Part shown: positions 1 through 64,000 of the stretch, piece after piece
Layout of the letters: each line of letters starts with the position of its first letter
How positions within the stretch are numbered: position 1 is the stretch's first letter
Assembly (NCBI GenBank): GCA_039680665.1
Contig: JBDKSM010000035.1
Coordinates: 337 to 64,336 of the forward strand
Source of the DNA: Syntrophaceae bacterium
Lineage (GTDB): Bacteria; Desulfobacterota; Desulfomonilia; UBA1062
Length of the DNA stretch: 64,000 nt
Direction: 5' to 3'
The notes under the pieces: generated by a model
Seen by the model: the letters and a program-made list of their open reading frames with translations, nothing else
Databases searched by the model: none
Told to the model about the DNA's origin: nothing
Position numbers and translations under genes: made by a program

Positions 1-3000
1 CCTGGGGCTGTATGGGCCTGTTTCTTCAGGCACACCGTAAACCAGAATGTGGAGCCTTGGTTTTCCACGCTTTCCACCCCGATGGCGCCGCCCATCATCT
101 CGGTGAGCTGTTTGCAGATCGTGAGCCCCAGGCCGGTGCCCCCGTATTTGCGGGTAATGGAGGCATCCGCCTGGGTAAACGGCTGAAACAGGCTGTCGAT
201 CTTATCGGCCGGGATACCGATGCCCGTATCGCGAACCTCGAAACGGATCAGGGCTTTCGTATCGTCCTCGCCCTCCATGGTAACATGGATGATGATTTCA
301 CCCTGGCGGGTGAACTTAATGGCATTGCCTACCAGGTTGGTCAGGATCTGACGGAGCCTTCCTGGATCGCCCTGGAGCAGGGAGGGGACCTCCGGGTCCA
401 CCAAACAGCCGAATTCCAGCCCGCTTTCCTGGGCGCGGAAGGCCAGGAGTTCATTGATGTCCTCCAAGGCCGTGCGCAGATCGAAATCAATAATTTCAAG
501 TTCATATTTACCGGCCTCGATCTTGGAAAGGTCAAGGATATCGTTGATGATGGTCAACAAGCTGTCGGCGCTTTTCATGACCAGATCGGCATATTGGCGC
601 TGCTCCGTGGTCAAATCGGTATCCAGCATCAAGGCGGTCATACCCATGATGCCGTTCATGGGGGTACGGATTTCGTGGCTCATGTTGGCCAGAAAATCAC
701 TCTTGGCTTTATCGGCCGCCTCGGCCACCAGCTTGGCCTTGATCAGTTCGTCCTCGGCCAGTTTTCTTTTAATGGCATTGGCGAAGAGGTTGCCTAAGAC
801 ACGCAACAGGCTGATGGTCTCTTCGTCGCCGCGCAGACGCTTTTCCATTGTTACAAAACCGATATAGCCCAAGGTGGAATTCTCGTAGATCATGGGCACG
901 ACCGCCACCGATTGCCAACCCCAGGATTGGAACAAGGCCTTCTCGCGATACCACATGGCCGGAAGATCCATCACGCTCGGTATAAAGACGTGCTCATAAC
1001 GGTTCAGGAACTCAATGCCCATCGGGAACATGCCGGGAGAAATTACCGGTAGACCCGCCGGGTCCACCTCTTGGCCGTCGACGCTCCAGGCATGCGTGAG
1101 GGTGAGGACGCTGACGGAAGAGTCGAGCTGGAGGACATACGCTTTATCGGCGCCGTAAAAGGCCCCCATGGTGGCCAGTCCCCGCCTGATCCCGGCGTCG
1201 ATATCCTGGGAAGACAGGTTCACGAATTCAGTGGAGAGATCCAAGACCAACTGCTCGATCTTCTCGCGTTCACGCAGTTTTTCCTGGGCCTGCATCAGGG
1301 CCGTGATGTCACGACTGATGCGCAACAGTCCAATCACGTTCCCATCTGGGGTCCTTAGCGGCGCCTTCAAGGTATCGAGCAGAACCGCGCGTCCGTCGGG
1401 ATAGGAGACCCATTCATCGGCATGCACGGTTATCCCTTCTTCCATGGTGGCGCGGTCGCTTTCCCGCAAGGTCTCGGCGATCTCGGGAGCAAACAGATCA
1501 CCATCGGTGGCGCCCACGATGTCATCGCGGGTGTGTCCCACCCGTTCGGCAAAGGCCGGATTGCTTCCCAAATAGGTTCCACGCTTGTCCTTGAAGCAGA
1601 TGCTGTCGGGGATGGAATCCAACAGTCCCGTCAGGAGCGTCGTCTGCCGGGCCAGAGCCTCCTCCGTGCTCTTGCGGGCCGTGATATCGCGCAGTATGCC
1701 GATACTGAACCATTGATCACCCAGTCTGGCCGGCGATACGGAGAGCTCAATGGGAAACTCGGTGCCATCCTTGCGTAGCGCCGTCAACTCGAGCAGTTTG
1801 CCCATGGCCTGGCCTTCCCCGGTTCTCTGGAATTGCATGAATCCCCGGTGCTGTTCTTCATGGTAGCGCGGAGGGGCCAACAATCGATGGAGGTTCTCGC
1901 CCAACGCCTCCTGCCGCGTGTACCCGAACATGTTTTCGGCCGCCGGATTCCAGAAGGTTATGCCGCCGGTATGATCCATCATGATAATGGCGTCCAAGGC
2001 CTGAGTGCTGATCAGACGGAAACGTTCCTTGCTTTCCTGCAAGGCCTTTTGGGCCCGTTTACGATCAGTGATATCGCGCGCCACGGCCTGAAACCCGACG
2101 GGGAGGTTGTTCTCCAACAGGAGCTGAACATTCTGTCCCAGCCAGACCTCGCTCCCGTCCTTGGCGAGCATGGGGATCTCATTGTAGGTCGTACGGATGC
2201 GCTTCACCAATTGCCGGCCGAATATCCGCGCCACCTCATTGCGGTAGGCCTTGGGGATAAATTCCAGATAATGCCGTCCGAGCATCTCCTGTTCGCTGAA
2301 ACCGCAGATCCTTTCCGCGACCTGATTGATAAAGATGATGTTGCCGTTCTGATCCGCCCGGTAGATGATGTCTCCAGCAGCCTGCACCAGCGTCCGAAAC
2401 CGCTCTTCGCTCTCCTCCAAGGCCTTCTTTGAATCCTGCAAAGAGTCGAGCATGCGATTGATCGATGTAGAGAGTCCGGTCAATTCATCATGGCCTTTAA
2501 TGGCGATCCGCGCAGATAAATCACCGGAGGCGCTGATATCTCTCACGGCTGAGCTGATAAGGTTTAGGCGTCCAAGCACCTGGGTATGAAGCAGCCCCAC
2601 TATGGTAAGACCTGAGAGAATACCTGCGAACAATATGAAGAACACGTAGTATTTAACATTCAGACGGTTCTGCTGGTAGATCCCACGATGCATATCCACC
2701 CGCAGAATAAGCGCGGGTCGATTATATATATCCTCGATCAGGGTGTATCCGGCAATGTACTCCGAACTCAGCTCCTTGACCAGAATGGCCCCCGTACGCG
2801 ATAAGATGCCATACGCCGTTCGGAAGTCCTGGGGCAGCTCGGCATCGGCGATCTGGCGCACGGACAGTGACAGATGGGTCGTAGCAGCCAAGCGGGATAT
2901 CAAGGCCTGGTCAAGATAGCGACCCATAATTACTACTCCACGGGTCGGCCCCTTCTGCTCACTGGTCAGAATGGGATAGGAACTGATTAAAAGCGGCCCC

Positions 3001-3483
3001 TCCGGCAGGAGGATAATGCCTTCCCTATGGGTGTCGAGGGATGTATATTGAAACAAGGATGTACCCTCGTCCGCCCCTTGAAGCATGCGCCGCAAACCCT
3101 GCGGGATGGGCATTAACCTCCCTTGTGAATCCAGAGCCTTGGCAAAGACAACCTTTCGAGAGCTATTCAGATAGACAATCAGGTTGATGTTGATGCCCAT
3201 CAGGCTCTCGTCATTAAGGGTGGCCTTAATATAAGCATCATTCTCATCTTTGATGAATGCATAGGTATCGTCCCAGGCGGCCCAGTCGCGGTTGATGGTA
3301 GCCAGGCCGTCAAGCTCCCCCTGCAGCGCGCTTTGAGCCCGCATGACATGTTCGCGGGTATAGCTTTCTTCCAGGCCCATCAGTCCCTTGAAGAGAATAT
3401 ACCGCGAGGTGACATAAAACAGCGCCATCAAACAGAGGAATATGGCGCCTACGATGATGAGAGATTTGTTGCGTAGCGTCATA
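1..3483 (-). CDS. Hybrid-type sensor histidine kinase, 5' (N-terminal) part in window; C-terminus runs past position 1. Domains: TM, ~250-aa extracytoplasmic sensor (CHASE4-like), second TM, HAMP, three PAS, GAF, HisKA, HATPase_c
   Basis: Manual minus-strand translation from ATG (revcomp of cat at 3481-3483) gives [23 protein letters not shown]... with no stop down to position 1. HisKA motif [15 protein letters not shown] and HATPase motif [13 protein letters not shown] are present. Absent from the ORF track because no stop codon lies inside the window. Confidence 0.88.
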
Positions 3484-3678
3484 CGCAGCCGTCCCCGGTA
3501 TGCATGCAGCCTATTGCGCGCACGTGCTTGCACCCCTTTTCCTTGTAGGCTTATCCATCAGTTTCGGTTGAGCGGGACCGAATCTTGAATGGCGGGACGA
3601 TTCGTCCTTTACGTAAATAAATTTTTTACACCATTTGCACCATCGATGATCATTATAGCCCCTGTTCTATAACAAATA

Positions 3679-3708
3679 TTGACATCCGGCATGCATTTGG
3701 CGTATAAG
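3679..3708 (+). promoter_or_regulatory. sigma70-like promoter for the acyl-CoA dehydrogenase gene: -35 TTGACA (3679-3684), 18-nt spacer, -10 TATAAG (3703-3708)
   Basis: Consensus -35 hexamer and 4/6 match to the -10 hexamer, ~45 nt upstream of the RBS AAGGAGGG/ATG at 3751, in an AT-rich intergenic region. Confidence 0.45.
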
Positions 3709-3709
3709 A

Positions 3710-3725
3710 ATGAATGCTCATTCAT
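3710..3725. promoter_or_regulatory. Perfect 7-2-7 palindrome ATGAATGctCATTCAT directly after the -10 element; candidate repressor operator (FadR/TetR-type)
   Basis: revcomp(ATGAATG)=CATTCAT, perfect, spacer 2 nt, overlapping the predicted transcription start. Confidence 0.35.
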
Positions 3726-3750
3726 AAATAACGGAACTAAGGAGGGTTGT

Positions 3751-5589
3751 ATGGCAAGTCAGTGGGTTGACGAGAGGGATCTAAAATTCCAATTGTTTGA
3801 GATGTTTAAGATAGGGGAGACCCTGCTTGGCAAAGGCCGCTATGTGGACCATGATGTCGATATGTGCAACATGGTGCTCGATCAGGCTCAGAAATTCGCC
3901 GAGCTTGAGATAGCACCCACCTATCCGGACGAGGTGCAGCGCAAACCGGTCGAGGCCGAATTCAAAGAAGGCAAGGTCATCGTTCCTGAGGCGTATCACC
4001 GGCTCTGGAAGCTCTATTGCGAAGGCGGCTGGATGAGCACGGCGGATCAGCCCGAGGTCGGCGGACAGTCATTCCCGGCCTGCGTGGCCGCAGCCTGCGC
4101 CAACATGTTCCTGTCCACCAATCAGGCCTTTATCATGTATCCCGGTCTCACCCACGGCGCCGCGCGCCTGATGGAAGATTTCTTCCAGGGCTCTTTGCGG
4201 AACGTCGTCCTGGAAAAGATGTACACCGGCGAATGGGCGGGCACCATGTGCTTGACCGAGCCGGGCGCCGGTTCGGATGTCGGGGCCTTGAAGACCACCG
4301 CCAAGAAGAACGCTGACGGCACCTATTCCATCACCGGCACCAAGTGCTTCATCTCGGCCGGCGACCACAACCTGACCCCGAATATCATCCACCCGGTGCT
4401 GGCCAGGATTGAAGGCGACCCCAAAGGCACCAAAGGCATCTCCATCTTCATGGTGCCCAAAATCAGGTTCAACGAGAAGGGCGAGCTGGGCGAGCCCAAT
4501 GACGTATCCTGCGGCGGCATCGAGAGCAAGATGGGCATCCATGGCAACGCCACCTGTACGCTCAACTTCGGCGAGAACGGCAAGTGTCTCGGCTGGCTCA
4601 TGGGTGAAGAGCGCGAAGGCATGAAGATCATGTTCCACATGATGAACGAAGAGCGTCAGGGAGTGGGCATGATGGGCGCCTCTCTGGCGACCGCGGCCTG
4701 GCTGCATGCATTGGAATATGCCAAGGGCAGATTCCAGGGCCAGAACATCATCGCCATGGCCATGAAAGACGAGAACGCCCCCCAGGTGCAGATCATCCAG
4801 CACCCGGACGTGCGTCGCATGCTTCTCAAAATGAAGTCCACCACCGACGGAATCCGGGCTCTGTGCCTCCTGTGCTACTTCTGCATGGACAATGAGTTCA
4901 ACGCCATGATCGAAGGCAATGAGGAGCAGAAGGAATACTGGCACGGCCTGATCGAGGTGCTCACCCCCCTGGTCAAGTCCTACGGCACCGAGGCCGGCAT
5001 GGATGTCTGCGGCCTGGCCGTCCAGACCTACGGCGGCTACGGCTTCTGCCGCGAGTATCCGGTTGAGCAGATGATGCGCGACCAGAAGATCAATATGATT
5101 TACGAAGGCACCAACGGCATCCAGGCGATGGACCTGTTGGGCCGCAAACTGGGCATGAAGAAGGGCGCCTACTTTATGAACCTGCTGGGCTTCACCAAGC
5201 CCGCCATTGATGAAGCCAAAGCCAACGAGGCCTTCAAGGCCGAAGCCGCGGTGGTCGAGGGCGCCTTGAACGCCTGCGCCGAAACCGCCATGGCATTCGC
5301 CAAGATGATCAAGGTCACCCCGTATGTCCCGCTCATCGGCGCCGCCGACTTCCTCAACTGCATGTCCGAAGCACTGGTCGGCTGGCTGCAGCTCTGGATG
5401 GCCAACGCCGCCACCAAGGGCCTGGCCAGCGCCACGAGCGACAAGGACAAGGCCTTCTACACCGGCAAGCTCCATGCCGCCAAGTTCTACATCAACCGCA
5501 TCACCGGTCTGGTTCCGGCTAAGCTCGAAAACCTGAAGAAGGACGAACAGAGCGCCATGAACATCCCGGAAGAGGCCTTCGCCGTCTAA
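3751..5589 (+). CDS. Long-type acyl-CoA dehydrogenase (FadE/AidB-like, ~612 aa)
   Basis: ORF 3679..5589 trimmed to ATG 3751, preceded by RBS AAGGAGGG. Acyl-CoA dehydrogenase family protein with a long C-terminal extension; sequence starts MASQWVDERDLKFQLFEMFK. Confidence 0.85.
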   Translation: MASQWVDERDLKFQLFEMFKIGETLLGKGRYVDHDVDMCNMVLDQAQKFAELEIAPTYPDEVQRKPVEAEFKEGKVIVPEAYHRLWKLYCEGGWMSTADQPEVGGQSFPACVAAACANMFLSTNQAFIMYPGLTHGAARLMEDFFQGSLRNVVLEKMYTGEWAGTMCLTEPGAGSDVGALKTTAKKNADGTYSITGTKCFISAGDHNLTPNIIHPVLARIEGDPKGTKGISIFMVPKIRFNEKGELGEPNDVSCGGIESKMGIHGNATCTLNFGENGKCLGWLMGEEREGMKIMFHMMNEERQGVGMMGASLATAAWLHALEYAKGRFQGQNIIAMAMKDENAPQVQIIQHPDVRRMLLKMKSTTDGIRALCLLCYFCMDNEFNAMIEGNEEQKEYWHGLIEVLTPLVKSYGTEAGMDVCGLAVQTYGGYGFCREYPVEQMMRDQKINMIYEGTNGIQAMDLLGRKLGMKKGAYFMNLLGFTKPAIDEAKANEAFKAEAAVVEGALNACAETAMAFAKMIKVTPYVPLIGAADFLNCMSEALVGWLQLWMANAATKGLASATSDKDKAFYTGKLHAAKFYINRITGLVPAKLENLKKDEQSAMNIPEEAFAV

Positions 5590-5615
5590 GGCTTTACCAA
5601 AATCCAGCAAGGCAT

Positions 5616-5657
5616 CTGGGGAATCCCTTTATCAGCGGGGTTCCCCAGATCTTTTTC
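5616..5657 (+). terminator. Rho-independent terminator downstream of the acyl-CoA dehydrogenase
   Basis: 12-bp stem CTGGGGAATCCC/GGGGTTCCCCAG (1 mismatch), 9-nt loop, followed by ATCTTTTTC. Confidence 0.6.
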
Positions 5658-5798
5658 AGCTCAAAACCATACTCGCCTCCGCATGAAGGTCCCCCCTCGA
5701 CCATCATCCACATGATATTCTTTCATGTTTTTGATCATGGTTTGCCGAAAGACCCCATTATGGCCGTTGTTCGATGCCAGGGACAGGGGAGGTAACCG

Positions 5799-6116
5799 AT
5801 GACGGAAAAAGAATTAGCGCTGTTTCTGAAACGCTTAAGCTCTGAATTGCGTTCCGTGTATAATACCATCGCCCAGCAGATGCCTGATGACGCCCTGCGT
5901 CACGGGCGCACCAAGGGGCATGATAAGCTCGCTATCCAACGTCAGGAAGATCTCTGGCGCGAATCAAACCCTGACGCCGACATCGCGCATGTCCTGGTCC
6001 CTGAAAATAGCCCGTCAGACAGAGCGTACGGCAAGTTTACCGCGCTTGACGCACTGGACGCCTTTATCGATGATTTGAACGAGGACATCGCCACCCTGCT
6101 GGAGAACACGGCTTAG
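5799..6116 (+). CDS. Hypothetical small acidic protein (105 aa)
   Basis: Intergenic ORF with start MTEKELALFL..., acidic C-terminus (DALDAFIDDLNEDIATLLENTA). No recognisable motif. Confidence 0.35.
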   Translation: MTEKELALFLKRLSSELRSVYNTIAQQMPDDALRHGRTKGHDKLAIQRQEDLWRESNPDADIAHVLVPENSPSDRAYGKFTALDALDAFIDDLNEDIATLLENTA

Positions 6117-6151
6117 TCAAAAGACTCGCCCACGAAAACCTGCAGCAACAT

Positions 6152-7426
6152 TCAATCCCGTTCGTCCACGACGGCGGCATCTCCCTTGAACGCAGCTCCC
6201 GGAACGATACGCACACTCATGCGAACACCCGTGCCGGCATGGATGGCCCTTTCCAATTTCTCGACAAAGGCCTTTTGGGTACGCATCTCGTCAAAGAAGA
6301 GATTGTCTCCCACCTCGAGCAACACATCGGCCTTTTCATAGGATCCCTCGCGGTAGATATGCAGCTGGGTGCGGGTCTCCGCCCCTTCGTGTTTGAGAAT
6401 TTCACGAATGCGTTCAGGCGTCACACCCATGCCTTTGATCTTGATGGCATCATCCGTACGGCCGTAGATTTCGGCCAGACGGATATGCGTGCGCCCGCAC
6501 GGACATGCCCCATCCATCAGCATGGTGATGTCGCCGGTGCGATAACGGATCAGAGGAAAGGCCTCACGCGCCAGCGTCGTGATCACGAGCTCACCCTTAA
6601 CCCCGGACGGCAAAATCTGTCCGCTGGACGGATCGATGACCTCGGGGATAAAGAAGTCCTCGTACAGGTGCAGTCCCTCGTGCGCGCCGCACTCGCCCGC
6701 GATGCCCGGACCGAGCACCACGCTCGATCCGTAGCTGTTGAAAACCTCGACGCCCAGATCAGCGAAACGCTGCCTTACCTTGGGGCTCAGACGCTCGGCG
6801 CCCAGGATGGCGCGCCGCAGCCGCAAACCCTTGGGATTAATTCCCAGTTCGCCCAGCTTATCGAGCAGGATCAGGGCATAGCTCGGCATACAGGCGATCA
6901 CCGAGGTCAGGTAATCGCGCATGATGGTCACCTGCTCGGCCGTATTGCCGATATCGGCCGGTATGACCGAGGCACCGATGAGCTCCGCGGCGGCATGAAA
7001 GCCGAATCCACCGGTCATCAACCCGTAACGGAAGGCAATCTGGATCACGTCATCACGCGTGATGCCGGCGCAGATAAGGAAGCGCGCCACCAGTCTGGCC
7101 CAGGCCTTCAGGTCATTGGCGGTATGCCCCGTCACAATGGGCTTGCGCGCCTGACCCGATGAGGTATGGATGCGCACCACCTCCCTTAAAGGCACGGCGA
7201 ACATGTCATAGGGATAGCACTGCTCGATCTCCTGGCGGGTCGTGAACGGTAGCAAACTGATATCGGAAAGGGTTTTGACGTCCTCGGGCAATATGCCCGC
7301 CGCATCTAGGGCGCGGCGGTAATGGGCCACGTTCAGATAGGCCCGGTTCAACGTGGATTGAAGCCGCTCAAGCTGCAGCACCTTGAGCTCTTCCCTCGGC
7401 ATGGTTTCATAGCGCTCTTCCAGCAT
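6152..7426 (-). CDS. Phenylacetate-CoA ligase family (PaaK / coenzyme F390 synthetase-like adenylating enzyme), 425 aa
   Basis: Start trimmed to MLEERYETMPREELKVLQLERLQ... (ATG at 7424-7426, RBS AGGGAGGGAAGG). PaaK-family signature regions (…HTSSG…; …YGSS…) are present. Last gene of the liv-like operon. Confidence 0.85.
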   Translation of the reverse strand: MLEERYETMPREELKVLQLERLQSTLNRAYLNVAHYRRALDAAGILPEDVKTLSDISLLPFTTRQEIEQCYPYDMFAVPLREVVRIHTSSGQARKPIVTGHTANDLKAWARLVARFLICAGITRDDVIQIAFRYGLMTGGFGFHAAAELIGASVIPADIGNTAEQVTIMRDYLTSVIACMPSYALILLDKLGELGINPKGLRLRRAILGAERLSPKVRQRFADLGVEVFNSYGSSVVLGPGIAGECGAHEGLHLYEDFFIPEVIDPSSGQILPSGVKGELVITTLAREAFPLIRYRTGDITMLMDGACPCGRTHIRLAEIYGRTDDAIKIKGMGVTPERIREILKHEGAETRTQLHIYREGSYEKADVLLEVGDNLFFDEMRTQKAFVEKLERAIHAGTGVRMSVRIVPGAAFKGDAAVVDERD

Positions 7427-7439
7427 CGCCTTCCCTCCC

Positions 7440-8207
7440 TCATTCCTCGCTTCCCAGGTAAGCCTCCAGCACCCGCGGGTCCTTACGGACGATCTGCGGG
7501 GCACCCGCGGTCAGCACGCGGCCTTCGGCCATGACAATAATACGCTGACAAATGTCCATGATCAAATTCATATCGTGTTCAATGATGACTACCGTGAGAT
7601 CGAGCTCAGACTTGAGGCGCACGATAAGCTCGGAAAGTTTCTCGGTCTCCTTGGGATTCATGCCGGCGGCAGGTTCGTCCAGGAATATGACGGTCGGCTT
7701 GGCGGCCAGGGCCCGCGCTATCTCCACACGGCGCTGATTGCCGTAGGATAGATTGACGGCTTGCTCATCGGCCATGTCCTGCAGGCCCAGGCGTGTCAAC
7801 AACCTATGCGCTTCATTTCGGAGATTGCGTTCTTCGACACGCTTGGCCGGGGTATTGAACAGGCTGCGGCCGAAACCGGCCTTGAGTCTGCTATGGCCGC
7901 CCACCATCACATTTTCAAGCACGCTCATATCGCGAAAGATTTCCAGATTCTGGAAGGTGCGCGCCATGCCGAGCCGGACCCGGCGGTGAGGACGCAGCCG
8001 GGTGATGTCGCGGCCATGCAACAGGATACGCCCATCATCCGGCGTAAAAAGTCCTGTCAGGACATTGAAGAGCGTGGTCTTGCCCGCGCCGTTCGGTCCG
8101 ATGACACCCAGGATCTCGCCCTGGATAACCTCGAGCGATACATCGCTCAGGGCCTGGATGCCCATGAAATGCTTGCTTAAGGATGCTGCCTGCAGCACTA
8201 CTCCCAC
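7440..8207 (-). CDS. ABC transporter ATP-binding protein, LivG-like
   Basis: Walker A GPNGAGKTT and a LivG-type N-terminus; 13-nt gap to the downstream paaK-like gene. Confidence 0.85.
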   Translation of the reverse strand: MGVVLQAASLSKHFMGIQALSDVSLEVIQGEILGVIGPNGAGKTTLFNVLTGLFTPDDGRILLHGRDITRLRPHRRVRLGMARTFQNLEIFRDMSVLENVMVGGHSRLKAGFGRSLFNTPAKRVEERNLRNEAHRLLTRLGLQDMADEQAVNLSYGNQRRVEIARALAAKPTVIFLDEPAAGMNPKETEKLSELIVRLKSELDLTVVIIEHDMNLIMDICQRIIVMAEGRVLTAGAPQIVRKDPRVLEAYLGSEE

Positions 8208-8926
8208 ACCTCACGATAGCCCTTGCCCAGATAGGCGCGCTGGATCTCGTTGCTGGCCTTGAGCTCAGATGTCGGGCCTTCCATGACTATGCGCCCGGTC
8301 TCGACCACATAACCCCGCTGCGCCAGGCCCAGCGCCATGCGTGCGTTCTGCTCCACCAGCAGCAGGCTCAAGCCCTCTGTTTGGTTCAACTCTTTGATCT
8401 TTTCATAGATCTGGCTCACCATAATGGGCGCCAGGCCCATGGAAGGTTCATCCAAAAGCAATACCTTGGGCCGGGCCATCAAGGTCCGGGCAATGGCCAG
8501 CATCTGCTGCTCACCGCCCGAAAGTGTGCCCGAGAGTTGCCGTCGGCGCTGTCCCAGTATGGGGAAGAGTGCCTCCATGGCAGCCAAATCCTTCTTGATC
8601 TTGGCTCGATCCTTACGCGAATAGGCCCCCAGCACCAGGTTGTCATGCACGCTCAAGCCCCTAAACAACCGCCGACCTTCGGGCACATGCCCGATGCCGC
8701 GCTTGAGGATGCGCTCCGAGCTCAGATGGGTTATTTCGTTCTCACCCAAGACGATCTCGCCGGAGGCCGCTTTCACGATCCCGGAAATCGCCCGCAGGAT
8801 TGTGCTCTTGCCGGCGCCGTTGCCGCCGATCAGGGCCACGATCTCGCCCGGATTCACATGCAGGCTCACCCCCTTGACGGCATGGATATGCCCGTAATAG
8901 GTGTGCAGGTTCCTGACCTGGAGCAT
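8198..8926 (-). CDS. ABC transporter ATP-binding protein, LivF-like
   Basis: MLQVRNLHTYYGHIHAVKGVSL...GGNGAGKST; overlaps its neighbours by 10 nt and 1 nt (translational coupling). Confidence 0.85.
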   Translation of the reverse strand: MLQVRNLHTYYGHIHAVKGVSLHVNPGEIVALIGGNGAGKSTILRAISGIVKAASGEIVLGENEITHLSSERILKRGIGHVPEGRRLFRGLSVHDNLVLGAYSRKDRAKIKKDLAAMEALFPILGQRRRQLSGTLSGGEQQMLAIARTLMARPKVLLLDEPSMGLAPIMVSQIYEKIKELNQTEGLSLLLVEQNARMALGLAQRGYVVETGRIVMEGPTSELKASNEIQRAYLGKGYREVWE

Positions 8927-9792
8927 CAGCGGGCCCCCCCGAAGATCTCAGTGATCTTGACGCGGCCCATGATGCCCTGGGGCCTGAAAACCATCATGGC
9001 CACCAGCAAACCGCCGTAAAAAATATCCTGGTAATCCGCCAGGGGCCGCAGCACTTCGGGCAGCACGGTCAGCAGGGCCGCGCCCAAAAGCGCGCCCGGG
9101 ATACTGCCGATGCCGCCAAGGACCACCATGGACAGGATCATGATGGAGGTGTGCATGCCAAATGTGTGCGGGTTGATGTAGGCCGTATAATGGGCATAGA
9201 GACTGCCGGCCAATCCGGCCCAGAAGGCGCTGACCACGATCGCCAGGGTCTTGTAGCCGTAGATGTTGATGCCCATGAAGCTGGCCGTGATGTCGTTGTC
9301 CCGAATGGCGGCCCAGGCCCGCCCGATCTTCGAGTTCTTCAAGGTATACATACTGACGATCATGAAGCCCAGGATCACGACGCAGAGGAGAAGGAAGCCG
9401 GGTTTGGAATACAGCGGATTGCCGCAGAGCGTCACGGGCGGGATACCCACCAGCCCGTCGGTCCCGCCCGTGATGTCGAGGTTCATGAATATGATCTCGA
9501 CGATAATCCCGAAGCCCAAGGTGACGATGGCCAGGTAATCATCCTTGACGCGCAGCGCCGGCAGCGCCAGCGCCAGACCTAACAAGGCCGTAATAATCCC
9601 TGCGCTGCCGAAGGCTACCGGAAAACCGAGCCCCTTGATCATGATGATCCCGCTGGCGTAGGCCCCAATACCGAAGAAGGCCGCATGCCCGAGCGACACC
9701 AGTCCGGCGAAACCCACGCTGATGTTCAGGCTCAAGGCCAGCATGGCGAAGATGGCCACCATGATGAGCACATGCAGGATATATACACTCAT
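8926..9792 (-). CDS. Branched-chain-amino-acid-type ABC permease, LivM-like
   Basis: Polytopic membrane protein in operon between LivH-like and LivF-like genes. Confidence 0.8.
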   Translation of the reverse strand: MSVYILHVLIMVAIFAMLALSLNISVGFAGLVSLGHAAFFGIGAYASGIIMIKGLGFPVAFGSAGIITALLGLALALPALRVKDDYLAIVTLGFGIIVEIIFMNLDITGGTDGLVGIPPVTLCGNPLYSKPGFLLLCVVILGFMIVSMYTLKNSKIGRAWAAIRDNDITASFMGINIYGYKTLAIVVSAFWAGLAGSLYAHYTAYINPHTFGMHTSIMILSMVVLGGIGSIPGALLGAALLTVLPEVLRPLADYQDIFYGGLLVAMMVFRPQGIMGRVKITEIFGGAR

Positions 9793-10646
9793 TACTGCCG
9801 CCCCAAGATGCCGCGCGGCCGGATGATGAGCACCAACACCAGCGCGATGAAGGCGAAGGCGTCCTTGAAGTGCGAGGACAGGTAGGCCGCACCCAGGTTT
9901 TCGGCCACGCCCAGCACCAGACCGCCTATGATCGCGCCTGGAATGGAGCCCACTCCGCCCAGGATGGCGGCCGAAAAGGCCTTGAGTCCCGGCAGCAGTC
10001 CCATATTCGGGGCAGTGGCATTATAGTACATCGCCATCAGGATACCGGCCACCCCGCTCATGGCCGAACCCAAAAGGAAGGTGGTTACATAGGCGGCGTT
10101 GACATTGATGCCCGAAAGTTTGGCCGCATCACTGTCCATGGCCACGGCCATGATGGCCTTGCCGTGTTTGGTCAGATTCAGAAAGAGCCAGAGCATCACC
10201 ATGAGCGCGAGCGAGACCAGAATGATAACCAGCTGCAGCTCCGTAATTTCGGCCCCAAAAAATTGATAGCTGTGCGGATGGAATTCCATAGGAAAGGACC
10301 GGTCCTCGGGTCCGAAGATGAGCCGTGCCAGCGAGCTTAAGAAGATAGAAGCGCCAATGGCGCTGATGAGGGGAATGAGTGGATGCATGCCGCGCACAGG
10401 CCTGAAGGCGAAGCGTTCCAGAAGCACCCCCACCAGGCAGGCCGCCGCAATACCTGCGACAATTGCCAGTACCAGGTTGCCCGTGGCGGCCAAGGTTAGT
10501 ACGGCGCCGAAGGCGCCGTACATGTAGATCTCACCCTGGGCAAAGTTGACAATCCCCAAAATGCCGAAAATCATGGTGTAGCCTAGGGCGACCAGCGCAT
10601 ACACGCAGCCCGCCGCCAGGCCGTTTACCAGTTGCTGTAAAAGCAC
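9792..10646 (-). CDS. Branched-chain-amino-acid-type ABC permease, LivH-like
   Basis: MLLQQLVNGLAAGCVYALVALGYTMIFGILGIVNFAQGE... typical LivH N-terminus. Confidence 0.85.
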   Translation of the reverse strand: MLLQQLVNGLAAGCVYALVALGYTMIFGILGIVNFAQGEIYMYGAFGAVLTLAATGNLVLAIVAGIAAACLVGVLLERFAFRPVRGMHPLIPLISAIGASIFLSSLARLIFGPEDRSFPMEFHPHSYQFFGAEITELQLVIILVSLALMVMLWLFLNLTKHGKAIMAVAMDSDAAKLSGINVNAAYVTTFLLGSAMSGVAGILMAMYYNATAPNMGLLPGLKAFSAAILGGVGSIPGAIIGGLVLGVAENLGAAYLSSHFKDAFAFIALVLVLIIRPRGILGRQ

Positions 10647-10647
10647 A

Positions 10648-11775
10648 TTATTTGACCTTTACGTATTTGCCTTTGACCACCTTGAAGATGTACACGCCCT
10701 GCTTGACCACATCGCCGTTGTTATCGAAGCTCAACTTGCCGGTCACGCCGTCGAAATCCTTGACCGTGTCGAGATAGCCTCTCATCTGGTCCGGGGCGCC
10801 GCCCTTGGTGGCAATGGCCGTGGACACCAGGCGCGTCATGTCATAGGTGATAGCCGCGAACATGGCGTTGTTGGGTTCCTTGGTGTCGGCCTTGACGATC
10901 TTGTAATAGGCATCCTTGAACTTTTTGTTGGTGGGGGTGTTGTAATCCTCGTCATACTCGCTGCAGTTGATATGGCCTTCGGAGGCCTTGCCGGCCAGCT
11001 CGATGTACTTGGGCGCCATGTCACCGAAGACGCCCATGGATTGGGCCGTGATGCCCATGCGGCGGGCCTGGGAGATAGCGGGAGCGGTCTCCTGCAGATA
11101 GCCGGGGATAAAGAGCAGGTCAAAGGGCTTCTGCTTGAGCTTGGTCAGCTGGGCCGAGAAGTCGCGGTCGCCGACCATGAAGCTCTCCGTGCTGATTACA
11201 GGAATGCCGAGTTCAGCGAAACACTTGGTGAAGAGATCATTGCAGCCCTTGCCATAAGGCTCGTTGCTGTACAGGATGACCGGTTTGGTCGTCTTCAGGC
11301 TTTCCTTGGCGTATTTGGTGAGGCTTGCGGCCTGCTTGTCAATGCGGGTACAGCCGCGGTACACATATTCGCCCGCATCTGAGATCTTGGGCGAAGTGCC
11401 GTTGGGGGTGACGATGACGATCTTATCTCGCTGGGCCAAAGGCGCCACGGCCAACACGTTGCCGCTCATCATCGGGCCGATGATGACCTTGACCTTGTCC
11501 ATGGAGACCAGTTTCTGATAAGCGGCCACCGAGGCAGGGGCGCTGTCCTTCTCATCCTCGAAGATCACCTTGAGTTGTTTGCCGTTTATGCCGCCCGCGG
11601 CGTTGATTTCCTTGACCGCGATCTCGACACCGCGCTTGGCGGGCAGCCCGTCCGATGCGCCCTGCGAGAGCCTCAAAATGGCCCCGATCTTGATCTCCTC
11701 GGCAGCCCGTGCCTCGCTCAAACCTAAGCCCAATACCACCATTGCGACCATCACCAACAACCATAGTCTCTGCAT
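10648..11775 (-). CDS. Periplasmic substrate-binding protein of the ABC importer (LivK/Leu-Ile-Val-binding family fold), 375 aa
   Basis: Trimmed to MQRLWLLVMVAMVVLGLGLSEARA (signal peptide) with RBS GGAAGGAGGAAGGG. The ORF-track N-terminal extension is rejected. Confidence 0.8.
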   Translation of the reverse strand: MQRLWLLVMVAMVVLGLGLSEARAAEEIKIGAILRLSQGASDGLPAKRGVEIAVKEINAAGGINGKQLKVIFEDEKDSAPASVAAYQKLVSMDKVKVIIGPMMSGNVLAVAPLAQRDKIVIVTPNGTSPKISDAGEYVYRGCTRIDKQAASLTKYAKESLKTTKPVILYSNEPYGKGCNDLFTKCFAELGIPVISTESFMVGDRDFSAQLTKLKQKPFDLLFIPGYLQETAPAISQARRMGITAQSMGVFGDMAPKYIELAGKASEGHINCSEYDEDYNTPTNKKFKDAYYKIVKADTKEPNNAMFAAITYDMTRLVSTAIATKGGAPDQMRGYLDTVKDFDGVTGKLSFDNNGDVVKQGVYIFKVVKGKYVKVK

Positions 11776-11815
11776 CCCTTCCTCCTTCCCAAATTTCAAT
11801 TCGTATCTCGTTGTT

Positions 11816-11849
11816 GATAAAAAAGGCCATGGGGATTGCCCATGGCCTT
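11816..11849 (-). terminator. Intrinsic terminator/attenuator hairpin in the 5' leader of the liv-like/paaK operon
   Basis: Minus strand: AAGGCCATGGG-caatc-CCCATGGCCTT followed by TTTTTTATC, ending ~40 nt upstream of the SBP start codon. A candidate promoter (TTGACA-18-GATAAA) lies ~150 nt further upstream on the minus strand. Confidence 0.55.
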
Positions 11850-12093
11850 GTGTGTCTCTCTCGCGCACCCGGCCTATGGGCACCGTTTTTTCCGATAATA
11901 ATAAACGTAGCGATAGGCCTGAATGCATGCGTAGTTTCTCATAGCAGCGTTTATCCTTCGGGGAGGCCCTGGCTGTCAAGCGAAAAAGCAGGAAGGGATT
12001 AAAGGCGCTTCGTATACCAATCCGTAAAACGGATGTCTCTCAGGACATCAGGGCAACCAAGCCGGATGAGTCCTGGAAAGATACGAAGGCCGG

Positions 12094-13299
12094 CTACCGT
12101 AAAACCTGGCTGATATCATCGAGCAGGCGTTCGAGCCGGTTATCCGTGGCAAGTACGCTGGGCAGGGAAACGGTCACTTCCAGCCGGTCGGCGCAGCCTG
12201 TCAGGACCACGAAAGACGGGATACCGTCCACCCGCGGCGGTATCAAAAAAACCGTATCGGCCTGAAAACCGGCCCCGCGAAAATTGTCCCGATTGAAACG
12301 GCCCAGGTTGGAAAGCAGCGTCGAGGAGCTATACGTGCCCTTATAATGCCAGCTCAGGGTGATCAGTTTCAACCCGATCTGGAGCAAGGCGATCGGGATC
12401 ATGTCCACCACGGTTCCGCCCTCAAAGAGCATGCAATCATATTTCTCGTCCAGCTGCCGTTTGACCTCGCGGGCAATATCTTCGGGGCTGTCCTCAGGGG
12501 TTACCTCGACATAGAGGGCCATGGACATATTGTTGGTGGTCCGCAGACCGGGCTGCCGTTGTCTCAGATCCACGGGGATCGCCAGCATGACCGGACCAGA
12601 ACCATACTGCCGGGCGGAATGCGCCAGGGCCCAGCCGACCTTTCCCAGAACCTTGGAGAAGCTCCCCGTAAAGGTGAGCCTTTTCCAGCGCGTGCCCGCT
12701 TGGAACCCTCGCGCTCGCCCGGTGGGCGCGATGCTGTTGACCGGCGGCATTATGCGGGTGCGGTCGGTGAATTGGCGCAGAAAAGTGACCATACTGGGAG
12801 GATCTTCAAGCGAACCCAACGGCTCTTCATCGCGCAGGACCCGGAAGATATCCTCGGCCCAGTACACCGTGCCCATGCCGTCCATGGCGCCGTGGTTGGA
12901 CCTGAACACCAGGCGTGTCACCGGGCCGCTTTCCAGGTACAAGACCTCACAGGTAGGCCCGCGGTATGGCAGACCCGCCATCAGAAAGGGGGCGTTCTCC
13001 GAGCCGCGACCGTCCCAGGTAACGTCCTTCAGGCAGCGGACAGGCGGTGTCAGGCCTGAATCCAGCCAATAACAACCGCGCAAGGCGCCCCTCAAGATCA
13101 GCCGACTGCCCGGATTGGCCTCTGAGGCCTTGGCGACGGCGTCTTCCAAGCGGCCCTGGTCAATAACGCCCTGCCCCTCAACCACCACCTGGTTGGCATA
13201 CGGGGGGGCGACCGCATCGGCGGCCAGCCACAAACGTTCCACAATCGGCAAAGGTCTTTGGAATCGTGTGCCCATATTGGGTTTCTTATCGGCAGACAA
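12094..13299 (-). CDS. Stand-alone condensation-domain-like acyltransferase (401 aa), paralog of the N-terminal domain of the NRPS at 21231..25175
   Basis: C1-like motif PLPIVERLWL and an active-site variant SNHGAMDG (HxxxDG). Alignable along its full length with NRPS residues 1-400 (e.g. GKVGWALA, PVDLR..QPGLR, NLGR/NLGH blocks). Confidence 0.7.
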   Translation of the reverse strand: MSADKKPNMGTRFQRPLPIVERLWLAADAVAPPYANQVVVEGQGVIDQGRLEDAVAKASEANPGSRLILRGALRGCYWLDSGLTPPVRCLKDVTWDGRGSENAPFLMAGLPYRGPTCEVLYLESGPVTRLVFRSNHGAMDGMGTVYWAEDIFRVLRDEEPLGSLEDPPSMVTFLRQFTDRTRIMPPVNSIAPTGRARGFQAGTRWKRLTFTGSFSKVLGKVGWALAHSARQYGSGPVMLAIPVDLRQRQPGLRTTNNMSMALYVEVTPEDSPEDIAREVKRQLDEKYDCMLFEGGTVVDMIPIALLQIGLKLITLSWHYKGTYSSSTLLSNLGRFNRDNFRGAGFQADTVFLIPPRVDGIPSFVVLTGCADRLEVTVSLPSVLATDNRLERLLDDISQVLR

Positions 13300-13334
13300 G
13301 AAAAATAATGAAAACAGATCTTTCGCCGCTCGAT

Positions 13335-15287
13335 TTAGATGGTCCGCGACGTGCCGGCCGGTGCACCCGCGAGGGAAAAGTCGATGAGGCCGCGTACAGG
13401 ATCGACGCGGATGACGCGGACCCGTATGATCTCACCGATGGAGATGGTCTTTTTGCGCATCCTTACGTAGCGGTCCTGCACGATCTTGGCCTGCGGTCCC
13501 AATTCCGCGGCGCCCACCAGGCCGTCCGTGGGCGGATCGGCGATCTGTACGAAGACACCGAACGGCATGATGCTCGTGACCACGCCGGAGAACTCCTCGC
13601 CTACATGGCGCGCCATATAGGCCGCGGTCTTGAGCTTGATGACCTCCAGCATGGCCTCGTTGGTCACCCGTTCCTTACGGCTCACTTCGGGCCCCACGAA
13701 TTTAAGGTAACGTTGCCACTTGGTATATTCTTTCTTGGAAAGGCGTTCGTCCTTTAGCGCGACCTTGACCAGACGGTGGACGATCAGATCAGGATAGCGC
13801 CGTATGGGCGAGGTGAAGTGCAGGTAGCCCTTGAAGGCCAGGCCGAAATGTCCCACGTCCTCATGCTGGTACTTGGCCTGTCTCAACGAGCGCAGGATCT
13901 GCTGGTGCACGAAGGTCCCGCGGGGATCGTCCTGGAAGGCCTCGGCGATCGTTTGCAATGCCTTATTCAAGCCTTTCCCGAAGGCGATAGCCTGGCGCAG
14001 GCTGGAGAGCAGCTCCTGAGAGACGCCTACATCACTCAAGATCGCAAGGAGATCGAAAAGATCATCCTCGGCCGGCATATCATGGACACGGTAGAGTGCC
14101 GGGAGATCGCGGTCGTGCAGATAGCGGCACACCGCCAGGTTGGCCATGAGCATGGCTTCTTCAATCAGACGTTCACCCGAACCGCGCGGACGCCGGTAGA
14201 TGTTTTCCACCAAGCCTTCGCTGTCCAGATCGATGTCCAGCTCCGGCAGATCGAAATCCAGGCTGCCGCTCTGCCTGCGCCGGGCATGCAGAAAACCGGT
14301 CACGCGCTTCAAGAGTTTGAGGGCCTGTACAACCCGGGCATCCACCTTGGGCGGGTGACCCTTGCCGTCAAGAAAGGCTCCGACCTCCTCATAGGTAAGC
14401 CGGGCCCATGAATTTATCACGGCTTCACAGCAATCATAGCCCACGAGCTTGCCGCGCGGCCCGATCTGCATCTCCACCACCATGGCCAACCGGTCGACAT
14501 GGGGATTCAAACTGCACACCCCGTTGGAGAGCACCTCGGGCAGCATCGGGATGCAGGCCTCCGGGAAATAGACCGAGAACGAGCGCGTGAACGCTTCCTG
14601 GTCGAGCAACGTGCCGGTTTTCACAAAAGCGGCCACATCGGCGATGGCTACGGTCAGGCGATAGGAGCCGTCCGGCAGCGGCTCGATGCCCACGGCATCG
14701 TCGAAATCACGCGCCGAGGCCCCATCCACGGTAAAAAGCACCCTGTCCCGGAGATCACGGCGCTGACCCAATTCGGCCGCCGGATTCGTTTCGGCCACGA
14801 CGCTGGCTTGGGCCTCGACTTCGGCCGGGAACAGCCAGGGCAGGCCATGCTTGGTGGCCACAAAGCGCAGGTCCTCACCGATATCATCCGGGAAGCTCAA
14901 GGCCTGCACGACCTGGGCCGCCACGGCGTCAATGCGCTTTTCATGCTTGGGCGGCTCGATACGGGCCATCACGAGATCCCCGCTGCGAGCCCCGGCCTCG
15001 CTGCCGTGCGGGATAATAATGGTATACGGGAAGGGCTGGTTGGGTTCCAGCGTGCCCCATTTCTTGGACCTGCGATAGCGCCCGCTTAAGGTTATGGTGC
15101 CCCGCGCCAGGATGGAGACGATGCGGCCCCGCAGACCTTTTTTGTCGTGATAGGCCTCGACCTCTACCATATCGCCGTCCATGGCGCTCAGGAGATCGCT
15201 ACCCGGGACAAAGACATCCGGTCCGTTCTGGGTGACCACAAAGGCGAAACCCTTGGGATTCCAACTGAGCTTTCCCTGCACTCTCAT
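13335..15287 (-). CDS. RNase II/R family 3'-5' exoribonuclease (RNB domain with cold-shock and S1 domains), 650 aa
   Basis: N-terminus MRVQGKLSWNPKGFAFV (CSD), central RNB domain, C-terminal S1-like region. Confidence 0.85.
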   Translation of the reverse strand: MRVQGKLSWNPKGFAFVVTQNGPDVFVPGSDLLSAMDGDMVEVEAYHDKKGLRGRIVSILARGTITLSGRYRRSKKWGTLEPNQPFPYTIIIPHGSEAGARSGDLVMARIEPPKHEKRIDAVAAQVVQALSFPDDIGEDLRFVATKHGLPWLFPAEVEAQASVVAETNPAAELGQRRDLRDRVLFTVDGASARDFDDAVGIEPLPDGSYRLTVAIADVAAFVKTGTLLDQEAFTRSFSVYFPEACIPMLPEVLSNGVCSLNPHVDRLAMVVEMQIGPRGKLVGYDCCEAVINSWARLTYEEVGAFLDGKGHPPKVDARVVQALKLLKRVTGFLHARRRQSGSLDFDLPELDIDLDSEGLVENIYRRPRGSGERLIEEAMLMANLAVCRYLHDRDLPALYRVHDMPAEDDLFDLLAILSDVGVSQELLSSLRQAIAFGKGLNKALQTIAEAFQDDPRGTFVHQQILRSLRQAKYQHEDVGHFGLAFKGYLHFTSPIRRYPDLIVHRLVKVALKDERLSKKEYTKWQRYLKFVGPEVSRKERVTNEAMLEVIKLKTAAYMARHVGEEFSGVVTSIMPFGVFVQIADPPTDGLVGAAELGPQAKIVQDRYVRMRKKTISIGEIIRVRVIRVDPVRGLIDFSLAGAPAGTSRTI

Positions 15288-15375
15288 AGACTCTCCCTAT
15301 CATAAATAATGGGTAACGGGTTATCATCTTTTCACGCTTTCTTCCCCGCCACACTGCCTGCGTCGCCCGAGAAGT

Positions 15376-16059
15376 ATGCGCATCAGATGGTTGCCTATCC
15401 CGGACGGGGATGCTACACAAGACAATACTATGGTTGTGCTGAAGAAAAAACAGAGCTATGGCCCGGATGTCGTGCTGATCGACGGACGCCTTGTGGAAAA
15501 GACCTACCGCCACCGGATCTGGCCGGTGCGCCTGATAGGCCGCGTGCTCATAGCCTGGGAGGCGTTCATCTACCACAAGCTCTCCGGCCTGTCCGGCATC
15601 CCGAGGCTTGTTGATCGACCGGATCGCCAAACGATCCTGACCACCTACATGGGAGGGGAGAACCTGCGGGAAACTTTAGCCCGGCCCGACGCCGCGTATT
15701 TCGAGAAGATGGCCGGCATCATCAAGAGCATGCACGCCCGCGGCGTCATCCACCTGGATCTGCGCAACCGCCGCAATTACGGCCGCAATGAAGCCGGGGA
15801 ACCCTACCTGGTCGATTTTGCTTCCGCGCTCTACATACCGTGGGACGGAACCCTGCGCAAACTTATAGCCCGGTTGGACTGGCTCGGTTTCGTCAAGGTC
15901 AAGGCCAAGCTCGCTCCGGAGCTGCTCAGCACCCGCGAGCATCATCGTTATCGCCTCGGGGAAACCTTGAGCGCCGTATGGCTCCCGACCAAGACCTTCA
16001 ACGCGCTCAAGGAGCTTATCAGGTTTGTAAAGAGGTCTTTTCCCGGTCGAGGTCTTTAA
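15376..16059 (+). CDS. RIO/Kdo-kinase-like small protein kinase-fold protein
   Basis: Catalytic-loop-like VIHLDLRNRRN and metal-binding-like LVDFAS. Start may be the downstream ATG (MVVLKKK, 15430). Confidence 0.45.
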   Translation: MRIRWLPIPDGDATQDNTMVVLKKKQSYGPDVVLIDGRLVEKTYRHRIWPVRLIGRVLIAWEAFIYHKLSGLSGIPRLVDRPDRQTILTTYMGGENLRETLARPDAAYFEKMAGIIKSMHARGVIHLDLRNRRNYGRNEAGEPYLVDFASALYIPWDGTLRKLIARLDWLGFVKVKAKLAPELLSTREHHRYRLGETLSAVWLPTKTFNALKELIRFVKRSFPGRGL

Positions 16060-16315
16060 GCTGTTTCTCGAGCTGACGCCGTTTGAGATTCAAGGCGCGC
16101 ATGCGGGTGAAATCGGCTGTCTTTTGCGGCAGGCCCACGATAAAGATCGGAATCATCCCCGCCCCGAAGGCCGCCAGCACCAGCAGCCAGAGCGGCAGCG
16201 CGCGGCTCAACTGCCATTGCAGAAACGAGAGCGTGTAGGCTTGCGTGTTGGCAACCCCGCCCACGACCAGAACCGCCAGGATCGCGATGAGCAGCAATGT
16301 CTTGATATACGGCAT
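16019..16315 (-). CDS. LapA/DUF1049-like small inner-membrane protein
   Basis: Two hydrophobic helices followed by a coiled-coil basic tail (KRRQLEKQLKDLDREK). Confidence 0.45.
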   Translation of the reverse strand: MPYIKTLLLIAILAVLVVGGVANTQAYTLSFLQWQLSRALPLWLLVLAAFGAGMIPIFIVGLPQKTADFTRMRALNLKRRQLEKQLKDLDREKTSLQT

Positions 16316-16451
16316 GACCTACATCTATACCCGAAACGCCCCGCCGACTCAAGGTCAAAGGGGACCCAAAACCGATGGCCTTCCCATGCAGTGATACGTA
16401 TATATGGCGCCGCAGGACCTTGAGTTCATGAAGGCCACGGCGTATTTCAGC

Positions 16452-17273
16452 TCATGCGCCTTGGTCGGGTTTCACGAACAAGCGCCGTGTTTCCCGGGTA
16501 ATCATCCGCACCCGCAGGCGTCTTGAAAGAAGGCGCTCAAGGAGCACGGCCCCGAGTTTATTGAATGTACCGATGACCCTGCGCGGGCCTTTGTCCAGGG
16601 CATCCAAGGCCTCCCGGGCCACATCATCCGGAAGCATGGCCGGTGAACGTTTCAATTCTTCCTGGTTGATGCGGTGCATGACCGTGGGGGTGAGCGTGGC
16701 GCCGGCTACCACGGATAATACATGTACACCGTGATGCCGCCATTCTTCCCAGAGTCCCTCGCCCAGAACAATGTCAAAGGCCTTGGTGGCGGCGTAGTCG
16801 GCGACCAGCCCCGAGCCTTGCAGCCCGGCCATGGAGGACATCAAAATTACGCCGCCCCGACCGCGCCGCACCATGCCCGGACCCAAGGCATGGCATAAGA
16901 GCAGAGGCCCCCGGCAATTGACATTGAAGATGGCCAGGAGGTCTTCCAGCGGCGCCTGCGTGAATTCACGGACCTCGGAATTGCCGGCATTGTAAATCAG
17001 CAGCCCGATCTCAAGGTCATCCACCTGGGGCAGCAGTTCGTCCAACAGGTGCTCTGAGCCCAGATCGATGGCAATGGGCCGTACTTGAGCGGCATAGTGA
17101 TCACGCAACTCCCGGGCCAGGGTTTCCAGTTTTTCACGGCCACGGGCCAGCAGGACCACGTTCATCCCACGCTGAGCCAGTTGACGGGCATAGGCTTCGC
17201 CGATGCCCGTGGATGCCCCGGCAACCAAGGCCCAGGGTCCATACCGGGCGAGAAAAGATGCTTTATCTTTCAT
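16452..17273 (-). CDS. SDR-family oxidoreductase (short-chain dehydrogenase/reductase)
   Basis: Trimmed to MKDKASFLARYGPWALVAGASTGIGEAY (Rossmann TGxxxGxG). Start overlaps the upstream flavoprotein stop by 11 nt. Confidence 0.8.
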   Translation of the reverse strand: MKDKASFLARYGPWALVAGASTGIGEAYARQLAQRGMNVVLLARGREKLETLARELRDHYAAQVRPIAIDLGSEHLLDELLPQVDDLEIGLLIYNAGNSEVREFTQAPLEDLLAIFNVNCRGPLLLCHALGPGMVRRGRGGVILMSSMAGLQGSGLVADYAATKAFDIVLGEGLWEEWRHHGVHVLSVVAGATLTPTVMHRINQEELKRSPAMLPDDVAREALDALDKGPRRVIGTFNKLGAVLLERLLSRRLRVRMITRETRRLFVKPDQGA

Positions 17274-18123
17274 GAGGTTTACCCGCAAGAGGCTTGCCCT
17301 CCTTTGTAATCCATCGGCCGACATCCTTGAAGCGTGAGCGCAGCATGCGATGGTGTTCTCTCTTGGCGGTATATTCGATGACCTTGGGCTTCAGCCAGCC
17401 TTCGAAGTGTTCGACGAAGCCTTTTTCGCTGAACCTGCCCGAATCATGGAACGACTGCCAGGCACCGTCTAAGTATTCACCCGCGCTTTCGCACAAGACG
17501 CAGATCAATTGCCGGTCCCGTACAAAGAAGAGGTCCGAGCCGCAGGAGGGGCAGACGAGCGTCTTGGAAGGGAAATAGCAATGGGTGTCATCGCCTAAGG
17601 CCTTGGCGAGGCCTTGCGCCACCGGCGTATAGACTTCGTCGAGGCTTTCACCCGGCAGAGCGGCCTCGATGAAAGCGCTGCCCTTGAGCCGGAATCCCAT
17701 CATGCGGATGACGGCATTCACCATGGATTGGGTTACCCCGCGCCAGCTTTCAATGCCTCCGAAAACCGCGCTGACGGCATTGATCTTGCCGAAGACCGGA
17801 TGAAAGCCGGACATGCAGGCCAGCCGGTCGGCCAGGAGCTTGAATTGTCCGACCGGTCCCAGGACATAGGTCGGGATGGAAAAAATAACATGCTCGTATT
17901 CCGTCATGGTCTTTAGGATGAAATACAGATCGTCCTCGACCTGGCAGCGGTGCTCCGGATTCAGGCAGCGATAACACCCCATGCAGGGCCTAAGCGTAAA
18001 ATCCGTCAGACGCAGGACAGCGATGTGATCGGCAGGCGTAAAGAGCGCAACCTGTTTGGCAAACATCTCGCAATTTCCCAGGCGCCGGAACGATCCTGTG
18101 ACCAGTAAAACCGAAGTCGCCAC
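17263..18123 (-). CDS. NADPH-dependent FMN reductase/flavodoxin-like (iron-sulfur flavoprotein-like) with Cys-rich C-terminal zinc-ribbon-like extension
   Basis: GTG start VATSVLLVTGSFRRLGNCEMFAK, preceded by a perfect RBS TAAGGAGGA 8 nt upstream. C-terminal CPSCGSD...CVLCES motifs. Confidence 0.65.
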   Translation of the reverse strand: MATSVLLVTGSFRRLGNCEMFAKQVALFTPADHIAVLRLTDFTLRPCMGCYRCLNPEHRCQVEDDLYFILKTMTEYEHVIFSIPTYVLGPVGQFKLLADRLACMSGFHPVFGKINAVSAVFGGIESWRGVTQSMVNAVIRMMGFRLKGSAFIEAALPGESLDEVYTPVAQGLAKALGDDTHCYFPSKTLVCPSCGSDLFFVRDRQLICVLCESAGEYLDGAWQSFHDSGRFSEKGFVEHFEGWLKPKVIEYTAKREHHRMLRSRFKDVGRWITKEGKPLAGKPHER

Positions 18124-18216
18124 TCCGCAATCCTCCTTATGCATTTCATGCCAACCGCGATCCTACAGGATCAGGGGGCGGCCATGATCATAAGAAAATA
18201 ATTCCCCCCTGTCGAG

Positions 18217-20490
18217 CTATTTGAGCACGAAGGTCCGGCTGGCGCCCTCGAAGGCATGCAGCGTGTGGTCTTGGGTTTTGTAATCGCCATGGTAACGGAT
18301 GACATAGCGTCCCGGTTCAGCGTCAGAGGTGTTCCATACGATGGTGGCCGTGGAGCTGCGAGAATCACCCCGCTCCCAGATGAATTTGGTGTCCGGGTCC
18401 CAATCGCGGCGCACGATCTGATAGCCGCCGCCGGTTTCCTGCTCGACGGTCAGGAAGGTGTCCATGGAACGGCGGTTGTTGCGGGGGTTCGCCCCCTGGA
18501 AGGTCGCCTTGACCTTATCGCCGATGCTATAGGAGGCAGCTGGCTGGCTGATCACCTGGCCGTACGTTTTCCCGCTCGGCGCCTCATCGTATGGCATCGC
18601 GGTTGAGAAATCGAATTGATCGTTGCGTAAATCGAGCGGAAAAGGACCGGATGCCACAGGCGTACCGGCGAGGATGGCATCGCAGAGCTTGGCGTATTCC
18701 TGCTGGAAGGCTTCCAGCTCGTGCGGGCCGAACATGGTGCCGGCGCCTTCATAGCCCTGCTTCCCATATTCCTCGCCGGTTGCCAGGTAGGAGGCATAGG
18801 TATTGGACAATCCGGCGATCACGGCATGATCGACCTCACGATCCTGAAAACGCGAGAGCAGCGTGTTCTTAACGCGTCGGCCCGCCATGGTGGTAATCTC
18901 GGTGGGCTGGGCCGCGATGACAAGGTTGCCGATCTTGAGCACCTGCACCGGCAGCACCTGGGGCATCAAGGGGATGAATTTGACCAGGTTGAACGTCATC
19001 AGTCCCGTGGGCAGGATCACCGGTTTGACCCCCTGGCACTCGATATAATCCTTGGAAAGGGTGGTGGGCCAGATAAGGCCGATGGCGCCCGGCAAGAGCG
19101 TGGCCAGCAGCGTTTCCTGGATATCGGTGCCGCTGTTCCAGTCAATGGCGCCCACGTCATCTCTGGTTACGCCTTCGCTGAAGAGTGGGTACGGCGTGGG
19201 GTTGTCACAAGGGCTGCCGTAGGAATAGGAGGCCCCCATGCCGGAGGGACAGGTCGAGCAACCGGCCGCGTCAACCGCAAGAGAGCGCATGTCAACGAAC
19301 TTATGGCGGTAATCAACCGAACCGTGCACGGGTTGCATAACGCCCTGATAGAGCTCAAGGGCCTTGCGGTACTGCAGGGTGGCTTCAAGTTTGAGCACGA
19401 GGTTTTCCTCAATATCGGCCTCGCCCTTGGCCTCATCCCAGGGGAAGCCCTGGCGCGCGATCTCGCCTTCAGGGTCGGTGATTCCGTAGGCCTTCAGGGC
19501 TTTCACGGCGTCGGACTGCGAGAACGCATGCGTGGTGAAAGGCACGTTGGGCGTGACATCCCCGGAGTTGCTCTGCGCGAAGGCGGCCACGAACGTGAGG
19601 GGATCGGTATAATCGCCGCCCATATGCTTCTCGAACAAATAGGCGGCATGTCCCTTGCTGTCGCCGCTGATGAGATGATTGGACGGACCGATGCAATCGG
19701 GATGGACGGCGAACCAGTTGAGCATGCCGAGCCCCACTTCCCGGCCCTCGGCATCGTACCCCACGAATTTGAGCACGGTCATGGTGGTGTCGATGTTGCC
19801 GTCATAGGCGGCGCGCTCGGCCGCCGGATTGTTGTCATAGGCAACGGATGAACGGTTCCAGCCTGCAGCGGCAAGGTTGCCTTGGGCGATATAGATCCTG
19901 CCCGGCCTCAGGTTGGCATGGGCACGTTTGATGGAAGCGAAGATGCCGTCCGTCACGGCATCGAAGCTGTCCTGGATGAAACCCAGATTGGGTACGTTGT
20001 AGAGAAAATAATGCGAGAACCCCGCCACGGAAGAGTGGCTGTGGGTAGCGCTTAAGCAGACATTGTCGTTATTGTAATAGGGGCTGAGCTCGGGGTCGGC
20101 GGCCAGCCGACGGGCGATCTCCTGCTTGACGGATTGGCACATGGCCCATGTATCGGCATTCACAAAAACCACCCGTCTGGCAGGGGTTGCGGGATCGGCG
20201 ATGATAAAGCTTCGCGCCCACAGACGCATGGAAATTCCGGCGGTCTTCTGATCTGAAAAGGCGAAACCGCCCATAGTCACTTCCGAGGCCGGCCCGGTGA
20301 TATCATAGATGCCCACACCGATGAGGTAACGATCTCCATTGGCCGCATTGTCGGAGGTGGACCGTGTATCGCTGCTCCTTATCCCTGAATCTTGAGATGT
20401 ATGAGAATCCCCGGATTGGCATCCATTTAAGCCCAGCACCATGATCGCAATCAGCAGTAGTCCGAATCTTCCCGCAAGACCCCGCTTCAT
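18217..20490 (-). CDS. Neutral/alkaline ceramidase family amidohydrolase, predicted lipoprotein (757 aa)
   Basis: Lipobox LGLNGC followed by a Ser/Thr/Asp-rich linker. Full-length collinearity with neutral ceramidases: YLIGVGIYDITGP, SATHSHS, MLNWFAVHP, AAFAQSNSGDV, TFLTVE, IRYHGDYK. Confidence 0.85.
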   Translation of the reverse strand: MKRGLAGRFGLLLIAIMVLGLNGCQSGDSHTSQDSGIRSSDTRSTSDNAANGDRYLIGVGIYDITGPASEVTMGGFAFSDQKTAGISMRLWARSFIIADPATPARRVVFVNADTWAMCQSVKQEIARRLAADPELSPYYNNDNVCLSATHSHSSVAGFSHYFLYNVPNLGFIQDSFDAVTDGIFASIKRAHANLRPGRIYIAQGNLAAAGWNRSSVAYDNNPAAERAAYDGNIDTTMTVLKFVGYDAEGREVGLGMLNWFAVHPDCIGPSNHLISGDSKGHAAYLFEKHMGGDYTDPLTFVAAFAQSNSGDVTPNVPFTTHAFSQSDAVKALKAYGITDPEGEIARQGFPWDEAKGEADIEENLVLKLEATLQYRKALELYQGVMQPVHGSVDYRHKFVDMRSLAVDAAGCSTCPSGMGASYSYGSPCDNPTPYPLFSEGVTRDDVGAIDWNSGTDIQETLLATLLPGAIGLIWPTTLSKDYIECQGVKPVILPTGLMTFNLVKFIPLMPQVLPVQVLKIGNLVIAAQPTEITTMAGRRVKNTLLSRFQDREVDHAVIAGLSNTYASYLATGEEYGKQGYEGAGTMFGPHELEAFQQEYAKLCDAILAGTPVASGPFPLDLRNDQFDFSTAMPYDEAPSGKTYGQVISQPAASYSIGDKVKATFQGANPRNNRRSMDTFLTVEQETGGGYQIVRRDWDPDTKFIWERGDSRSSTATIVWNTSDAEPGRYVIRYHGDYKTQDHTLHAFEGASRTFVLK

Positions 20491-20521
20491 ACCTCCTCCT
20501 TCCCCCTTGCAACTAATGAAC

Positions 20522-21193
20522 CTATGCCATTTTATACCCTGACGGCAGACTCATAAAGCTGAAAACCAAGGTGTTTATCACGATGCTTCCTACCAGGAAT
20601 TCGAAGTCCGGCGGATACGGCCCGATTGGCCGCATGAGCCTGCCGCGAAAGCCTTGACCGTGCCATGTCAGTCCGGCGTCCATAAAATCAAGGTATACGC
20701 CGATCTGGGGGAAAAAGGCCTTGAATGCGGCCTCCTTGGCTGAAAAAAGCCGTACCAGACGCAGCGCATCCTGACCCACCCAGGCGCGTTCCTCATCCAT
20801 GCCGACCACCTGGCTGAACTCTTGATCGAACCGCTCCGGAATGGATTCAAGATCAATGCCGATCCCGGCGGCATGGTCCCGTGAACAAACGGCACAAACA
20901 GCGATCCCGGCCGTATGGGTGATGGAGCCGACATAGCCTTCCGGCCAGAGCGGTTCATACAAAGGACCCTGAAGGATGGGCGGCGGCGGGCTGAAACCGA
21001 GTTGCTTGAGGGCGGCATGCGCGGCGGCGCGACCGAGCACGAACTCGTCCCGGCGTTTGAGCGCCATGCGTGGACTTAAGAGCCGTGCCTCAGCAGGATC
21101 GAGGGAAAATCCCGCCGCTCCGTGCTTGGTCCTAACGGCAAAACCCACATACCCCTGGAATGGCGATCTGATCATGGCCGTCGGGAGCGACAA
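20522..21193 (-). CDS. Sfp/EntD-type 4'-phosphopantetheinyl transferase
   Basis: Motifs GIGIDLE and FSAKEAAFKA; 37 nt downstream of the NRPS stop, on the same strand. Confidence 0.8.
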   Translation of the reverse strand: MSLPTAMIRSPFQGYVGFAVRTKHGAAGFSLDPAEARLLSPRMALKRRDEFVLGRAAAHAALKQLGFSPPPPILQGPLYEPLWPEGYVGSITHTAGIAVCAVCSRDHAAGIGIDLESIPERFDQEFSQVVGMDEERAWVGQDALRLVRLFSAKEAAFKAFFPQIGVYLDFMDAGLTWHGQGFRGRLMRPIGPYPPDFEFLVGSIVINTLVFSFMSLPSGYKMA

Positions 21194-21230
21194 CTAAACG
21201 GGCAGATCGCCGCGAACTTCACCAGATTTC

Positions 21231-24200
21231 TCATGCCTCCATGGTCATCCGCGGCGTCGCTGACTGTCTCAGGCCGGAAACTTTGCCCGCTTCGGCGGCA
21301 TCAGAGCGCCACGCCTCTTCAAGGGCCTTGTCCGCAACTCCGGTTTCTCCCTCTCCCAGATAGCAGGCAAACGCATCGATCGTCATATATTTGTAGATCA
21401 TCATCAGGGGTATATCGCGCACAAGCTCCTGTTTCAAGCGGTTCTTGAGCATGATGACCTTGAGTGAATCACCACCCAGATCGAAGAAATTATCATGGAT
21501 GCCCACCCGCTCAAGGCCGAGTACTTCCGCCCACAGACGTGCGATTACTGTCTGGAGCTCGTTCTGCGGGGCCGTATACTCACCCGTGGCGGCGTCCGTG
21601 ATCTTGTAGGCATTCAGGACCTGCCGGTCGAGCTTGCCGTTGGTTGTGAGCGGCAACCGCTCCAGAAAGACGAAGTGCTTGGGGATCATATATTCCGGCA
21701 GGTAGCCCTGGAGGAATTCCGTGAGGATGCTTTTCAGGTTTACGTCTGCGGCGCCGCGGCCCTCTACGGTAGTGTCGTTATCTTCCGCGCGGCACACGAC
21801 ACAAGCGAGCAGGTGTTTGCCGGAGCCGCGCTCGTCTGAGGCGGCGATTACCGCCGCCTCGGCCACGGTGGGGTTCTTGAGCAGGGCGGCCTCGATCTCT
21901 CCCAGCTCAATGCGATGCCCATGGATCTTGACCTGGAAGTCCTCGCGGCCTAAAAACTCGATATTCCCATCCGGCAGCCACCGGCCGAGATCTCCGGTTT
22001 TATAGAGGCGTTCCCCGCTCTCGGGGTGGACTATGAAGCGTTGGCCGGTCTTGTCCGGATCATTCCAGTACCCCAGCGCCAGACCGATGCCGCCGATATG
22101 GAGTTCCCCGGCCACCCAGAGCGGACATGGATTGAGGTTCGCGTCCAGAACGTAGAAACGTTGATTCGCCATCGGCTTGCCGTACGGTATGCTGACCCAT
22201 TCTTTCTGCACCTCGGTAACGGGAAACAGGATGGACCAGATCGAGGCTTCGGTGGCGCCCCCTAAGCTGATGATTTCGGCTCCGGCATTCTGCGCGCGGA
22301 TACGCGCCGGCAGGCTTACCGGGATCCAGTCGCCGCTCAGCATGACCAGCCGCAAACAATCCGGTATGGCCTGAGGCGTCTGCTCGGCATAATCGACCAG
22401 CAGTTGCATCAAGGCCGGCACCGTGTTCCAGAGGGTGACCGAGTGGCGTAAGAGCAGGTCCGACCAGTGGGCGGGGTCCTGCCTGTCCTGGGCATCGGGG
22501 ATGACTACGGCCCCGCCGGCGGCCAGCAGGCCGAAGACATCGTAGACCGACAGATCGAAATTCAAGTTGGATAGCGCCAGAGTGCGATCTTCAGGTCCCA
22601 CCCCGAAGCGCTGGTTGATATCCCGGATGGTGTTGACCGCTCCTTGATGATCAATCATGACCCCCTTGGGACTGCCGGTCGAACCGGAGGTGAAAATAAC
22701 GTAGGCCAGATCGGTCGCCTGCTGGACCGAAGCGGGAGACAAATCATCCACGGCGGGCAGATCGTTCCGGTCGACGCACAGACACGTCCATTCGGTCAGC
22801 CAGGTCAGCTGCGCGTGGATACGGGTCTGGGTCAGGACAACCTTGACCCTGGTCTCTTCCAGCAGGTAGCGCAGGCGCTCCCGCGGTAAGCCGGGATCGA
22901 GCGGTACGTAAGCCGCGCCGGAGAAGAGCACCCCCATCACGCCCACGATCTGCTCCCACCCCTTTTCCATGAGCACCGCGACACAGGTGTTGGGCTCGGC
23001 GCCATGTACGCGCAAGTAGTGCCCGAGACGCATGGCCCTGTTCAACAATTCGCCGTAGCTTAAGCTGCGCCCGGGGGTGATCACGGCCGGCGCCTCCGGA
23101 TGCTGCAAAGCCTGCTCCAGGAACAGGGTGTGCAGCAGGTTGCTGGAAAAAGGCGCACGGGTTGCATTGACCTCATCATATAGGGCCTGATGCTCAACGG
23201 GTATGGCCGGGCAGCGGCACTGGTCCCAGCAGACTTCAGGAGAAGCAAGCACTTCCAGGTAGCGGTGATAGGACGCGAACATATCCTGAGCTACGCCCGA
23301 CTCAAAGACCTCATCTATACTGTCCCAGGTGAAGACCAGGTGTCCATCCAGCTCGCATGCCCGGTGATTAAGCCAGATCTGCGGCGCATCCGAGAGCTTG
23401 TCCGGCAACGAACCACCAGACCGCTCAGACACATCCTCCAAATCCGCGTACAGCATAACGGGGATTGGGGGAACGGGGCTTAACCCACTGATACGACCGA
23501 AGCCCGGAAGGGTCTGAAGCTCGTCCAAGAACCGCTCGTCAAGTTTAGTCTTGAGCTCTTCGGAGAGCAGCTGGGTGCACAGCGCAAAATCGTTGGCCGC
23601 CAGAGCATCCACCGGCAGGAGGGTCGTCACGCTGACGGGCTGGCCTGACGGTGCATCAGGGCCTTCGGCCGAAAGGCCTGGTCTCTGGCTCACACTCATG
23701 CCGATGGTGAAGCGCGGGGTCTTGCTCCAACGGGCCAGAACGCCGGAAAAGGCGCTGGCGATAACGGCTGTGGGAGTGACTCCCAGGCTGCATGCCCGGT
23801 CCTTAATCAATTGCCACTTTTCTGCATCCAGGCGCGCACTGCGGCGGGTCACCCGCGGCGGGGTTGCCGCAGAGGGGTTGGCGACCAAGGGCAGATCGGG
23901 GACGGGCGGCATGTTGGGCAGGCGTTCCTGCCAGAATGTCGAGGGCTCCGAAGGCGGCTTCGCTGGGCCGGCCTGGAGAGACTTCGCATCTTCAGGCGCC
24001 AAGGCCCGGCCGATATCCGCCAGCAAACGCTCAAAACGTCCTGTGTTGCCGAGTTGACGAGACACCGCGATGGTTAATTCTTCGCAGCCCTGACAACCGG
24101 CCAGCGCGACAAAAACCGCCGCCCGATCCAGGGGGGGGGGGACGAAGAAACAGGTCTCGGCACGGAAACTGTCGGCGCAAAAGGCTTGTGTATCGATATG

Positions 24201-25175
24201 ACCCAGATTGGAAATCATGGCGGAAGCATTATACCGGCCCCGCCGATAATTCAGTTTCGAAAGCATGGTAAACCCAAGACCGAGGAGCTTGAGCGGCGTC
24301 ACTTCAATGAATTCCGTACCGACATACGGCATGCAATCCGTCTTATTGTCGAGCTGTTTGAGAATATCATGGGTTATGGATTCAGGGCTCGATGCCTGCG
24401 TGATATCTACATACAGGGCGGTCGTCAGATTGCTGGTACACCGCAGGCCCGGTTGGTGAGATCGCAAGTCCACTGGCACGATCAAGCGCACCAGTCCATC
24501 ACCGTTTCTCCATGCGGATTGCGCCAACGCCCATCCTACCTTGCCTAATAAGACGGGCAGCGCACCCTTAAACGTCAGGCGGCGCCACATGATACCGTCC
24601 TGACCATCGGGCCGGGACATACCCGTGGGGGCGATGGCACGGTCGGCGTAGACATCACGGGTCTGCTGCGTGATGCTGTTCATGATCTGTTTGTCGGTGA
24701 TGGCCCATTGCGTGCCCAGGAACGGAGCGCCCTGCATGATCCGGAAAACATCTTCGGCCCAGGTTATCACCCCGCGGCCATCCATCACGCCATGGCTGGC
24801 CCGGAAAATAATGCGCGGCGTAGACCCCTCAACCCACAGCACTTCGCAGGTAGGTCCGCTATGGGGCAATCGGTCATGCAGGAAGGGCGCATTTTCAGGG
24901 CCGTACCCGTCCCATGCCTCTCCGGAGACGACCCTGACGCAAGGCGCCCGACCGGAATCCACCCAGCGCGAACCCCGCAGAGACCCTTTCAATACTAAGC
25001 GCGTCCCCGGATTAAGCTCGGAAGCCTTTCCTACCGCCGCGGCCAGGTGACCCACATCCAGGCTACCGCGGCCTTCCAAGACCATTTGGACGACAAAAGG
25101 CGAGGAGGCGCTGTCGATGCTCAGCCAGGACCGTTCAATATACGAAAGAGGTCGATGCAAATTGTTCCTAGTCAT
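21231..25175 (-). CDS. Single-module NRPS-like protein (~1314 aa): condensation-like domain (aa 1-400, active-site variant SHGVMDG), partial second condensation-like region (aa ~415-660), adenylation domain, peptidyl-carrier domain; no TE/R domain
   Basis: Start trimmed to MTRNNLHRPLSYIERSWL (ATG 25173-25175 with RBS GGAGGA). A-domain cores LSYGELL (A1), GAAYVPLDP (A2), LAYVIFTSGSTGSPKG (A3), NFDLSVYDVF (A4), GELHIGGIGLALGYW (A6), YKTGDL (A7), GREDFQVKIHGHRIELGEIE (A8), NGKLDR (A10). PCP motif FFDLGGDSLKVIML. Confidence 0.9.
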   Translation of the reverse strand: MTRNNLHRPLSYIERSWLSIDSASSPFVVQMVLEGRGSLDVGHLAAAVGKASELNPGTRLVLKGSLRGSRWVDSGRAPCVRVVSGEAWDGYGPENAPFLHDRLPHSGPTCEVLWVEGSTPRIIFRASHGVMDGRGVITWAEDVFRIMQGAPFLGTQWAITDKQIMNSITQQTRDVYADRAIAPTGMSRPDGQDGIMWRRLTFKGALPVLLGKVGWALAQSAWRNGDGLVRLIVPVDLRSHQPGLRCTSNLTTALYVDITQASSPESITHDILKQLDNKTDCMPYVGTEFIEVTPLKLLGLGFTMLSKLNYRRGRYNASAMISNLGHIDTQAFCADSFRAETCFFVPPPLDRAAVFVALAGCQGCEELTIAVSRQLGNTGRFERLLADIGRALAPEDAKSLQAGPAKPPSEPSTFWQERLPNMPPVPDLPLVANPSAATPPRVTRRSARLDAEKWQLIKDRACSLGVTPTAVIASAFSGVLARWSKTPRFTIGMSVSQRPGLSAEGPDAPSGQPVSVTTLLPVDALAANDFALCTQLLSEELKTKLDERFLDELQTLPGFGRISGLSPVPPIPVMLYADLEDVSERSGGSLPDKLSDAPQIWLNHRACELDGHLVFTWDSIDEVFESGVAQDMFASYHRYLEVLASPEVCWDQCRCPAIPVEHQALYDEVNATRAPFSSNLLHTLFLEQALQHPEAPAVITPGRSLSYGELLNRAMRLGHYLRVHGAEPNTCVAVLMEKGWEQIVGVMGVLFSGAAYVPLDPGLPRERLRYLLEETRVKVVLTQTRIHAQLTWLTEWTCLCVDRNDLPAVDDLSPASVQQATDLAYVIFTSGSTGSPKGVMIDHQGAVNTIRDINQRFGVGPEDRTLALSNLNFDLSVYDVFGLLAAGGAVVIPDAQDRQDPAHWSDLLLRHSVTLWNTVPALMQLLVDYAEQTPQAIPDCLRLVMLSGDWIPVSLPARIRAQNAGAEIISLGGATEASIWSILFPVTEVQKEWVSIPYGKPMANQRFYVLDANLNPCPLWVAGELHIGGIGLALGYWNDPDKTGQRFIVHPESGERLYKTGDLGRWLPDGNIEFLGREDFQVKIHGHRIELGEIEAALLKNPTVAEAAVIAASDERGSGKHLLACVVCRAEDNDTTVEGRGAADVNLKSILTEFLQGYLPEYMIPKHFVFLERLPLTTNGKLDRQVLNAYKITDAATGEYTAPQNELQTVIARLWAEVLGLERVGIHDNFFDLGGDSLKVIMLKNRLKQELVRDIPLMMIYKYMTIDAFACYLGEGETGVADKALEEAWRSDAAEAGKVSGLRQSATPRMTMEA
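24131..24141. repeat. G11 (C11 on coding strand) homopolymer inside the NRPS CDS, encoding PPP in ...FFVPPPLDR...
   Basis: Direct count: gcccgatcca + 11 G + acgaag. Confidence 0.9.
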
Positions 25176-25506
25176 ATGTTCCTCCATACTGTCGGATCTC
25201 CTCAGGTGCTGATGGCAAGCATGTCACAAGCTCCTTGCCGATCGCCCGTGGCGGAAATAAATTTCATTTACATGAAAACTATTTCCCATCCACCATTCTA
25301 CGCCACTACGCCAAAACACCTCCAGTCCTCTGTTTGCGCCCGCAATTCGATCGCAACGCGACCGCGATGCTCATTTATGCTTGTTTTTCTGCAACACGCA
25401 TGCCATCTAACGAACCCTACCTACCGGTCATTTATCAGCCGCACTTCTTCCCAAGGCGCCATGATAACCTTGACCGGCGCTCGATTTTCACGTAGTCAAA
25501 GGCCTC

Positions 25507-26508
25507 ATGGACCTGATACCCTTTCCACGGATGGGCTCCATCCACACCCTTACCCTGCCTTTGCCGGGGTTTGCCGATTTGATCTGCTCCAATGTCTTCA
25601 TGCTGGGCAACGGTCCGCTCACCCTCATCGATACCGGACCGAAGTTCCCCGGATCATTTGAAAGCCTTGAGCGGCAGCTTAAGAGCATTGGTTTTGCATG
25701 GCGTGACGTGGAGCGTATCCTGATCACGCATGGCCATATCGATCATTTCGGACTGGTCGCCACAATCAGACAGGCCGCCGGCCATAACATCCCCTGCTAT
25801 ATCCATACGGATGACAGATGGCGGCTTTCGCGCGGCTTTATCGAGCAGGACATGTGGAGCGAGGAAGCGGAAAAATTCAGCGCCTTTGCCGGGATACCGG
25901 CGCCTACGGTCGAGCAGATGAAGCGGCGCTCAGGTTTCTTCAAAGTCCTCTGCGATCCGGTCGATGACGCGCTGCCCATGCAGGATGGCGATGTCTTCCG
26001 GGGCTCGGACTTTGAGCTCAAGCTTATCCATACCCCCGGCCATTCACCGGGCAGCTGCTGCCTGTTCGAGCAAAAGACCAGCGTGCTTTTCAGCGGCGAT
26101 ACCCTCATCAAGCATATCACCCCCAATCCCTTCCATGAGACCAATCGCTCACGCCTGAGTGATCCAACGTATAAGAGCTTGAAGGCTTTCCGACGCTCGC
26201 TCCATATACTCGAACAGCTCCCGGTCAGCGCCACCTTCCCTGCCCATGGCGAGTACGTCCCCGACCTAAAGGCACTCATTGAAGGCTATCGCTCCCACCA
26301 TAACCAACGCAGCGCGCAGATCCGCCAGGATCTCATGGGCTCTCCGCTCACCTTGCATGAGCTCGTGCGAAAGGTATTCCCAAATATCAAGGACGCCGAA
26401 GTTTTTCTGGGCGTTTCCGAGGTCTTCGTTCACCTGGAACTGTTGCTCGAAGGGGGTCAAGCTATCCTGGTTGATGTTGGTCCGCCGGCGGTTTTCCAGG
26501 CCGTCTAA
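25507..26508 (+). CDS. MBL-fold metallo-hydrolase (glyoxalase II-like)
   Basis: HxHxDH motif ITHGHIDHFG; divergently transcribed from the NRPS gene across a 330-nt intergenic region. Confidence 0.8.
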   Translation: MDLIPFPRMGSIHTLTLPLPGFADLICSNVFMLGNGPLTLIDTGPKFPGSFESLERQLKSIGFAWRDVERILITHGHIDHFGLVATIRQAAGHNIPCYIHTDDRWRLSRGFIEQDMWSEEAEKFSAFAGIPAPTVEQMKRRSGFFKVLCDPVDDALPMQDGDVFRGSDFELKLIHTPGHSPGSCCLFEQKTSVLFSGDTLIKHITPNPFHETNRSRLSDPTYKSLKAFRRSLHILEQLPVSATFPAHGEYVPDLKALIEGYRSHHNQRSAQIRQDLMGSPLTLHELVRKVFPNIKDAEVFLGVSEVFVHLELLLEGGQAILVDVGPPAVFQAV

Positions 26509-26519
26509 GGCCATGAACG

Positions 26520-28374
26520 CTAAAGCGCAATGTCCACCTGGTAGGCGTGGCTGTCAACGGTGCGCGACATCGGATAAGCCGCTTTTTCCAGGACCTTGAG
26601 CATGGACTGGTTGTCGCGCCAGACGATCGCCCGCACGATTTCATAGGCAAGCGTGCGGCCGATGGCGACCATGGACTCGAATAGGTAGGTCCCTATACCC
26701 AGACGTTGCCAGGCCGGGTCCACCATGGCAGCGAACTCGCACACCCGCCGACCGCCGCTCTCTTCGTCCGGAGCGATATGCGCCACGGCCACGATGCGTT
26801 CCTGCTTGTCGCCTAAGGCCTGGACAACCAGGGCCATGGATTTCGTGTAATCGACATTCACCAGATACTGCGCCTGTTTATGGTGCAATGAGGCCATATG
26901 ACGCAGAAAGCGATGGAACCGGTCGTCCTTGCTCATGGCATAGAACAGATTCTGTATGGCGCGCTCGTCGGTCACCTTGACCGGCCGTATATGCACCTCC
27001 CTGTCGCCGAAGGCCCGGATCTGTTCGTGAGCGCTCGGGTAACAGGCCTCCGCAGGCGGCAGGGCCTGGTCTTCGTAGAGGTATTTTTTCCCCTTGGCTT
27101 CTTCGAGCAGCCATGGTCTGAATTTGGGGTGGGCAATCGTGATGAGCGCCAGCGCCCGTTCGCGGATGGATTTTCCGAACAGGTTGACGCACCCGTATTC
27201 GGTGACCACATAATTGACATCGCTCTGGGTGGTGACGATCCCGATCCGACTGTCGGTAAATTCCGGGACGATGCGGGAGAAACGGCCGTCACGCGAGGTC
27301 GAGCGCAGCGCGATGATGCCCTTGCCGCCGAGGGTGAACATCGCCGTGCGGTTGAAAACCGCATGTCCCAAGGCCCCGAAGAACGACGTGGGCTCGCCGA
27401 GGCCGACGCATGACTGCCCGGTCAGGTCGATCTCGACCGCTCCGTTGATGGCGATGAAGCGTTCATGGGAAAGAATCCGGGCCGGGTCGCTGATAGAGGA
27501 CAGGGCAAGGATTTCGACATCACGATTTTCGTGTACATACTCGAAGACCTTCTGGCTGCCGATGCACAAGCTTGAGGTGACGGCTGGGGCCTCAACCACA
27601 GCTGCCCCTGTGGCTAGCGCCCCGGCGGCGGCAAGATCGACGATGCGATCGGTGATGATCTCCGAATGGATACGCAAGTTTTGCTTGTCCTTCAAAAATT
27701 GCATGGCGGCGTCGGGAATCCGGCCGAACCCCACCTGAATAGTGGATCCGTCCTCGACCAAACGGGCCACGTTGCGTCCCACCGCAAGGGTCTCGGGATC
27801 AGGCTCCTCCTGACGGAAGGTCACGAGCGGCTCGTCGTGCTCCACGATATAATCGATATCCGTTAGCGGGATCAAACTATCGCCCCGGGTGATGGGCATA
27901 TGCCGGTTGACCTGGGCGATCACTCTTTCGGCCTTCCCAACGATGGCGCGCATGATATCCACCATAATGCCCAGACTGGGCATACCCTCCTCGTTGGGCG
28001 GGCTCAGTTGGATGATGGCGGTGTTGATCCTGATGTAGCCTTCATCAAACAGCTTGAACATGCCCAATGTGGAGAGAGGTAGATGGTCGGCCTGACCTTC
28101 CGCAAAGGCCGATCTCATCGCCGGGGCGACGAAGAAGGTCTGTATCCGGAAACGGGAGCCGAAATCACCGCCATAATCCGCATAGCTCCGTAAGGGCACG
28201 GAGGTATACACGTGGACATCGCTCAGGTGCATGTTATCGAAGATGAGGTGTTTGGCCAGATACTGAGGTTCTCCGCATCCGGACTCGACATACACGCATG
28301 ACCCCGGCTGGATAAGCTCCAGCAGGCGCTCAACGGTAGTTATCTTGCTCGTATACTCCTCTTTCCACATCATA
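26520..28374 (-). CDS. Acetyl-CoA hydrolase/transferase (ACH) family protein fused to a C-terminal GNAT acetyltransferase domain
   Basis: N-terminal two ACH lobes; C-terminal ~170 aa with the GNAT core (…QRLGIGTYLFES…). Start trimmed to ATGATG at 28374. The track start at 28415 is a TTG. Confidence 0.75.
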
Positions 28375-28622
28375 GCGGGCCCATTATCTCTACCACTGCG
28401 TTTTTCGTATTTCAAACCAAGGCCAACACCCTATCGTCATGTCGCGGCTGAGAAATTAACCGATCACCGCGATGATCTTCCAGGGCTATTGATCTCGGAG
28501 GCGCCAATTATCCGTGAAAATGCGGGGCGATTCCATTGGACAAAAGCCTGCAAGCCATGGCACAGTAAGATGCCCCCTAAGGGACAAATCCTTGTCAGGG
28601 CCGGGGAGCACGAACCATTGAG

Positions 28623-30644
28623 GTGCATCGCATGATCCAATCAAGGTTTCCCAACTTGATGTCACCCGGGCGGATAGCCGGGATCACGATCAAAAACCGC
28701 ATCGTGATGCCGGCCATGGGTATGAACATGTCCGACGGCGGGTATGTGAACCAGGCCGTGATCAATCATTATACCGAGCGCGCCAAGGGCGGCGCAGGGT
28801 TGATCGTCGTGGAGGTCACGTGCGTGGACGCGCCCCTGGGTCTAAATACCAAGGACATGCTGGTGATCGATGACGATGCCTATATCCCGGGCTTCGCACG
28901 CCTGACCCGCAGCATCCACGCGCACGGCGCCAAATGCGTGCTGCAGATCAGCCACACCGGACGCGGCGCCAAGCGCAGAAACACGGGCGGCCAGCCGGTC
29001 GGACCGTCGGCGGTCAAGATGCCCTTCAGCATGGTGACCGGCCTGGAGGGGGAAGAACCCCGCGCCCTGACGGATGGCGAAATCAGCGCTATTGAAGATA
29101 AATATGCCGCAGCGGCCTTGCGCGCCAAAGAGGCCGGCTTCGACGGCATCCAGGTCCATGCGACCGGCTACTACCTGGTCTCGCAATTCCTCTCCGCCAC
29201 GGCCAACCGGCGCACCGATGCCTATGGCGGCAACGCCCGCCAGCGCGCGAGCTTTGCGCTCAACATCCTCAAAAAGATCAAAGACCGAGCCGGCGCCGAC
29301 TTCCCGGTCATCTACAAGCTTTCGCTCCTGGAACTGGGCAAGCAGGGCGGGATCGGCCTGTTGGACGGCCTTCTCTACGCCTACCTGCTTCAGGAGGCCG
29401 GCGCCGATGCCATCGAGGTCCTGGCCATGTCGTACAAGGACAAACCGACCCTTCGCGATGTACCCGACAGCGCGCAAGGCACGGGACTCACCTTTCCGTT
29501 GGCCAGACTGTTGAAACTGGCCCGCGTCCTGGGCCGTTCAACCAGACCGAATCTCTTCCTCGGGCGCAAGGCCATGCGGATCCCGCTGATCTCAGGCGGC
29601 CGCGCCTTCGATCCGGTCCTGGCCGAAAAAGCCCTGAGCAAAGGCCTGACCGATTTCGTATTCATGGGTCGGGGTCTGCTCGCCGAACCGAACTTGCCCG
29701 CCATGATCGAGGAGGGCACCCATGACCTGGCACGGCCCTGTATCGGCTGCGGCCGCTGCATCGACAATCAGCTCCAGCACCAGAGCCGGGCCGTGTGTTC
29801 GGGCAATGCCGTGATCGGCAGGGATGACAATGATTATACCATCCCGCCCGCTGAAACCCAACGGAAAGTCCTGGTGATCGGCGGCGGACCGGGGGGCATG
29901 GAAGCCGCCCGGATCGCCGGCTACCGGGGCCATGCGGTGCTCCTGGCGGAAAAAGACATGCGTCTGGGCGGCCAACTGCACTATGCCGTGGCGCCGCCCC
30001 ACAAACACAACCTCAAGCCGCTCATCACCTATTACGAAAAGCAACTAGCTCAGACCGGCGTAACGGTCGAGCTCAACCGGAACATACAGGCCCACGAGGT
30101 CATCGCGGGCGGATACGATGCGGTCGTCTGCGCCACGGGAGTGGCTCCGGCGGCGCTGCCGATCCCGGGCTTCAACCTGGCCCATGTCATCAACGCCAAA
30201 GCGGTGCTGTCCGGTAGAACCACCGGCCGCACGGTCGTGATCATCGGCGGCGGCCTTGTCGGCTGCGAAACGGCTGAGTTCTTGCTCAAACACAAACGGC
30301 GCGTCGCCATCGTGGAGATGCTCCCCGAACTTGCCGCCAAGATGCCGGCCGCCGGCCGCACGATTCTGCTGGGCCATCTCAAGACGCTGGGCGCATATTT
30401 CTATACCGGCTATAGATGCCGTGAGATCACCGCAAAAACCGTTGCCATAGAGGAAGAACGCGGGGTCGGTAGGGTGCTCAAGGCCGATACGGTAGTCATC
30501 GCCGTGGGTGACAAACCGGACACGGCGTTGTATGATGCCTTAAAGGGAAAGGTCGCCGAGCTCTATCTGATCGGCGATGCCGCCCGGCCGGAAGGCATAG
30601 CCGAAAGCGTCGCCGCCGGCTACTATACCGGCTTAAGGATTTGA
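28623..30644 (+). CDS. 2,4-dienoyl-CoA reductase-like enzyme: Old-Yellow-Enzyme TIM barrel + 4Fe-4S + FAD/NAD(P)-binding oxidoreductase domain (673 aa)
   Basis: OYE-like N-terminus (IKNRIVMPAMG...HYTERAKGGAGLIVVE), Cys motif CIGCGRCIDN, C-terminal GGGPGG dinucleotide-binding motif. Confidence 0.8.
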   Translation: MHRMIQSRFPNLMSPGRIAGITIKNRIVMPAMGMNMSDGGYVNQAVINHYTERAKGGAGLIVVEVTCVDAPLGLNTKDMLVIDDDAYIPGFARLTRSIHAHGAKCVLQISHTGRGAKRRNTGGQPVGPSAVKMPFSMVTGLEGEEPRALTDGEISAIEDKYAAAALRAKEAGFDGIQVHATGYYLVSQFLSATANRRTDAYGGNARQRASFALNILKKIKDRAGADFPVIYKLSLLELGKQGGIGLLDGLLYAYLLQEAGADAIEVLAMSYKDKPTLRDVPDSAQGTGLTFPLARLLKLARVLGRSTRPNLFLGRKAMRIPLISGGRAFDPVLAEKALSKGLTDFVFMGRGLLAEPNLPAMIEEGTHDLARPCIGCGRCIDNQLQHQSRAVCSGNAVIGRDDNDYTIPPAETQRKVLVIGGGPGGMEAARIAGYRGHAVLLAEKDMRLGGQLHYAVAPPHKHNLKPLITYYEKQLAQTGVTVELNRNIQAHEVIAGGYDAVVCATGVAPAALPIPGFNLAHVINAKAVLSGRTTGRTVVIIGGGLVGCETAEFLLKHKRRVAIVEMLPELAAKMPAAGRTILLGHLKTLGAYFYTGYRCREITAKTVAIEEERGVGRVLKADTVVIAVGDKPDTALYDALKGKVAELYLIGDAARPEGIAESVAAGYYTGLRI

Positions 30645-30666
30645 ACCGCAAAGGGGGAGGACTCGC

Positions 30667-31998
30667 ATGAAAAATGCAGGGGCGAAATTTCTATGGTTTA
30701 TCGTATTGCTGGGATTGGCCTGCGCCATAGGCGCCGTATTCCTGTTTCTTGAATGGGAGAAACCGCGCATTGTCGCCGATCCTTCTCTATCCGTAATCGG
30801 TCAGCATAAGGTGGCGGACATCGATTTCATGGACCTCCAGTCCGGCCTGCGGCACATCGCCGTGCGTCTGTCCCAGGGCGGCAAAGACATCGTGCTGGCC
30901 AGCGCGGACATGGACGGCAAGGGCGTAACGCAGAAGACTCTGCGCGTGGAAGTATCTCCGCGTGACCTGGGACTGACCGACGGGGAAGCACTCCTCACGA
31001 TCACGGCCACGGACTTCTCGCCCTTGAAGAACACCTCCACCCTGACGATAAAAACCACCATCGACGCCGTAGCGCCGCGCATAGCGCTCTTGAGTACGGC
31101 GCATAACGTCAACCCGGGCGGGACCTGCCTGGCGATCTTCAAGCTTTCCAAGGCGGTCAAGACCTGTGGTGTGCGCGTCGGGACGGATTTCTTCCCGGCT
31201 TACGCGACAAAGATCAAGGACAAGCCCTGTTATGTCTGTTATTTTGCGGTACCCATGGACGTGAAAGCCACGACTCCGATGGCGATCGTGGTTGAGGATA
31301 AGGGCGGCAATACCGCCACGGCCGCGATCCCCTTCCATATCCGCACGGGCCAGACCTTCCGCGCCGACAAGCTTACCTTGAGCGCGCGCTTCCTGCAGAA
31401 CAAGGCCGTGGAGTTCGAACAGCACGACCGCCACCTAGCCGGCAAATCCCCGGAGGAAATTTTTATAGCGGTGAATTCGCAGACACGCCAAGAGAATACC
31501 AAGAAGATCCAGTCATACTGTGCTCGTTCGCAGCCAAAGCAACTATGGCAAGGGACCTTCCTGCGCATGCAGAACTCCGCGCCCATGGCCCGTTTCGGAG
31601 ACAAACGCACCTATCTCTATGAAGGACAGGATCTGGGTGGAAGCGTGCACCTGGGCGTCGATCTCGCCTCCACCGCGCATGCCCCGCTTGAGGCGGCCAA
31701 CAACGGTGTCGTGGTCTTTGCCGAATATCTGGGGATCTACGGCAATACGGTGATCATCGATCATGGTATGGGTGTGGCAAGCTTGTACGGTCATATGAAT
31801 GAGATTGCGGTCAAACCCGGCCAGCAGGTGTCCAAAGGCACGGTAATCGGCACCACCGGAACTACGGGTCTGGCGGGCGGTGACCATCTGCATTTCAGTA
31901 TCCTGGTCGGCGGCCGGTTCGTGAATCCCATTGAATGGTGGGACCCGCACTGGCTAAAGGACAATGTCGAGGATAAACTCAACGATGCCGCAATGTAG
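30667..31998 (+). CDS. M23 family (LytM-like) peptidoglycan endopeptidase with N-terminal membrane anchor
   Basis: HLGVDLA...GDHLHFSILVGGRFVNP metal-binding motifs. Confidence 0.8.
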   Translation: MKNAGAKFLWFIVLLGLACAIGAVFLFLEWEKPRIVADPSLSVIGQHKVADIDFMDLQSGLRHIAVRLSQGGKDIVLASADMDGKGVTQKTLRVEVSPRDLGLTDGEALLTITATDFSPLKNTSTLTIKTTIDAVAPRIALLSTAHNVNPGGTCLAIFKLSKAVKTCGVRVGTDFFPAYATKIKDKPCYVCYFAVPMDVKATTPMAIVVEDKGGNTATAAIPFHIRTGQTFRADKLTLSARFLQNKAVEFEQHDRHLAGKSPEEIFIAVNSQTRQENTKKIQSYCARSQPKQLWQGTFLRMQNSAPMARFGDKRTYLYEGQDLGGSVHLGVDLASTAHAPLEAANNGVVVFAEYLGIYGNTVIIDHGMGVASLYGHMNEIAVKPGQQVSKGTVIGTTGTTGLAGGDHLHFSILVGGRFVNPIEWWDPHWLKDNVEDKLNDAAM

Positions 31999-32028
31999 AT
32001 AAAATCAAGGAGCTGCCTCGCTGATCGA

Positions 32029-32793
32029 TCAGAACTTGATAGCCGCCCCGATATAAGGCCCGGAGGTATCGTACTTGAATTCGACGTCATCTTCGTCGAC
32101 GTCGATCTTGAAGAAGCGGTAACCGCCGGTTATATCAAGGAACGGCAACGGCGTGAAGGACAGTTCGGCCTGCGCGTCCATGACCGTATTGCCGCTATAG
32201 CCCATGCCGGTCGCCAGCACCCGGGCCTCCAGCAGATCGTTGATCAGGCCGACATGCACATTGGCCCCCAACATGGGGAGGGGGGCGGTGAAGTCCTGCT
32301 TGGTCTGCTCGCCGGTCATCTCGGATTCTATCTGCGCCGAACCTTTGAGGACCTTGACCTTGCCCACCAGGCCGATGGAAAAACCGGCCAGAATATTTTC
32401 AAGATCGATCACATCGTACTGGTACATACCCTCCATGGCCGTGAATTCCAGTTCCGTGCGGATGGTATCGCTCGCATGGTAAACCTCGCCGTTGAAAACC
32501 ACCTCATGATCCAGGACCTTGTTACCCTTATAATCCGCCTGATGATAACCCAGCATGACATGATGCCGGCCGGTGCCCAGGAACACCTCGATCACCGCAC
32601 TGGACTCGTCGTCAAGCCCTAAGGTGTCGACGAAGTCAAGCTTGGTGCCGGCCAGGGCGTCGTCATCGACCCGGATATCGCCGCTGAGCTCGGGCGTCCA
32701 CACATACCCCCGCATCCCCAGTTCAAGGCCCCAGGACGGCAGGCTGAGAAACACCACAAACAGAATGACCACCGCGCGCACGATCTGTTTCAT
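32029..32793 (-). CDS. Outer-membrane beta-barrel protein (OmpA/OmpW-like porin fold)
   Basis: Signal peptide MKQIVRAVVILFVVFLSLPSWG, alternating amphipathic strands, C-terminal ...YIGAAIKF (terminal Phe). Confidence 0.65.
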   Translation of the reverse strand: MKQIVRAVVILFVVFLSLPSWGLELGMRGYVWTPELSGDIRVDDDALAGTKLDFVDTLGLDDESSAVIEVFLGTGRHHVMLGYHQADYKGNKVLDHEVVFNGEVYHASDTIRTELEFTAMEGMYQYDVIDLENILAGFSIGLVGKVKVLKGSAQIESEMTGEQTKQDFTAPLPMLGANVHVGLINDLLEARVLATGMGYSGNTVMDAQAELSFTPLPFLDITGGYRFFKIDVDEDDVEFKYDTSGPYIGAAIKF

Positions 32794-33263
32794 ACCCCCC
32801 CCTCCGTGCTTGCCCTTAACGTACCGTGAAAAATGCCTCCTACGATAGCAGGCAAGTCTAAGATCTTATCTTTAATTACATTAATATAGGAAATATAACC
32901 TATGGGCAAGCGTCACGCCCTCCCGTGAGTGCTTTTTTAGCATACCTGCCTGCAAGGGGAGTATCCCTAATGAAAATCAGACGAAACATGAGTCCTCAGA
33001 ACCAGGATCAAGCCTATCTCTCAAGCCGCCGAGCATCTGGACGATATACTATATCGAGGCAAGAACTTTGGGAGAATGACCGATGTTCATACTCATCGCC
33101 GCATGCGGCCTCAGCATCGTCGTGATCGGCCTGCTCTTTTTGATGGCCGCGGAATTGGATGCGCCACTGCCGCGGCAAGGCGATCGTTACGGACAGACAG
33201 AGCTCAAAGTATGTACCGTAATCGATCTTAATGAACGCCGCCCCACAATCTCACGCAAGTCAA

Positions 33264-33956
33264 TTAAGATTCCCGGGCTAGGGTAATCTCCACACGACGG
33301 TTGGCTTGACGGTTTTCGGACGATGTATTCGCGTACAAAGGGCGGTATTCACCATACCCTCGGATAGAGACCTGCCGGGGGTCCACGCCGTTTTCACACA
33401 GGAAACGCACCACGGCCGCGGCACGGGCGGCAGAAAGCTCCCAGTTGGAGGGGAAGGCCGGCGTATTGATGGGCGTATCATCGCTATGGCCTGATACAAG
33501 GATCTGGTAACCTGACTGCGAGGCGATGAAGGCAGCGATCCGCTGGAGGGTCGGTTGAAAGTCCTTCAGCAGTTCGGCTTGGCCTTGCGCGAAGGTGATG
33601 CGTTCGCTCAGAATGAACACGGGACGGGTTTGATCCCAGCGCACGGTAAAACCTTGATCCGTACGCTGGCTCATGAAACGCGTCACCTCGTCCTTGAGAT
33701 GTTCATCGGCGGCCTGTACCGCCGCGGGAGCCGCGGTAACATTCGCGGACTTGGACGCCACGGGACGGTCATGCATGTTCGAATTAGCATACAGCAGGAT
33801 AAAGAAGATCAGTAAAAGGGTGATGACGTCGGCGATGGACCACAGAAAGGGATCATCTTCGCCGCCAGCCAGCGAGGATACCTGCTGCCAGAGGGGACGG
33901 ACGCGGGGATGCGGGGAAGAACCCGGCATGCGCGTTTCACTGCCCGACCGGTACAT
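33264..33956 (-). CDS. motB: MotB-like proton-channel stator subunit with OmpA-like C-terminal domain
   Basis: N-terminal TM helix (DVITLLLIFFILLYA); OmpA-like C-terminus NWELSAARAAAVVRFL...NRRVEI; overlaps motA-like by 20 nt. Confidence 0.7.
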   Translation of the reverse strand: MYRSGSETRMPGSSPHPRVRPLWQQVSSLAGGEDDPFLWSIADVITLLLIFFILLYANSNMHDRPVASKSANVTAAPAAVQAADEHLKDEVTRFMSQRTDQGFTVRWDQTRPVFILSERITFAQGQAELLKDFQPTLQRIAAFIASQSGYQILVSGHSDDTPINTPAFPSNWELSAARAAAVVRFLCENGVDPRQVSIRGYGEYRPLYANTSSENRQANRRVEITLARES

Positions 33957-34788
33957 CCTGAGCCCCTGCGGTCACGACGGCCATGGACATATCCACCACG
34001 GCCGCAGCCCGCTTATCCGGAGCCATAGGCGCACGCCACGAAGAATGGGTATTGGCGTCCAGATAGGATTTGAGCCGGTGCGATATCGCCACCGGATTCT
34101 TCGACTCGGCGATGCCCAAAAGGCCTTCCAGCACGATGTTCAAAAGCGTGGCCTCGGATTTGACATATTCGGAAAGCTTGCGCGCCATGGGCAGGAAAAG
34201 AAAGTTGGTGAACATAAGCCCGTAGAGCGTGGTCAGCAAGGCGAGTGACATGCCCTTTCCGATGGTCGTGGGATCTCCCATGGTATGCAGGATGCTGATG
34301 AGCCCCAGGACCGTTCCCAAAAACCCGAAGGCCGGGGCGATCTTGGCCATGGTATTGAGGATATTGATCTGGGATTCCTTGGAGGAAAAATACAGCTCGT
34401 ATTCCTTTTCCATGATGAACTGGATTTCATGCAGGCTGTAGCCGTCGGCGATCAGATCGATCCCCTTGCGCAAAAAAAGGTTATCGGCCTTCTCGCCGTA
34501 AGCATTCAATTCACGCGGACCGGACGATCGCCTGACGCGGGCCAGGACGGTGATCTGTTGGATGGTATGGCTCATATCCGGGGACGTATGACGATAGACG
34601 TGCCTGAGGCTGTGCACAAGATCGGTGAAGGTCGGCAGGGGAAAGGCCAGCAGCGCGCTCAAAAGCGTGCCTCCCAGGACCATGAGAAAACTTTGCAGGT
34701 TCACCGCCAGGGAGGTTTTGCCCAGGACGCTTCCGGCCATGATCATGAAAATGACGGCCCCTCCCGCCAGGATCAATCGCTGCTTCAT
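33937..34788 (-). CDS. motA: MotA/TolQ/ExbB family proton channel
   Basis: Four-TM MotA-like protein immediately upstream of the motB-like gene. Confidence 0.7.
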   Translation of the reverse strand: MKQRLILAGGAVIFMIMAGSVLGKTSLAVNLQSFLMVLGGTLLSALLAFPLPTFTDLVHSLRHVYRHTSPDMSHTIQQITVLARVRRSSGPRELNAYGEKADNLFLRKGIDLIADGYSLHEIQFIMEKEYELYFSSKESQINILNTMAKIAPAFGFLGTVLGLISILHTMGDPTTIGKGMSLALLTTLYGLMFTNFLFLPMARKLSEYVKSEATLLNIVLEGLLGIAESKNPVAISHRLKSYLDANTHSSWRAPMAPDKRAAAVVDMSMAVVTAGAQDVPVGQ

Positions 34789-34965
34789 ACTGTTGCCTCC
34801 CGTTCATACGGTTTTTCAAAGATGATGCAGAGGGTGTGCCAGTCACCGGCAGGGCCTGTCCGCCCTGTCCTTGGCGCCCGGGCAAGGGAATATTTTGCCT
34901 ACCTGCGCGGCCAAGGCATCCAGGGCTTGACAAAGAAAAAGATGTTGCATATAGGAGTGCATGGT

Positions 34966-35040
34966 GCGGGAATAACTCAGTGGTAGAGTGTAACCTTGCC
35001 AAGGTTAAAGTCGCGGGTTCGAATCCCGTTTCCCGCTCCA
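34966..35040 (+). tRNA. tRNA-Gly (anticodon GCC), CCA encoded
   Basis: Cloverleaf GCGGGAA/TTCCCGC acceptor stem, anticodon loop TTGCCAA, T-loop GGTTCGAATCC. Confidence 0.9.
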
Positions 35041-35174
35041 ACTTCTTTATCAATCCCTGGAAAATCCCCCCGAGTGAATGCAATAACCCCCGGAAGGTTC
35101 TATCAAGCCCAGGGTCTTTGATGAAGTCTTGACCGGGGGGAACCTGCCTTATGAAAACAAGCCCCCCTGGTTGA

Positions 35175-36468
35175 TCACGGATAGGCTCGATACATCATGC
35201 GCGGGAAGGGGATCGTCTCGCGTACGTGCTTCAGCCCGCAGATCCAGGCCAGAGTCCTTTCGATGCCCATGCCGAAGCCGGAGTGCGGCACGCTGCCATA
35301 GCGGCGGACATCCAGATACCAGCCGTAGCGTTCGGGATCGAGGCCCTGGTCCCTGATAGATTTCAAGAGTACGTCGATATCCTCTTCGCGCTGCGAGCCG
35401 CCGATGATCTCTCCGTAGCCTTCGGGCGCCAGAAGGTCGGCGCACATGACGACCTCCGGCCGATCCGGGTGCTGTTTCATGTAGAAGGCCTTGGCCTGCT
35501 TGGGATAGCACTCGATGAAGACCGGCTTGTCATAGAGCTTGGTCAGAATGGTCTCGTCGTCGCCGCCCAAGTCGATGCCCCATTCGATATTCGAACCGTT
35601 CTTTTGCAGGATTTTCACTGCCTCATCGTAGCTCAGCCGATAGAAGGGTGTCGTGATCTTTTTCAGGGGTTCCAAATCGCGCTCGAGGAACGTCAGCTCC
35701 GCGGCCCGCTCCGCGATAGTGTTCTGCACGATGTAGGCCACCAGGTTTTCCTGGACCTCTAAGTTCATCGTATGGTCATGAAAGGCCATCTCGCCCTCAA
35801 CCATCCAAAACTCGGTCAGATGCCGGCGGGTCTTGGATGGTTCGGCCCGGAAGGTGGGCCCGAAGCAATAGACCTTGCCAAGACCTGCCATGGCGGCCTC
35901 CAGATAGAGCTGGCCGGTCTGGGACAGATAGGCTTTGCCCAGGTCGAAATACTCCACGCTGAAGAGATTGGAGGAATCCTCGCCTACCGTGGTGGTGAAG
36001 ATGGGGGTATCCACCAAGGTGAAGCCATTCTTGTAGAAGAAATCGCGCACATGCCGCACCAGGGTATCGCGTATGCGCAGGATCGCTATCTGGCGTGGGG
36101 ACCTAAGCCAGAGGTGCCGGTGGGTTAACAGAAAATCCGGACCATGCTCCTTTTTGCCGATCGGGAATTCCTCGGATTTGTGGACGATGGTGATGGAAGC
36201 GGCATGCAGCTCGAATCCACCCGCGGCGCGTTCCTCTTTGACCACCCGTCCGGTGGCGATAACGGAGGACTCCAGCGGTAATTTGCGGATCTCTTCATAG
36301 AACTCCCCGAAGGTTTCGCGTTCGGCCACGACCTGGCAGGTGCCGGTGCCGTCGCGCAGGATGAGGAAGGAGACCTTGCCGCTCGACCGGCGGTTCGGGA
36401 CCCAGCCCTGGATGGTGACCTCCGCGCCGATATGCGCGGGAAAATCGCGGATCGTGCATATACTCATA
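35175..36468 (-). CDS. asnS: Asparagine--tRNA ligase
   Basis: Trimmed to MSICTIRDFPAHIGAEVTIQGW (ATG 36466-36468, RBS GGAAGGAGAG). Class II motifs FRAE and GxGxER plus a C-terminal IPFPR. Confidence 0.9.
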
Positions 36469-36625
36469 CATTGCTCTCCTTCCAAGTCTGAAAAAAATTC
36501 ATAGCGCAGATGACGCGGCCGATCAAGCGGAAGAAGAACATACGTCTTCGCACCTCCGATCATTCGCACCCAGGGAAATATGCGCTTGACACTCAAAGTC
36601 CAATTCGATAAGGAACCCACATGAT

Positions 36626-36698
36626 GGGCCCTTAGCTCAATTGGTAGAGCCACCGGCTCATAACCGGTAGGTCCCTGGTTCGATTCCAGGAGGGCCCA
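36626..36698 (+). tRNA. tRNA-Met (anticodon CAU; elongator-type, or possibly tRNA-Ile2 if lysidinylated), CCA not encoded
   Basis: Acceptor GGGCCCT/AGGGCCC with G1:C72 paired (not an initiator), anticodon loop CTCATAA. Confidence 0.85.
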
Positions 36699-36795
36699 CT
36701 CAAAAGGTAGGTAGGGTGAAAGACAGATCATACATTAAAGCGAGGTGAAGGATAAAAGGGGTGCAGAGATGCACCCCTTTTCTTTTTGAAAACGT

Positions 36796-37536
36796 ATGCG
36801 CTTGCAGGAGATCATGGACATTTTAAACGGCATCGCCCCCTTTGCTCTGGCCCAGGAGTGGGACAATTGCGGCATCATGGTCGGCGACCCGGACCAGGAG
36901 ATACGCTCCATCCTGATTGCGCTCGATCCTTCACCGAAGGTGATCGACCATGCCCTTAACCAAGGAATCGATCTCATCGTCACCCACCACCCGCTCTTTT
37001 TCGAGCCCATCAAATCCCTGAACCTGGCATCCGGTCCGGCCCGCAAAGCGGCCATGCTCATCCAAAACCACCTGGCGCTCGTGAGCATGCACACCAACCT
37101 CGATACGGCGCCGGACGGGATCGCGGACGTACTGGCCGCCCGTCTTGGCCTGCGCGAGGTACGGGGCTTGGGCATGTTGCGTCTCGGCCATATCGACCCT
37201 CAGCCTTTGGACGTGTGGGTCAAGTCGCTGCCTTTCCCGGGCGCGCGCATCTGCGCGGCCGGCAGGGATGCCGCCGCGGTGGCGGTTTGTCCGGGGAGCG
37301 GCATGGATCTCTGGCCCGAAGCGCTTGAATCCGGATGCGACACCTTGGTTACGGGCGACGTGCGTTACCACCGGGCCATGGACGCCGTGGAAGCCGGCTT
37401 GAACATCGTGGATCTCGGGCATTACGGCAGTGAAGCCGTCATTCTTAAGCCTCTGGCCGAGCGCGTGCGGTCTTTGCTGCCCGCTGTTCAGACCACGGCC
37501 TTTGAAGGCGAGGATATATTCACAAGTATACGGTAA
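36796..37536 (+). CDS. Nif3-like dinuclear metal centre protein (YqfO/GTP cyclohydrolase 1 type 2 family)
   Basis: MRLQEIMDILNGIAPFALAQEWDNCGIMVGD and HH/D/E metal ligands typical of NIF3. Confidence 0.8.
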   Translation: MRLQEIMDILNGIAPFALAQEWDNCGIMVGDPDQEIRSILIALDPSPKVIDHALNQGIDLIVTHHPLFFEPIKSLNLASGPARKAAMLIQNHLALVSMHTNLDTAPDGIADVLAARLGLREVRGLGMLRLGHIDPQPLDVWVKSLPFPGARICAAGRDAAAVAVCPGSGMDLWPEALESGCDTLVTGDVRYHRAMDAVEAGLNIVDLGHYGSEAVILKPLAERVRSLLPAVQTTAFEGEDIFTSIR

Positions 37537-37547
37537 GGAGAAAAGCT

Positions 37548-38279
37548 TTGAAGGATTTTTTAGCCGGAGTGATCGCACTACAGGACGTTGAGGTTCAGGT
37601 ATTCAAGGCCGAGGCCGGGCTCAAGGATCTGCCCAGGGAGCTGGAAGAAATCGAGAGCATCCTTCAGGCGCGCAAACATGCGCTGGACGGTGCGGATGAG
37701 GAGATCGCCGAGCTCAACAAACGCCGCGAGCCCTTGGAAGTGGAGCTCAAGGAGAACCAGACCATCCTTGACGCCGCCGATGCCCGCATCAAGAAGATCA
37801 AGACCAACAAAGAGTTTCTGGCCTTGCAGCGGGAGATCGACATCGCCAAGAAGCGCAAGGCGGATATCGAGGAGCAGCTGCTGGTCCTGATGGAAAAGAT
37901 CGAGGTGCGCGGCAAGGACCGCGAGCGGATCAACAAGACCTTCCTAGACGACCGCACGGTTCTGGATGTCAAGCGCGACAAGATCCTGGCCAACCAGCTG
38001 GAACTGGAAGGCATTATCGCTTCCTTGCGCAGCCAGGTCGAAAAGCTGCGCGACAAGGTCGAAGTCGGGCTCTTATCCAAGTATGACCGTATCAAGGAAA
38101 AGCGCAAGGGCCTGGTGGTCGTGGAATGCATCGACGGGGTCTGCAAAGGCTGCCATATGCATATCCCGCCCCAGCTCTATAACGAGCTCGTGCGGGCCGA
38201 CCGCCTCATCGTATGCCCGGTCTGCCAGCGTATCCTGTACATCGATACCAAGCAGGAGGCCCCGGCCGCGCATGAGTGA
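37548..38279 (+). CDS. COG1579-type coiled-coil protein with C-terminal C4 zinc ribbon (the usual Nif3 operon partner)
   Basis: Long coiled coil; C-terminal CKGCHMHIPP...CPVCQRILY; non-ATG (TTG) start per the ORF track. Confidence 0.7.
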   Translation: MKDFLAGVIALQDVEVQVFKAEAGLKDLPRELEEIESILQARKHALDGADEEIAELNKRREPLEVELKENQTILDAADARIKKIKTNKEFLALQREIDIAKKRKADIEEQLLVLMEKIEVRGKDRERINKTFLDDRTVLDVKRDKILANQLELEGIIASLRSQVEKLRDKVEVGLLSKYDRIKEKRKGLVVVECIDGVCKGCHMHIPPQLYNELVRADRLIVCPVCQRILYIDTKQEAPAAHE

Positions 38280-39336
38280 CGCCCCGCCCCCTATCAGCAG
38301 GCACGGGAAAACCTTTTTCTACTTCTGCCTGTGCCTCTCGCTGGTCATGGTCTTCCTGGTATGGAAGCCCTTCATCAACACCATCCTTTTAAGTCTGATC
38401 TGCACCGTCGTATTCTTCCCGCTCTATACGCGCCTGCTGGCGGTGGTGCGAAACAGAAAATCCCTGGCCAGCCTCTTGACCTGCCTAATCCTGATCCTGC
38501 TGGTCATCCTGCCGCTGGCCGTTTTGACCGTTTTCCTGGCGCAGGAGGCCACCTACGTCTATACCAACATCACCTCGAATCTCCAACAGGGCTCAATCAT
38601 CATACCCCGCAGCGGGGTTCTGGCCAAGGGACTGGAGATCGTGCAGCGCTATCTCCCCGGTTTGGGGTATTCGCCCGGCACCATGGAATCCCAGGCGCTC
38701 GAGCTCGTCAAGCTGTTCGTGAACTTCATTATGAAGCACTCCACGAGCGTGATCAGCAATGTCACGGGTATGATCCTGAGCTTCTTCCTCCTGATCTTCA
38801 CCCTGTTCTACTTCCTGCGCGACGGCTCTGAATGGCTCGATGATTTCCTGGATGTCATCCCCATGCCCGAGGGCCAGAAACGGCTGATCGTCATAAAATT
38901 CAAGGAAGTCAGCATGTCCACCGTGGTGGGCATTTTATTGACCGCCCTGGCCCAGGGGTTCGTGGCCGGGATCGGGTTCGCCATCGCCGGGATCTCGCCG
39001 GTGCTGTGGGGTACCTCCGTGGCCTTCGCCAGCCTGATACCGGTGGTGGGCGCCGCCATCGTGTGGGTGCCGGCCGGTATTGTCCTGATCGCCACGGGCG
39101 CGTTCAAGGGGGGCATCTTTATCCTGGTCTGGGGAGCGCTGGTGATCTCGAGCCTGGATAATTTCCTGAGGCCCTATCTCATGCGCGGCGGCACACAGGT
39201 AAGCCCGGTCTGGATCCTGTTCTCGATCCTGGGGGGTCTGCAGCTCTTCGGGTTCACCGGCATCCTGATCGGGCCTTTGATCCTCAGCATGGCCATCACC
39301 TTGGTGTCCATCTACCGCGAGGAATACGCGCACTGA
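38272..39336 (+). CDS. AI-2E family transporter (PerM/YdiK, UPF0118)
   Basis: Trimmed to ATG 38272 (MSDAPPPISRHGKTFFYF...). 8-nt overlap ATGAGTGA with the upstream stop; eight predicted TM helices. Confidence 0.8.
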   Translation: MSDAPPPISRHGKTFFYFCLCLSLVMVFLVWKPFINTILLSLICTVVFFPLYTRLLAVVRNRKSLASLLTCLILILLVILPLAVLTVFLAQEATYVYTNITSNLQQGSIIIPRSGVLAKGLEIVQRYLPGLGYSPGTMESQALELVKLFVNFIMKHSTSVISNVTGMILSFFLLIFTLFYFLRDGSEWLDDFLDVIPMPEGQKRLIVIKFKEVSMSTVVGILLTALAQGFVAGIGFAIAGISPVLWGTSVAFASLIPVVGAAIVWVPAGIVLIATGAFKGGIFILVWGALVISSLDNFLRPYLMRGGTQVSPVWILFSILGGLQLFGFTGILIGPLILSMAITLVSIYREEYAH

Positions 39337-39517
39337 TCAGGGCGAATTATGACTATACATCCGGCATGAAATTGGATAAGATTTTTCTAAAGTTTTTTAT
39401 CCGGCGGCCGTATAGGTTATAGAATGGGCACATACGGAAAAACGATCTTTTTCATCATGAAAGCAGCAAGACTTCATTGTAAGGTCAAAAAAATAAACAG
39501 AACAAAGGAGGAATCAT

Positions 39518-39991
39518 ATGGTTCGGTCAGATAAGAAAGGTTTTACGTTAATCGAGTTGATGATCGTGGTCGCGATCATCGGTATCCTGGCGGCCATCGC
39601 CATCCCGGCCTACAGCGACTACACCAAGAAGGCCAAAGTCTCGGAAGTCTCGAACGGTCTTGGCGCGGGCGTAAGCGCGGCCCAGCAGTACCATGGGGAA
39701 GAGGGAAAATGGCCCGATACCCTTGCAGCCGACACCATTTACGACGTATGCCGCAATACCTTCGGGGTGACCCTGCCCACCACCTATGTCGCGGCAAATC
39801 AGTATACTGCGGATACTTTCGATGCAACAACCATTGCCATAAGGGCAACGTTCAACGCCGATCCTCCCCCTACGGGGCTGAAGGCGATCGGCTCGAACGT
39901 GAACTCCAAGTATCTGGTCCTTACCTCAGGCTCCGACGGCGGCTCCCGGACATGGTCCGGAGACCTCGATGCCAAGTATAGGCCGAAATAA
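39518..39991 (+). CDS. Type IV pilin (PilA-like), 157 aa
   Basis: Prepilin leader MVRSDKKG followed by the [24 protein letters not shown] class-III N-terminus; RBS AAAGGAGGAA. Confidence 0.85.
39683..39790 (+). repeat. 108-nt block 105/108 identical to 40213..40320 (pilin gene-conversion block, copy 1)
   Basis: Direct comparison: the flanking coding sequence is only ~80% identical. Confidence 0.85.
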
Positions 39992-40008
39992 GACCACTAC
40001 AAACGCTT

Positions 40009-40032
40009 GAGGAGGGGGGCAACCCCCTCCTC
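40009..40032 (+). terminator. Hairpin between the two pilin genes (10-bp GC-rich stem GAGGAGGGGG/CCCCCTCCTC, loop GCAA)
   Basis: Perfect inverted repeat seen directly; no strong U-run, so termination may be partial. Confidence 0.5.
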
Positions 40033-40050
40033 ACCCCATAAAACACAAAT

Positions 40051-40512
40051 ATGATAAAATCAAACCGGGGTTTTACGCTTATCGAACTGATGATCGTGGT
40101 GGCGATCATCGGCATCTTGGCCTCCATTGCCTTGTCGGCCTATGACATCTACACCAAAAAGGCCAAGGTCAGCGAGGTGACAAACGCCTTAGGTTCGTCG
40201 ATGAGTGCGGCGCAGCAGTACCATGGGGAAGAGGGAAAATGGCCCGATACCCTTGCAGCCGACACCATTTACGAAGTATGCCGCAACACCTTCGGGGTCA
40301 CCCTGCCCACCACCTATGTCCAGGCTGACCTGTATACAAGCGCGCAAAATGATACATCCATCGCCATTACGGCTGAGTTCAACGCAACCGGCACGGGTGT
40401 GAAATCGATCGGAACGGGCGTCAACGGCCAGTCGATAACGCTGACCTCGGGCTCCGATGGCGGCAGCCGGACATGGAGCGGAAATCTGGCTTCCAGGTTC
40501 ATGCCCAAGTAA
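40051..40512 (+). CDS. Type IV pilin paralog, 153 aa
   Basis: MIKSNRG followed by [24 protein letters not shown]; shares its N-terminal two thirds and C-terminal tail with the upstream pilin. Confidence 0.85.
40213..40320 (+). repeat. 108-nt block 105/108 identical to 39683..39790 (copy 2)
   Basis: Direct comparison. Confidence 0.85.
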
Positions 40513-40522
40513 ACAAGGATAT

Positions 40523-40551
40523 ATGAGGAGAGGGGAACACCTTCTCCTCAT
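40523..40551 (+). terminator. Terminator hairpin after the second pilin gene
   Basis: ATGAGGAGAGGG-aacac-CCTTCTCCTCAT (12-bp stem incl. one G-U), followed by AT-rich sequence. Confidence 0.5.
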
Positions 40552-40753
40552 GCAACATATTTAACATTCAATATTATCTCGAGAGATCCAGGTTATTTAT
40601 TGTCCGTAATGATTCCTTTGATACGCCGTCTTAACGTTTCGCAAATTTTTTATCCTTAAGGATGCGAAACGGTTCATCGTGGCATCCTGTCATGCAGTCG
40701 AGCTGCTACGGAGCTTTGATCAGATGTTGCCGATTGCGTTAGGAACGACCCAA

Positions 40754-41959
40754 TCACCGTGACAATGGCGCGTCTTCAAGCAGGGACTTAAGCGTGGTCC
40801 ATTGCGGGCCCTCAAGCATGCGGCCTTGTGCGGTGAAGACCGTGGGAACCCGGGTGACGCCGAGCCTTTGGCTGAGATCGTTCGACCGTGCTAAGCGGGA
40901 CTCGCCGTCTCCACAGCTCAGGGGCTCTGATCCGGCGGGTGGCATCCACTGCTTTGAAAGATAGGTCTCCAGATCGACCTTGCGGCACAGCGCCGCGATC
41001 GCCAACGTTTGGGCCGCGCCCCTGGCCCTGAACAGTACCCGTAGCTCGGTCCCGGTCTCGTCCAAAAGGGGCTTGATTCGTCCCAAAAGGTCCTCGCAGT
41101 AAGGGCAGGTTGGGCTTGCAAAGAGATACAGGACCTGCTTGACCTGGCCCGGCGGGGTATACCGGAAGGCCACCGCCTGGTCGATATCGCGCCTGAGGGC
41201 CTGAAATCTCTGCGTGGCCAACAGCTGCAGTCCTTGGCCGGAGATGTACCTTCGGTCTTGAAACATCCCGCCGGCAATGACAAAGCTTTTCCCCAGGTAG
41301 ACCGGCACGATCTGATTCTCGGTCCTGATCAGGACCTCGCAGAGACCGTTGACCGGCCTTTTCCCCAGCAACACCGGCGCGGTGAACTGCTTATGGCGAT
41401 TAATCGATATCAGGCTCACGCCCTCACAGGGGTCCCGGGTCAGACGTTGGAACAAAAATATCCCGGCTACGCCGAGCACCACCAGCAGTACTATCAGCAC
41501 CCTGTCATTGTTTGCGCTCCGCAAGGCGCGAGACCTTCCGCGCGCGGGCAAGGGGGAAAGGAAAATAAAGACCGCCACGAGCAGCAGGGCAATATCCCGC
41601 ACCAGGTAGATCCAGGAGATCCGCTGGGCCTCCGGGGAGGTGGAAAAACACCCGCAGGAGATATCAAAGCCGCGATAGAGGCTCAAGGCCAAGGCAATCA
41701 GAAAGGCCACGAGCATGGCGGATACGGCCAGGGCGCCGCCTTCCCGACCGATGCCCATGGCGACCGCCAGACCTGCCAGGAGCTCCACCCAGGGCAGCAT
41801 GAGCGCAAAGGCATTGACCGACCAAGGCGGCAGGATACGGTAGGCGGCCACGGCTTGGGCAAAACCGGCAGGATCGGCGATATGGATCAGGCCGGTATAG
41901 ATAAACACCACGCCGATGAGTATGCGTGCCAGACCGTGGGCGATACGGTAGGTGTTCAT
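40754..41959 (-). CDS. Fusion protein: N-terminal MauE/DoxX-like membrane domain (CGCF motif) + C-terminal thioredoxin-fold CxxC domain (SPTCPYCEDL)
   Basis: Trimmed to MNTYRIAHGLARILIGVVFIYTGL. The ORF-track N-terminus overlaps tRNA-Leu antisense and is rejected. Confidence 0.65.
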   Translation of the reverse strand: MNTYRIAHGLARILIGVVFIYTGLIHIADPAGFAQAVAAYRILPPWSVNAFALMLPWVELLAGLAVAMGIGREGGALAVSAMLVAFLIALALSLYRGFDISCGCFSTSPEAQRISWIYLVRDIALLLVAVFIFLSPLPARGRSRALRSANNDRVLIVLLVVLGVAGIFLFQRLTRDPCEGVSLISINRHKQFTAPVLLGKRPVNGLCEVLIRTENQIVPVYLGKSFVIAGGMFQDRRYISGQGLQLLATQRFQALRRDIDQAVAFRYTPPGQVKQVLYLFASPTCPYCEDLLGRIKPLLDETGTELRVLFRARGAAQTLAIAALCRKVDLETYLSKQWMPPAGSEPLSCGDGESRLARSNDLSQRLGVTRVPTVFTAQGRMLEGPQWTTLKSLLEDAPLSR

Positions 41960-42063
41960 AGAAAAAGCATGTCTCACCCGACCAAGCCACCTGTCAATCA
42001 AAATGTACACCCGCAATCCCATATTGACAGCCGTGCAATAGGTTGCTATGACGTGACCGAACT

Positions 42064-42150
42064 GCCGAAGTGGTGGAATTTGGTAGACACGCCATCTTGA
42101 GGGGGTGGTGGGCCAAACCCGTCCGGGTTCAAATCCCGGCTTCGGCACCA
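42064..42150 (+). tRNA. tRNA-Leu (anticodon GAG), long variable arm, CCA encoded
   Basis: Acceptor GCCGAAG/CTTCGGC, anticodon loop TTGAGGG, 15-nt variable arm, T-arm CCGGGTTCAAATCCCGG. Confidence 0.85.
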
Positions 42151-42174
42151 TTTTTATTTTAGAACAGGAAAGGA

Positions 42175-42375
42175 ATGGCTATGGGAAGGGTTTGCGAGAT
42201 ATGCGGCAAGGGGGCGACAAGCGGTAACAATGTCAGCCACGCCAATAATAAGACCAAGCGCCTCTGGATGCCCAATCTCCAGAAGGTAAAGGTCGAGACC
42301 GAGCAGGGCGTGAAGAGCATCAAGGTCTGCACGCAGTGTATCAAGTCAGGCAGGATCAAGAAACGGGCCGCTTAG
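42175..42375 (+). CDS. rpmB: 50S ribosomal protein L28
   Basis: [36 protein letters not shown] matches the L28 pattern. Confidence 0.85.
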
Positions 42376-44492
42376 GAGGCCTGCAGCCTTTCGATCTTTT
42401 CCACCCCGGATAACCGCCTGACCTTCGCGAAGAGGGCCTCCAGTTCGGCGAGGCTTTTTACCGACACCCTGAATACACACAGCGAGTTGCCGCTGGTCAG
42501 GGAGTGCGCCTTGAGCTTGGTGATATTGATGTGCTGTTCTCCCAGCACGGCCGTGATCGAACCCAGCATGCCCGGTTTGTCCTGACATAAAACAGAAAAT
42601 TCGATCTCGTGAACCTCCTGCGGTTCCCGTTCCCACTCCACGGGCACCAGCCGGTGCGGGTCCTCTTCTTCCACATACGTACAATTGCGACGGTGCACGG
42701 TGATGCCGCGGCCCCGGGTGATATAACCCACGATCTCATCCCCCGGTATGGGCCGGCAACAGCGGGCGAACCGGACCAGGAGGTTTTCCTCGCCCTTGAC
42801 GATAATGCCCGAGCCTTCGGTTTTCTTCTTTCGGAGGGCTTCCTTCTGCTCCTCCGTCTCCTTGGGCGCCTCGGGGGCGATCTTGTGCACGACCTGATGC
42901 ACCGACAGACGGCCGAAACCAATGGCGCCGAAAAGCTCGCCGGCGTCTCTCAAAGCAAAGTCCTTGGCCAGTTGATCGAAATCGATGTCCTTGCGGATAT
43001 GCAGGCTCTTGAGTTTCTTTTCCAGGATTTCGCGCCCCAAGGCCGTGCTCTGCTGAAGCTCCTGAGTCCTCAGCCAGGCCTTGATCTTGGCCGTAGCCCG
43101 CGAGGTCTTGGCGATCCTGAGCCAGTCCTTGCTGGGGTGCTGCTTGCTGGAGCGCATGATCTCGACCACGTCGCCGGTCTTGAGCTTGTACTTCAAGGGC
43201 ACGATCTGGCCGTTGACCTTGGCGCCCGTGCACTGATGGCCAAGCTCGGTATGGATGTTGTACGCGAAATCCAGGGGCGTGGCGCCGGTGGGGAACCGGA
43301 ACACATCGCCCTTGGGGGTGAAGACATAGACCTCTTCGGGATACAGATCGATCTTGACGCTCTCGAGAAACTCGTGCGGGTCGTGGACCTCTTTCTGCCA
43401 TTCGAGCAGCTGGCGCAGCCAGGAGAACTTCTTGCCGTCGCGCTCGTCGAGCCGCGACCCGTCCTTGTAGCGCCAGTGCGCGGCGATGCCCTCGTTGGCG
43501 ATGCGGTCCATCTCCCTGGTCCTGATCTGAAACTCGATCAGCTCGCCGCCGGGCCCAAATATGGTCGTATGCAGAGACTGGTACATGTTGGCCTTGGGCA
43601 TGGCGATAAAATCCTTGATGCGCGGCTGGATGGGTTTCCAGAGCGAGTGGATAATGCCCAGAACCTCATAACACTCCGCCACGCTTTCGAGGATAACCCG
43701 GATGCCCAGGATATCGTAGACCGCCTCGAAGGGAATGCCCTGGCGCTTGAGCTTCATGTAGACACTGTAGACATGCTTGACCCGGCCGTATACCTCGGCA
43801 TTGAGCTCGTGTTTGGCAAGCTCGGCCTCAATCGCTTTCATGATGTCCTTGAGGTAGCCTTCCTTGAGCTTGGCGGCCGCATCGAGTTTGTCCTTGACCG
43901 TGGCATAACCTTCCGGATCGGTGTACCGCAAGCCCAAATCCTCGAGCTCTATCTGCATCCAGTGCATGCCGAGCCGGTTGGCGATCGGGGCGTAGATATC
44001 CAGGGTCTCCTTGGCGATACGCTGCTGCGCGGCGCGGTTGTGGAACTCGAGCGTGCGCATGTTGTGGATACGGTCCGCCAGCTTGATCAGGAGAATCCGC
44101 AGATCCTTGCTGACCGCCAGGATCATCTTGCGGAAGTTTTCGGCCTGCTGCTGCTCCTTGGACATGAAGGCGATCTTGCTGATCTTGGTCAAACCATCCA
44201 CGATTGCAGCCACCTCGGCGCCGAAGGCGGCCTTGATGTCCGCCACGGTCGTAAGGCTGTCCTCGATGGTGTCATGCAGTAAGGCCGCCGTTACCGCCTC
44301 GACGTCCAGATGCATCTTGGCCGCCATATAGGCGACCTCCAGGGGGTGATTGAGGTATGGTTCGCCGCTCAAGCGCGTCTGCCCCTGGTGCACCCGGGCG
44401 GAAAAGACATAGGCCTTCTCTATGATGCGCTTGTCGGCCTCGGGGATATACGCCGAGACCTCATCAAGAATGTCGTTGATCCTGATTGTCAA
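42372..44492 (-). CDS. rel: Bifunctional (p)ppGpp synthetase/hydrolase (RelA/SpoT homolog): HD, synthetase, TGS, ACT domains
   Basis: HD motif HDTIEDS, synthetase region [21 protein letters not shown]-terminal TGS/ACT. Confidence 0.9.
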
Positions 44493-44518
44493 GGAAAGTG
44501 GTCCTTTGCCTTTTTAGC

Positions 44519-46234
44519 TCAAAACCCCCGACCCGGCCGTATCTTTGTCTGTATGAATGCCATGACGCCTTCAGGCGAGAGCTTATCGACCACGCCCGTG
44601 GCGCGCTCCTTGATCTCGACCACGCCTTCGGCCAGCCCCTTGGCGCCGACCGTGACGCGTAACGGCACGCCCAGCAGATCCGCGTCCTTGAACTTGACGC
44701 CGGGTCTTAAGTCGCGGTCGTCGAGCAGGGCCTCGATGCCTTGGGCGTGCAAGGCCTCGTAGAGGTCGAAAGCCACCCGCATGACCTCGTCCGACTTGAT
44801 GTCGATCGGCAGGACCAGAACCGGATAGGGCGCCAGGGGCAGGGGGAAAATGATGCCGTTGTCGTCATGGTGCTGTTCCAATGCGGCGGCCACCACCCGG
44901 CTGACGCCGATGCCGTAGCACCCCATGATCATGGGCTTGAGCACCCCGGTCTCATCCAGGAACTCGGCGTGCATGGCCTTGGAATACTTGGTACCGAGCT
45001 TGAAGATATGCCCGACCTCGATGCCCCGGATGGCCGTCAAGGTTCCATCGCATTTCGGGCAGGCATCGCCCGGCAGCGCCACGCGGATGTCGGCTATTTT
45101 CGTGACGCGCGCATCGCGGACAAGCCAGACATCGCTAAGGTGATAGTCCGCCTCGTTGGCGCCGGTGACATAGGGCCCGCCGGTCAAGGACATGTCCGCG
45201 ATCATCGGCACCGACAGGCCCACCGGCCCGGCAAAACCGCGCGGGGCGCCCGTACACTTGGCGATTGCCTCTTCATCGGCCAGTTCCAGGGTCTCGACCC
45301 CCAGGCAACGCTTGAGCTTGGCCTCGTTCACCTCGTGATCCCCGCGCACCAGGGCGGCCGCGACCCCCTGCTCCGTGGTGTAGATCATGGTTTTGACCAG
45401 GCCCTGAGGTTCGATTCCCAGCAAAGCGCAGACCTCCTCCACGGTGCGGTGCTCGGGCGTATGCACCTTGCGCGGGCTGCCGGCCGGGGCCGGCGCGAAA
45501 GCCAGCTCCTCAGGAGGCCTGTTTTCGGCCTTCTCGAAGTTGGCGGCATAGCTGCAGGCCGTGCAGCTCAGGATGACATCCTCGCCGGTGGCCGCCAGGA
45601 CCATAAACTCATGCGAGAAGTTGCCGCCGATCGGGCCGGTGTCGGCCTCGACCGCCTTGAAGTGAAGCCCGCAGCGCGTGAATATGCGCTCATAGGCCTT
45701 GTACATGGCGTCATAGCTTTTTTCAGCCGCCTCATCGTCCTGATCAAAGGAGTAGGCGTCTTTCATGATGAATTCGCGGGCGCGCATGACGCCGAAGCGC
45801 GGGCGGATCTCGTCCCGGAACTTGGTCTGGATCTGGTAGAGGGTGATGGGCATGTCCTTATAGGAATTCACCTCGCCGCGCACCAGGTCGGTGATGACCT
45901 CTTCATGCGTGGGGCCCAGGGCGAACTCCGCGCCCTTGCGGTCCTTGAAACGCAGCAGTTCCTTGCCGTAGAGCTCCCAGCGGCCGCTTTCCTTCCAGAC
46001 CTCGGCGGGCTGCACGCCCGGCATCAGGACCTCCTGGGCGCCGGCGGCGTTCATCTCTTCGCGTACGATGGCCTCCACCTTGCGCAATGCCTTGAGACCA
46101 TAGGGCAGGTAGGAATAGATCCCGCTGGCAAGCTTCTTGATCATGGCGGCGCGCAGCATGAGCTTATGGCTGAGCACCTCGGCGTCGCGCGGTTCTTCCT
46201 TGAGAGTATGCAGGAACAGGTGTGAGAGTCTCAT
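44519..46234 (-). CDS. proS: Proline--tRNA ligase (bacterial type with editing domain)
   Basis: [44 protein letters not shown]. Confidence 0.9.
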
Positions 46235-47295
46235 GACGGTGTCTCCTTCTCGATGGCTTGTAGCAGTGCGGGCACGATCTCGGATATCGCAATGCGCCTT
46301 AATGGGTGGCCCTTGACGAAGAGCATGGCGCCTTTTTTATCGCAGGCCACTCCCAGGTCGGCGTCGCGCGCCTCGCCGGGGCCATTGACGATGCAGCCCA
46401 TGACGGCCACGACCAGATGGGTCTTGATGCCTGAGACGGCCTCTTCCACTTGCGCGGCAATGGTGGGGATATCGGCGCAGGCCCTGGCGCAGGTAGGACA
46501 GGCGATGACCCGAATACCCTGGCTGCGCAGCCCCAGGCATTCGAGCAGGATATTGCCGGCCATGACCTCGCGCACCGGGTCGGCCGAAAGGGACACGCGG
46601 ATGGTGTCGCCGATGCCTTCGTACAGCAGGACGCCCATGCCGGCGGAGCTCCGGATGGAGCCGGAAAAGAGGGTGCCGGCCTCGGTCACCCCCAGGTGCA
46701 GGGGCCACTTCGAGAGCGCGGCGTATCTTCGGTAGGCCTCGACGGTCTCGCGCACATCCGAGCTCTTGAGCGAGACCTTGATGGCATGCACGCCCAGGTC
46801 TTCGAGCAGCACCACCTGCTCGCGGGCGCTTTCGACCAGGGCGCCGACCCGGTCTTCGCCGAAGCGGTTGAGCAGGTCGCGTTTGATCGAACCCATATTG
46901 ACGCCCACGCGGATCGGGATCCCACGAGCGATGGCCGCTTTTGCCACGGCCTTGACCTTGTCTTTCGCTCCGATATTGCCGGGGTTGATGCGGATGGCGT
47001 CCGCGCCGGCCTCGATGGCGCCGATAGCCAGTTGGTAGTCAAAGTGGATATCGGCCACCACCGGAATCGTGGCAGCGCGCTTGATGGCGGCAAAGGCCGC
47101 CAGGGACTCGGTATCCGGGATGCTGACGCGCACGATATCGCAGCCGGCCGCCGCCAGGGCCTGAATTTGGGCGATGGTGGCCTCGGCATCGCTGGTGAGC
47201 GTATTGGTCATGGACTGGACCGATACGGCCGCACCGCCGCCGATGGGGACCCGCCCGATAGAGATCGCTGCCGTTTGTTGACGATGCGGGGTCAT
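46231..47295 (-). CDS. ispG: 4-hydroxy-3-methylbut-2-en-1-yl diphosphate synthase (GcpE)
   Basis: [20 protein letters not shown]...RVSIPD; start taken at MTPHRQQ (ATG 47293-47295); 4-nt overlap with proS. Confidence 0.85.
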
Positions 47296-47365
47296 CCTTG
47301 ATGAAGTACCACATCCTCCTAGAAGACTCAAGATTGTTGCGCGGTTTCACGATAAGAATCCTACG

Positions 47366-49279
47366 ATGGAAAGAATCGACCCCTTGAAGCTTGACCGTAT
47401 ATTGAGTGATATCGAGATCCCGACGCTGCCTTCGATCGCCACGGCGATCATGGAACGCACGCTGGATGAAAAGACCAGCGCGAGGCAGCTCGCGGACATG
47501 GTGGAGAAGGATCAGGCCCTGGCCGCCAAGGTCCTCAAGGTGGCCAACTCGCCCTTCTATCGCCGCATCCAGGAGATCTCCACTATCCGTTCCGCCGTGG
47601 TCCTCTTAGGCCTCAACGTACTCAAGAGCATCGTGCTTTCCATATCCGTGATCAACATGTTCAACGACAAGCGCAAAAAGGTGCTCGACCTGTATCTTTT
47701 CTGGCAGCACAGCATCGCCTGCGCCGTCTGTGCCCGGACGATCGCCAACAAGAGCTTCCCGGCCATGGCCGAGGACGCCTTTGCGGCCGGGCTGCTGCAC
47801 GATCTGGGCAAGGTGGTCTTCGATCAGACCATCTGCAACAAGGGCGAGTATCAGGAAGTCCTGGATATCATGGACCGCGGCGGGATGGATATCATCCGGG
47901 CCGAGCAGGATGTGATCGGCATCGACCATGCCGCTCTGGGCAAGCGCCTGATGGAGAAGTGGAACCTGCCGGCCATCTTGAGTCTGGCGGTCGCGCAACA
48001 CCATTACGCCCCGGCGGGACCGCTCAAGGAATCCGAGGGCAAGCGCTTAAGCGCCATCGTTCACGTGGCCGACCTGATCACCAATCATCTGGGCTTAGGG
48101 ATTTACAAGATGGCCACCGGATTCATCGAGCCCTCGATCCTCAAGCAGCTCGATCTGTCCAGCCAGGATATCCAGGAACTCTCCCTGTCCCTCAAGGACA
48201 ACATATCGGCCATCAGCGAGGAACTGGGCATCCCCAAGGCTGAGCCCAAGACCTATTTCGAGGTGTTGCAGTCGGCCAATGCCCAGCTGGGGAAATTGAG
48301 CCTCGATCTGGAGCAGAAGAAGATGGCCCTGGAACGCCGCGCCGTGGAGCTCTCGGGCCTGAATCAGATGAGCACCCAGCTGCAGTCGGCGATCAAGCTG
48401 GCCGAAATCGCCTCGGTCGTGACGACCAACGCCCTGACCATCATGGGATCCAAGAAAGTCCGCTGCATGATCCGGCTCAACAATCTGCGCATCATGGTCA
48501 CGGACTCTTTCCTGATCGGCAATGATATCCAGACCCGCTCAGGCGTGGCCGGCGCCACCAAAGAGCTGCTCGACCGTACCCGCGGCGTTATCCCCAAGGG
48601 CGGCGGCATCATGTATGCGCCCATCAAGGTCGAAGACCAGCCCATCGGCATCATAGAATCGACTCCCTTGGAGGAGCAGCATGAGGACATCACCCAGAAG
48701 ACCATCCTGCTGAGGACCATCGCGGATGTCGGGGCCCAGGCCATTCAACGGGCCACGCTGTATACCAAGAACATCAAGTCGGAACGCCTGGCGGCCATAT
48801 CCAAGACCGCCATCGCCGCCAACCACGAGATCAACAGCCCCTTGACCACCATCCTCGTCAAGCTTGATACGCTGCTGCGCAACACCGCCTTAAAGCCCGA
48901 GATCCAGGGCGCCTTAAAGGAAATCAAAGATGAGACCAACAAGGTGCGCGTCGTGGTGAAGAAGATGCTGGAGATCTCGGATGTGGTGGAGACCGATTAC
49001 GTCAAGACGGAAGCCAAAACCGAAAAAATGCTCGACCTGAACAAGGCGGCTCAGAAACCGATTCAGACCCCCAAGCCCGCCACGCAAGCGCAGCCACAGA
49101 CTGCCGAGACCCCGCCTGCGGAAGATGTTCCGGGCTTTGAAGACTACCTGGACAGCGGCAAGGAAGCCCCTTTGATTAATCCGCAGCAGGCGGGGGCAAA
49201 GCCCGCTGAATCAGCCACGCCGGATTCGCCCACCCCCGTCGACGACAAGCCGGGGTTCGAGGAGTATATCGACGAATAA
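47366..49279 (+). CDS. HDOD-domain signalling protein with coiled coil, GAF-like region, kinase-less HisKA/DHp-like domain (conserved His in AANHEINSPLTT) and an acidic repetitive C-terminal tail
   Basis: HDOD N-terminus (…LPSIATAIMERTLDEK…, …VANSPFYRRIQEISTI…); no HATPase_c; two C-terminal PGFE[DE]Y[LI]D repeats. Confidence 0.7.
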   Translation: MERIDPLKLDRILSDIEIPTLPSIATAIMERTLDEKTSARQLADMVEKDQALAAKVLKVANSPFYRRIQEISTIRSAVVLLGLNVLKSIVLSISVINMFNDKRKKVLDLYLFWQHSIACAVCARTIANKSFPAMAEDAFAAGLLHDLGKVVFDQTICNKGEYQEVLDIMDRGGMDIIRAEQDVIGIDHAALGKRLMEKWNLPAILSLAVAQHHYAPAGPLKESEGKRLSAIVHVADLITNHLGLGIYKMATGFIEPSILKQLDLSSQDIQELSLSLKDNISAISEELGIPKAEPKTYFEVLQSANAQLGKLSLDLEQKKMALERRAVELSGLNQMSTQLQSAIKLAEIASVVTTNALTIMGSKKVRCMIRLNNLRIMVTDSFLIGNDIQTRSGVAGATKELLDRTRGVIPKGGGIMYAPIKVEDQPIGIIESTPLEEQHEDITQKTILLRTIADVGAQAIQRATLYTKNIKSERLAAISKTAIAANHEINSPLTTILVKLDTLLRNTALKPEIQGALKEIKDETNKVRVVVKKMLEISDVVETDYVKTEAKTEKMLDLNKAAQKPIQTPKPATQAQPQTAETPPAEDVPGFEDYLDSGKEAPLINPQQAGAKPAESATPDSPTPVDDKPGFEEYIDE

Positions 49280-49336
49280 TCACCATCCGCGCAGACCAAC
49301 CCCGCTAGGAGCATTCTTTTTGAAGCGTTCGGCTCA

Positions 49337-50137
49337 CTATTGCCTGATCAGGCGCAGGCGCGGAAAATCCTGAGGTCTAAGCGGGTAGGATGCGCGCACC
49401 GGATTGATATCGATCCCCCCCCGGCGGGTGTAGAAACAGCCGACCAGGAGCTCTTGCGGGGAGCAGCGCACGGAGATGTCGGTGAAGATCCGCTCGCAGC
49501 ATTCTTCATGGAAGCCCTGATGTTCACGGAAAGAGCAGATGTAGCTCAGCAGGCCGGCAGCGTTGATGCGCCCTCCCCGGTAGCGGATCACGACGCTGCC
49601 CCAATCGGGCTGGCCGGTAATGGGACACAGTGAACGCAGGAGCCCGGTGTTCAGCGTCTCCTCGATGTTCTCGGTGGTGGTGGTGAGAAAGTCCGGATCC
49701 GGAGCCTCCCGGATGTCCACCTCGTCCAGCGCATCGAGCGATAGCCCGGGCGCCTGGGTCTGCCATGCCAGGGCCGGAAAATCGGCCGCATGGAAGATGG
49801 TTACGGTAAGCCATGGGGTATTAAGGATCGCATTCAGGTCGTGGCGGATGGTCTGTTCGACTTGGGCGGCGGAGGCGAAGCGTACATAGGCCAGACCGTT
49901 CAGGTAGAGCTTGAGGGATTTGGACTCGACCAGGCAGGCGCTCTCGCACGGATAGACCAGCTCGAGGATGGCGGCTTGGGGACACCCTCGAGGACCCAGC
50001 CAGGAGAGCTCATAGCCGCGCCAGAGGTCGAAACCGTGCATGGGCACCCGGCGGACCGGCCGGGGAATGGGCGTCAGGATGGACGGGTCGTGTCCGCGGG
50101 GCGAGGCCACCGTCTTGCCGAGCAGGGTATCGTTCAT
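49337..50137 (-). CDS. queF: NADPH-dependent 7-cyano-7-deazaguanine reductase (bimodular QueF type)
   Basis: QueF motif ESKSLKLYL and catalytic-Cys region CPITGQPDWG. Trimmed to MNDTLLGK (ATG 50135-50137), overlapping the queC stop. Confidence 0.85.
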   Translation of the reverse strand: MNDTLLGKTVASPRGHDPSILTPIPRPVRRVPMHGFDLWRGYELSWLGPRGCPQAAILELVYPCESACLVESKSLKLYLNGLAYVRFASAAQVEQTIRHDLNAILNTPWLTVTIFHAADFPALAWQTQAPGLSLDALDEVDIREAPDPDFLTTTTENIEETLNTGLLRSLCPITGQPDWGSVVIRYRGGRINAAGLLSYICSFREHQGFHEECCERIFTDISVRCSPQELLVGCFYTRRGGIDINPVRASYPLRPQDFPRLRLIRQ

Positions 50138-50796
50138 GCCAGGTACCTCGTGGGGTCGAGTCCCTGCTCGAAACCGAGGGCGGCCTTGCGTTCGATGCAG
50201 GTGGCACAAACCCCGCAGTGCATCTCTCCGCCCTTGTAGCACGACCAGGTCCGCGCGAAATCAAAGCCCAGGGAACGGCCCAGCTTTGCAAGGGCCTCTT
50301 TGGTGAGATCGACAAAGGGCGCCTTGACCCTGACCCCGGCATAGGTTCCCAGCATGGCGGCCTGGTCCATGGCATCCATAAAGCTCCGGCGGCAATCGGG
50401 GTACACCGGATGGTCGCCGGCATGGGCGGCGATAAGCACGGTGCCGATCTTGAGGTCTTCGGCATAGCCGACGGCGATGCTGAGCATGATCCCGTTGCGG
50501 AAGGGGACCACGGTCGAGAGCATATTGGCCTGCGCATACGAACCTTCGGGAACGGCCTCGCCTGATTTGAGCAGACTGGAAGAAAACAGTTCATCCATAA
50601 AGGGCAGGTCCACCTTGATAAAGCGGGCCTGGTAGGCATGGGCAAGATCTTCCGCCATGGCGAGCTCTTTGGCCGCATGCTTGGAGCCGTAATCGAAGCT
50701 CAAGGCATGGACCTTGCGGTAGCGCTGGCTGGCCCATGCCAGGAGCACGCCGGAATCCATGCCGCCCGAAAGCAGAATCACCGCTTCGCCTGACAC
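50134..50796 (-). CDS. queC: 7-cyano-7-deazaguanine synthase
   Basis: PP-loop SGGMDS; C-terminal Zn-binding CGVCATC. Confidence 0.9.
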   Translation of the reverse strand: MSGEAVILLSGGMDSGVLLAWASQRYRKVHALSFDYGSKHAAKELAMAEDLAHAYQARFIKVDLPFMDELFSSSLLKSGEAVPEGSYAQANMLSTVVPFRNGIMLSIAVGYAEDLKIGTVLIAAHAGDHPVYPDCRRSFMDAMDQAAMLGTYAGVRVKAPFVDLTKEALAKLGRSLGFDFARTWSCYKGGEMHCGVCATCIERKAALGFEQGLDPTRYLA

Positions 50797-51132
50797 CTAA
50801 GGTTTGTCCCCCTTCGTCCCTTTCAGGAGCAGCGCCCCCCCGCCCATATGCTTCCAGAAATTGTCCTCCACGTTGAACACGACCTCGCAGTCGCACTTGC
50901 CCTTTAATTCGCTGAAAACCTTGAGCGTGACTTCCACATTGATCTCAGGGAATTGCGCCAGTATTTTTCTGGTCAAGGGCCGCAGGTGATGATGGCTGCA
51001 ATTCCACTTGGCCTTGAAGCCCTCGAAATGCAGATCGATGCCTTGCGGTCCCTTGAGCGCGCGCAAAAACGTATGCCACCGAAGGTTCTCCGGGGTCATG
51101 ATGCGTTCATCGAAGGCGATGTTGGGGTCCAT
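50797..51132 (-). CDS. Unassigned small protein (112 aa) embedded in the que operon at the position normally held by queD
   Basis: Start MDPNIAFDERIM 1 nt after the queE stop, stop abutting the queC start. Lacks the CxxxHGH and N-terminal His pattern of PTPS/QueD. Confidence 0.5.
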   Translation of the reverse strand: MDPNIAFDERIMTPENLRWHTFLRALKGPQGIDLHFEGFKAKWNCSHHHLRPLTRKILAQFPEINVEVTLKVFSELKGKCDCEVVFNVEDNFWKHMGGGALLLKGTKGDKP

Positions 51133-51133
51133 A

Positions 51134-51760
51134 CTAAACACCGCGCCTTGCGTCAAAGGTGAGGATATGGAGCCGCGGGGTCATGGTAAGCCCCTGTTGC
51201 CTGCAGAAGGCAAAGGTCTGCGCCATCATGCCCAGCTGCTCGCGTCTGGTCGAACCCTCAGGCATGATGTAGACCTTTTCGGCCGCTAGGTGATTGTCCC
51301 TGATGAATCGCATGATCACCTGTTCCGAAGTCTGGCCATGATAGATGAACTTGAAATAATCCGCCCGCGAAAGAGAGACGGGCTCGATCCGCCAGGCATG
51401 GTCGATATACTTCGGTGAACAGACGACCGTGGCGCCTTCGATGCGGGGGATGCCCGCCTTACCGCTGGTTTCATACTGGATGGCATAACCGCGCTCGATG
51501 AGCCTTTCATGCAGCGCCGCAAGCTCCTCCCATTGGAGCAGCGGCTCGCCGCCGGTGATCACTATGTTGCGGCAGGCATACCGCTCAAGCACTGTCAGAA
51601 TTGCCTCCTGGTCCATCTCCCGGGCTTCATCCCAGGCATAGCGGGTATCGCACCAGGGACAGTACGGCGCAAGGCATCCGCCCAGCCTCAAGAATACGGC
51701 CGGTTTACCGAGCCAGACCCCTTCCCCCTGGAGCGAATAAAAGATCTCGGTCACCTTCAT
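51134..51760 (-). CDS. queE: 7-carboxy-7-deazaguanine synthase (radical SAM)
   Basis: MKVTEIFYSLQGEGVWLGKPAVFLRLGGCLAPYCPWCDT (QueE-type cluster-binding region). Confidence 0.85.
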   Translation of the reverse strand: MKVTEIFYSLQGEGVWLGKPAVFLRLGGCLAPYCPWCDTRYAWDEAREMDQEAILTVLERYACRNIVITGGEPLLQWEELAALHERLIERGYAIQYETSGKAGIPRIEGATVVCSPKYIDHAWRIEPVSLSRADYFKFIYHGQTSEQVIMRFIRDNHLAAEKVYIMPEGSTRREQLGMMAQTFAFCRQQGLTMTPRLHILTFDARRGV

Positions 51761-51983
51761 AGCCTGTCTTTTGTGTATGCCTGTATCGGCCGAGCTTTAC
51801 AAGGCAAATCTCTGTTTCAGGTCTGCAATTCCATAGCGGCGCAAACTCTGCTTGACATGTGCTGGCATATCTTTCAGAATCAGGGACCTGAACCGGGCAT
51901 GCGGGGCGTGGCACGCGCGATGGCGCAAGGAAAAGCTCAGGCAACCACGGTTCGGATACTAACGTTCTTTCGAGGGGGAGGAT

Positions 51984-52658
51984 ATGCAGATCGTCAAGGA
52001 CGCACTCGCACGAGGCGACAAGACCTTAAGCGAATTCGATTCCAAGCAGGTTTTAGCCGAATATGCCATTCCCGTTACCAAGGAATCTGTAGCTCACGAT
52101 CTCGATGCGGCCAAAAATTTTGCCAGAGACATCGGATACCCCGTGGTCTTGAAGGGGCATTCCAGCACCCTGGCCCATAAGACCGAAAAGAACATGGTGG
52201 AACTGAACATCGAGGACGAGGCCGGCTTGACCAAGGCCTACCAGGCCTTGGTCAAACGCGGCGAAGGGCAGCTGGAAGGCATTCTGGTCCAGGAGATGGT
52301 CAAGGGTGAACGGGAACTGGTGGCCGGACTGGTGCGCGATCCCCAGTTCGGGCCGTGCGTCATGTTCGGTCTGGGCGGCATCTTTACCGAGGTCCTCAAG
52401 GACGTCACCTTCCGGGTGGCGCCCTTGGAAAAACGCGATGCGCTCGAGATGATGGATGAGATCAGGGCCAAGAAACTTCTGAATAGCTTCCGGGGCAAAC
52501 CGGCCGTTGACCGCGATATCCTGGCGGACGTGCTCATCAACCTCGGCCGGATCGGCCTGGAGAACCCGGAGATCGCCGAAATCGACATCAACCCGCTCAT
52601 CATCAAGGGAGCAACGCCGGTGGCGGTGGATGCCCTAGTAGTTCTGAAAAAGGCATAG
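51984..52658 (+). CDS. ATP-grasp domain protein of the ADP-forming acetate/acyl--CoA ligase family (beta-subunit-like, stand-alone)
   Basis: ATP-grasp_5-like LAEYAIPVTKE...GYPVVLKGHSSTLAHKTEKNMVELNIEDE. Confidence 0.6.
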   Translation: MQIVKDALARGDKTLSEFDSKQVLAEYAIPVTKESVAHDLDAAKNFARDIGYPVVLKGHSSTLAHKTEKNMVELNIEDEAGLTKAYQALVKRGEGQLEGILVQEMVKGERELVAGLVRDPQFGPCVMFGLGGIFTEVLKDVTFRVAPLEKRDALEMMDEIRAKKLLNSFRGKPAVDRDILADVLINLGRIGLENPEIAEIDINPLIIKGATPVAVDALVVLKKA

Positions 52659-52694
52659 AAGATCGATCCGCGACTGCCTTCCCAGGCCCTGTTC

Positions 52695-53615
52695 ATGGCC
52701 CCCATGGTGGACCTGAGCCATGAACCGTATCGTGAGCTCGTGCGGGGCATGGGCGGGTGTGATCGGTTCTATTCCGAGATGCTCAACTCTCGCATGGTTC
52801 CGAACGAGAACCGCGAGAAATCCCTGTATCTCAAGTTCGCCAAAACCCACGATCTCATCATGCAGCTGGTGGGCAACGACCCGGAGCGGATGCATGCCGC
52901 AGCACGGAGGCTGGATGGATTTGAGCCCTGCGGCATAGATATCAACATGGGCTGCTACCTCAAGAAAGTGACCTGCCACGGCTGGGGGGTCGCGCTGATG
53001 AAGGATATTACCCTGGCCGGAAAAGTGGCCGGCGCGGTGCGAAGCGCGACAGAGCGTCCCGTATCGGCCAAGCTGCGCATCGGGTTTACCCTTGACAAGG
53101 GCTACCTGCTGGACTTCGCGGATATGCTGGTCGAGGCCGGCATGGACTTTCTCGTCCTGCATGCCCGCACGGCCCAGGACGGATTAAGCCGTACGTCGCG
53201 CTGGGAGTATATCGCCCTGCTCAAAGACCATGTGCCCATTCCGGTGGTAGGCAACGGCGATGTCAAGACCCCGCAGGATGCCGTGAAGATGCTTAAGCGG
53301 ACAGGCTGCGACGGCGTCATGGTCGGCCGGCAGGCCTTGGCGCAGCCGTGGATCTTCCGCGACATCAGGGCTCTTCTTCAGGGAAAGGACACACCTCAAA
53401 CCCCGGACATCCAGTCCGTCATGTTGCATCTTGCCAGGCTCATCGAAACATGGTTCGGCCCCGAGACAGCGCTCAAGCGGTTTAAACTCGCCCTGCCGTG
53501 GCTGGCCTCCAACCTCAAATTCGGCCATCATCTCTGCAAGGAAGTGAACCGGGCGCAGAGTTTGGATCTGGCCCGCGAGGCCCTCAGGGCGGCTTTCGAC
53601 GCCGGCATGAGCTGA
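52695..53615 (+). CDS. tRNA-dihydrouridine synthase (Dus family TIM barrel)
   Basis: APMVDLSHEPYRELVR...; the N-terminus is probably a few residues longer via a non-ATG start (in-frame LPSQALF upstream). Confidence 0.8.
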   Translation: MAPMVDLSHEPYRELVRGMGGCDRFYSEMLNSRMVPNENREKSLYLKFAKTHDLIMQLVGNDPERMHAAARRLDGFEPCGIDINMGCYLKKVTCHGWGVALMKDITLAGKVAGAVRSATERPVSAKLRIGFTLDKGYLLDFADMLVEAGMDFLVLHARTAQDGLSRTSRWEYIALLKDHVPIPVVGNGDVKTPQDAVKMLKRTGCDGVMVGRQALAQPWIFRDIRALLQGKDTPQTPDIQSVMLHLARLIETWFGPETALKRFKLALPWLASNLKFGHHLCKEVNRAQSLDLAREALRAAFDAGMS

Positions 53616-53652
53616 GACCCACACCTGACAACTTGACAAGCTCGATTCTAGA

Positions 53653-53667
53653 TAGTAATGATTACTA
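53653..53667. promoter_or_regulatory. Perfect 7-1-7 Fur-family box TAGTAAT-G-ATTACTA at the start of the Fur/PerR-like gene
   Basis: revcomp(TAGTAAT)=ATTACTA; same architecture as Fur/PerR boxes (TGATAAT-N-ATTATCA / TTATAAT-N-ATTATAA). Confidence 0.5.
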
Positions 53668-54116
53668 GTATGAAAAGCGGTTCTCCATTCATGACACTAC
53701 GAATGACACGGCAAAGACTGCTCATTCTGCATGAACTCATGAAATTGAAAACGCATCCCACGGCCTATGAGCTGCATGCGATCGTCAAGCGGTCCATGCC
53801 GCAGATCAGCCTGGGAACGGTCTATCGTAACCTGGAACAGCTCTCAACCAGCGGCCGCATCCAACGGCTGGCCTTTGGGAGCGGCAAACGTCGCTATGAC
53901 GGCAATACCGATGCCCACCCCCACCTGTGCTGCCTGGAATGCGGCCGCGTGGACGATCTGCCTGACGAGCATGAGATCGAGCACGCGCTGGATGCCATGC
54001 TGGGCGAGGTGTGCGGCTATTGCGTCACGGGTATGAGCATCGAGATATACGGCATATGCCCAACCTGCAAGGCGCATGAAATCCAAAAGACAAAAACCAA
54101 GATGATAAGGAGGTAA
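53658..54116 (+). CDS. Fur-family metalloregulator, PerR-like by context (precedes rubrerythrin)
   Basis: HTH region plus HxH and two CxxC (CLECG…CPTCK) motifs. The true start is probably a downstream ATG (53670, 53691 or 53703) because ATG 53658 lies inside the palindrome. Confidence 0.75.
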   Translation: MITSMKSGSPFMTLRMTRQRLLILHELMKLKTHPTAYELHAIVKRSMPQISLGTVYRNLEQLSTSGRIQRLAFGSGKRRYDGNTDAHPHLCCLECGRVDDLPDEHEIEHALDAMLGEVCGYCVTGMSIEIYGICPTCKAHEIQKTKTKMIRR

Positions 54117-54118
54117 CT

Positions 54119-54694
54119 GTGGGAAAACTCAAAGGCACTCGCACGGAAAAGAACCTTATGGCCTCATTCGCCGGAGAATCTCAGGCCAGAATGCGCTACA
54201 CCTACTTCGCCAGCCAGGCGCGTAAGGACGGCTACGTCCAGATCGCCGACATTTTCGCGGAGACCGCCGACCAGGAGAAGGAACACGCCAAGCGCTTCTT
54301 TAAGTTCCTGGAAGGCGGCGAGGTCGAGATAACGGCCGGCTTCCCGGCCGGCGTGATCGGGACCACCCTGGAGAACCTCAAGGCCGCCGCGGCCGGCGAG
54401 CACCACGAATGGAGCAACATGTATCCGGGCTTTGCCAAGACAGCGCGCGAGGAAGGTTTTGAGGCAATCGCCAAGGTCTGGGAGGCCGTCAGCGTAGCCG
54501 AAAAACAGCACGACAAACGCTATAGCGATCTGGCCGCCAACATCGAGGCAGGCAGGGTCTTCAAGCGGGGCGGCAAGGCAGTCTGGCGCTGCCGCAACTG
54601 CGGCTACCTGTACGAAGGTCCGGAAGCGCCTGCGGCCTGCGCGGCCTGCGCCCATCCCCAGGCCTATTTCGAACTCCTGGGCGAAAACTGGTAG
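54119..54694 (+). CDS. rbr: Rubrerythrin (di-iron ferritin-like domain + C-terminal rubredoxin-like CxxC..CxxC)
   Basis: GTG start after RBS AAGGAGG; EKEH/EHHE di-iron ligands; C-terminal CRNCGY...CAACAHP. Confidence 0.9.
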   Translation: MGKLKGTRTEKNLMASFAGESQARMRYTYFASQARKDGYVQIADIFAETADQEKEHAKRFFKFLEGGEVEITAGFPAGVIGTTLENLKAAAAGEHHEWSNMYPGFAKTAREEGFEAIAKVWEAVSVAEKQHDKRYSDLAANIEAGRVFKRGGKAVWRCRNCGYLYEGPEAPAACAACAHPQAYFELLGENW

Positions 54695-54732
54695 GACGGT
54701 TTAGCCTTGGTCACGGCCGCACGGCCGTGCCC

Positions 54733-54779
54733 ATTACCACGCGGCCGGAGCCCTTTTAGATTACCGGGCAAAAGGGGCT
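54733..54779 (+). terminator. Rho-independent terminator after rubrerythrin
   Basis: GCCGGAGCCCTTTT...AAAAGGGGCTCCGGC stem followed by CTTTTCATC. Confidence 0.65.
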
Positions 54780-54936
54780 CCGGCCTTTTCATCACCATCC
54801 GACACGCTGGAATGCTCCTTGCAAAATACATGGGCACGATGAACGCTACCCTGCCCGCAAAAATAGTATCGGCCATGTTTTCTTTATGCCCGTGAAAGAT
54901 CGCGGATAGGGCGTTCAAGGGAAAAGAATTGCCTTT

Positions 54937-55182
54937 ATGGGCAAAACAATTCCTCGTTATGGGGAGGCATCCATGAATATCCGGCTGATGTGTTTGAAAA
55001 ATCCCAGAGCCCTGGGGATCGTTGATGGAACAGGCCATGTCCATATCGAAAGGCTGGAGGAGCATGTGCGAGGCTGCGCGGACTGTAAACCTTTTTTCAA
55101 GCCCGCCATCCTGGATCTCCTGCGCAAGCTGATACGACAGCCGCGACTGGTGCGCCCATCAGCCGGAGCCCGGGCAATCTAA
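54937..55182 (+). CDS. Hypothetical small protein (81 aa)
   Basis: ORF only; weak support. Confidence 0.2.
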   Translation: MGKTIPRYGEASMNIRLMCLKNPRALGIVDGTGHVHIERLEEHVRGCADCKPFFKPAILDLLRKLIRQPRLVRPSAGARAI

Positions 55183-55205
55183 GGTAATAAAATTGTTTCG
55201 CGGTC

Positions 55206-55733
55206 CTATTTCTGTGCGGCGATGAGCCTGTCCAGGTCCTTATCCAGAGATCGGCACATCCAGCAGAGCATGGTACCGTCCCTGCCGACAAGCACCCTGG
55301 TCGGCACGCCGATGATCCCATAGGTCCTGGCAACAGCGCCCTCGGGGTCCACCAGCACGGTATAGGGAATCTTGTATTCCCTTACAAAACCAAATACCTT
55401 GCGGGTGCTCTCATTGACATAGACGGCCACGATATCGAGTTTCCCCTTATAGGTCTTATGGAACTGCTTGAGCTCGGCGATCTCCTTCTTGCAGTACGGA
55501 CACCAGGTCGTGGTGAAGACCAGCAGCACATTGCGGCCCTGATAGGCCTTGAAGTTCACCGTCCGGCCGTAGAGGTCTTTCAACGTGAAGTCCGGAGCCT
55601 GCTCTTTTGCCGCTGCCTTGTATATTCCCGGCATCGTTTCGGCACCGTATCCGCACGGCGACAAATACAGCAACAATCCGAAGAATACCCCCGTGATAAT
55701 TCCCATTCTACGCATGCGCGTGCTCCTTTTCAT
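55206..55733 (-). CDS. TlpA/ResA-like thiol-disulfide oxidoreductase (thioredoxin fold, WCPYC), probably membrane-anchored or lipoprotein
   Basis: LLVFTTTWCPYCKKEIAEL; N-terminal hydrophobic segment with an LSPC lipobox-like sequence. Confidence 0.8.
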   Translation of the reverse strand: MKRSTRMRRMGIITGVFFGLLLYLSPCGYGAETMPGIYKAAAKEQAPDFTLKDLYGRTVNFKAYQGRNVLLVFTTTWCPYCKKEIAELKQFHKTYKGKLDIVAVYVNESTRKVFGFVREYKIPYTVLVDPEGAVARTYGIIGVPTRVLVGRDGTMLCWMCRSLDKDLDRLIAAQK

Positions 55734-56437
55734 ACCGAGAATCGGCCCGCGGTGAAGAGAAAATATTCACCCATCGCGATAAAGACGGCGCCGAAGGCCT
55801 TCTGGACCCAGACCATCCAAGGCCCGGCCTTGGGCAGATTTTTCAATAATCCGGTAAAGGCGCCCAGCACAATCAGCATGGTGCCCATCCCTAAGGCGAA
55901 GACAAAGAGCAGGCTCACGCCTAAGGCAATGTTCTGCTTGGTGGCCACATAACCCAAGATAACGCCCAAGACGGGAGCCGTACAAGGCCCCAGGATCAGC
56001 CCCGACACCATGCCCATCAGAAAGCCGCCCACATACCCGCCCCCTTTGGCGGAAGGCTGGAGCCGGTTCAGGTATGGCAGGGTCGGGATATCGAACACGC
56101 CCAGCATGGAAAGCCCGAGCACGATGCAGATATTGGCGATAACGAACGCGGTCCAAGGACTCGACTGGATCGCGCCGAAGAAACTGCCGGTCAAGGCGGC
56201 CAGCCCCCCCAGCACGGTATAGGTGGCGGCCGTACCGAGCACATAGACCAGCGACAAGGTAAAACCATGCCCACGCGAGCTACCCTTCCCGCCGATATAG
56301 GCCACGGTGATGGGGATGACGGGGTAGATGCAGGGGGTGAAGCTCACCATGAGCCCGCCGACATATACCGCCACGTAGGCCAGCAGGGGCGCATGGTACA
56401 CATAGGTTTCGATATTGCCCAGTAGGGTTTCCAGCAT
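55730..56437 (-). CDS. ccdA: Cytochrome c-type biogenesis thiol-disulfide transporter CcdA (DsbD beta-domain-like)
   Basis: MVSFTPCIYPVIPI... plus the second conserved Cys in GPCTAPVLG; 4-nt overlap with the tlpA-like gene. Confidence 0.8.
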   Translation of the reverse strand: MLETLLGNIETYVYHAPLLAYVAVYVGGLMVSFTPCIYPVIPITVAYIGGKGSSRGHGFTLSLVYVLGTAATYTVLGGLAALTGSFFGAIQSSPWTAFVIANICIVLGLSMLGVFDIPTLPYLNRLQPSAKGGGYVGGFLMGMVSGLILGPCTAPVLGVILGYVATKQNIALGVSLLFVFALGMGTMLIVLGAFTGLLKNLPKAGPWMVWVQKAFGAVFIAMGEYFLFTAGRFSV

Positions 56438-56708
56438 GCCAGTTTCTTACGTTTCCTCTCCAGGATCTTATGAAGCCACCTTGTCCGTTAGCCGGACCGC
56501 TTCCCTTAAAGCCTCCGCCATGAACTTCGTATCGGAGATCTCAACCTTTCCGATAGAATCCTATGTACCACAGCCCTCATTCCTTCTCAACTCTGAGGCG
56601 CGCCCTTGTTACTTTCACTTGAATTTTTTTAACCTTTATGATTTTATACCTGATTCCCGGGCTTGCATAAGGCCAGAAATCATGGGATGAAAGGGGAAGA
56701 GACGCGAT

Positions 56709-57581
56709 ATGCACTACGATATGCCGCTGTATCGACCGCCCTCGGAGGCGGATGCGCTTATCTTCCAGGTTACGCTCGGGTGCTCCTGGAACCGGTGTTT
56801 GTTCTGCGGGATGTACAAGGGCAAACGTTACCAGGTCAGACCTTGGGACGCGATCGAAAAAGACATCCTCGAGATGTCCAGCGCCCAGCCGTTCACCAAG
56901 CGCATATTCCTGGCCGACGGGGACGCCCTGGGGGTCGATAGCGATCACCTGATCAAGGTCATGACCCTCATCAATGAGCGCTTCAGGCACCTGGAGCGCA
57001 TCAGCATCTATGCCGGACCGACCAACCTGAGGGACAAGACCCTGGAGCAGCTTAAGGCCTTGAAGGACCTCAAGCTCGATATCCTCTACCTGGGCATTGA
57101 GTCCGGCAACGACGAGATCCTAAAACGCATTCACAAGGGCGCCACCAGCCAGGAGATCATTGACGGCGGCCGCAAGGCCATTGCAGCGGGCTTACGGCTT
57201 TCCACCATCATCCTCTTGGGCTTAGGCGGGGTGGATGGAAGCCTCACGCATGCCAAGGATTCGGCCAAGGTAGTGAGTGCCATTGATCCTCACTTTCTGG
57301 CCTGCCTGACGCTCATGCTCGGGCCCTATGCCGAGGTCTATGAGCAGAAGATCATGGGCGGCGGCTTCAAGCTGCCGGACAAACGTCAGACCCTGCAGGA
57401 GCTGCGCTGGTTCGTCGAGGACCTCACGCTGACCGATTGCCGTTTCGGCACGGAACACGCCTCCAATTATCTGCCTATCGGCGGGCAGCTGGGGGCCGAC
57501 AAGGAGCGCATCTTAGGCCTGATCGATCGGGCGCTCAAGGATGACCGGCTCTTACGGCCCGAATGGGCGCGCGGCCTCTGA
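56709..57581 (+). CDS. Radical SAM protein with non-canonical CX4CX2C cluster motif (CSWNRCLFC)
   Basis: GCSWNRCLFCGM near the N-terminus; TIM-barrel-like remainder; specific family not assignable. Confidence 0.6.
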   Translation: MHYDMPLYRPPSEADALIFQVTLGCSWNRCLFCGMYKGKRYQVRPWDAIEKDILEMSSAQPFTKRIFLADGDALGVDSDHLIKVMTLINERFRHLERISIYAGPTNLRDKTLEQLKALKDLKLDILYLGIESGNDEILKRIHKGATSQEIIDGGRKAIAAGLRLSTIILLGLGGVDGSLTHAKDSAKVVSAIDPHFLACLTLMLGPYAEVYEQKIMGGGFKLPDKRQTLQELRWFVEDLTLTDCRFGTEHASNYLPIGGQLGADKERILGLIDRALKDDRLLRPEWARGL

Positions 57582-57629
57582 TTGACAATGACCATCTGCG
57601 TGTTATAACGCTTCCAAGGAGGGTTCCGT

Positions 57630-58874
57630 TTGATTACAGGCATACGCGGCATGAACGATATCCTACCGCCGGATATCCCCCAATGGCGTTTTGTCGAAGA
57701 GACGGCGCGGCGTATCTTCGGTCTATACGGTTATTCCGAGCTGCGTTCACCCGTGCTCGAAAAGACCGAGCTCTTCCTGCGCGGCATGGGTGAGGACACC
57801 GACGTGGTGGAGAAGCAGATGTATACCTTCGCCGATAAATCCGGCGACTCGGTGAGCTTGAGACCCGAGGCCACGGCCTCGGTCTTAAGGGCCGTGATCG
57901 AGCACGGACTCTTGGGCCAGGAACCAATCCAAAAGCTCTTTTCCATCGGGCCCATGTTCCGCTATGAACGGCCGCAGAAAGGACGTTACCGCCAGTTTCA
58001 CCAGATCAACTGCGAGCGTCTGGGCGAATCCGGGCCGCTCATCGACGCCGAGACCCTCTGCCTGGCCTACGATATCGCCGGCGCCTTAGGGCTATCCGGG
58101 ATTGAGCTCGAGGTCAACTCCCTGGGCTGCCCGGTCTGTCGCCCGGCCTATCAGCAGGCCTTGCGCGCCTTCATGCTCTCCCGCAGAGCAGATCTGTGCG
58201 ATAACTGCCGGCGCCGCATGGAGACGAACCCCTTGCGGGTCCTGGATTGTAAGGCCGAAAGCTGCAAGGTCGCCGTAATCGATGCCCCCGCGATCGAAGA
58301 CTATCTGTGCCCGGATTGCCGCTCCCACTATCAAGCCGTACTGACGGCCCTTGCCTCGCTCGAAGTGCCGTTTACCAAGAACACCCGGCTGGTGCGGGGG
58401 CTCGACTATTATACCAGGACCACCTTCGAGATCTCGGCCGCTGGTCTGGGTTCACAGAATGCCATCGCCGGCGGCGGCCGCTACGACGGGCTCATCGCCG
58501 ACCTGGGCGGTCCTGCTGCGCCCGGCATCGGATTCGCCTTCGGCCTGGAGCGCTTGATCATGCTCCTTGAGCCCATCCCGACCCAAACCCAGGGCTGTTT
58601 CGTGGTGGCTTTGGGCGAGGACGCCAAGGAACAGGCCTTGTGTCTCCTCACCGCCTTGCGCCGCGCCGGGATCCGGTCCGAGGCCGCCTTGGACAAATCA
58701 TTCAAGGTGCAAATGCGTCATGCCGGAAAATCAGGGTACCCCTTGTGCGCCATCTTGGGGGGGGATGAAATCGCCTCCCGGACGGTCACCCTCAAGGATC
58801 TTGGAAGTGGCGAACAGTCAAGTGTGGCCAGGGACGTCTTCGTGAACGCGGTCAAGCAAGCTCTCGACCTATGA
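57630..58874 (+). CDS. hisS: Histidine--tRNA ligase
   Basis: IRGMNDILPPDIPQWRFVEETARRIFGLYGYSELRSPVLE. Confidence 0.9.
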   Translation: MITGIRGMNDILPPDIPQWRFVEETARRIFGLYGYSELRSPVLEKTELFLRGMGEDTDVVEKQMYTFADKSGDSVSLRPEATASVLRAVIEHGLLGQEPIQKLFSIGPMFRYERPQKGRYRQFHQINCERLGESGPLIDAETLCLAYDIAGALGLSGIELEVNSLGCPVCRPAYQQALRAFMLSRRADLCDNCRRRMETNPLRVLDCKAESCKVAVIDAPAIEDYLCPDCRSHYQAVLTALASLEVPFTKNTRLVRGLDYYTRTTFEISAAGLGSQNAIAGGGRYDGLIADLGGPAAPGIGFAFGLERLIMLLEPIPTQTQGCFVVALGEDAKEQALCLLTALRRAGIRSEAALDKSFKVQMRHAGKSGYPLCAILGGDEIASRTVTLKDLGSGEQSSVARDVFVNAVKQALDL

Positions 58875-60664
58875 AGGAGAAGCACGTGAATACGGGAATG
58901 GAAGGTTTTGTCAGGACACATTATTGCGGCGAGGTCAAAAAGGATGATTGCGGAAAGAAGATCACCCTCTTGGGCTGGGTGCAGAGGCGGCGCGACCTGG
59001 GCGGACTCATCTTCGTGGATCTCAGGGATCGCAGCGGCATCTGTCAGGTGGTCTTCAATCCCGAAACCTACCCAAAAGCACATGCCGTGGGGCATAACCT
59101 GAAAAGCGAATACTGCGTGGCCGTTGAAGGCGAGCTTTCCGAACGGCCGAAAGAGATGCAGAACAGCGCCATGCCGACGGGCGAGGTCGAGCTGATCGCC
59201 GAGCGGATCACGATCCTCAATGAGGCCAAGACGCCGCCCTTTGTGGTGGAGGACGGCCAGGAGGTAAGTGAGGCCTTGCGCCTCAAATACCGCTACCTCG
59301 ACCTCAGGCGACCGAGCCTTCAGGCCAATCTGATGCTGCGCCACAAGGCCGCTATGGCGGCGCGGACCTATCTGGATACCGCCGGATTCATCGAGGTTGA
59401 AACCCCGGTCTTGACCAAGAGCACGCCGGAAGGCGCGCGGGACTACCTGGTGCCGAGCCGGGTGTATCCGGGACGCTTTTATGCCCTGCCTCAATCGCCG
59501 CAGCTCTTTAAACAGCTCCTCATGATCTCCGGTTATGACCGTTACTACCAGATCGTGAAGTGCTTCCGGGACGAAGACCTGCGCGCCGACCGCCAGCCGG
59601 AGTTTACCCAGATCGACATGGAAACGTCCTTCATGAGCATGGATGCGATCCTTACGACCATGGAAGGACTCATCGCGGCCATCTTCGAGAAGACCATCGG
59701 CGTGGTGTTGCCCATACCGCTGGCACGCATGCGTTATGACGAGGCCATGGCCTCCTACGGCGTGGACCGTCCCGATACGCGTTTCGACCTCAAGCTCCAC
59801 GATGTCTCGCCGCACTTTCAGGGCACGGACTTCAAGGTCATCGCCTCGATCCTGGAAGCGGGCGGCATCGTCAAGGCGTTGGCCATTGAGGACGCCGCCG
59901 ATCTTTCGCGCAAGGACATCGATGCCCTGGGCGCCTATGCCGCCGATTTCGGGGCCAAGGGCATCCTGTGGGCGCGCCTGAACGAGGATGGCTGGCAATC
60001 GAGCCTGGCCAAGCATTTGAGCCCGGAGCAGCGCGCGGCCATCGAACAGAGTCTGGGTATGTCCAAGGGCGACGTGGCCATCTTCATCGCGGACAAGCCC
60101 GCGGTGGTCAATGCCAGCTTAGGCGCGCTCAGACTGCATATCGCCCAGCGGCGCGGTCTCATCCCCGAGCATGCCTTCAGCGCCCTGTGGGTCACGGACT
60201 TCCCCTTGCTGGAATGGAGCGCCGAGGATGGGCGCCTGGTCTCGGTGCATCACCCCTTTACCGCGCCTTTTGAAGAGGATCTCGCCCTGCTGGCCAGCGC
60301 GCCGCAGAAGGTCCGGGCTCAGGCCTACGACATGGTGATCAACGGCAGCGAAGTGGGCGGCGGCAGCGTGCGCATTCACCGCCGCGAGGTCCAGCAGCAG
60401 GTCTTCAAGAGCATCGGCTTGAGCGATGAGGAGGCGCGCGTCAAGTTCGGATTCCTGCTGGACGCCCTCGAATACGGCGCACCGCCGCACGGCGGCATCG
60501 CCTTCGGTTTAGATCGGCTGGTGATGCTCCTGACCGGGGCGTCATCGCTCAGGGACGTCATCGCCTTCCCCAAGACCGCCAAGGCCTATTGCACCATGAC
60601 CGACGCGCCCTCTGATGTCGACGAAAGACAGCTTGAAGCCCTTGGATTAAAGGTGTTAAAGTAA
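58871..60664 (+). CDS. aspS: Aspartate--tRNA ligase
   Basis: OB-fold N-terminus, class II motifs (FRDEDLRADRQPEFTQIDME; GGSVRIHRRE), 4-nt overlap with hisS. Confidence 0.9.
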   Translation: MKEKHVNTGMEGFVRTHYCGEVKKDDCGKKITLLGWVQRRRDLGGLIFVDLRDRSGICQVVFNPETYPKAHAVGHNLKSEYCVAVEGELSERPKEMQNSAMPTGEVELIAERITILNEAKTPPFVVEDGQEVSEALRLKYRYLDLRRPSLQANLMLRHKAAMAARTYLDTAGFIEVETPVLTKSTPEGARDYLVPSRVYPGRFYALPQSPQLFKQLLMISGYDRYYQIVKCFRDEDLRADRQPEFTQIDMETSFMSMDAILTTMEGLIAAIFEKTIGVVLPIPLARMRYDEAMASYGVDRPDTRFDLKLHDVSPHFQGTDFKVIASILEAGGIVKALAIEDAADLSRKDIDALGAYAADFGAKGILWARLNEDGWQSSLAKHLSPEQRAAIEQSLGMSKGDVAIFIADKPAVVNASLGALRLHIAQRRGLIPEHAFSALWVTDFPLLEWSAEDGRLVSVHHPFTAPFEEDLALLASAPQKVRAQAYDMVINGSEVGGGSVRIHRREVQQQVFKSIGLSDEEARVKFGFLLDALEYGAPPHGGIAFGLDRLVMLLTGASSLRDVIAFPKTAKAYCTMTDAPSDVDERQLEALGLKVLK

Positions 60665-60669
60665 GGTTT

Positions 60670-61488
60670 ATGAAACAACTGTGCGCCATAATCGCCGTTT
60701 TGATTGTGCTCGCGGGGTGCGCCTCGAGCAAGTCCGCCACGAAGGCGGAGACGCCCGCGTCGCCGAAGGCGCCCCAAAGCCTTGAGGACCTCAAGCTCAA
60801 AGCCGGCCTGGAAAGCCTTAAGGCCGGCATCGAGGCGCGCGACCTGGGAAAAGAAGAGGAGGCCCTGGCGGCCTTCCGCCTGGCCCGCAAATATCTGGAT
60901 GATATCGACGCGCCGTCCCGGGACATCCTGAGCGATGGAGCCGAGGACCTCAGGCGCATCATCTCCATAGCAGGTTTTGTATACGCGCCCAAAGAGTCCA
61001 TGGAACTGCTGGTCGTTTACCTTGAAATGCAGAACGCCTATGCCATCCACGATACCGAGACTCTGAAAAAATTGAAAACGCTCTTTGACGAGCGCTCCGA
61101 CCGCGCCAAGGACGCCACCGCCATGGCCAAGCAGAAAAGGCTCGAGATGCTGGGCCAGGAAGTGGCGGCCAAGAAGGAGGAGATTAAGCGCCAGGTCGAG
61201 CCCGAACCGACCCCGACCTACCCGAGCGTTTATATCGTCAAGCGCGGGGATACCCTGCCGGGTATTGCGGCCAAACACGATATCTACAACGACTCGTTCC
61301 TGTGGCCGCTGATCTACAAGGCCAACCGGGATCAGATCAAGGATCCCAAGAGCCTCTACACCGGACAGGACTTGAAGATCCCGCGCGACGTATCCATGGA
61401 AGACATCATACAGGCCAGGCGCGAAGCCGGAGCCCCCGAACCGGACAAGATACCCAAGGACGCGCTGCTGCCAAGGAGGACCAAATAA
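60670..61488 (+). CDS. Lipoprotein with C-terminal LysM peptidoglycan-binding domain
   Basis: Lipobox LAGCASS; LysM YIVKRGDTLPGIAAKH...GQDLKIP. Confidence 0.75.
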   Translation: MKQLCAIIAVLIVLAGCASSKSATKAETPASPKAPQSLEDLKLKAGLESLKAGIEARDLGKEEEALAAFRLARKYLDDIDAPSRDILSDGAEDLRRIISIAGFVYAPKESMELLVVYLEMQNAYAIHDTETLKKLKTLFDERSDRAKDATAMAKQKRLEMLGQEVAAKKEEIKRQVEPEPTPTYPSVYIVKRGDTLPGIAAKHDIYNDSFLWPLIYKANRDQIKDPKSLYTGQDLKIPRDVSMEDIIQARREAGAPEPDKIPKDALLPRRTK

Positions 61489-61490
61489 TC

Positions 61491-63401
61491 ATGGCACGAT
61501 GGGACGATAAGAAAAAGATCTTCTACTACACCGGCGCCAAAAACTATGAAACCGGGATCCATGACCGCGATGAGGGCAACTACTACCGCGCTATCTTCAA
61601 TTACGACGAGGTCCCCAAGATCGATTTCGATATGCGCATCATCCCGATTGCGCCGTCCGAAAACATCTGGATAACGGACACCACCTTCCGGGACGGCCAG
61701 CAGTCCATGACGCCGTTTTCGGTCAAACAGATCGAGACCATTTACGACTACCTGCACCGCATCGGTGGGAAGCGCGGCCTGATCAGGGCCAGCGAATTTT
61801 TCCTCTATACCAAGAAGGACAAGGCCGCGGTCGAGGCCTGTTTGGGCAAGGGCTACGAATTCCCGCGCGTTACGTCATGGATACGGGCGCACAAGGACGA
61901 CCTGAAGCTCGTCAAGGAGATGGGCTTAAACGAAACCGGGATCCTGACCTCGGTCTCGGATTACCATATCTTCCTCAAGATGAACCTGAACCGGCGCAAG
62001 GCCCTGGACGAATACCTCGGCATCGTCAAGGATGCCCTGGCGGCCGGCATCGTCCCGCGTTGCCATTTCGAGGACGTGACCCGCGCCGACATCTACGGCT
62101 TCTGCGTGCCGTTCGCCCGCGAACTGATGCGCCTGCGGGAGGAATCCGGCATCGACGTCAAAATACGTTTGTGCGACACCCTGGGCTATGCCGTCAACTT
62201 CCCGGGCGCGGCCCTGCCGAGAGCTGTGGACAAGCTCGTGCGGGCCTTCATCGATGACGCCGGCGTGCCGGGCGAGCTCCTGGAATGGCACGGCCACAAC
62301 GATTTTCACAAGGGACTGGTCAACGCCACCTCGGCCTGGATGTACGGCTGCTGCGGCGTCAACTGCGCCATCCTGGGCTTTGGCGAGCGCACCGGCAACA
62401 CCCCTTTGGAGGCCATGGTCTTTGAATATCTCCAGTTGCGCGGCCACGATGACACCCTGGACACGCGCGCCATCACCGAGCTGGCCAACTACGTCAATTC
62501 CGAGATGAACTACACCATCCCGCCCAATTACCCCTTTGTGGGCGATAATTTCAACGTGACCCGCGCCGGGATCCATGCCGACGGCCTGGTCAAGAACGAG
62601 GAAATTTACAATGTCTTCGACACCACCAAGATCCTGAACCGGCCCATCGCCATCGCCATCACCGACAAATCGGGCAAGGCCGGTGTGTCGCACTGGATCA
62701 ACAACCACTACAAACTCACCGGCAGCGACACCATCGACAAGAAACACCCCGGCATCACGCGCATGTACCAGCACATGGTCAAGGAGTACGAGGACGGCCG
62801 CATGACCACCATGAGCGACGAGGAGCTCGAAAAGCTGGCCAAACGCTTCATCCCGCAGATCTTCCTGTCCGGCTTCGACCTCATCAAGGTCGAGGCGCGC
62901 GAATATGCCGGCCAGCTGATCGAAAAGCTTCTCTCGCACCCCGACATGCAATCCATGGATCCGGCCAAACAGGAGAGTGTACTGACCGAGTTCATCGAGG
63001 AGTACTCCTTCATCCAGTTCGCCTATGTCACGGACATGAACGGTATCAAGGTCACCAAAAACATCACCCAGCCTGAATATCGCGGCCATTTTCAGCACAA
63101 GATGAAGGAGAATGAGGACTGCTCCGACCGCGATTGGTTCCGCAGGACCATGGAGGACGGCAAGCTGCATGTCAGCGGCATCATCGCCTCGCGCATCACC
63201 GGCGCCTTGATCATCACGGTCTCGGCCCCTATCGTGGACGCCGACGATGATATGATCGGCGTGCTGGGCCTGGATATCCGCTTCGAGGATGTGGTCAAGG
63301 TCATCCAGGATGTGTACGAATCGCGGGGCATGAGCATGAGCGCCAAGGACCTGCACAAATACCAGTCCCTCTTGTGGGAAGAGCTGCATAAACAAGTCTG
63401 A
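61491..63401 (+). CDS. DRE-TIM metallolyase of the 2-isopropylmalate/homocitrate/Re-citrate synthase family (catalytic ~aa 40-400) fused to a ~230-aa C-terminal extension ending in a Cache/PAS-like ligand-binding fold
   Basis: Trimmed to ATG 61491 (RBS AAGGAGG). DTTFRDGQQ and [10 protein letters not shown] metal-site motifs; C-terminal [31 protein letters not shown]ache signature; immediately upstream of icd. Confidence 0.75.
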
Positions 63402-63411
63402 AAGGAAAGCA

Positions 63412-64000
63412 ATGGGAACCAAGATTCGCTTTGAAAACGGCAAGCTGATTGTACCCGACGATCCGATCATCCCCTATATCGAAGGCGACGGCGTGGGGCC
63501 GGATATCTGGAAGAGCGCTGCGGCGGTCATGGATGCCGCCGTGGCCAAGGCCTATGGCGGCAGGCGCGCCATCGCCTGGCTGGAGGTCTATGCCGGTGAA
63601 AAGGCCCACCAGAAGTGCGGCTCGTATCTGCCCGAGGAGACCCTGGCGGCCCTGCGCGAGTACATCGTGGGCATCAAGGGCCCGCTGACCACGCCCGTGG
63701 GCGGCGGCATCCGCAGCTTAAACGTCACCTTGCGCCAGGTGCTGGACCTCTTTGCCTGCATCCGGCCGGTCAAGTACTACGCGGGCACCCCGGCTCCGGT
63801 CAAGCGCCCCGAGTTGGTGGACATCACCGTGTTCCGCGAGAACACCGAGGATGTCTACGCCGGCATCGAATGGCCGCAAGGATCGGCTCAGGCCGACAAG
63901 CTCATCGGCTTCCTGACCAAGGAACTGGGCGCGGACATCCGTCCGGACTCCGGCATCGGCATCAAGCCCATCAGCATCACCGGCACCAAGCGCCTGGTGC
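63412..64000 (+). CDS. icd: Isocitrate dehydrogenase (NADP-dependent, prokaryotic Icd type), N-terminal part; continues past the window end
   Basis: [33 protein letters not shown]... Confidence 0.85.

Follow-up and report, generated by a model that had tools for sequence, protein, structure and literature searches.

A Candidate Ribosome-Mediated Attenuator with a Tyrosine-Rich Leader ORF Upstream of an ABC Importer Operon in Desulfomonilia

Genes and terminator hairpin of the locus

On the minus strand of the window (the whole 64,000-nt stretch of DNA analyzed here), an intergenic region of 318 nt (12093-11776) lies between the stop codon of an upstream ORF (12096-12094) and the ATG of an SBP gene at 11775. 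The upstream ORF (13299-12094) is co-directional and PapA_C-like, with a length of 401 aa. On the other side, six genes follow, which the initial annotation had described as an operon ending in a PaaK-family ligase, in agreement with the domains matched here: a Peripla_BP_6 SBP, two BPD_transp_2 permeases, two ABC ATPases, and a PaaK-family ligase.

6152..11775, minus strand: SBP-livHMGF-paaK2, the putatively regulated operon, whose gene order is repeated in related loci
11787-11781 and 11775-11773, minus strand: Shine-Dalgarno sequence AAGGAGG and ATG of the SBP gene, read from the sequence
11775-10648, minus strand: SBP gene (Peripla_BP_6; Pfam/NCBIfam/PDB matches), first gene of the operon
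10646-9792, minus strand: livH-like gene (Pfam/NCBIfam/PDB matches)
9792-8926, minus strand: livM-like gene (Pfam/NCBIfam/PDB matches)
8926-8198, minus strand: livG-like gene (Pfam/NCBIfam/PDB matches)
8207-7440, minus strand: livF-like gene (Pfam/NCBIfam/PDB matches)
about 7430-6152, minus strand: PaaK-family ligase gene, here paaK2 (Pfam/NCBIfam/PDB matches), last gene of the operon

Neither iorA nor iorB nor an ACT gene was detected in the 64-kb window by tblastn, for which the iorA query was an out-of-frame translation; the operon of the window is the short form only, without the iorAB-paaK-ACT part. Judged by its PDB similarities, the SBP resembles amino-acid binders more closely than aromatic-acid binders (4gnr, 1.5e-44, compared with about 1e-18 for 4evs/4f06), a leaning that is not decisive. 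Uptake and CoA activation of an aromatic or branched acid, which the initial annotation had suggested, is accordingly kept as a possibility.

A G+C-rich hairpin of 11 bp with a T6 tract, placed by the initial annotation about 40 nt before the SBP start, was found with a tail that ends at 11817, 41 nt ahead of the SBP ATG.

11849-11823, minus strand: terminator stem-loop, AAGGCCATGGG-CAATC-CCCATGGCCTT (terminator scan)
11817..11824, minus strand: T run of the terminator (T6, then AT), the six T being 11824-11819

The stem consists of 11 pairs, 7 of them G-C, closed by a loop of 5 nt and followed by TTTTAT; two T of the run are able to pair with the AA at the stem base. The terminator scan ranked this hairpin first among the 14 terminator-like sites that it listed in 10.5 kb. 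Taken by itself, the simple terminator pattern shows no enrichment across the region (14 found, 9.7 +/- 3.2 expected); the case rests on 14 diverged loci in which the element is conserved as a whole. The 318-nt region folds at -115.2 kcal/mol (z = -4.1 relative to shuffles), and the whole leader is single-copy in the window according to nhmmer. A reading of the GGCCATGGGC motif as a REP-like or repeated element was rejected: its 29 one-mismatch matches (12.9 expected) are scattered, and none has the hairpin context.

Conservation of the leader ORF and of its competing helices

Altogether, 14 distinct homologous leaders, all from one clade and hence not independent samples, were identified in 19 loci of Desulfomonilia/Thermodesulfobacteriota MAGs and metagenomes, the MAGs JAKQBR01, CAYGXB01 and JBEKDT01 being among the carriers. 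They lie either directly before the SBP gene or, in 10 distinct loci, before iorA of a longer operon, iorAB-paaK-ACT-SBP-livHMGF-paaK2. Whatever the upstream neighbor, the element is immediately upstream of, and co-oriented with, this one operon family: it follows a gene that runs in its own direction in the window, L001 and L023, while unrelated, divergently transcribed genes precede it in L016 (GH31) and L032 (Usp). Neither the window nor 473 kb of related loci yielded a second copy. The element is absent near close SBP/IorA orthologues in other lineages (L002, L005, L006, L056, L059, L063), and IorA homologues below about 70% identity mark the limit of the family, with L058 being marginal and L056, L059 and L063 lacking the element. 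For loci L010-L013, L015 and L017, the 4-kb flanks end just short of the leader position upstream of iorA. Comparative alignment, which the initial annotation had suggested together with folding of terminator and antiterminator alternatives, thus bore out conservation of the leader in 14 distinct homologues; both alternative folds were likewise found, by mask folds and by a repeat finder.

The 5' part of the leader comprises a putative promoter and a short ORF.

11979-11974, minus strand: TTGACA, -35 hexamer of the putative leader promoter, read directly
11955-11950, minus strand: GATAAA, putative -10-like hexamer after an 18-nt spacer, 7 nt before the leader ATG
11942-11874, minus strand: leader ORF of 22 codons plus TAG, encoding MRNYACIQAYRYVYYYRKKRCP, with homologous ORFs in 14 leaders
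11933-11931, minus strand: additional Tyr codon Y4
11895..11915, minus strand: putative regulatory Tyr cluster Y10, Y12, Y14-Y15-Y16 (codon analysis)

The arrangement TTGACA-18-GATAAA is present as the initial annotation had given it. A consensus promoter scan does not list it, because the -10 hexamer lacks the final T; we nevertheless retain it as a likely promoter because it is conserved among the homologues. Every one of the 15 loci with a leader has TTGAC(A/C), beginning 36-39 nt ahead of the leader ATG, and the homologues carry GATAAA, GATAAC, GATATA or GAAATA at the equivalent place of the -10-like element, mostly 7-8 nt before the ATG (up to about 10 nt in L054 and L057, and ambiguous in L061). 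If the promoter is real, the transcribed leader measures about 167 nt (11942-11776), so that the 318 nt originally assigned to the leader hold for the intergenic region and not for the transcript. The SD-like GAAGGA of the window is not kept in L032, L036 and L061. The spacing from promoter to ATG suggests that the leader ORF is probably translated from a leaderless mRNA.

The 22-codon ORF itself had been absent from the initial annotation. Leader peptides of 20-24 aa are encoded by all 14 distinct homologous leaders, in which the reading frame is open throughout (14/14), while the other two frames are stopped in 9/14 and 10/14, respectively, and all indels among the ORFs are multiples of three. 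Tyr accounts for 6 of the 22 codons in the window, and Tyr plus Phe make up 90 of 297 leader-peptide residues (30%), compared with 6.8% in the genes of the window (7,542 codons). In practically every homologue, the Tyr/Phe cluster occupies the interval 13-7 codons ahead of the stop, and substitutions within it are interchanges among TAT, TAC, TTT and TTC, including synonymous ones. The regulatory codons are exclusively Tyr in the window, L023 and L001 and mixed Tyr/Phe elsewhere, with 5-8 aromatic codons. The ORF is likely to be translated in the cell.

Four segments of the leader can form three competing helices.

11913..11934, minus strand: region 1, part of the leader ORF and 5' arm of the 1:2 helix, the anti-antiterminator (MFE folds)
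11860..11882, minus strand: region 2 (MFE and mask folds; inverted repeats I2 and I4)
11837..11849, minus strand: region 3, comprising the terminator 5' arm (11849-11839) and the antiterminator 3' arm GGCCATGGGCA (11847-11837)
11823..11833, minus strand: region 4, terminator 3' arm CCCATGGCCTT (terminator scan)

Within region 2, the segment TGCCCATAGGCC (11882-11871) pairs with region 3 and the segment ATAGGCCGGGTGCGC with region 1; the stop codon of the leader ORF (11876-11874) sits within the former. All three pairings (3:4, 1:2, and 2:3) were listed by an independent repeat finder, with inverted repeat I2 (11900-11919 with 11871-11890) supporting 1:2. Across the 14 sequences, the terminator helix is 98.1% paired, with one compensatory change from A-U to G-C, and the 1:2 helix is 84% paired, with 3 pairs altered on both sides. 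Taken together, these two helices show 7 both-sides changes, compared with 2.9 +/- 1.3 in shuffled data, a value reached by 4 of 500 shuffles. The antiterminator helix 2:3 is 98.7% paired, with one compensatory change from U-A to C-G and three wobble changes, whereas slid controls for helix pairing are all at most 55% paired. Since the helix cores are invariant (7/11 pairs in 2:3 and 6/11 in 3:4), the covariation support for the antiterminator rests on the one compensatory pair and the wobbles, and the shuffle control for 2:3 was not significant (89/500). At the sequence level, G-C-C-C-(A/G)-T-A-G-G-C of region 2 is invariant or nearly so in the 14 leaders, while little is conserved between regions 2 and 3. 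Each of the 14 leaders also has a T run of 6 or more. As long as region 3 is not yet present, the partner of region 2 is roughly codons 4-11 in 13 of the 14 leaders; in L057, region 2 uses a different one.

Proposed mechanism and alternative explanations

The leaders thus combine features of leader-peptide attenuators: a short ORF upstream of the first structural gene; enrichment of particular codons, whose Tyr/Phe link to the operon rests on IOR, PaaK and ACT in its long version; a 2:3 antiterminator, weak in its own covariation, that is mutually exclusive with the 1:2 helix; and an intrinsic terminator that separates the ORF from the structural genes. The spacing is suitable as well. A ribosome footprint extends about 12-13 nt 3' of the A site. 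The last codon of the cluster starts 15 nt before region 2 in 10/14 leaders (range 3-18 nt), and region 2 contains the stop codon in 14/14, so that a stall at the regulatory codons would leave region 2 free, whereas a ribosome that has reached the stop codon would mask it. When a ribosome was masked at the last cluster codon, the MFE structure was the 2:3 antiterminator in all 14 leaders (-17.7 to -28.3 kcal/mol); with the mask at the stop codon, all 14 formed the terminator hairpin and 2:3 was impossible. Even without a ribosome, the MFE structure is already the antiterminator in 7/14, and basal termination therefore needs either a 1:2 helix formed co-transcriptionally (kinetically) or a ribosome at the stop codon.

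Considering these observations, the element is very probably a ribosome-mediated transcription attenuator of the trpL/pheL type that reports charging of tRNA-Tyr in the window, and of tRNA-Tyr and tRNA-Phe in its relatives. The transcript would begin with the A of the leader ATG (11942) or a neighboring nucleotide, whereupon a ribosome would translate the 22-codon ORF. With plentiful Tyr-tRNA, it would reach the TAG at 11876-11874 and mask region 2; once it has left, or if the ORF is not translated, region 2 would instead form its helix with region 1. Both situations would leave region 3 available to region 4, and the 3:4 terminator (11849-11823 plus the U tract) would halt transcription 41 nt upstream of the SBP gene. 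Under a shortage of Tyr-tRNA, the ribosome would stall in the Y-R-Y-V-Y-Y-Y run (11915-11895), covering region 1 and ending about 2-3 nt short of region 2. The latter could then pair with region 3 as soon as this is made, no terminator would form, and RNA polymerase would proceed into SBP-livHMGF-paaK2. As predicted from the sequence, termination and readthrough would in this way respond to Tyr/Phe.

The C-terminal end of the leader peptide invites a different explanation, as Pro-TAG ends all 14 leader peptides and Cys-Pro-TAG 11 of them. A Pro-stop is the arrest context in TnaC. Free Tyr or Phe might accordingly block release at this position, with the stalled ribosome controlling the terminator through arrest by the nascent peptide. 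We regard this as quite improbable. The CCA/CCG-TAG sequence belongs to the region 2 helix, and RNA pairing alone therefore accounts for its conservation. Attenuators of the TnaC type carry a Trp12/Asp16/Pro24-like motif and use Rho-dependent termination, whereas the 14 leader peptides lack Trp and share no motif beyond the aromatic run, their N-terminal half is freely variable, and the terminator is intrinsic. Furthermore, a run of 5-8 codons for the sensed amino acid is a hallmark of sensors of tRNA charging. A TnaC-type stall would give an equal regulatory sign, abundance turning the operon off.

Control by a ligand or by translation had both been considered in the initial annotation, and it is the latter that gains support from the Tyr-rich leader ORF. 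A metabolite-binding riboswitch or a T-box, either of which would sense its ligand or uncharged tRNA directly and without translation of a short ORF, would be compatible with the terminator/antiterminator alternatives and with a leader that folds better than its shuffles, but we consider it highly improbable. An Rfam scan, which the initial annotation had proposed for 11776-12093 and which was run here over 11500-12400 (cmscan, E <= 10), returned only three chance-level hits, to BSnc120, MS2 hairpin and sR44, and no leader family, T-box or riboswitch, with T-box (RF00230) and Phe_leader included; no aptamer was recognized. Moreover, ahead of the terminator, conservation over a longer stretch is limited to the ORF, whose length changes preserve the phase and whose conservation is at the level of amino-acid class, while the stretch between regions 2 and 3 is variable.

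It is hardly tenable that the hairpin merely represents the intrinsic terminator of the upstream 401-aa PapA_C-like gene, with the liv-like operon having its own, unregulated promoter. While the hairpin is indeed downstream of a co-directional gene in the window, L001 and L023, it is located 245 nt past the stop of that gene in the window, and the remaining 41 nt are too little for a promoter. In addition, a separate long hairpin with a U-rich stretch, identified by folding at 12091-12004, already follows that stop directly. Since hairpin and ORF travel with SBP or, in 10 distinct loci, with iorA, and do so behind the unrelated, divergent genes of L016 and L032 as well, the role of the hairpin goes beyond ending transcription of the upstream gene. 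The comparative context thereby contradicts both points on which the initial annotation could have failed (a hairpin serving only the upstream gene, or an unconserved leader), and upholds its argument that operon transcription must read through the terminator, as expected for an attenuator. Barely credible, finally, is an independent small gene, i.e., a promoter-to-terminator unit of ~125 nt that makes a trans-acting sRNA and/or the 22-aa peptide, with cis attenuation being secondary: the unit has its own promoter and terminator, and attenuator-derived sRNA and peptide act in trans in the case of rnTrpL/peTrpL of Sinorhizobium (PMC6614838, PMC7298713), but the element always adjoins one operon family in the same orientation, has no second copy in the sequences surveyed, and encodes a peptide that is not conserved outside the aromatic run; besides, such a function is compatible with attenuation rather than an alternative to it.

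Physiological role and comparison with known systems

Clusters like iorAB-paaK-ACT-HAAT ABC-paaK2 are usually annotated as aromatic amino-acid fermentation. A switch that is on when charged tRNA-Tyr/Phe is scarce argues for a role of the IOR/PaaK/ABC cluster in providing, and not in degrading, aromatic amino acids, and we infer such a role in supply, by import and/or by activation of aryl acids for IOR-dependent reductive carboxylation. In its full form, this reading is offered tentatively, as one that could well prove wrong: the cluster, which is widespread in these anaerobes, would be turned on by Tyr/Phe starvation and be anabolic in Desulfomonilia, with aromatic amino acids and/or aryl-acetates being imported and the acids converted into CoA thioesters and, by IOR reductive carboxylation, into arylpyruvates and thus Tyr and Phe, under the control of a leaderless Tyr (window) or Tyr/Phe sensor ORF. 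If this anabolic reading is true, these bacteria would possess an equivalent of the aryl-acid route of Methanococcus maripaludis. The direction in which the switch responds could itself serve as a functional annotation for the HAAT-family importer, the PaaK-like ligases and, in relatives, indolepyruvate:ferredoxin oxidoreductase. Supply instead of degradation is a testable reading and bears on the metabolic reconstruction of uncultured anaerobes.

While the mechanism is a textbook one, the attenuator family, its host lineage and the target operon have not been described yet. The leaders would add a new Tyr (or Tyr/Phe) sensing family, not covered by any Rfam model, to the classical leader-peptide attenuators, which are essentially uncharted in the class Desulfomonilia of the Thermodesulfobacteriota. 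Furthermore, the fixed distance from promoter to ATG suggests a leaderless sensor ORF outside Actinobacteria and Deinococcus. In the searchable literature, we found no characterized Tyr-specific leader-peptide attenuator, and a literature search for the iorAB-paaK-ACT-ABC cluster yielded nothing relevant.

Leaders of the pheL type consist of a short Phe-rich ORF, alternative helices and an intrinsic terminator, with tRNA charging being read by the ribosome (PMC3082878, PMC11802643). The leaders analyzed here share the aromatic-codon ORF, the 1:2, 2:3 and 3:4 helices and the intrinsic terminator with Escherichia coli pheL-pheA (and pheM-pheST). However, they do not match the Rfam Phe_leader model in sequence or structure; their codons are Tyr only (window, L023, L001) or mixed Tyr/Phe instead of Phe; they precede an ABC importer/PaaK/IOR operon instead of genes for chorismate mutase-prephenate dehydratase or PheRS; and they belong to Thermodesulfobacteriota, not Gammaproteobacteria, with translation that is probably leaderless. 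E. coli trpL-trpEDCBA follows the same four-region logic, in which the stop codon masks region 2 and a stall at the regulatory codons frees it, but differs in amino acid, sequence family and target genes, and trpL is SD-led, whereas the ORF described here is apparently leaderless.

A Phe/Tyr-codon leader peptide that attenuates an operon for aromatic amino-acid supply is also represented by aroR upstream of aroF in Corynebacterium glutamicum, which, as summarized in PMC11802643 (Neshat et al. 2014), contains Phe-Tyr-Phe and is reported to respond to Phe but not to Tyr. Going by that summary, a single Phe-Tyr-Phe there contrasts with 5-8 aromatic codons here, exclusively Tyr in the window, and the target is DAHP synthase (de novo synthesis) rather than transport and salvage genes, in unrelated sequences and phyla.

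Leaderless leader peptides are known from Deinococcus deserti (14 predicted) and from the poly-Cys sORFs of mycobacteria (PMC4007540; bioRxiv 10.1101/834739). As proposed for our case, the transcript opens with the sensor ORF, which is rich in an amino acid related to the downstream genes, although the leaderless status proposed here is deduced from promoter-to-ATG spacing only, and the Cys sORFs of mycobacteria control translation, by sequestering the RBS, in contrast to the intrinsic terminator found here. Lastly, T-boxes occur upstream of transporters (PMC2965389), and those before amino-acid transporters of Firmicutes have the same outcome, with scarcity of charged tRNA leading to antitermination and induced uptake. 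A T-box, however, binds uncharged tRNA directly, by means of a specifier loop and the T-box sequence, whereas the leaders of Desulfomonilia would sense tRNA charging through a translated ORF.

Leader ORF and terminator ahead of the transporter operon

On the minus strand, 318 nt separate the stop of the 401-aa upstream ORF (12094) from the ATG of the substrate-binding protein (SBP; 11775), and this intergenic gap folds more stably than shuffled controls (z = -4.1). The initial annotation had described a strong terminator about 40 nt before the SBP start, a promoter sequence further upstream, and a six-gene operon ending in a PaaK-family ligase. All three were recovered: 41 nt lie between the terminator tail and the SBP ATG, the hairpin ranks first in strength among 14 terminator-like sites in the 10.5 kb scanned, the promoter sequence is present as described, and domain matches confirmed the operon. 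A feature that had been overlooked is a 22-codon, Tyr-rich ORF. The relevant features are as follows:

11979-11950, minus strand: candidate promoter read in the sequence, TTGACA-18 nt-GATAAA
11942-11874, minus strand: leader ORF, ATG 7 nt after the -10-like hexamer, 22 codons with TAG at 11876-11874, encoding MRNYACIQAYRYVYYYRKKRCP
11882-11871, minus strand: region 2, TGCCCATAGGCC, containing the stop codon and complementary to GGCCATGGGCA
11849-11823, minus strand: terminator hairpin from the terminator scan, AAGGCCATGGG-CAATC-CCCATGGCCTT, 11 pairs (7 G-C), then TTTTAT
11847-11837, minus strand: region 3 stretch GGCCATGGGCA, the 5' arm of the terminator

Judging from the sequence, these parts very probably form a ribosome-mediated attenuator that reads Tyr-tRNA (Tyr or Phe in relatives), a reading built on the observed anatomy, conservation, geometry, and operon association. 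With plentiful Tyr-tRNA, the ribosome would get to or past the stop codon, and region 2 would be masked or captured by region 1; with region 2 unavailable, the 3:4 terminator would form and transcription would end at about 11819-11817. Upon scarcity of Tyr-tRNA (Tyr or Phe in relatives), a ribosome stalled in the aromatic run would cover region 1, region 2 would pair with region 3, and the polymerase would read into the operon.

Tyr accounts for 6 of the 22 codons in the window. The comparative alignment proposed in the initial annotation revealed a conserved leader in 14 distinct sequences, all from one clade. The leader frame is open in all 14, versus stops in 9 and 10 of them in the other two frames, and peptides are only 20, 22, 23, or 24 aa long, so that all indels are multiples of three. 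Tyr and Phe make up 90 of 297 non-initiator residues (30%), compared to 6.8% in 7,542 window-gene codons; Trp codons do not occur in the 14 ORFs. Essentially all leaders carry an aromatic cluster 13 to 7 codons ahead of the stop, where substitutions are swaps among TAT, TAC, TTT, and TTC (e.g., YYY, FFY, FYF, and FFF; TAT-TAC-TAT in the related locus L023), and N-terminal residues vary freely. Only Tyr is used in the window, L023, and L001, with Tyr and Phe mixed in the remaining leaders. Phe is encoded by TTT 33 times and by TTC 5 times, the opposite of window genes (TTC 205 versus TTT 76, approximately 2.7-fold), and Tyr by TAT 35 and TAC 17 times; selection may have favoured codons that are decoded slowly, or a spacer that is A/U-rich and unstructured. 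The leader ORF thus behaves like a translated sensor, and we infer its translation from this pattern.

Competing helices and ribosome position

While region 2 is complementary to region 3, an overlapping stretch (ATAGGCCGGG...) is complementary to leader ORF codons ~4-10. All three competing pairings were independently listed by a generic inverted-repeat finder:

11871-90 with 11900-19: 1:2 (anti-antiterminator)
11837-43 with 11876-82: 2:3 (antiterminator)
11816-33 with 11839-56: 3:4 (terminator)

Helix conservation was scored on the 14-sequence MAFFT alignment (A2). The terminator is paired in 98.1% of cells, with one compensatory A-U to G-C pair and four G-U changes; the 1:2 helix in 84%, with three pairs changed on both sides (A-U/U-A/C-G, C-G/G-C); and the antiterminator in 98.7%, with one compensatory U-A to C-G pair (in locus L054) and three wobble changes. 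Slid-helix controls reached at most 55%. Cells changed on both sides, pooled for 3:4 and 1:2, numbered 7 versus 2.9 +/- 1.3 after shuffling (4 of 500 shuffles reach 7). Since 7 of the 11 antiterminator pairs are the same in every leader, covariation alone is no proof of the 2:3 helix; this invariance is expected, because region 3 must fit both region 2 and region 4.

Folding with ribosome masks yielded both alternatives, terminator and antiterminator, in all 14 leaders. With the ribosomal A site on the last cluster codon, the minimum free energy structure was the 2:3 antiterminator in 14/14 (-17.7 to -28.3 kcal/mol), whereas a ribosome on the stop codon made 2:3 impossible and left the terminator hairpin in 14/14. 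Until transcription gets to region 3, the partner of region 2 is codons ~4-11 in 13 of 14 leaders and a different one in L057. As the ribosome-free equilibrium fold is already the antiterminator in 7 of 14, basal termination must rely on cotranscriptional 1:2 pairing or on a ribosome at the stop codon. In 10 of 14 leaders, 15 nt lie between the start of the last cluster codon and region 2, a distance just above the ~12-13 nt that a ribosome covers on the 3' side of its A site.

Candidate promoter, upstream genes, and distribution

TTGAC(A/C) is invariant across leader-bearing loci and starts 36-39 nt before the leader ATG. It is followed after 17-18 nt by a -10-like hexamer (GATAAA, GATATA, or GAAATA type), from whose end the ATG is mostly 7-8 nt away; this gap widens to ~10 nt in L054 and L057, and the hexamer is ambiguous in L061. 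SBP orthologues without the leader retain TTGACA-17-GATACA. A consensus promoter scan of the region did not list TTGACA-18-GATAAA, because the final T of a canonical -10 is missing. In the window, the -10-like hexamer overlaps an SD-like GAAGGA that is not kept in L032, L036, and L061. Read most simply, these features are a sigma-70-type promoter with transcription starting at the A of the leader ATG, which would probably make the sensor ORF leaderless. Leaderless leader peptides have been predicted in Deinococcus deserti (PMC4007540), and mycobacterial Cys sORFs were reported to be leaderless (bioRxiv 10.1101/834739). A further inverted repeat (I3; 11941-11954 with 11901-11914, 14 nt, 79% complementary) would let the run of Tyr codons pair with the -10/ATG region, but only in transcripts starting upstream, i.e., by readthrough from the upstream gene.

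That the attenuator hairpin merely terminates the upstream gene is excluded by the related loci L016 (GH31) and L032 (Usp), whose upstream neighbours are unrelated and divergent. In the window, a long imperfect hairpin (12004-12091, minus strand; MFE fold) directly 3' of the 401-aa ORF stop is followed by the U-rich stretch CUGCUUUUUCGC, abutting the -35 hexamer, and is a plausible, distinct terminator of that gene. The 401-aa ORF (12094-13299; only a weak PapA_C acyltransferase match) adjoins the leader and is grouped here with lipid-type genes lined up at 16452-25187 (minus strand). These encode an SDR, an FMN-reductase-like protein, a 4'-phosphopantetheinyl transferase, a neutral/alkaline ceramidase homologue of 757 aa (PF04734, 5.7e-145), and a protein of 1318 aa whose ~690 N-terminal residues lack domain assignment and are followed by AMP-binding and PP-binding domains. 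Together they could be a sphingolipid or unusual-lipid cluster in a Desulfomonilia-like genome. Housekeeping genes (RelA/SpoT, 42372-44492; class II lysyl-tRNA synthetase, 35175-36731; RNase R, 13335-15287) are also present in the window, an ordinary piece of chromosome with a G+C content of 58.6%.

With the SBP as query, species-representative genomes and JGI metagenomes yielded 49 loci, nearly all labelled as Desulfomonilia, Thermodesulfobacteriota, or 'delta proteobacterium' MAGs. The leader directly precedes the SBP in L023 (SBP 93% identical), L001 (89%), and L016/L025/L026 (78%). In L036 and L032/L038, nhmmer placed it ahead of iorA (indolepyruvate:ferredoxin oxidoreductase, IOR; TIGR03336, 745 bits, over cutoff), 4.2 kb before the SBP, in the order iorA, iorB, PaaK ligase, ACT-pair protein, SBP-livHMGF, and a second PaaK-like ligase orthologous to that of the window. 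Among the inspected contigs of 12 IorA homologues, the leader precedes iorA in L050, L051, L052/53, L054/55, L057, L060, L061, and L062, and is absent there in L056, L059, and L063. The 14-leader profile detected no extra copy in 473 kb of fetched sequence, leaving a single copy in the window. L058 (IorA 68% identical; 1230-1500) has a marginal leader with a diverged terminator (AAGGCCGTGACT-TGC-AGTCATGGCCTT, then TTTGTC) and a 26-codon ORF (MFMSDNSFFRTLSGLLSAPKRESHCS) with only three Phe codons, which may be a decayed or Phe-only variant. The element is missing from many close orthologous operons examined; L002, L005, L006 (~3880-4000), and L056 (~1420-1500) have a TTGACA-type promoter and a ~70-nt 5' UTR with neither leader ORF nor terminator, and the attenuator was therefore gained or lost within the clade.

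Operon genes and comparison with known attenuators

The SBP (Peripla_BP_6) is followed by two BPD_transp_2 permeases, two ABC ATPases, and the PaaK-family ligase. Its closest solved structures are amino-acid-binding HAAT proteins (4gnr, 1.5e-44; LivJ/LivK, ~1e-30 to 1e-32), with far weaker matches to the aromatic-acid binders 4evs/4f06 (~1e-18). The window ligase is closest to phenylacetate-CoA ligases (2y4o, 2.5e-95) but under the PaaK equivalog cutoff (390 vs 646 bits). Such second PaaK-like ligases (~385-390 bits) follow the HAAT ABC genes (e.g., window 6152-7504, L032 9332-10612) with or without the leader, in loci reaching far enough downstream. The long operon adds IOR, a near-cutoff PaaK, and the ACT-pair protein under the same leader; the window contains neither iorAB nor the ACT gene. 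A switch opening on Tyr/Phe-tRNA scarcity would fit aromatic amino acid supply, which could proceed by amino-acid import and/or by aryl-acetate uptake, CoA activation, and IOR-dependent reductive carboxylation, a route for aryl acids known in Methanococcus maripaludis (Porat et al., cited by PMC4162585). The sign of the attenuator would not fit fermentation, the role that IOR clusters are usually given (e.g., PMC5817080).

The window element matches none of the curated Rfam leader families; the Rfam scan advised in the initial annotation gave no leader or riboswitch match even at E <= 10, and a full-text literature search for tyrosine-codon attenuators found no relevant report. The family thus appears to be new, but of an already known mechanism type: its four-region layout (1:2, 2:3, 3:4) is shared with the trp, phe, and his attenuators, and its working principle would be that of pheL-pheA and trpL. 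By analogy, its nearest functional counterpart is Corynebacterium glutamicum aroR, whose Phe-Tyr-Phe leader before aroF reportedly responds to Phe, not Tyr (PMC11802643). The two differ in how many regulatory codons they carry and for which amino acids (Tyr only in the window), in phylum, in translation, which is probably leaderless here, and in their targets, which are transport and salvage rather than a de novo pathway.

What the first reader, a model, noticed from the sequence alone, without database searches (positions are those of the whole stretch)
18217..20490. Neutral-ceramidase-family lipoprotein encoded immediately after the NRPS-PPTase pair
There is full-length collinearity with eukaryotic and bacterial neutral ceramidases (N-acyl amide hydrolases), including the N-terminal YLIGVGxxDITGP block and the C-terminal TFLTVE and IRYxG blocks. 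It has a lipoprotein signal and a long S/T/D-rich tether. In a locus predicted to make an N-acylated product, a periplasm-facing N-deacylase is reminiscent of prodrug-activation or maturation logic (ClbP-type or PvdQ-type steps) carried out by an unrelated enzyme family. Alternatively it may hydrolyse host or partner sphingolipids; both would be unusual for a syntroph-like anaerobe.
Basis: partly seen in the sequence, partly recalled or inferred. Interest (0 to 1): 0.65.

Follow-up and report, generated by a model that had tools for sequence, protein, structure and literature searches.

The report
Ordinary lipoprotein ceramidase beside an NRPS
This gene encodes an intact, membrane-anchored enzyme of the well-known neutral ceramidase family, but comparison with related genomes shows its position next to a peptide-synthetase gene is a lineage-specific accident, so it is most likely an ordinary lipid-scavenging enzyme.

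Summary
ORF 18217-20490 (minus strand, 757 aa) is a full-length neutral/alkaline ceramidase-family protein (PF04734 5.7e-145; PF17048 1.2e-45). Every Zn-ligand and catalytic residue of the P. aeruginosa and human enzymes is conserved. The predicted fold has TM 0.90-0.91 to 4WGK/2ZXC. It has a signal peptide with a lipobox-like Cys24 and a 30-aa disordered S/T/D-rich tether. It lies 31 bp after the PPTase.

The interpretation that it matures the NRPS product is not supported. Of 89 ceramidase-homolog loci, only one same-genus sibling has the NRPS/PPTase. The closest syntenic sibling (NRPS 86 % identical) has only a frameshifted 300-nt relic of the ceramidase. Another sibling keeps scrambled fragments. 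A 55 % NRPS relative has NRPS+PPTase without it. So NRPS+PPTase is the conserved unit and the ceramidase is a dispensable passenger, under purifying selection where intact (dN/dS 0.17).

Its nearest relatives are in Leptospirales/Spirochaetota MAGs. Several Smithella genomes carry other copies, so it is not unusual in syntrophs. Elsewhere, homologs sit beside beta-oxidation genes or a kinase/aminotransferase/aldolase module.

Most likely role (inferred): envelope-anchored hydrolysis of exogenous ceramide-type lipids to supply fatty acids. The protein is already annotated in NCBI. Low interest.

The parts
18217..20490 (-). Complete ORF (757 aa) of a neutral/alkaline non-lysosomal ceramidase-family lipoprotein
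   Evidence: ORF. PF04734 and PF17048. PDB hits 2ZWS and 4WGK. Identical to an NCBI MAG protein annotated as a ceramidase domain protein.
20492..20500 (-). Shine-Dalgarno sequence AGGAGGAGG, just upstream of the ATG
   Evidence: Read directly from the sequence.
20419..20490 (-). Signal peptide with lipobox-like L-N-G-C (residues 1-24, Cys24)
   Evidence: Sequence. Cys24 is conserved in at least 90 % of alignment A1. The strict lipobox rule is not met (Asn at -2), but the sibling has LGGC.
20329..20418 (-). Disordered S/T/D-rich tether (residues 25-54)
   Evidence: 16 of 30 residues are S/T/D. pLDDT is below 50 for residues 23-50.
18700..20328 (-). Catalytic domain (residues 55-597). Putative Zn ligands H150, H263, E531, Y568; catalytic H152, R213, Y580; GDVTPN motif at 310-315.
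   Evidence: PF04734 covers the full model. Residue mapping to PaCD H97/H99/R160/H204/E411/Y448/Y460 comes from the alignment. In the 92-sequence alignment H150, H152, R213, H263, E531 and Y568 are invariant and Y580 is >=90 % conserved.
19405..19539 (-). Subclade-specific ~45-residue helical insertion (residues ~318-362) directly after GDVTPNVPFT. It lies at the same site as the human-specific 30-residue subdomain.
   Evidence: Present in P0001-P0020 and P0023; absent from the Myxococcota, Leptospira and Oligoflexus copies and from PaCD. Modelled as helices 325-335 and 340-347 with pLDDT 92-96. The human Leu358-Lys387 subdomain is described in PMC6952831.
18226..18693 (-). C-terminal immunoglobulin-like domain (residues 600-755)
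   Evidence: PF17048, E 1.2e-45. All-beta in the model. The Ig-fold hits correspond to this domain.
20522..21193 (-). Context gene: Sfp-type 4'-phosphopantetheinyl transferase. It is a conserved partner of the NRPS, not of the ceramidase.
   Evidence: PF17837 and PF01648. Follows the NRPS in L001, L090, L091 and L092.
21231..25187 (-). Context gene: single-module NRPS. Domains: C-like N-terminal domain (1-400), C-terminal half of a Cy domain (~410-656), A, T.
   Evidence: Pfam. Cy-domain PDB hits (EpoB, Irp2/HMWP2, PchE, BmdB). Only six full-length relatives were found.
17263..18144 (-). Context gene: FMN_red-family flavoprotein, 72 bp downstream of the ceramidase
   Evidence: PF03358. Retained in L001, L091 and L092; absent in L090.
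16452..17324 (-). Context gene: classical short-chain dehydrogenase/reductase
   Evidence: PF00106. Only generic SDR hits in the PDB. Missing in L092.

Best explanation
The gene encodes a functional Zn-dependent amidase of the neutral/alkaline ceramidase family.

Localisation: it is exported by a signal peptide, probably lipid-anchored at Cys24, and held away from the membrane by a ~30-residue disordered tether.

Chemistry: like its characterised relatives, it should use a Zn-activated water to cleave the N-acyl bond of ceramide-type lipids, releasing a long-chain fatty acid and a sphingoid base. Zn would be bound by H150, H263, E531 and Y568. H152, R213 and Y580 would stabilise the transition state.

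Physiological role: in this Syntrophaceae MAG the most likely role is scavenging exogenous sphingolipids from eukaryotic or Bacteroidota-type necromass, to feed fatty-acid oxidation.

Relation to the NRPS: the enzyme is not a dedicated component of the adjacent NRPS-PPTase unit. It is an accessory gene, related most closely to Leptospirales/Spirochaetota genes, that landed in a variable slot between the PPTase and RNase R genes and has since been lost again in sister lineages.

Shown here: family, fold, active-site conservation, export signal, purifying selection, lack of conserved linkage to the NRPS.

Inferred: lipidation, ceramide as the actual substrate, the scavenging role, co-transcription with its neighbours.
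For: Family and fold:
- Full-length PF04734 and PF17048 matches.
- 2ZWS and 4WGK at about 1e-110.
- AF2 model with pLDDT 90.9 and pTM 0.91; TM 0.90-0.91 to 4WGK, 2ZXC and 2ZWS.

Active site: H150, H152, R213, H263, E531, Y568 and Y580 correspond to PaCD H97, H99, R160, H204, E411, Y448 and Y460. All are invariant in the 26-sequence alignment. In the 92-sequence alignment all are invariant except Y580, which is >=90 % conserved. The human equivalents H196, R257, Y579 and Y591 are the catalytic residues named in PMC6952831.

The gene is functional: dN/dS is 0.17 against the 78 % identical sibling.

Export: signal peptide with conserved Cys24 and a disordered tether.

No coupling to the NRPS:
- Only 1 of 89 ceramidase loci has the NRPS and PPTase.
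- L091 (NRPS 86 % identical, whole locus syntenic) retains only a frameshifted relic of ceramidase codons 657-757.
- L092 retains fragments of codons 128-188 and 344-403.
- L090 (NRPS 55 %) has NRPS+PPTase followed by unrelated genes.
- The same interval also shows strain-level presence or absence of an M10 peptidase gene.

Catabolic context of homologs:
- In Leptospira the ceramidase sits beside TetR, FadH-like and acyl-CoA dehydrogenase genes.
- In at least 15 loci, including Smithella, it abuts a regulator/FGGY kinase/aminotransferase/aldolase/MFS module.

Precedent: P. aeruginosa, which makes no sphingolipids, secretes CerN. The authors suggest it may use CerN to break down sphingolipids from other organisms for fatty acids as a nutrient, and beta-oxidation genes rise moderately in the presence of sphingomyelin (PMC5150637).

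The window itself encodes acyl-CoA dehydrogenase-like and FadH-like proteins.
Against: - No biochemical data exist for this subclade.
- The protein scores only 357 bits against the NCBIfam neutral-ceramidase equivalog model, whose cut-off is 1200. Substrate identity with the P. aeruginosa enzyme therefore cannot be assumed.
- The subclade carries a ~45-residue helical insertion at the position that helps shape the substrate pocket in the human enzyme. This could change specificity.
- The human Ser354 equivalent is Thr313.
- The lipobox is non-canonical (Asn at -2).
- The tight spacing on one strand (31 bp and 72 bp) and the lack of an obvious terminator make co-transcription with the NRPS and PPTase likely in this organism. 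An opportunistic functional link in this lineage is therefore not strictly excluded.
- The kinase/aminotransferase/aldolase module seen next to other homologs is not in this window.
- Whether the organism makes its own sphingolipids could not be examined.
Confidence: 0.62

Rival explanations
1. One reading: the ceramidase is a periplasm-facing N-deacylase that activates or matures an N-acylated product of the adjacent NRPS. This would be functionally analogous to ClbP or PvdQ but use an unrelated fold.
For: - Same strand, 31 bp after the PPTase, with a strong RBS and no predicted terminator between the genes.
- The arrangement is kept in the 78 % identical sibling L001.
- The NRPS has an N-terminal C-like domain with an HxxxDG-type motif (SHGVMDG, read from the translation) that could acylate.
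Against: - 88 of 89 ceramidase loci have no NRPS or PPTase.
- In the sibling with the closest NRPS (L091, 86 %) the ceramidase is a frameshifted 300-nt relic, while the NRPS, PPTase and all other neighbours are intact at 85-94 % identity.
- L092 has only fragments of it.
- The 55 % NRPS relative has no ceramidase.
- The NRPS shows no recognisable complete starter-C, and its A domain sits behind half a Cy domain.
- The locus is core chromosome, not a multi-gene BGC with exporter or resistance genes.
Confidence: 0.05
2. The enzyme acts on the organism's own lipids. It would turn over or remodel endogenous sphingolipids or related N-acyl envelope lipids (housekeeping turnover) rather than scavenge foreign ones.
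For: - Lipoprotein anchoring keeps the enzyme at the cell's own envelope.
- Sphingolipid synthesis is known in several 'deltaproteobacterial' lineages such as Myxococcota (established knowledge, not tested here). Myxococcota carry homologs.
Against: - No Spt, CerS or CerR-like genes are in the 64-kb window.
- The gene is dispensable in sibling lineages.
- Its phylogeny is mosaic and HGT-like rather than vertical.
- Homologs cluster with catabolic genes and transporters, not with biosynthetic genes.
Confidence: 0.13
3. The subclade with the helical insertion has shifted specificity to another N-acyl substrate, such as N-acyl amino acids, ornithine- or serine-glycine-type aminolipids, N-acylethanolamines or lipopeptides. 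It would still work as a scavenging amidase unrelated to the NRPS.
For: - A ~45-residue insertion lies at the pocket-forming site.
- The score is far below the NCBIfam equivalog cut-off.
- Thr313 replaces the Ser seen in the human and PaCD enzymes.
Against: - All residues that contact Zn and the amide are conserved.
- The human enzyme, which also has an insertion here, is a strict ceramidase (PMC6952831).
- Members of the same insertion-bearing subclade (L010, L014-L016, L019) sit next to the kinase/aminotransferase module. That module fits an amino-polyol (sphingoid base) product (this last point is inference).
Confidence: 0.15

Closest known systems
Pseudomonas aeruginosa neutral ceramidase CerN/PaCD (PA0845; PDB 2ZWS, 2ZXC)
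   Same: - Two-domain architecture: catalytic domain plus C-terminal Ig-like domain.
- ~33-34 % structure-based identity, TM 0.91; E 6.9e-111.
- Identical Zn-ligand and catalytic residues.
- Exported enzyme in a bacterium that makes no sphingolipids and may use foreign sphingolipids as a nutrient source (PMC5150637).
   Different: - PaCD is secreted and soluble, not lipobox-anchored.
- PaCD lacks the ~45-residue helical insertion after the GxxSPN motif.
- PaCD has Ser where this protein has Thr313.
- PaCD is regulated by the AraC-type sphingosine sensor SphR; no such regulator is adjacent here.
- This protein falls far below the NCBIfam equivalog cut-off built around that enzyme type (357 vs 1200 bits).
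Human neutral ceramidase ASAH2 (PDB 4WGK)
   Same: - Collinear over residues 55-754 (E 2.9e-108); TM 0.90.
- Catalytic H196, R257, Y579 and Y591 equivalents are conserved.
- Membrane-tethered through an N-terminal anchor plus a Ser/Thr-rich stalk, an analogous topology.
- Has an insertion at the same site after GDVSPN.
   Different: - The human insertion is a 30-residue disulfide-bonded subdomain. Here it is ~45 residues, Cys-free and helical.
- The human anchor is a type II transmembrane segment with an O-glycosylated mucin box, not a lipobox.
- Eukaryotic glycosylation sites are absent.
Annotated ceramidase lipoproteins of Leptospira and uncultured Leptospirales/Spirochaetota
   Same: - Nearest relatives of the window protein outside its own genus: 67 % identity to a Leptospirales MAG, 51-53 % to other Spirochaetota MAGs.
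- Same lipobox Cys.
- The MAG relatives (L011-L015, L023) share the helical insertion; cultured Leptospira copies (44-46 % identity) lack it.
- Hosts are likewise obligate fatty-acid oxidisers (established knowledge for Leptospira).
   Different: - None is biochemically characterised in the searched literature.
- Their neighbours are TetR/FadH/ACAD genes, or Aas-like, START or PlsB genes, not an NRPS.
ClbP (colibactin prodrug peptidase, S12 family) and PvdQ (Ntn-hydrolase acylase of pyoverdine maturation)
   Same: Only the general idea: a periplasmic or envelope-located hydrolase that removes an N-acyl group, encoded beside an NRPS.
   Different: - Unrelated folds and catalytic mechanisms (Ser or N-terminal nucleophile versus Zn-activated water).
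- ClbP and PvdQ are conserved components of their clusters. Here the ceramidase is lost in sibling loci that keep the NRPS.

Membership tests
Neutral/alkaline non-lysosomal ceramidase (PF04734 + PF17048; EC 3.5.1.23 type) | Full-length N-terminal catalytic domain plus C-terminal Ig-like domain | tested here: met
   PF04734 covers 1-509 of 509 model positions (E 5.7e-145). PF17048 covers 2-168 of 169 (E 1.2e-45).
Neutral/alkaline non-lysosomal ceramidase (PF04734 + PF17048; EC 3.5.1.23 type) | Zn ligands His, His, Glu, Tyr (PaCD H97, H204, E411, Y448; this ligand assignment is from my own knowledge of the PaCD structure paper) | tested here: met
   H150, H263, E531 and Y568 align to these positions. 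They are invariant in 92 homologs.
Neutral/alkaline non-lysosomal ceramidase (PF04734 + PF17048; EC 3.5.1.23 type) | Catalytic His, Arg and Tyr (human H196, R257, Y591; Y579 is also a Zn ligand) | tested here: met
   H152, R213 and Y580 are conserved. The roles of these residues are as stated in PMC6952831.
Neutral/alkaline non-lysosomal ceramidase (PF04734 + PF17048; EC 3.5.1.23 type) | Ser of the GDxSPN motif (human Ser354, which positions Arg257) | tested here: inconclusive
   The motif is GDVTPN, with Thr313 instead of Ser. Thr is invariant in the 26-sequence alignment and >=90 % conserved in the 92-sequence set. This is a conservative change of unknown consequence.
Neutral/alkaline non-lysosomal ceramidase (PF04734 + PF17048; EC 3.5.1.23 type) | Three-dimensional fold of solved neutral ceramidases | tested here: met
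   AF2 model has pLDDT 90.9. Foldseek gives TMt 0.90 (4WGK) and 0.91 (2ZXC, 2ZWS), E about 1e-73.
Neutral/alkaline non-lysosomal ceramidase (PF04734 + PF17048; EC 3.5.1.23 type) | Equivalog-level similarity to characterised bacterial neutral ceramidase (NCBIfam NF041649 cut-off) | tested here: not met
   357.5 bits against a cut-off of 1200. The protein is a family member but not an equivalog by NCBI's criterion.
Neutral/alkaline non-lysosomal ceramidase (PF04734 + PF17048; EC 3.5.1.23 type) | Hydrolysis of the N-acyl bond of ceramide | not testable with these tools
   Requires an enzyme assay.
Bacterial lipoprotein (Lgt/LspA substrates) | Positively charged n-region, hydrophobic h-region and a lipobox ending in Cys | tested here: inconclusive
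   MKRGLAGR followed by a hydrophobic stretch and L-N-G-C24. The strict PROSITE-like pattern fails because of Asn at -2. The sibling has LGGC, 39 of 92 homologs pass the strict rule, and 69 of 92 have an N-terminal Cys.
NRPS prodrug-activating or maturation hydrolases (ClbP-type, PvdQ-type logic) | Conserved co-occurrence of the hydrolase with its NRPS across genomes | tested here: not met
   1 of 89 ceramidase loci has the NRPS. Among the four NRPS-bearing relatives of the window examined, one keeps the ceramidase intact, two carry relics and one lacks it.
NRPS prodrug-activating or maturation hydrolases (ClbP-type, PvdQ-type logic) | Homology to the S12 peptidase or Ntn-hydrolase families | tested here: not met
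   Only ceramidase domains are detected. The only full-length structural matches are ceramidases.
NRPS prodrug-activating or maturation hydrolases (ClbP-type, PvdQ-type logic) | NRPS loading module that builds an N-acyl prodrug motif (complete starter C domain) | tested here: not met
   Pfam Condensation scores below its cut-off and covers only 89 residues. Residues 410-656 match the C-terminal half of Cy domains. Residues 1-400 have no Pfam or PDB sequence match in these scans; their C-like character rests on an SHGVMDG motif and a sub-threshold PapA_C hit in the 45 % identical paralog.

The most novel reading that the evidence does not exclude
In this one Syntrophaceae lineage the horizontally acquired ceramidase has been co-opted. 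It would be co-transcribed with the NRPS and PPTase and would deacylate or recycle an N-acyl-cysteine-type lipid made by the unusual C-like/half-Cy/A/T synthetase. That would be an NRPS maturation or turnover step carried out by a ceramidase fold, and an optional one, since sister lineages lost it.
Probability: 0.05. Interest if true: 0.6.

Novelty: new member of a known kind. Interest (0 to 1): 0.2.

Why it matters
For the finding as posed, the value is mainly in closing it. The attractive 'new prodrug-activation enzyme family' story does not survive comparative genomics, so effort should not go into it.

What remains is modest:
- An uncharacterised, insertion-bearing subclade of lipoprotein ceramidases is shared by horizontal transfer between Spirochaetota and syntrophic Thermodesulfobacteriota.
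- These are two groups of fatty-acid oxidisers, which hints that sphingolipids are a fatty-acid source in anaerobic sludge and sediment communities.

The more promising lead is outside the window. A regulator/FGGY-kinase/aminotransferase/aldolase/MFS module recurs next to ceramidase homologs and may be an undescribed route for breaking down the sphingoid base.

Tried and rejected
1. NRPS coupling. Tested in both directions (ceramidase loci searched for the NRPS; NRPS relatives searched for the ceramidase) and rejected.

2. SDR as a 3-ketosphinganine-reductase-like partner. The downstream SDR (16452-17324) gives only generic SDR and FabG-like hits, and the gene is missing in L092. No support.

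3. Other lipid genes in the window. I looked for the kinase/aminotransferase/aldolase module and for sphingolipid synthesis genes. None were found; only ACAD-like and FadH-like genes are present.

4. Promoter and terminator scan. Counts were not above the shuffled expectation, so it says nothing firm about operon structure.

5. Literature searches for ceramidases in Leptospira, Smithella or Syntrophaceae, and for a bacterial sphingoid-base catabolic pathway with these enzymes. Nothing relevant turned up in the accessible library.

6. Cluster-member lookup for organism names returned truncated names only. Taxonomy came instead from the genome contigs titles and the NRPS hit name 'Syntrophaceae bacterium'.

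7. A-domain specificity was only read by eye. It looks like a Cys-type DLYNMSLIWK code, recalled from memory. It was not tested with a tool and is not used as evidence.

8. The NJ tree has no bootstrap support. It is used only for the coarse statement that the phylogeny is mosaic.
Full report
**1. Observation**

A strong Shine-Dalgarno sequence (AGGAGGAGG, 20492-20500) precedes it, and it starts 31 bp after the stop codon of the upstream gene.

Pfam assigns residues 55-597 to PF04734 over the entire model (E 5.7e-145) and residues 600-755 to PF17048 (E 1.2e-45). The only solved relatives are the P. aeruginosa neutral ceramidase (2ZWS/2ZXC, E 6.9e-111) and human neutral ceramidase (4WGK, E 2.9e-108), which align collinearly from residue 55 to 754.

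The upstream genes are an Sfp-type PPTase (20522-21193) and a 1318-aa NRPS (21231-25187). Downstream on the same strand are an FMN_red flavoprotein and an SDR. The exact protein is already in NCBI, annotated as a neutral/alkaline non-lysosomal ceramidase domain protein from a MAG. The NRPS hit names the organism 'Syntrophaceae bacterium'.

**2. Is it an intact enzyme?**

From the alignment, the PaCD residues map to the query as follows:

| PaCD | Query |
|---|---|
| H97 | H150 |
| H99 | H152 |
| R160 | R213 |
| H204 | H263 |
| E411 | E531 |
| Y448 | Y568 |
| Y460 | Y580 |

- Positions were verified.
- All seven are invariant in a 26-sequence alignment. In a 92-sequence alignment six remain invariant and Y580 is at least 90 % conserved.
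- The human equivalents H196, R257, Y579 and Y591 are the catalytic residues named in the review PMC6952831.
- The one deviation is Thr313 in GDVTPN, where human and PaCD have Ser. Thr is the rule throughout this bacterial clade.

An AlphaFold2 model built on the 92-sequence alignment is confident (pLDDT 90.9, pTM 0.91). It superposes on 4WGK and 2ZXC/2ZWS with TM 0.90-0.91. No other PDB fold covers the catalytic domain. Against its 78 %-identical sibling the gene shows dN/dS = 0.17, similar to its neighbours. It is a working gene.

**3. N-terminus and a subclade feature**

The N-terminus reads MKRGLAGR, then a hydrophobic stretch, then L-N-G-C24.

- Cys24 is conserved in at least 90 % of close homologs.
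- 69 of 92 homologs have an N-terminal Cys, and the sibling has a canonical LGGC.
- The window's Asn at position -2 fails a strict PROSITE-type lipobox rule. Lipidation is therefore likely but inferred.

Residues 25-54 are 16/30 S/T/D. Residues 23-50 are modelled as disordered, pLDDT below 50. This stretch is a tether.

A ~45-residue insertion (about 318-362) directly after GDVTPNVPFT is shared by the closest ~20 homologs. It is absent from the Myxococcota, Leptospira and Oligoflexus copies and from PaCD. It is modelled as two confident helices. It lies at the site where human ASAH2 carries its own 30-residue subdomain (Leu358-Lys387; PMC6952831).

The protein scores 357 bits against the NCBIfam equivalog model for neutral ceramidase, whose cut-off is 1200. 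Family membership is secure, but substrate equivalence is not proven.

**4. Is it linked to the NRPS? From the ceramidase side**

Contexts of individual close homologs:

- The 78 % sibling (L001) keeps the whole arrangement, with all neighbours 72-88 % identical. This is simply genus-level synteny.
- The two 69 % homologs, the 67 % homolog, and the 51-53 % homologs sit in unrelated contexts.

A scan of species-representative genomes returned 79 further loci. tblastn with the window's NRPS, PPTase, FMN_red and SDR against all 89 loci found the NRPS and PPTase only in L001.

**5. Is it linked to the NRPS? From the NRPS side**

The NRPS has only six full-length relatives in 5.8 billion proteins.

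| Locus | NRPS identity | State of the ceramidase |
|---|---|---|
| L091 | 86 % | No gene. The locus is syntenic from the M23 peptidase to the ABC transporter, neighbours 85-94 % identical. The 422-bp PPTase-FMN_red spacer holds the last ~300 nt of the ORF with two 1-nt deletions (codons 657-757 in three frames). |
| L092 | 81 % | A 116-aa ORF with pieces of codons 128-188 and 344-403. The SDR is also lost. |
| L090 | 55 % | NRPS+PPTase followed by unrelated genes. |

The ceramidase was therefore present at this spot in the ancestor of the genus-level clade and has decayed independently at least twice, while the NRPS and PPTase were preserved. NRPS+PPTase is the selected unit, and the ceramidase is dispensable to it.

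Contigs 99.7-100 % identical to the window also carry an extra M10 metallopeptidase gene between the SDR and LapA genes that the window lacks. So the PPTase-to-RNase R interval is a hotspot for gain and loss of genes, two of which (the ceramidase and the M10 peptidase) carry N-terminal hydrophobic export-type sequences.

**6. The NRPS premise**

- Residues 410-656 match only the C-terminal half of heterocyclisation (Cy) domains: EpoB, Irp2/HMWP2, PchE, BmdB.
- Pfam Condensation scores below threshold.
- Residues 1-400 have no Pfam or PDB sequence match in these scans. They carry an SHGVMDG (HxxxDG-type) motif and have a 45 %-identical free-standing paralog at 12094-13299, which has only a sub-threshold PapA_C hit.
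- 'A locus predicted to make an N-acylated product' is thus a possibility, not a finding.
- The rest of the window is core chromosome: aminoacyl-tRNA synthetases, RelA/SpoT, IspG, QueF, Dus.

**7. What the homologs' company suggests**

A rough NJ tree places window+L001 as sister to a Leptospirales MAG clade. Smithella copies fall in two other clades. This mosaic points to repeated transfer between Spirochaetota and syntrophic Thermodesulfobacteriota.

Unbiased clustering of neighbours within 6 kb found recurrent partners:

- TetR regulators: 19 loci.
- FGGY-family kinase: 19 loci.
- Class-III aminotransferase: 13 loci.
- MFS transporter: 12 loci.
- Class-II aldolase: 9 loci.
- In Leptospira: TetR plus a FadH-like reductase plus an acyl-CoA dehydrogenase.

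These are catabolic contexts. P. aeruginosa offers a documented precedent. It makes no sphingolipids, secretes CerN, and shows moderately raised beta-oxidation gene expression in the presence of sphingomyelin. The authors suggest the bacterium uses CerN to obtain fatty acids from other organisms' sphingolipids (PMC5150637). Leptospira (established knowledge) and Syntrophaceae/Smithella (e.g. PMC5606693 and PMC3258425, titles) live by oxidising fatty acids or alkanes.

The best-supported reading is therefore an envelope-anchored ceramidase that liberates fatty acids from exogenous sphingolipids. The window itself lacks the kinase/aminotransferase/aldolase module, so the fate of the sphingoid base in this organism is unknown.

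**8. Verdict**

- The family assignment and catalytic conservation are supported.
- The prodrug or maturation interpretation is not supported. A residual probability of about 5 % remains for a lineage-specific co-option.
- A ceramidase is not unusual for a syntroph.
- This is a new, uncharacterised member (an insertion-bearing lipoprotein subclade) of a well-known family, and it is already correctly annotated in public databases. Interest is low.
- The recurrent ceramidase-adjacent catabolic module in other genomes is the only lead here that might repay further work.

Noticed in passing
Loci L010, L016, L019, L030, L045, L035, L053, L024, L048, L062, L036, L039, L047, L014, L015 (genes directly flanking the ceramidase at ~10001-12200 in each locus): In at least 15 genomes (Spirochaetota, Smithella, a Polyangiaceae MAG, Leptospiraceae) the ceramidase homolog directly abuts a conserved module. 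The module holds a regulator (TetR or a 7TM-GAF-AraC protein), an FGGY-family kinase, a class-II aldolase or a ~448-aa protein (Pfam-typed as RuBisCO-like in L010 only), a class-III aminotransferase and an MFS transporter. It could be an undescribed route for catabolising the released sphingoid base (transamination, phosphorylation, aldol-type cleavage). No description was found in the searched literature.
   Followed up: partly
window 16402-16424 (junction); L093:8042-8968: Contigs 99.7-100 % identical to the window (L093-L095) carry an extra 308-aa Peptidase_M10 gene (HEFGHAMGLTH zinc motif, N-terminal hydrophobic segment) between the SDR and LapA genes. The window lacks it. The two BLAST segments overlap by ~22 nt in the window, which suggests deletion or insertion between short direct repeats. 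This is a strain-level polymorphism.
   Followed up: partly
window 12094-13299 (-) and 23997-25187 (-) (NRPS residues ~1-400): A free-standing 401-aa ORF downstream of RNase R is a 45 %-identical paralog of the NRPS N-terminal domain (C-like, SHGVMDG motif; weak PapA_C hit). It is conserved in L091 and L092. Both the domain and the paralog are uncharacterised.
   Followed up: partly
window 21231-25187 (-): The NRPS has an unusual architecture: an unknown C-like domain, only the C-terminal half of a heterocyclisation domain (residues 410-656), then A and T, with no TE or R release domain. It is always followed by an Sfp-type PPTase. Only six full-length relatives exist in the 5.8-billion-protein database; the two that carry an organism name are labelled Syntrophaceae and Deltaproteobacteria. 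By eye the A-domain code looks Cys-type; this was not tested.
   Followed up: partly
L091:14643-15063 and L092:6391-6752: Independent pseudogene relics of the ceramidase lie in two sibling lineages. In L091 the last ~300 nt of the ORF remain, with two 1-nt deletions. In L092 there is a 116-aa ORF made of scrambled internal fragments, and the SDR gene is also lost.
   Followed up: yes
L010:7343-9565 and 10001-12223: Two tandem ceramidase paralogs (P0017 and P0014, both 740 aa) lie side by side on one metagenomic contig, next to the MFS/TetR/FGGY/aminotransferase/RuBisCO-like module.
   Followed up: no
window 18217-20490 compared with L001:2813-5086: Synonymous divergence of the ceramidase between the window and its sibling (dS 0.83) is higher than for the flanking genes (dS 0.51-0.56). 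This may reflect recombination or a different history for this gene.
   Followed up: no
window 26520-28415 (-): An unusual fusion of an acetyl-CoA hydrolase/transferase (PF02550 and PF13336) with a C-terminal GNAT acetyltransferase domain lies upstream of the NRPS. It is conserved in L091.
   Followed up: no

Follow-up and report, generated by a model that had tools for sequence, protein, structure and literature searches.

A gene in a Syntrophaceae bacterium predicted to join a cysteine-loading unit, half of a heterocyclisation domain and a complete condensation-like domain from an unnamed family

Enzymes that combine one adenylation-thiolation (A-T) unit with a condensing domain using a free nucleophile, and that have no thioesterase (TE), include the beta-alanyl-amine synthase Ebony and epsilon-poly-L-lysine synthetase; in both, the condensing domain is at the C-terminus and comes from a family other than the one described here. 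Free-standing A-T didomains feeding trans partners are common. Within the condensation superfamily, PapA5, PapA1-3, SgcC5 and VibH are discrete proteins. AzeD (PDB 8S6L), a discrete dehydratase whose substrate is a free bicyclocarbamate, is the founding member of the 'C_standalone' clade of condensation-family proteins, all members of which are stated to be stand-alone (bioRxiv 10.64898/2026.07.17.738954). Heterocyclisation (Cy) domains precede A-T units in BmdB, PchE, HMWP2/Irp2, EpoB and FmoA3, and in HMWP2-Cy2 catalysis involves the Asp-Thr dyad D1862/T1830 and the helper Gln Q1864 (PMC9547227). There are also precedents for truncated C remnants before starter A domains and for a C-terminal C subdomain that modulates A domains (PMC7253712; bioRxiv 10.1101/2021.08.23.457306).

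The gene described here lies in a window of 64,000 nucleotides (the whole stretch of DNA that was analysed) and encodes a nonribosomal peptide synthetase (NRPS) with the domain order C*-linker-deltaCy-A-T (Table 1). Like Ebony and epsilon-poly-L-lysine synthetase, it has a single A-T unit, a condensation-like domain and no thioesterase. Its product is 1318 aa long from the first ATG and 1314 aa from the second (position 25175), and the second is the probable start, because a Shine-Dalgarno-like GGAGG lies just 5' of it and the NCBI product P0033 ('amino acid adenylation domain-containing protein [Syntrophaceae bacterium]'), to which the NRPS is 100% identical, has 1314 aa. In agreement with the preliminary description of this locus, neither the translation nor a Pfam domain search placed a TE, R or terminal C domain in the protein, which ends about 38–43 aa after the T domain in a poorly conserved tail (53% identity to L001, dN/dS 0.37). 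The C*-deltaCy-A-T architecture is common to at least six orthologues (60–87% identity), and every segment of the NRPS, the C*/deltaCy junction included, is under purifying selection. Judged from its sequence, this one gene combines a complete domain from an unnamed family, half a Cy domain that has lost its catalytic residues and a predicted cysteine-loading unit.

Table 1. Positions of the NRPS gene, its domains and motifs, and two other genes of the window.
Feature	Residues	Nucleotides	Strand	Basis
Stand-alone C* paralogue, 401 aa		12094..13299	-	phmmer 7e-112, 47% identity to C*
Sfp-type PPTase (4'-phosphopantetheinyl transferase)		20522..21193	-	4PPT_N and ACPS matches; 37 nt downstream of NRPS
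NRPS gene		21231..25187	-	single ORF, ORF list and translation
C* domain	10-400	23988..25160	-	complete two-lobed condensation/CAT-superfamily domain
SHGVMDG, (H)HxxxDG active-site motif	131-137	24777..24797	-	located in translation
Flexible linker C*/deltaCy, Ala/Pro/Ser/Lys-rich	401-422	23922..23987	-	pLDDT ~30-34
deltaCy, C-terminal lobe of a Cy domain	423-660	23208..23921	-	PDB matches
Adenylation domain	665-1195	21603..23195	-	AMP-binding (PF00501) 2e-85, AMP-binding_C, TIGR01733 9e-132 (above its cut-off)
WNTVPALMQ, between A4 and A5	920-928	22404..22430	-	aligns to LgrA INFVPSML, BmdB WNTVPAIM
True A5, SLGGATEASIWS	974-985	22233-22268	-	identical to BmdB A5
Thiolation (PCP) domain	1205-1280	21348..21575	-	PP-binding PF00550 3e-14

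The A-T unit carries its core motifs: A1 to A10 were located in the A domain, as had been described, and the T domain has LGGDSL at residues 1237–1242, the phosphopantetheine serine of GGDSL being residue 1240. The A domain keeps 97% of the residues that are invariant in Cy-A-T modules (dN/dS 0.13), and the best PDB matches of its A4-A5 specificity region are the Cy-module A domains of FmoA3, BmdB and PchE. WNTVPALMQ, previously taken for an unusual A5, was mis-assigned; this stretch precedes the true A5, and specificity position 278 (Asn) lies within it. Extraction of the specificity code from PDB alignments gave DLYNMSLIWK, a Cys-type code. Of the nine pocket positions that the alignments show, eight equal those of the Cys-specific BmdB (D-L-Y-N-L-S-L-I-W; PchE has D-L-F-N-L-S-L-I-W), the sole difference being L/M. 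All orthologues, even that at 60% identity, share the code exactly, as does a Cy-A-T module named 'pyochelin synthetase' by JGI; DLYNLSLIWK is the canonical Cys code of Stachelhaus (1999). The A domain would thus be of the ordinary Cys type found in Cy modules, with predicted L-Cys specificity.

Between C* and this A domain lies what had been described as a second, truncated condensation-like region. Truncated it is, since only the C-terminal half matches, but it corresponds to a vestigial Cy domain and not to a generic C domain. Residues ~416–660 match only the C-terminal half of Cy domains in the PDB (EpoB, Irp2, PchE and BmdB), namely residues 299–534 of EpoB (E 9e-27) and 208–451 of Irp2, and the Pfam Condensation match spans profile positions 195–283 only, below threshold. 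Overall, deltaCy-A-T is 45–52% identical to Cy-A-T modules of the kind named above, which share with it the Cys code and the A5 and WN(T/S)VPAL sequences, and in our model the Cy C-lobe is placed against the A domain as it is in them. These modules differ in having the whole Cy N-lobe and the catalytic Thr, Asp and Gln. The alignment of deltaCy runs only from Cy residue ~200/300 to the end, so that the N-lobe with DxxxxD is missing, and T1830, D1862 and Q1864 of HMWP2-Cy2 align with Y580, N607 and R609, the catalytic Asp position being His in L001. Given these losses, and with only 54% of the residues invariant in the Cy C-lobe retained, we regard deltaCy as catalytically dead; it cannot work as a Cy domain.

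The decay of deltaCy is uneven. Cy-invariant residues are kept at 8 of 11 positions in residues 431–499, at 5 of 17 in residues 500–607, where the loss is concentrated, and at 12 of 13 in the stretch next to the A domain (residues 608–690). The inter-domain geometry was taken from an AlphaFold model of residues 1–1196 (pTM 0.60), in which the core of deltaCy (dN/dS 0.31) is folded, with pLDDT 80–97. In this model deltaCy and A together superimpose on the C-A didomains of McyB (648 residues, 3.9 Å), Txo2 (653 residues, 3.7 Å) and BmdB (638 residues, 4.4 Å); the A domain of Pls also turns up in the superposition. The replaced catalytic residues, the preserved A-facing side, the purifying selection, the joint superposition and the literature precedents suggest that deltaCy probably serves the A domain as a scaffold. 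In ThdA (where the remnant is likewise designated C*) and in the microcystin synthetase C-subdomain constructs, too, an N-terminally truncated and presumably inactive half-domain directly precedes an A domain that it is thought to support or tune. Those remnants, however, sit at the protein N-terminus, whereas deltaCy derives from a Cy domain and lies between a complete foreign C-like domain and A.

The N-terminal region is a full condensation-like domain, as had been proposed, with LSYIERSWL at residues 14–22. Its fold is two-lobed and CAT-like, with the active site between the lobes, which places it in the CAT superfamily. In the model, C* and deltaCy are two separate units, and not one canonical C domain with a long insertion; they are joined by ~24 flexible residues (47% identity to L001, dN/dS 0.32). 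Nor does C* belong to an unrelated, well-characterised acyltransferase family: it falls within the condensation superfamily, in an unannotated family. Residues 1–396 have no Pfam match at E≤10, Condensation (PF00668) included, and no NCBIfam match was found for the region. No above-threshold match to PapA_C (PF16911) was obtained, the best being that of the paralogue only (19.9 bits vs. a cut-off of 30), and hhalign detected no significant relationship between the 400 aa before deltaCy and Cy domains (E 0.2). Characterised structural relatives include the off-loading transferases PapA5, SgcC5 and VibH, which, like PapA1-3, have no significant sequence similarity to C*, and also AzeD. The latter is the closest solved relative, yet it is only 17% identical, with a sequence/profile match restricted to the N-lobe.

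The single-His motif SHGVMDG is present as reported, but it is not exceptional. It keeps the catalytic second His (H132) and Asp (D136), while the first His is replaced. In the family, whose consensus is HHxVMDG, D136 is invariant and H132 nearly so; across 180 members the motif begins with HH in 91, LH in 30, FH in 16, SH in 13 and NH in 12; in all, the second His is kept with another first residue in 87 members and lost in two. The first His is likewise replaced in AzeD (PHxxxDG). Because C* retains 34 of 35 family-conserved residues, H132 and D136 among them, and has a dN/dS of 0.18 (vs. 0.31 for deltaCy), it is probably active as an enzyme.

The C* family comprises ~600–800 clusters at 50% identity and contains no characterised enzyme. 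Most members are discrete proteins of ~400 aa, frequently encoded in tandem alongside ligases, ACPs and RND exporters, an arrangement that resembles that of PapA, FadD and MmpL. The adenylate-forming ligases adjoining stand-alone members are PaaK-like in 22 loci and GH3 in ~15. AzeD differs from C* in being discrete, C* being fused to deltaCy-A-T here and having relatives near ligases, ACPs and exporters. C*-type domains are also fused to A-T units with a different, Asn-like code in proteins of ~1000 aa, likewise without a TE; fusion to A-T units has occurred at least twice independently.

Across the window and the loci L001, L082 (that of P0034) and L081 (that of P0039), the only conserved neighbour is the Sfp-type PPTase gene, which lies directly downstream of the NRPS gene in each and overlaps its stop codon in L081. 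With the remaining genes of the window being housekeeping, the NRPS and PPTase look like a self-contained system. Neither a thioesterase nor any other release enzyme is shared by these four loci. From the lack of a TE, R or terminal C domain in the protein it had been concluded that release must occur in trans. That does not follow: as the relatives of C* include off-loading transferases and the PPTase is the sole conserved neighbour, release by C* itself would be at least as likely.

We therefore tentatively favour, at somewhat less than even odds, a self-contained one-module cysteinyl transferase. In this proposal the PPTase would prime the T domain, the A domain would load L-cysteine on it as a thioester, and C* would catalyse attack on this thioester by a free nucleophile, the amine or hydroxyl of a small molecule or lipid, following the logic of PapA5, SgcC5 and VibH. 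Transfer would at the same time be release, so that no TE or R domain would be needed. The transferase logic draws on the weak PapA_C match of the paralogue, the ligase, ACP and exporter contexts, and the separate A-T fusion without a TE. The gene would have arisen by fusion of a free-standing C* gene with a Cy-A-T module whose N-lobe was lost, and the half-Cy, a vestige of that Cy-A-T ancestor, would have persisted because A domains are seated on the C-terminal lobe of C-type domains as their structural platform.

Several observations count against the cysteinyl transferase. Among the genes that accompany the NRPS in all four loci (the window, L001, L082 and L081), none points to an acceptor substrate, and AzeD, the nearest relative with a solved structure, is a dehydratase and not an acyltransferase. 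The active-site motif has lost its first His, as in about half of the family. The cysteine prediction derives solely from similarity of the specificity code, and the inter-domain geometry from the pTM 0.60 model. Finally, C* lies upstream of A-T, just where acceptor-site and starter C domains lie, and from this position N-acylation of tethered Cys would be more likely than off-loading.

That position leads to a second reading, possible but on the unlikely side, in which C* initiates as starter C domains do, acylating tethered Cys from acyl-CoA or acyl-ACP to give N-acyl-cysteinyl-S-T, with release by hydrolysis or, as the preliminary description had it, in trans. The stand-alone paralogue, ~8 kb from the NRPS gene and conserved in L001 and L082, would then be a candidate for release, as would a type II thioesterase or the MBL-fold hydrolase encoded divergently upstream in the window and L082. 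The MBL gene, however, is a 56-aa remnant in L001 and absent in L081, no release enzyme is conserved, and neither an acyl-ACP nor a ligase gene is conserved beside the NRPS. In addition, the flexible 24-aa linker and the 240-aa deltaCy that the model places between C* and A would make the canonical C-A-T geometry inapplicable.

Less probable still, the A-T unit may be a free-standing Cys-loading didomain serving enzymes encoded elsewhere, with C* and deltaCy as non-catalytic or regulatory baggage. Such didomains are widespread, the motif of C* lacks its first His, and the locus holds nothing that explains a product. The tighter constraint on C* than on deltaCy and its near-complete set of family residues argue otherwise, as does retention of the fusion in lineages down to 60% identity. 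It is very unlikely that C* is a non-condensing enzyme of the AzeD kind, carrying out dehydration, beta-elimination or another modification of tethered Cys or a free substrate: the shared replacement of the first His is set against the low identity and N-lobe-only match, the family contexts (ligases, ACPs, A-T fusions and exporters) indicate acyl transfer, and release would be left unexplained. An assembly or gene-calling artefact wrongly joining a separate C* gene and a truncated NRPS gene, conceivable because the window comes from a metagenome-assembled genome and the nearest stand-alone relative of C* (P0001, 74% identity) has a complete gene of its own, is effectively refuted by the same continuous ORF in independent assemblies (L001, 82%; P0034, 85%; P0035, P0036 and P0037, 80–81%; P0039, 60%) and by selection across the junction.

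The retained half-Cy amounts to a natural experiment on C-A interfaces, in which the catalytic half of a Cy domain was discarded and the A-contacting half kept, and it bears on the rules for these interfaces in NRPS engineering. With two genes (NRPS and PPTase), a predicted Cys substrate and one co-substrate to find, the enzyme also offers a simple entry to enzymology. The fusion of C*, 17% identical to AzeD, to A-T may contradict the recent claim (bioRxiv 10.64898/2026.07.17.738954) that C proteins of the AzeD kind only ever stand alone. Members of the C* family are annotated 'hypothetical' and are found repeatedly beside adenylating enzymes, carrier proteins and RND exporters; lying outside Pfam and NCBIfam coverage, they have probably been missed by Pfam-based NRPS mining. 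A more speculative and improbable extension is that C* domains make up a large, so far unrecognised class of transferases that off-load carrier proteins and occur in anaerobes, marine gammaproteobacteria and actinomycetes, and that the NRPS is a minimal, self-releasing example ligating Cys to a primary-metabolite amine or alcohol. If this were true, the product might be a low-molecular-weight thiol or a cysteinyl-lipid, made non-ribosomally instead of by a ligase of the MshC/BshC type.

The NRPS gene (coordinates of all features are collected in the table) is one open reading frame whose first ATG gives 1318 aa. The second ATG, at 25175, is preceded by GGAGG and yields a product of 1314 aa that is 100% identical to the NCBI record P0033, [quoted passage not shown]. 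By Pfam, AMP-binding, AMP-binding_C and PP-binding were matched, together with a sub-threshold Condensation match limited to aa 416–504, which fell on profile positions 195–283. No TE, R or terminal C domain was found in the protein, which ends 43 aa past the T domain. All the strings quoted in the preliminary description were located at their places in the NRPS, and the absence of a release domain in cis was borne out; as a whole, its observation was mostly right and its interpretation partly so, while its point on the A5 motif was wrong.

For aa 1–396, there was no match in Pfam even at E≤10, none in NCBIfam, and none by PDB sequence search, and a search with aa 1–416 returned only "hypothetical proteins" of ~400 aa without Pfam domains. 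Among the structural relatives of this region are the NRPS C domains ObiF1 (26.8) and CDA-C1 (26.3), the Cy domain of PchE (25.7), PapA5 (24.9), SgcC5 (23.3), VibH (20.0), and many BAHD acyltransferases, and the only PDB entry matched by the family profile was AzeD (E 2e-5, N-lobe). Because of these fold relatives and the AzeD profile match, aa 10–400, here called C*, is assigned to the condensation/CAT superfamily as a complete domain with two lobes. C* is also a remote relative of AzeD, a recently described stand-alone dehydratase whose clade, "C_standalone", was reported as discrete proteins only (bioRxiv 10.64898/2026.07.17.738954), a criterion contradicted by the C* of the window, which is fused. 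Pfam places C* in neither Condensation nor PapA_C, while the fold and motif of the superfamily are both present. The family alignment has the consensus HHxVMDG, with H132 nearly invariant and D136 invariant, a C1-like ERxWL, and the motifs PVDLR...NLT and SNLG, reminiscent of C4/C5 in C domains; the window C* retains 34 of the 35 family-conserved residues. The single-His motif that had been singled out earlier is indeed present, but it has no special status, as only 91 of 180 family members have H in the first position (L in 30, F in 16, S in 13, and N in 12); the second His is retained in 178 of the 180.

Between C* and the A domain, aa ~416–660 matched only the C-terminal half of heterocyclisation (Cy) domains, namely EpoB 299–534 (E 9e-27) and Irp2 208–451, with further half-domain matches to PchE, HMWP2, BmdB, and FmoA3; the Cy N-lobe with DxxxxD is absent from the NRPS. 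In HMWP2-Cy2, the catalytic residues are T1830 and D1862, with Q1864 as a helper (PMC9547227), and in our alignment these positions are occupied by Tyr580, Asn607, and Arg609, while the orthologue at locus L001 has His at the catalytic Asp position. These published Thr/Asp/Gln residues were used instead of EpoB "N335", which the literature consulted did not support. When measured against the residues invariant in 11 intact Cy-A-T modules, retention was uneven along this segment (ΔCy; see the table) and reached 97% in the A core and 96% in the A sub-domain. Relative to L001, dN/dS was 0.31 for ΔCy, against 0.18 for both C* and T and 0.13 for A, and the C*, A, and T domains are intact. Because its catalytic residues are replaced, its retention is uneven, and its dN/dS is 0.31, ΔCy is a remnant that has lost catalysis but on which selection still acts. 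The ΔCy-A-T portion is clearly derived from Cy modules; membership of the Cy family is denied to the NRPS because the defining Cy features, when tested, were missing. A profile–profile comparison of C* with Cy domains (hhalign) gave E 0.2, not significant though the alignment was topologically sensible, and C* is therefore not the missing Cy N-lobe in diverged form. A query with aa 411–690 returned nothing at E≤1e-10 from a database of 5.8 billion proteins, the word prefilter being too insensitive, and aa 411–1318 were used in its place.

Structural modeling of aa 1–1196 relied on an alignment that combined orthologues with homologues of C* and trimmed Cy-A-T modules (A3); with whole Cy domains, MAFFT placed Cy onto C*, and that alignment (A2) was discarded. 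In the model, C* (pLDDT ~90) and ΔCy (core 80–97) fold as separate units, the linker between them (aa 399–422) has a pLDDT of ~30, and the overall pTM is 0.60, which leaves the placement of C* against the other domains undefined. ΔCy and A jointly superimpose on the C-A didomain crystal structures of McyB-C1A1 (648 residues, 3.9 Å), Txo2 (653, 3.7 Å), and BmdB (638, 4.4 Å), where the A domain alone would give only ~430–480 aligned residues. The model indicates that the C-lobe sits on the A domain in the canonical arrangement. Two separate C-like regions, the second N-terminally truncated, had been proposed from the sequence, and both the model and the half-Cy-only matches agree with this. A single C domain with a long insertion was rejected, as C* alone covers both AzeD lobes (378/433 residues aligned) and a disordered linker precedes ΔCy. 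Truncated inactive C remnants before starter A domains are documented, and the C-terminal C subdomain influences the behavior of the A domain (PMC7253712; bioRxiv 10.1101/2021.08.23.457306).

The supposedly unusual A5 region was a mis-assignment: WNTVPALMQ (aa 920–928) aligns with INFVPSML of LgrA and WNTVPAIM of BmdB, between A4 and A5, and the true A5 is SLGGATEASIWS, the same sequence as in BmdB. The ten specificity positions read DLYNMSLIWK, a code found exactly in all orthologues and in a Cy-A-T module named pyochelin synthetase by JGI, and at the nine positions of the pocket that the alignments cover, BmdB reads D-L-Y-N-L-S-L-I-W and PchE reads D-L-F-N-L-S-L-I-W. DLYNLSLIWK is the canonical Cys code. 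Since the code is close to those of BmdB and PchE and is common to the orthologues, cysteine is the predicted substrate of the A domain. The lactacystin paper, checked for a cysteine-transferring NRPS, was not relevant.

Features of the NRPS and of the surrounding window (aa, residues of the NRPS)
Feature	Position	Strand	Remarks
Liv-type ABC transporter (binding protein, two permeases, two ATPases) and PaaK-like adenylate-forming ligase	6152-11979	-	adjoin the C* paralogue
Stand-alone C* paralogue, 401 aa	12094-13299	-	47% identical to the NRPS N-terminal domain
Neutral/alkaline ceramidase	18217-20490	-	Pfam E 6e-145; between PPTase and FMN reductase
Sfp-type PPTase	20522-21193		directly downstream of the NRPS
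NRPS	21231..25187	-	one open reading frame
Acetyl-CoA hydrolase/transferase with C-terminal GNAT domain	26520-28415	-	
Old Yellow Enzyme-type FMN oxidoreductase fused to pyridine-nucleotide-disulphide reductase domain	28623-30644	+	2,4-dienoyl-CoA reductase-like
ΔCy overall	aa 423-660		19/35 (54%) Cy-A-T-invariant residues retained
ΔCy, first segment	aa 431-499		8/11 retained
ΔCy, GDFTS-like motif and dyad	aa 500-607		5/17 retained
Segment into A domain	aa 608-690		12/13 retained
AMP-binding	aa 691-1041		Pfam, 2e-85

The PPTase is the only neighbor of the NRPS kept at the orthologue loci L001 and L082 and at the otherwise unrelated L081, where its gene overlaps the NRPS stop codon. Because it alone among the neighbors is conserved, the conserved unit is two genes, NRPS and PPTase. 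At L081 (10581–12925), the most distant of the orthologous loci, genes for methyltransferases and glycosyltransferases and two for HGD-D (2-hydroxyacyl-CoA dehydratase) are found close to the pair, none common to the window. Functional links were rejected for the ceramidase, which L001, L082, and L081 lack at this place, and for the upstream MBL-fold gene (a remnant in L001, absent in L081); the hydrolase-GNAT gene is likewise not conserved at L001 and L081. The ceramidase looks like a recent insertion into the Syntrophaceae genome, with no counterpart there in L001 or L082. In four related loci (L005, L008, L054, and L082), the hydrolase-GNAT gene recurs at a distance of 1–3 kb or less from C* genes, and it was provisionally treated as lineage synteny because it is near C* genes in related Syntrophales-type loci only; the Old Yellow Enzyme-type fusion of the window also occurs in L082, and L001 lacks both this fusion and the hydrolase-GNAT gene. 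The ligase family beside the C* paralogue of the window accompanies C* genes in 22 other loci. The remaining window genes are housekeeping (LysRS, ProRS, RelA/SpoT, IspG, and sensor kinases), a promoter and terminator scan gave sites no more numerous than in shuffled sequence, and an Rfam scan of the NRPS locus found no riboswitch or leader RNA.

The reading that we put first, at somewhat under an even chance, is a one-module enzyme in which the PPTase would prime T, A would load cysteine, C* would move the cysteinyl thioester to a free nucleophile, freeing the product without a thioesterase, and ΔCy would serve as a structural platform. It had been claimed that release must occur in trans, which does not follow, as transfer by C* to a free nucleophile would itself release the product; the NRPS could, we tentatively propose, work like a one-module NRPS with transfer-type release. 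The main rival, in which C* would N-acylate the tethered cysteine as a starter C domain does and release would take place in trans, seems rather unlikely, and it is less probable still that A-T is a loader for distant partners and C* is silent. The closest solved relative of C*, AzeD, is a dehydratase, which speaks against transfer by C*; an AzeD-like non-condensing activity has, in our estimate, a slim prospect. That the fusion is an artefact is hardly credible, as the same continuous C*-ΔCy-A-T architecture recurs in independent assemblies (L001, P0034–P0037, and P0039).

Identity to the NRPS was 82% for L001, a Deltaproteobacteria MAG, 85% for P0034 (at L082), and 80–81% for P0035, P0036, and P0037. 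P0039 (at L081) was 60% identical over ΔCy-A-T and 56% across aa 1–1196; its motif reads ALHGVMDG, and its dead Cy site has LEHH. Among stand-alone relatives the nearest, P0001 (74%), is a complete gene of its own, and the next nearest are ~400-aa proteins of ~50% identity. Because the nearest relatives are of these kinds, the fusion is probably derived, a stand-alone C* gene having joined a Cy-A-T module from which the N-lobe was lost.

When 1.84 billion cluster representatives were searched exhaustively for C* with HMMER, the matches numbered 596 at E≤1e-30, rising to 810 at E≤1e-10 and to 1777 at E≤1e-3. Nearly all of the best 150 representatives have ~390–420 aa and about a dozen ~1000–1060 aa; one (P0036) has the architecture of the NRPS in the window. 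In species-representative genomes, 99 C* loci were found, in three main contexts. In the first (Smithella, Spirochaetota, Syntrophomonas, and others), between two and four stand-alone C* genes lie in tandem, accompanied by a PaaK-like adenylate-forming ligase (22 loci), an ACP, a FabA/ApeI-like dehydratase, a flippase-like LPG_synthase_TM protein, PGA_cap, and AcrB/HlyD/OEP exporters, and these arrays look like an uncharacterised system for the assembly and export of an acylated lipid or glycolipid. Tandem arrays (L006, L009, L015, L023, L028, L030, L033, and others; MAGs) are also flanked by a weak C45-family match; the Smithella locus L006, for instance, has three C* genes along with a PaaK-like ligase, an ACP, and an RND exporter. 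In the second (Oleispira, Moritella, Hahellaceae, and Pleionea), a single C* gene comes after those for a GH3-family adenylating enzyme, two HlyD proteins, and AcrB. A conserved, operon-like block with, in this order, an uncharacterised 270-aa protein, GH3, an uncharacterised 370-aa protein, two HlyD, AcrB, and C* is seen in L043, L044, L048–L053, L055–L062, and L079 (also in Bermanella), and we know of no described bacterial GH3 beside a C-like transferase and an RND pump.

The third context is that of actinomycetes (Dactylosporangium, Streptomyces, and Actinoplanes), in which C* is fused straight to A-T, without the half-Cy, in proteins of ~1000 aa with no thioesterase (L063 and L071–L078), up to three per cluster. 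Their code is DLTK(V/I)GEVGK, which we take to be Asn-like, and their genes adjoin an NDP-hexose 2,3-dehydratase and a KAS III-like gene; in annotation by Pfam-based tools, the fusions would appear as A-T with an unknown 400-aa N-terminus. In a distance analysis, these fusions were mostly mutual nearest neighbors, with a few also near stand-alone members and all apart from the clade of the window NRPS, and since they are thus set apart, the distances indicate an independent fusion.

The common denominator of the C* contexts is an adenylating enzyme or carrier protein, often with an exporter, the same logic as in the PapA/FadD/MmpL systems. The architecture of the NRPS is in itself a curiosity; its value lies in exposing a large unannotated C-like family, for which the NRPS and its PPTase are a two-gene system for working out the chemistry.

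Follow-up and report, generated by a model that had tools for sequence, protein, structure and literature searches.

A divergent DUF2695-family gene between queE and queC in a preQ0 synthesis operon of a Syntrophaceae bacterium

The minus strand of the window (the whole 64,000-nucleotide stretch of DNA analyzed here) carries the genes queE, ORF X, queC and queF in close succession, flanked by Dus and ATP-grasp_5 genes. The junctions were read directly on this strand. The queE stop codon TAG (51136-51134) is separated by one base (51133) from the ATG start codon of X (51132-51130), and the X stop codon TAG (50799-50797) is followed with a 0-nt gap by the queC start codon GTG (50796-50794), which is ATG in the orthologs. 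This is the arrangement that an earlier note on this DNA had described. The ORF span in that note is likewise right, whereas its length of 112 aa counts the stop codon. Further downstream, queF begins within the end of queC, at an ATGA overlap of start and stop codon (50137-50134). QueC and QueF have domain matches well above the Pfam cutoffs. For QueE, the best NCBIfam models are all QueE types, yet each scores below its cutoff (the best at 97 bits vs 300); the protein is orthologous to proteins named QueE by NCBI. The coordinates of all features are compiled in Table 1.

Table 1. Features of the que operon and of ORF X, in positions of the window
Feature	Position	Strand	Description
queE	51760..51134	-	208 aa, radical SAM 7-carboxy-7-deazaguanine synthase subfamily, Cx4Cx2C cluster motif
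ORF X	50797..51132	-	DUF2695-family protein, 111 aa + stop codon (112 codons)
queC	50134..50796	-	7-cyano-7-deazaguanine synthase, 220 aa; PF06508 211 bits, TIGR00364 198 bits
queF	49337..50137	-	266 aa, bimodular NADPH-dependent preQ0 reductase; QueF_N + QueF, TIGR03138 275 bits
Intergenic region	51761..51983		between queE and the divergent ATP-grasp_5 gene; no queD, no riboswitch
Core DUF2695-like domain	50863..51105	-	X residues ~10-90: TPE..W..F motif, helix, beta-hairpin, three helices
Codons C45-S46-H47	50992..51000	-	first half of the putative metal site (CxH)
Codons C80-D81-C82-E83	50884..50895	-	CDCE signature of the family, N-terminus of the last helix
Shine-Dalgarno-like AAGGGGGA for queC	50807..50814	-	within the last X codons (K-G-D-K-P)

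The radical SAM cysteines of QueE lie in the motif GC(L/V/I)(A/E)PYCP(W/F)CDT (window 51650-51676, QueE residues 29-37), with a spacing of Cx4Cx2C instead of the canonical Cx3Cx2C throughout this QueE subfamily, including the related loci L003, L070, L071, L072 and L073. Neither a preQ1 riboswitch nor any other RNA was detected close to the operon by Rfam, at gathering or at permissive thresholds. An HDOD-HD protein adjoins the que operon in the window (47366-49279, plus strand) and, in a different arrangement, in the Desulfomonilia locus L099 (2313-3740); it may be a recurrent neighbor of queE-queC-queF in this group. Elsewhere in the window, Rfam located two plus-strand tRNA genes at 34966-35037 and 36626-36698 (72 bits each). 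The second one overlaps the 5' end of a lysyl/aspartyl-type tRNA synthetase ORF (35175-36731, minus strand), so the true start of this ORF is probably further downstream than called. At the edge of the window (1-3680), four ORFs (12-797, 1071-1358, 1422-1778 and 1833-2432) have no Pfam match and a GC3 of 0.56-0.61, compared to 0.7-0.8 elsewhere, and the following stretch of about 1.2 kb (2433-3678) contains no ORF of at least 60 aa. This region may be foreign or non-coding DNA.

The data all come from metagenome assemblies. Orthologs with 61-90% identity occupy the same operon position in eight loci on metagenomic and MAG contigs, and their pairwise dN/dS, taken where dS is unsaturated, ranges from 0.05 to 0.12. 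With the family HMM, X scores E = 1.8e-33, and its GC3 of 0.75 matches that of the neighboring genes. X is thus a real gene under purifying selection, rather than a chance ORF. In the most divergent orthologs, the X start overlaps queE as ATGA, just as the queC start does in L072, a relative without X. The Shine-Dalgarno-like sequence lies 8-11 nt ahead of the queC start; where the window has AAGGGGGA, the ortholog L003 shows AAGGAGGA. The ATGA starts, together with a Shine-Dalgarno sequence within the end of X, suggest how coupling was preserved. Because the tail of X encodes the Shine-Dalgarno sequence of queC, conservation of this tail may partly reflect a ribosome-binding constraint at the nucleotide level.

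X and QueD/PTPS (PF01242) are alike in size (111 aa compared to about 120-130 aa), in the presence of Cys and His residues and in co-transcription with queE, queC and queF. Moreover, X has the His-rich motif WNCSHHH (residues 43-49), reported correctly in the earlier note, which considered X either a highly divergent QueD or an unrelated protein. However, the CxxxHGH Zn-His/Cys motif of QueD, which that note had already described as lacking in X, is indeed absent from X in a motif scan, as it is from every long ORF of the 64-kb window. Neither PF01242 nor any QueD model matched X at E <= 1 in Pfam and NCBIfam, and hhalign gave a probability of 0.13% for the X-family profile against E. coli QueD. 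The T-fold consists of a four-stranded antiparallel sheet packed against two helices. By contrast, the AlphaFold2 model of X computed from a 51-sequence alignment (pLDDT 89.8, pTM 0.79), which replaced a discarded run on only eight close orthologs (pLDDT 50), comprises a helix (residues 19-27), a two-stranded hairpin (35-42) and three further helices (52-58, 66-75 and 81-96). The predicted fold is therefore helical with one hairpin and not a T-fold, and the model had no match among solved and viral structures. A frameshift concealing a normal QueD was also sought and not found, since all eight loci retain an unbroken reading frame under purifying selection. Accordingly, the search for a T-fold/PTPS relationship came out negative at the levels of sequence, profile and fold, and it is the "unrelated protein" half of the earlier proposal that holds. 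That X is a highly divergent true QueD with a T-fold, or a frameshifted or artefactual ORF, can be dismissed with near certainty.

Could X then stand in for a missing QueD? Such a non-orthologous replacement, also put forward in the earlier note, would convert dihydroneopterin triphosphate to 6-carboxytetrahydropterin in genomes without queD, and would account for a gene co-transcribed with three downstream genes of the pathway. Indeed, no queD was detected among 34 window ORFs by Pfam, nor anywhere in the window by phmmer with E. coli and Desulfoluna QueD or by a two-sequence QueD profile, although the same E. coli query finds Desulfoluna QueD at E 4.9e-10. Precomputed Pfam annotation likewise shows no queD in the collinear 20 kb of L003, and none was found in the X-clade loci examined.

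Comparison of the queE/queC junction in relatives leads away from a replacement. X lies between queE and queC in the 10.8-kb Logan contig L070, whose QueE is 66% identical to that of the window. The Dus and ATP-grasp_5 flanks of the window recur in two X-less loci, a 530-kb JGI contig (L071; QueE 57%) and a Desulfomonilia MAG (L072, GCA_049975365.1; QueE 56%). In both, the order is queE-queC-queF, and queE and queC overlap directly, as TAATG in the former and as ATGA in the latter. A second Desulfomonilia genome (L099, GCA_036567785.1; QueE 49%) has the same order with a 2-nt gap. The family HMM, run on the X-less loci L071, L072 and L073, detected no DUF2695 ORF in any of them. In Desulfoluna (L100, GCA_030145185.1; QueE 45%), the order is queD-queE-queC...queF, and the queD product is a PF01242 protein with the motif KCSAFHGH. 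The earlier description of X as occupying the QueD slot therefore does not fit: queE abuts queC in three X-less relatives, clustered queD sits upstream of queE, and X was inserted where queD never sat. As a local queD is missing from the X-less sisters too, its absence predates X and lends no support to a replacement, which the helical fold and the wide occurrence of the family outside any que context (see below) also speak against. We regard a replacement as very improbable. X being neither QueD nor its substitute, the CPH4 synthase is presumably encoded elsewhere in these genomes. In a neighbor-joining tree (without support values), the X-bearing QueEs form one clade nested among X-less QueEs, indicating a single lineage-specific insertion. 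The simplest history is one insertion of a DUF2695 gene at an existing queE/queC junction, with no gene displaced.

The sole Pfam match of X at E <= 1 is PF10905 (DUF2695), with an E-value of 2.4e-4 and 21.6 bits against a gathering cutoff of 25; NCBIfam gave no match. An HMM of eight X orthologs, searched against 1.8 billion representative proteins, retrieved 519 proteins at E <= 1e-3 and 74 at E <= 1e-10. PF10905 is matched by 39 of 47 longer family members (best E 6.5e-20), and X orthologs, including P0007 and the L070 gene, are already tagged with it. Since members found with the X profile match PF10905, X belongs to DUF2695 as a divergent protein, with reciprocal links between the two profiles. 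The conserved domain exceeds the Pfam model, which covers only the last 53 positions of a shared unit of ~80 residues (X residues 10-90). This unit may stand by itself, be repeated in tandem or follow N-terminal extensions of unrelated sequence. Some members have two or three tandem DUF2695 domains (P0008 of 506 aa, P0010, P0028 and P0062); in the third copy of P0008, the CDCE cysteines are gone (DDLIV), suggesting that some repeats are degenerate. Other domains in the 47 proteins are Phage_zn_bind_8 (two), a Nudix-type zinc ribbon (one) and UBA (one). No match to X was obtained in a PDB sequence search, in PHROGs or PADLOC, or by tblastn in INPHARED phages and PLSDB plasmids, and a classical DUF2695 gene had no blastn match in E. 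coli genomes.

Alignment of 150 domains from outside the X clade revealed the family signature W..F...C...CDCE.FN. In the numbering of X, W19 is conserved in 142 and F22 in 147 of these domains, C45 in 148, C80 in 149, D81 in 148, C82 in 149, E83 in 132 and N87 in 136. X has all of C45, C80, D81, C82, E83, F86 and N87, which are 88-99% conserved except for F86 (66%). At position 32, 114 of these domains have Cys and the others Ile, Leu or Val; X has Ile. Among the 36 domains without C32, another Cys or His adjoins C45 in 21 and none does in 15, so that a candidate fourth ligand, either C32 or a Cys/His next to C45, is present in 135 of 150.

The upstream cysteine of PF10905 recurs in X, as does its C-terminal signature (I/L)L...F..xGGxCDCE(I/V)xFN(V). 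The short classical form of the family, known from Leminorella and from plasmids of Priestia, has CxH...CxC as X does, and H47, typical of these short forms, is invariant in the X clade. The long form differs in a GPEGC cysteine, present in 76% of its members, which X lacks. I32, H47 and an FW.xMGGG tail are conserved features of the X clade, the tail being confined to it, and this is the only sub-clade that was found within a housekeeping biosynthetic operon. X thus adds a new, divergent protein to a known orphan family, and its genomic setting is unusual.

The domain also resembles the small structural zinc sites of Cys4 or Cys3His type known from phages. Phage_zn_bind_8 (PF24623)-type modules are, like X, small, with three or four Cys/His ligands supplied by a hairpin and a helix N-terminus; they occur in phage early or DNA-metabolism regions, and DUF2695 is occasionally fused to Phage_zn_bind_8 or to zinc ribbons. 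Nevertheless, X matches none of these modules, and it differs in the unusual CxC spacing and in the conserved Asp and Glu interleaved with the cysteines.

To map the context of the family, we compared 61 loci with an X relative, taking one genome per species. Genes of the que pathway accompany just two of them, the nearest relatives: one in a MAG of Deltaproteobacteria (83% identity), the other in a MAG that carries the label Bacteriovoracaceae (61%). At the remaining 59 genomic loci, which belong to Chloroflexota, Acidobacteriota, Actinomycetota, CPR bacteria, Alphaproteobacteria, an archaeon and others, no QueE, QueC or QueF lies within 8 kb. IMG/VR added 24 family loci, several on contigs of 95-411 kb. 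Overall, none of 86 sampled loci outside the X clade (59 genomic, 24 viral and 3 metagenomic) has a que gene beside the DUF2695 gene. The nearest non-clade relatives (49-51% identity) lie on phage-like or IMG/VR contigs, and the metagenomic ones among them are surrounded by VRR-NUC, DUF5131, ParB, Endonuclease VII and runs of small ORFs. DUF2695 is therefore found across many phyla, mostly on phage or mobile-element-like DNA. One 95,161-bp contig (44344-60589) occurs in both sets, as part of a 'Candidatus Shapirobacteria' MAG in GenBank (L011) and as an IMG/VR virus (L075); this MAG bin probably includes a phage or prophage contig.

In a neighbor enrichment analysis of 37 genomic and 21 viral loci, no partner family recurred around DUF2695. 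The neighbors have a DNA-modification, restriction or replication flavor (methylases, ParB-like, Prim-Pol, HNH, Endonuclease VII, VRR-NUC). With such heterogeneous contexts and no recurrent partner, the general role of DUF2695 need not concern deazaguanines. A single family locus outside the X clade has a que gene nearby, namely a 110-kb viral contig of 64% GC (L093, IMGVR_UViG_3300033233_000015). Its positions 1-9100 hold a DNA-modification module of phage type with genes for an N6/N4 methylase, for QueC (151 bits), for a C5 methylase, for a ParB-like product and for DUF2695 (236 aa). QueC lies 4.7 kb from the DUF2695 gene, and several ORFs in between are without family match. On another phage locus (L084), a radical SAM gene two genes from DUF2695 was suspected to be QueE and turned out to be NrdG. 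Publications that mention the family do not address its function; one of them reports that DUF2695 is recurrent near tRNA-dependent cyclodipeptide synthases (PMC5767969). This co-occurrence (PMC5767969) and the L093 module are weak pointers to a role in deazaguanine or tRNA/DNA modification.

These contexts make it quite conceivable that X, derived from a phage or mobile element, has nothing to do with queuosine and uses the constitutively expressed que operon for its expression only, while acting, for example, in nucleic-acid binding or in phage-host conflict. Outside the X clade, an association with que genes was seen at none of the 59 genomic, one of the 24 viral and none of the 3 metagenomic loci, the neighbors are of the kind just described, and the one fusion partner that recurs is a phage zinc finger, putatively DNA-binding. 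On the other hand, the position of X and its coupling on both sides have been kept despite saturated dS and a protein identity down to 61%, its composition is fully ameliorated, its clade has conserved features of its own, and neither PADLOC nor PHROGs recognizes it. Given the promiscuous, phage-dominated contexts of the family, we consider such an unrelated passenger nearly as likely as a role tied to QueE and QueC.

We are confident of the following points taken together: X belongs to DUF2695, entered the operon by one insertion, is under purifying selection, is coupled on both sides, is neither QueD nor a substitute for it, and joined an ancestral queE-queC-queF operon. The best overall explanation, which we hold to be somewhat better than an even bet, is that of a captured DUF2695 gene whose product probably binds a metal ion and may assist preQ0 synthesis. 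A copy from a pool residing mostly in phages and mobile elements was inserted once, precisely at the queE/queC junction, in the ancestor of a Desulfomonilia-like sub-lineage of Thermodesulfobacteriota. The ancestral operon was queE-queC-queF, with queD, if clustered, upstream of queE. Since then, X has been kept by purifying selection, and it is translationally coupled to both neighbors.

The X protein probably binds one structural metal ion, most likely Zn, via C45, H47, C80 and C82. Judged from the pattern of conservation, this is probably a Cys3His site; the 15 of 150 family domains without an obvious fourth ligand count against a four-ligand site. Being made stoichiometrically with QueE and QueC, X may be an accessory or regulatory partner, in line with the pathway accessory factor that the earlier note had also considered. 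Its specific role as a non-catalytic partner of preQ0 synthesis, rather than a pathway enzyme, is a tentative proposal that we would put short of probable. The FW.xMGGG.L tail, which is clade-specific, conserved and of low pLDDT, is a candidate docking element. A more far-reaching version, namely that a phage-borne DUF2695 protein with a fold unlike any solved structure was domesticated as a metal-binding subunit or regulator of the QueE/QueC steps, appears unlikely at present.

D81 and E83, invariant and adjoining the cysteines, could also point to a site that is catalytic rather than structural. X might then be a small metalloenzyme with Zn or Fe on three cysteines and with Asp81 and Glu83 as catalytic residues, which adds or assists a pathway step, such as ammonia supply to QueC or the processing of an intermediate. 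Three invariant cysteines, the invariant D81 and the near-invariant E83 and N87 would suit such an enzyme, as would a fourth ligand position that is variable and missing in 10% of the domains, as in catalytic three-ligand zinc sites. However, the domain has only about 80 residues and no likeness to any enzyme fold, it is often in tandem or fused to zinc ribbons, and the association with the pathway is absent elsewhere in the family. We therefore think an enzymatic function improbable, and prefer a structural metal site.

Altogether, these results remove a tempting case of missing-enzyme replacement from a well-studied tRNA-modification pathway, and X gives no evidence for a new enzyme of this pathway. 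Instead, the locus presents a phage-type orphan gene captured precisely between two coupled housekeeping genes and long kept there. If X is unconnected to QueE and QueC, this would be a neat but ordinary insertion of a gene into an operon. If X works with them, this operon would offer the best access at hand to DUF2695, a family of hundreds of sequence clusters in bacteria, archaea and phages without structural relatives. Should X indeed be a domesticated subunit, it would provide the first functional anchor for this orphan family, and would hint that the phage copies act on 7-deazaguanine or on the tRNA/DNA-modification machinery.
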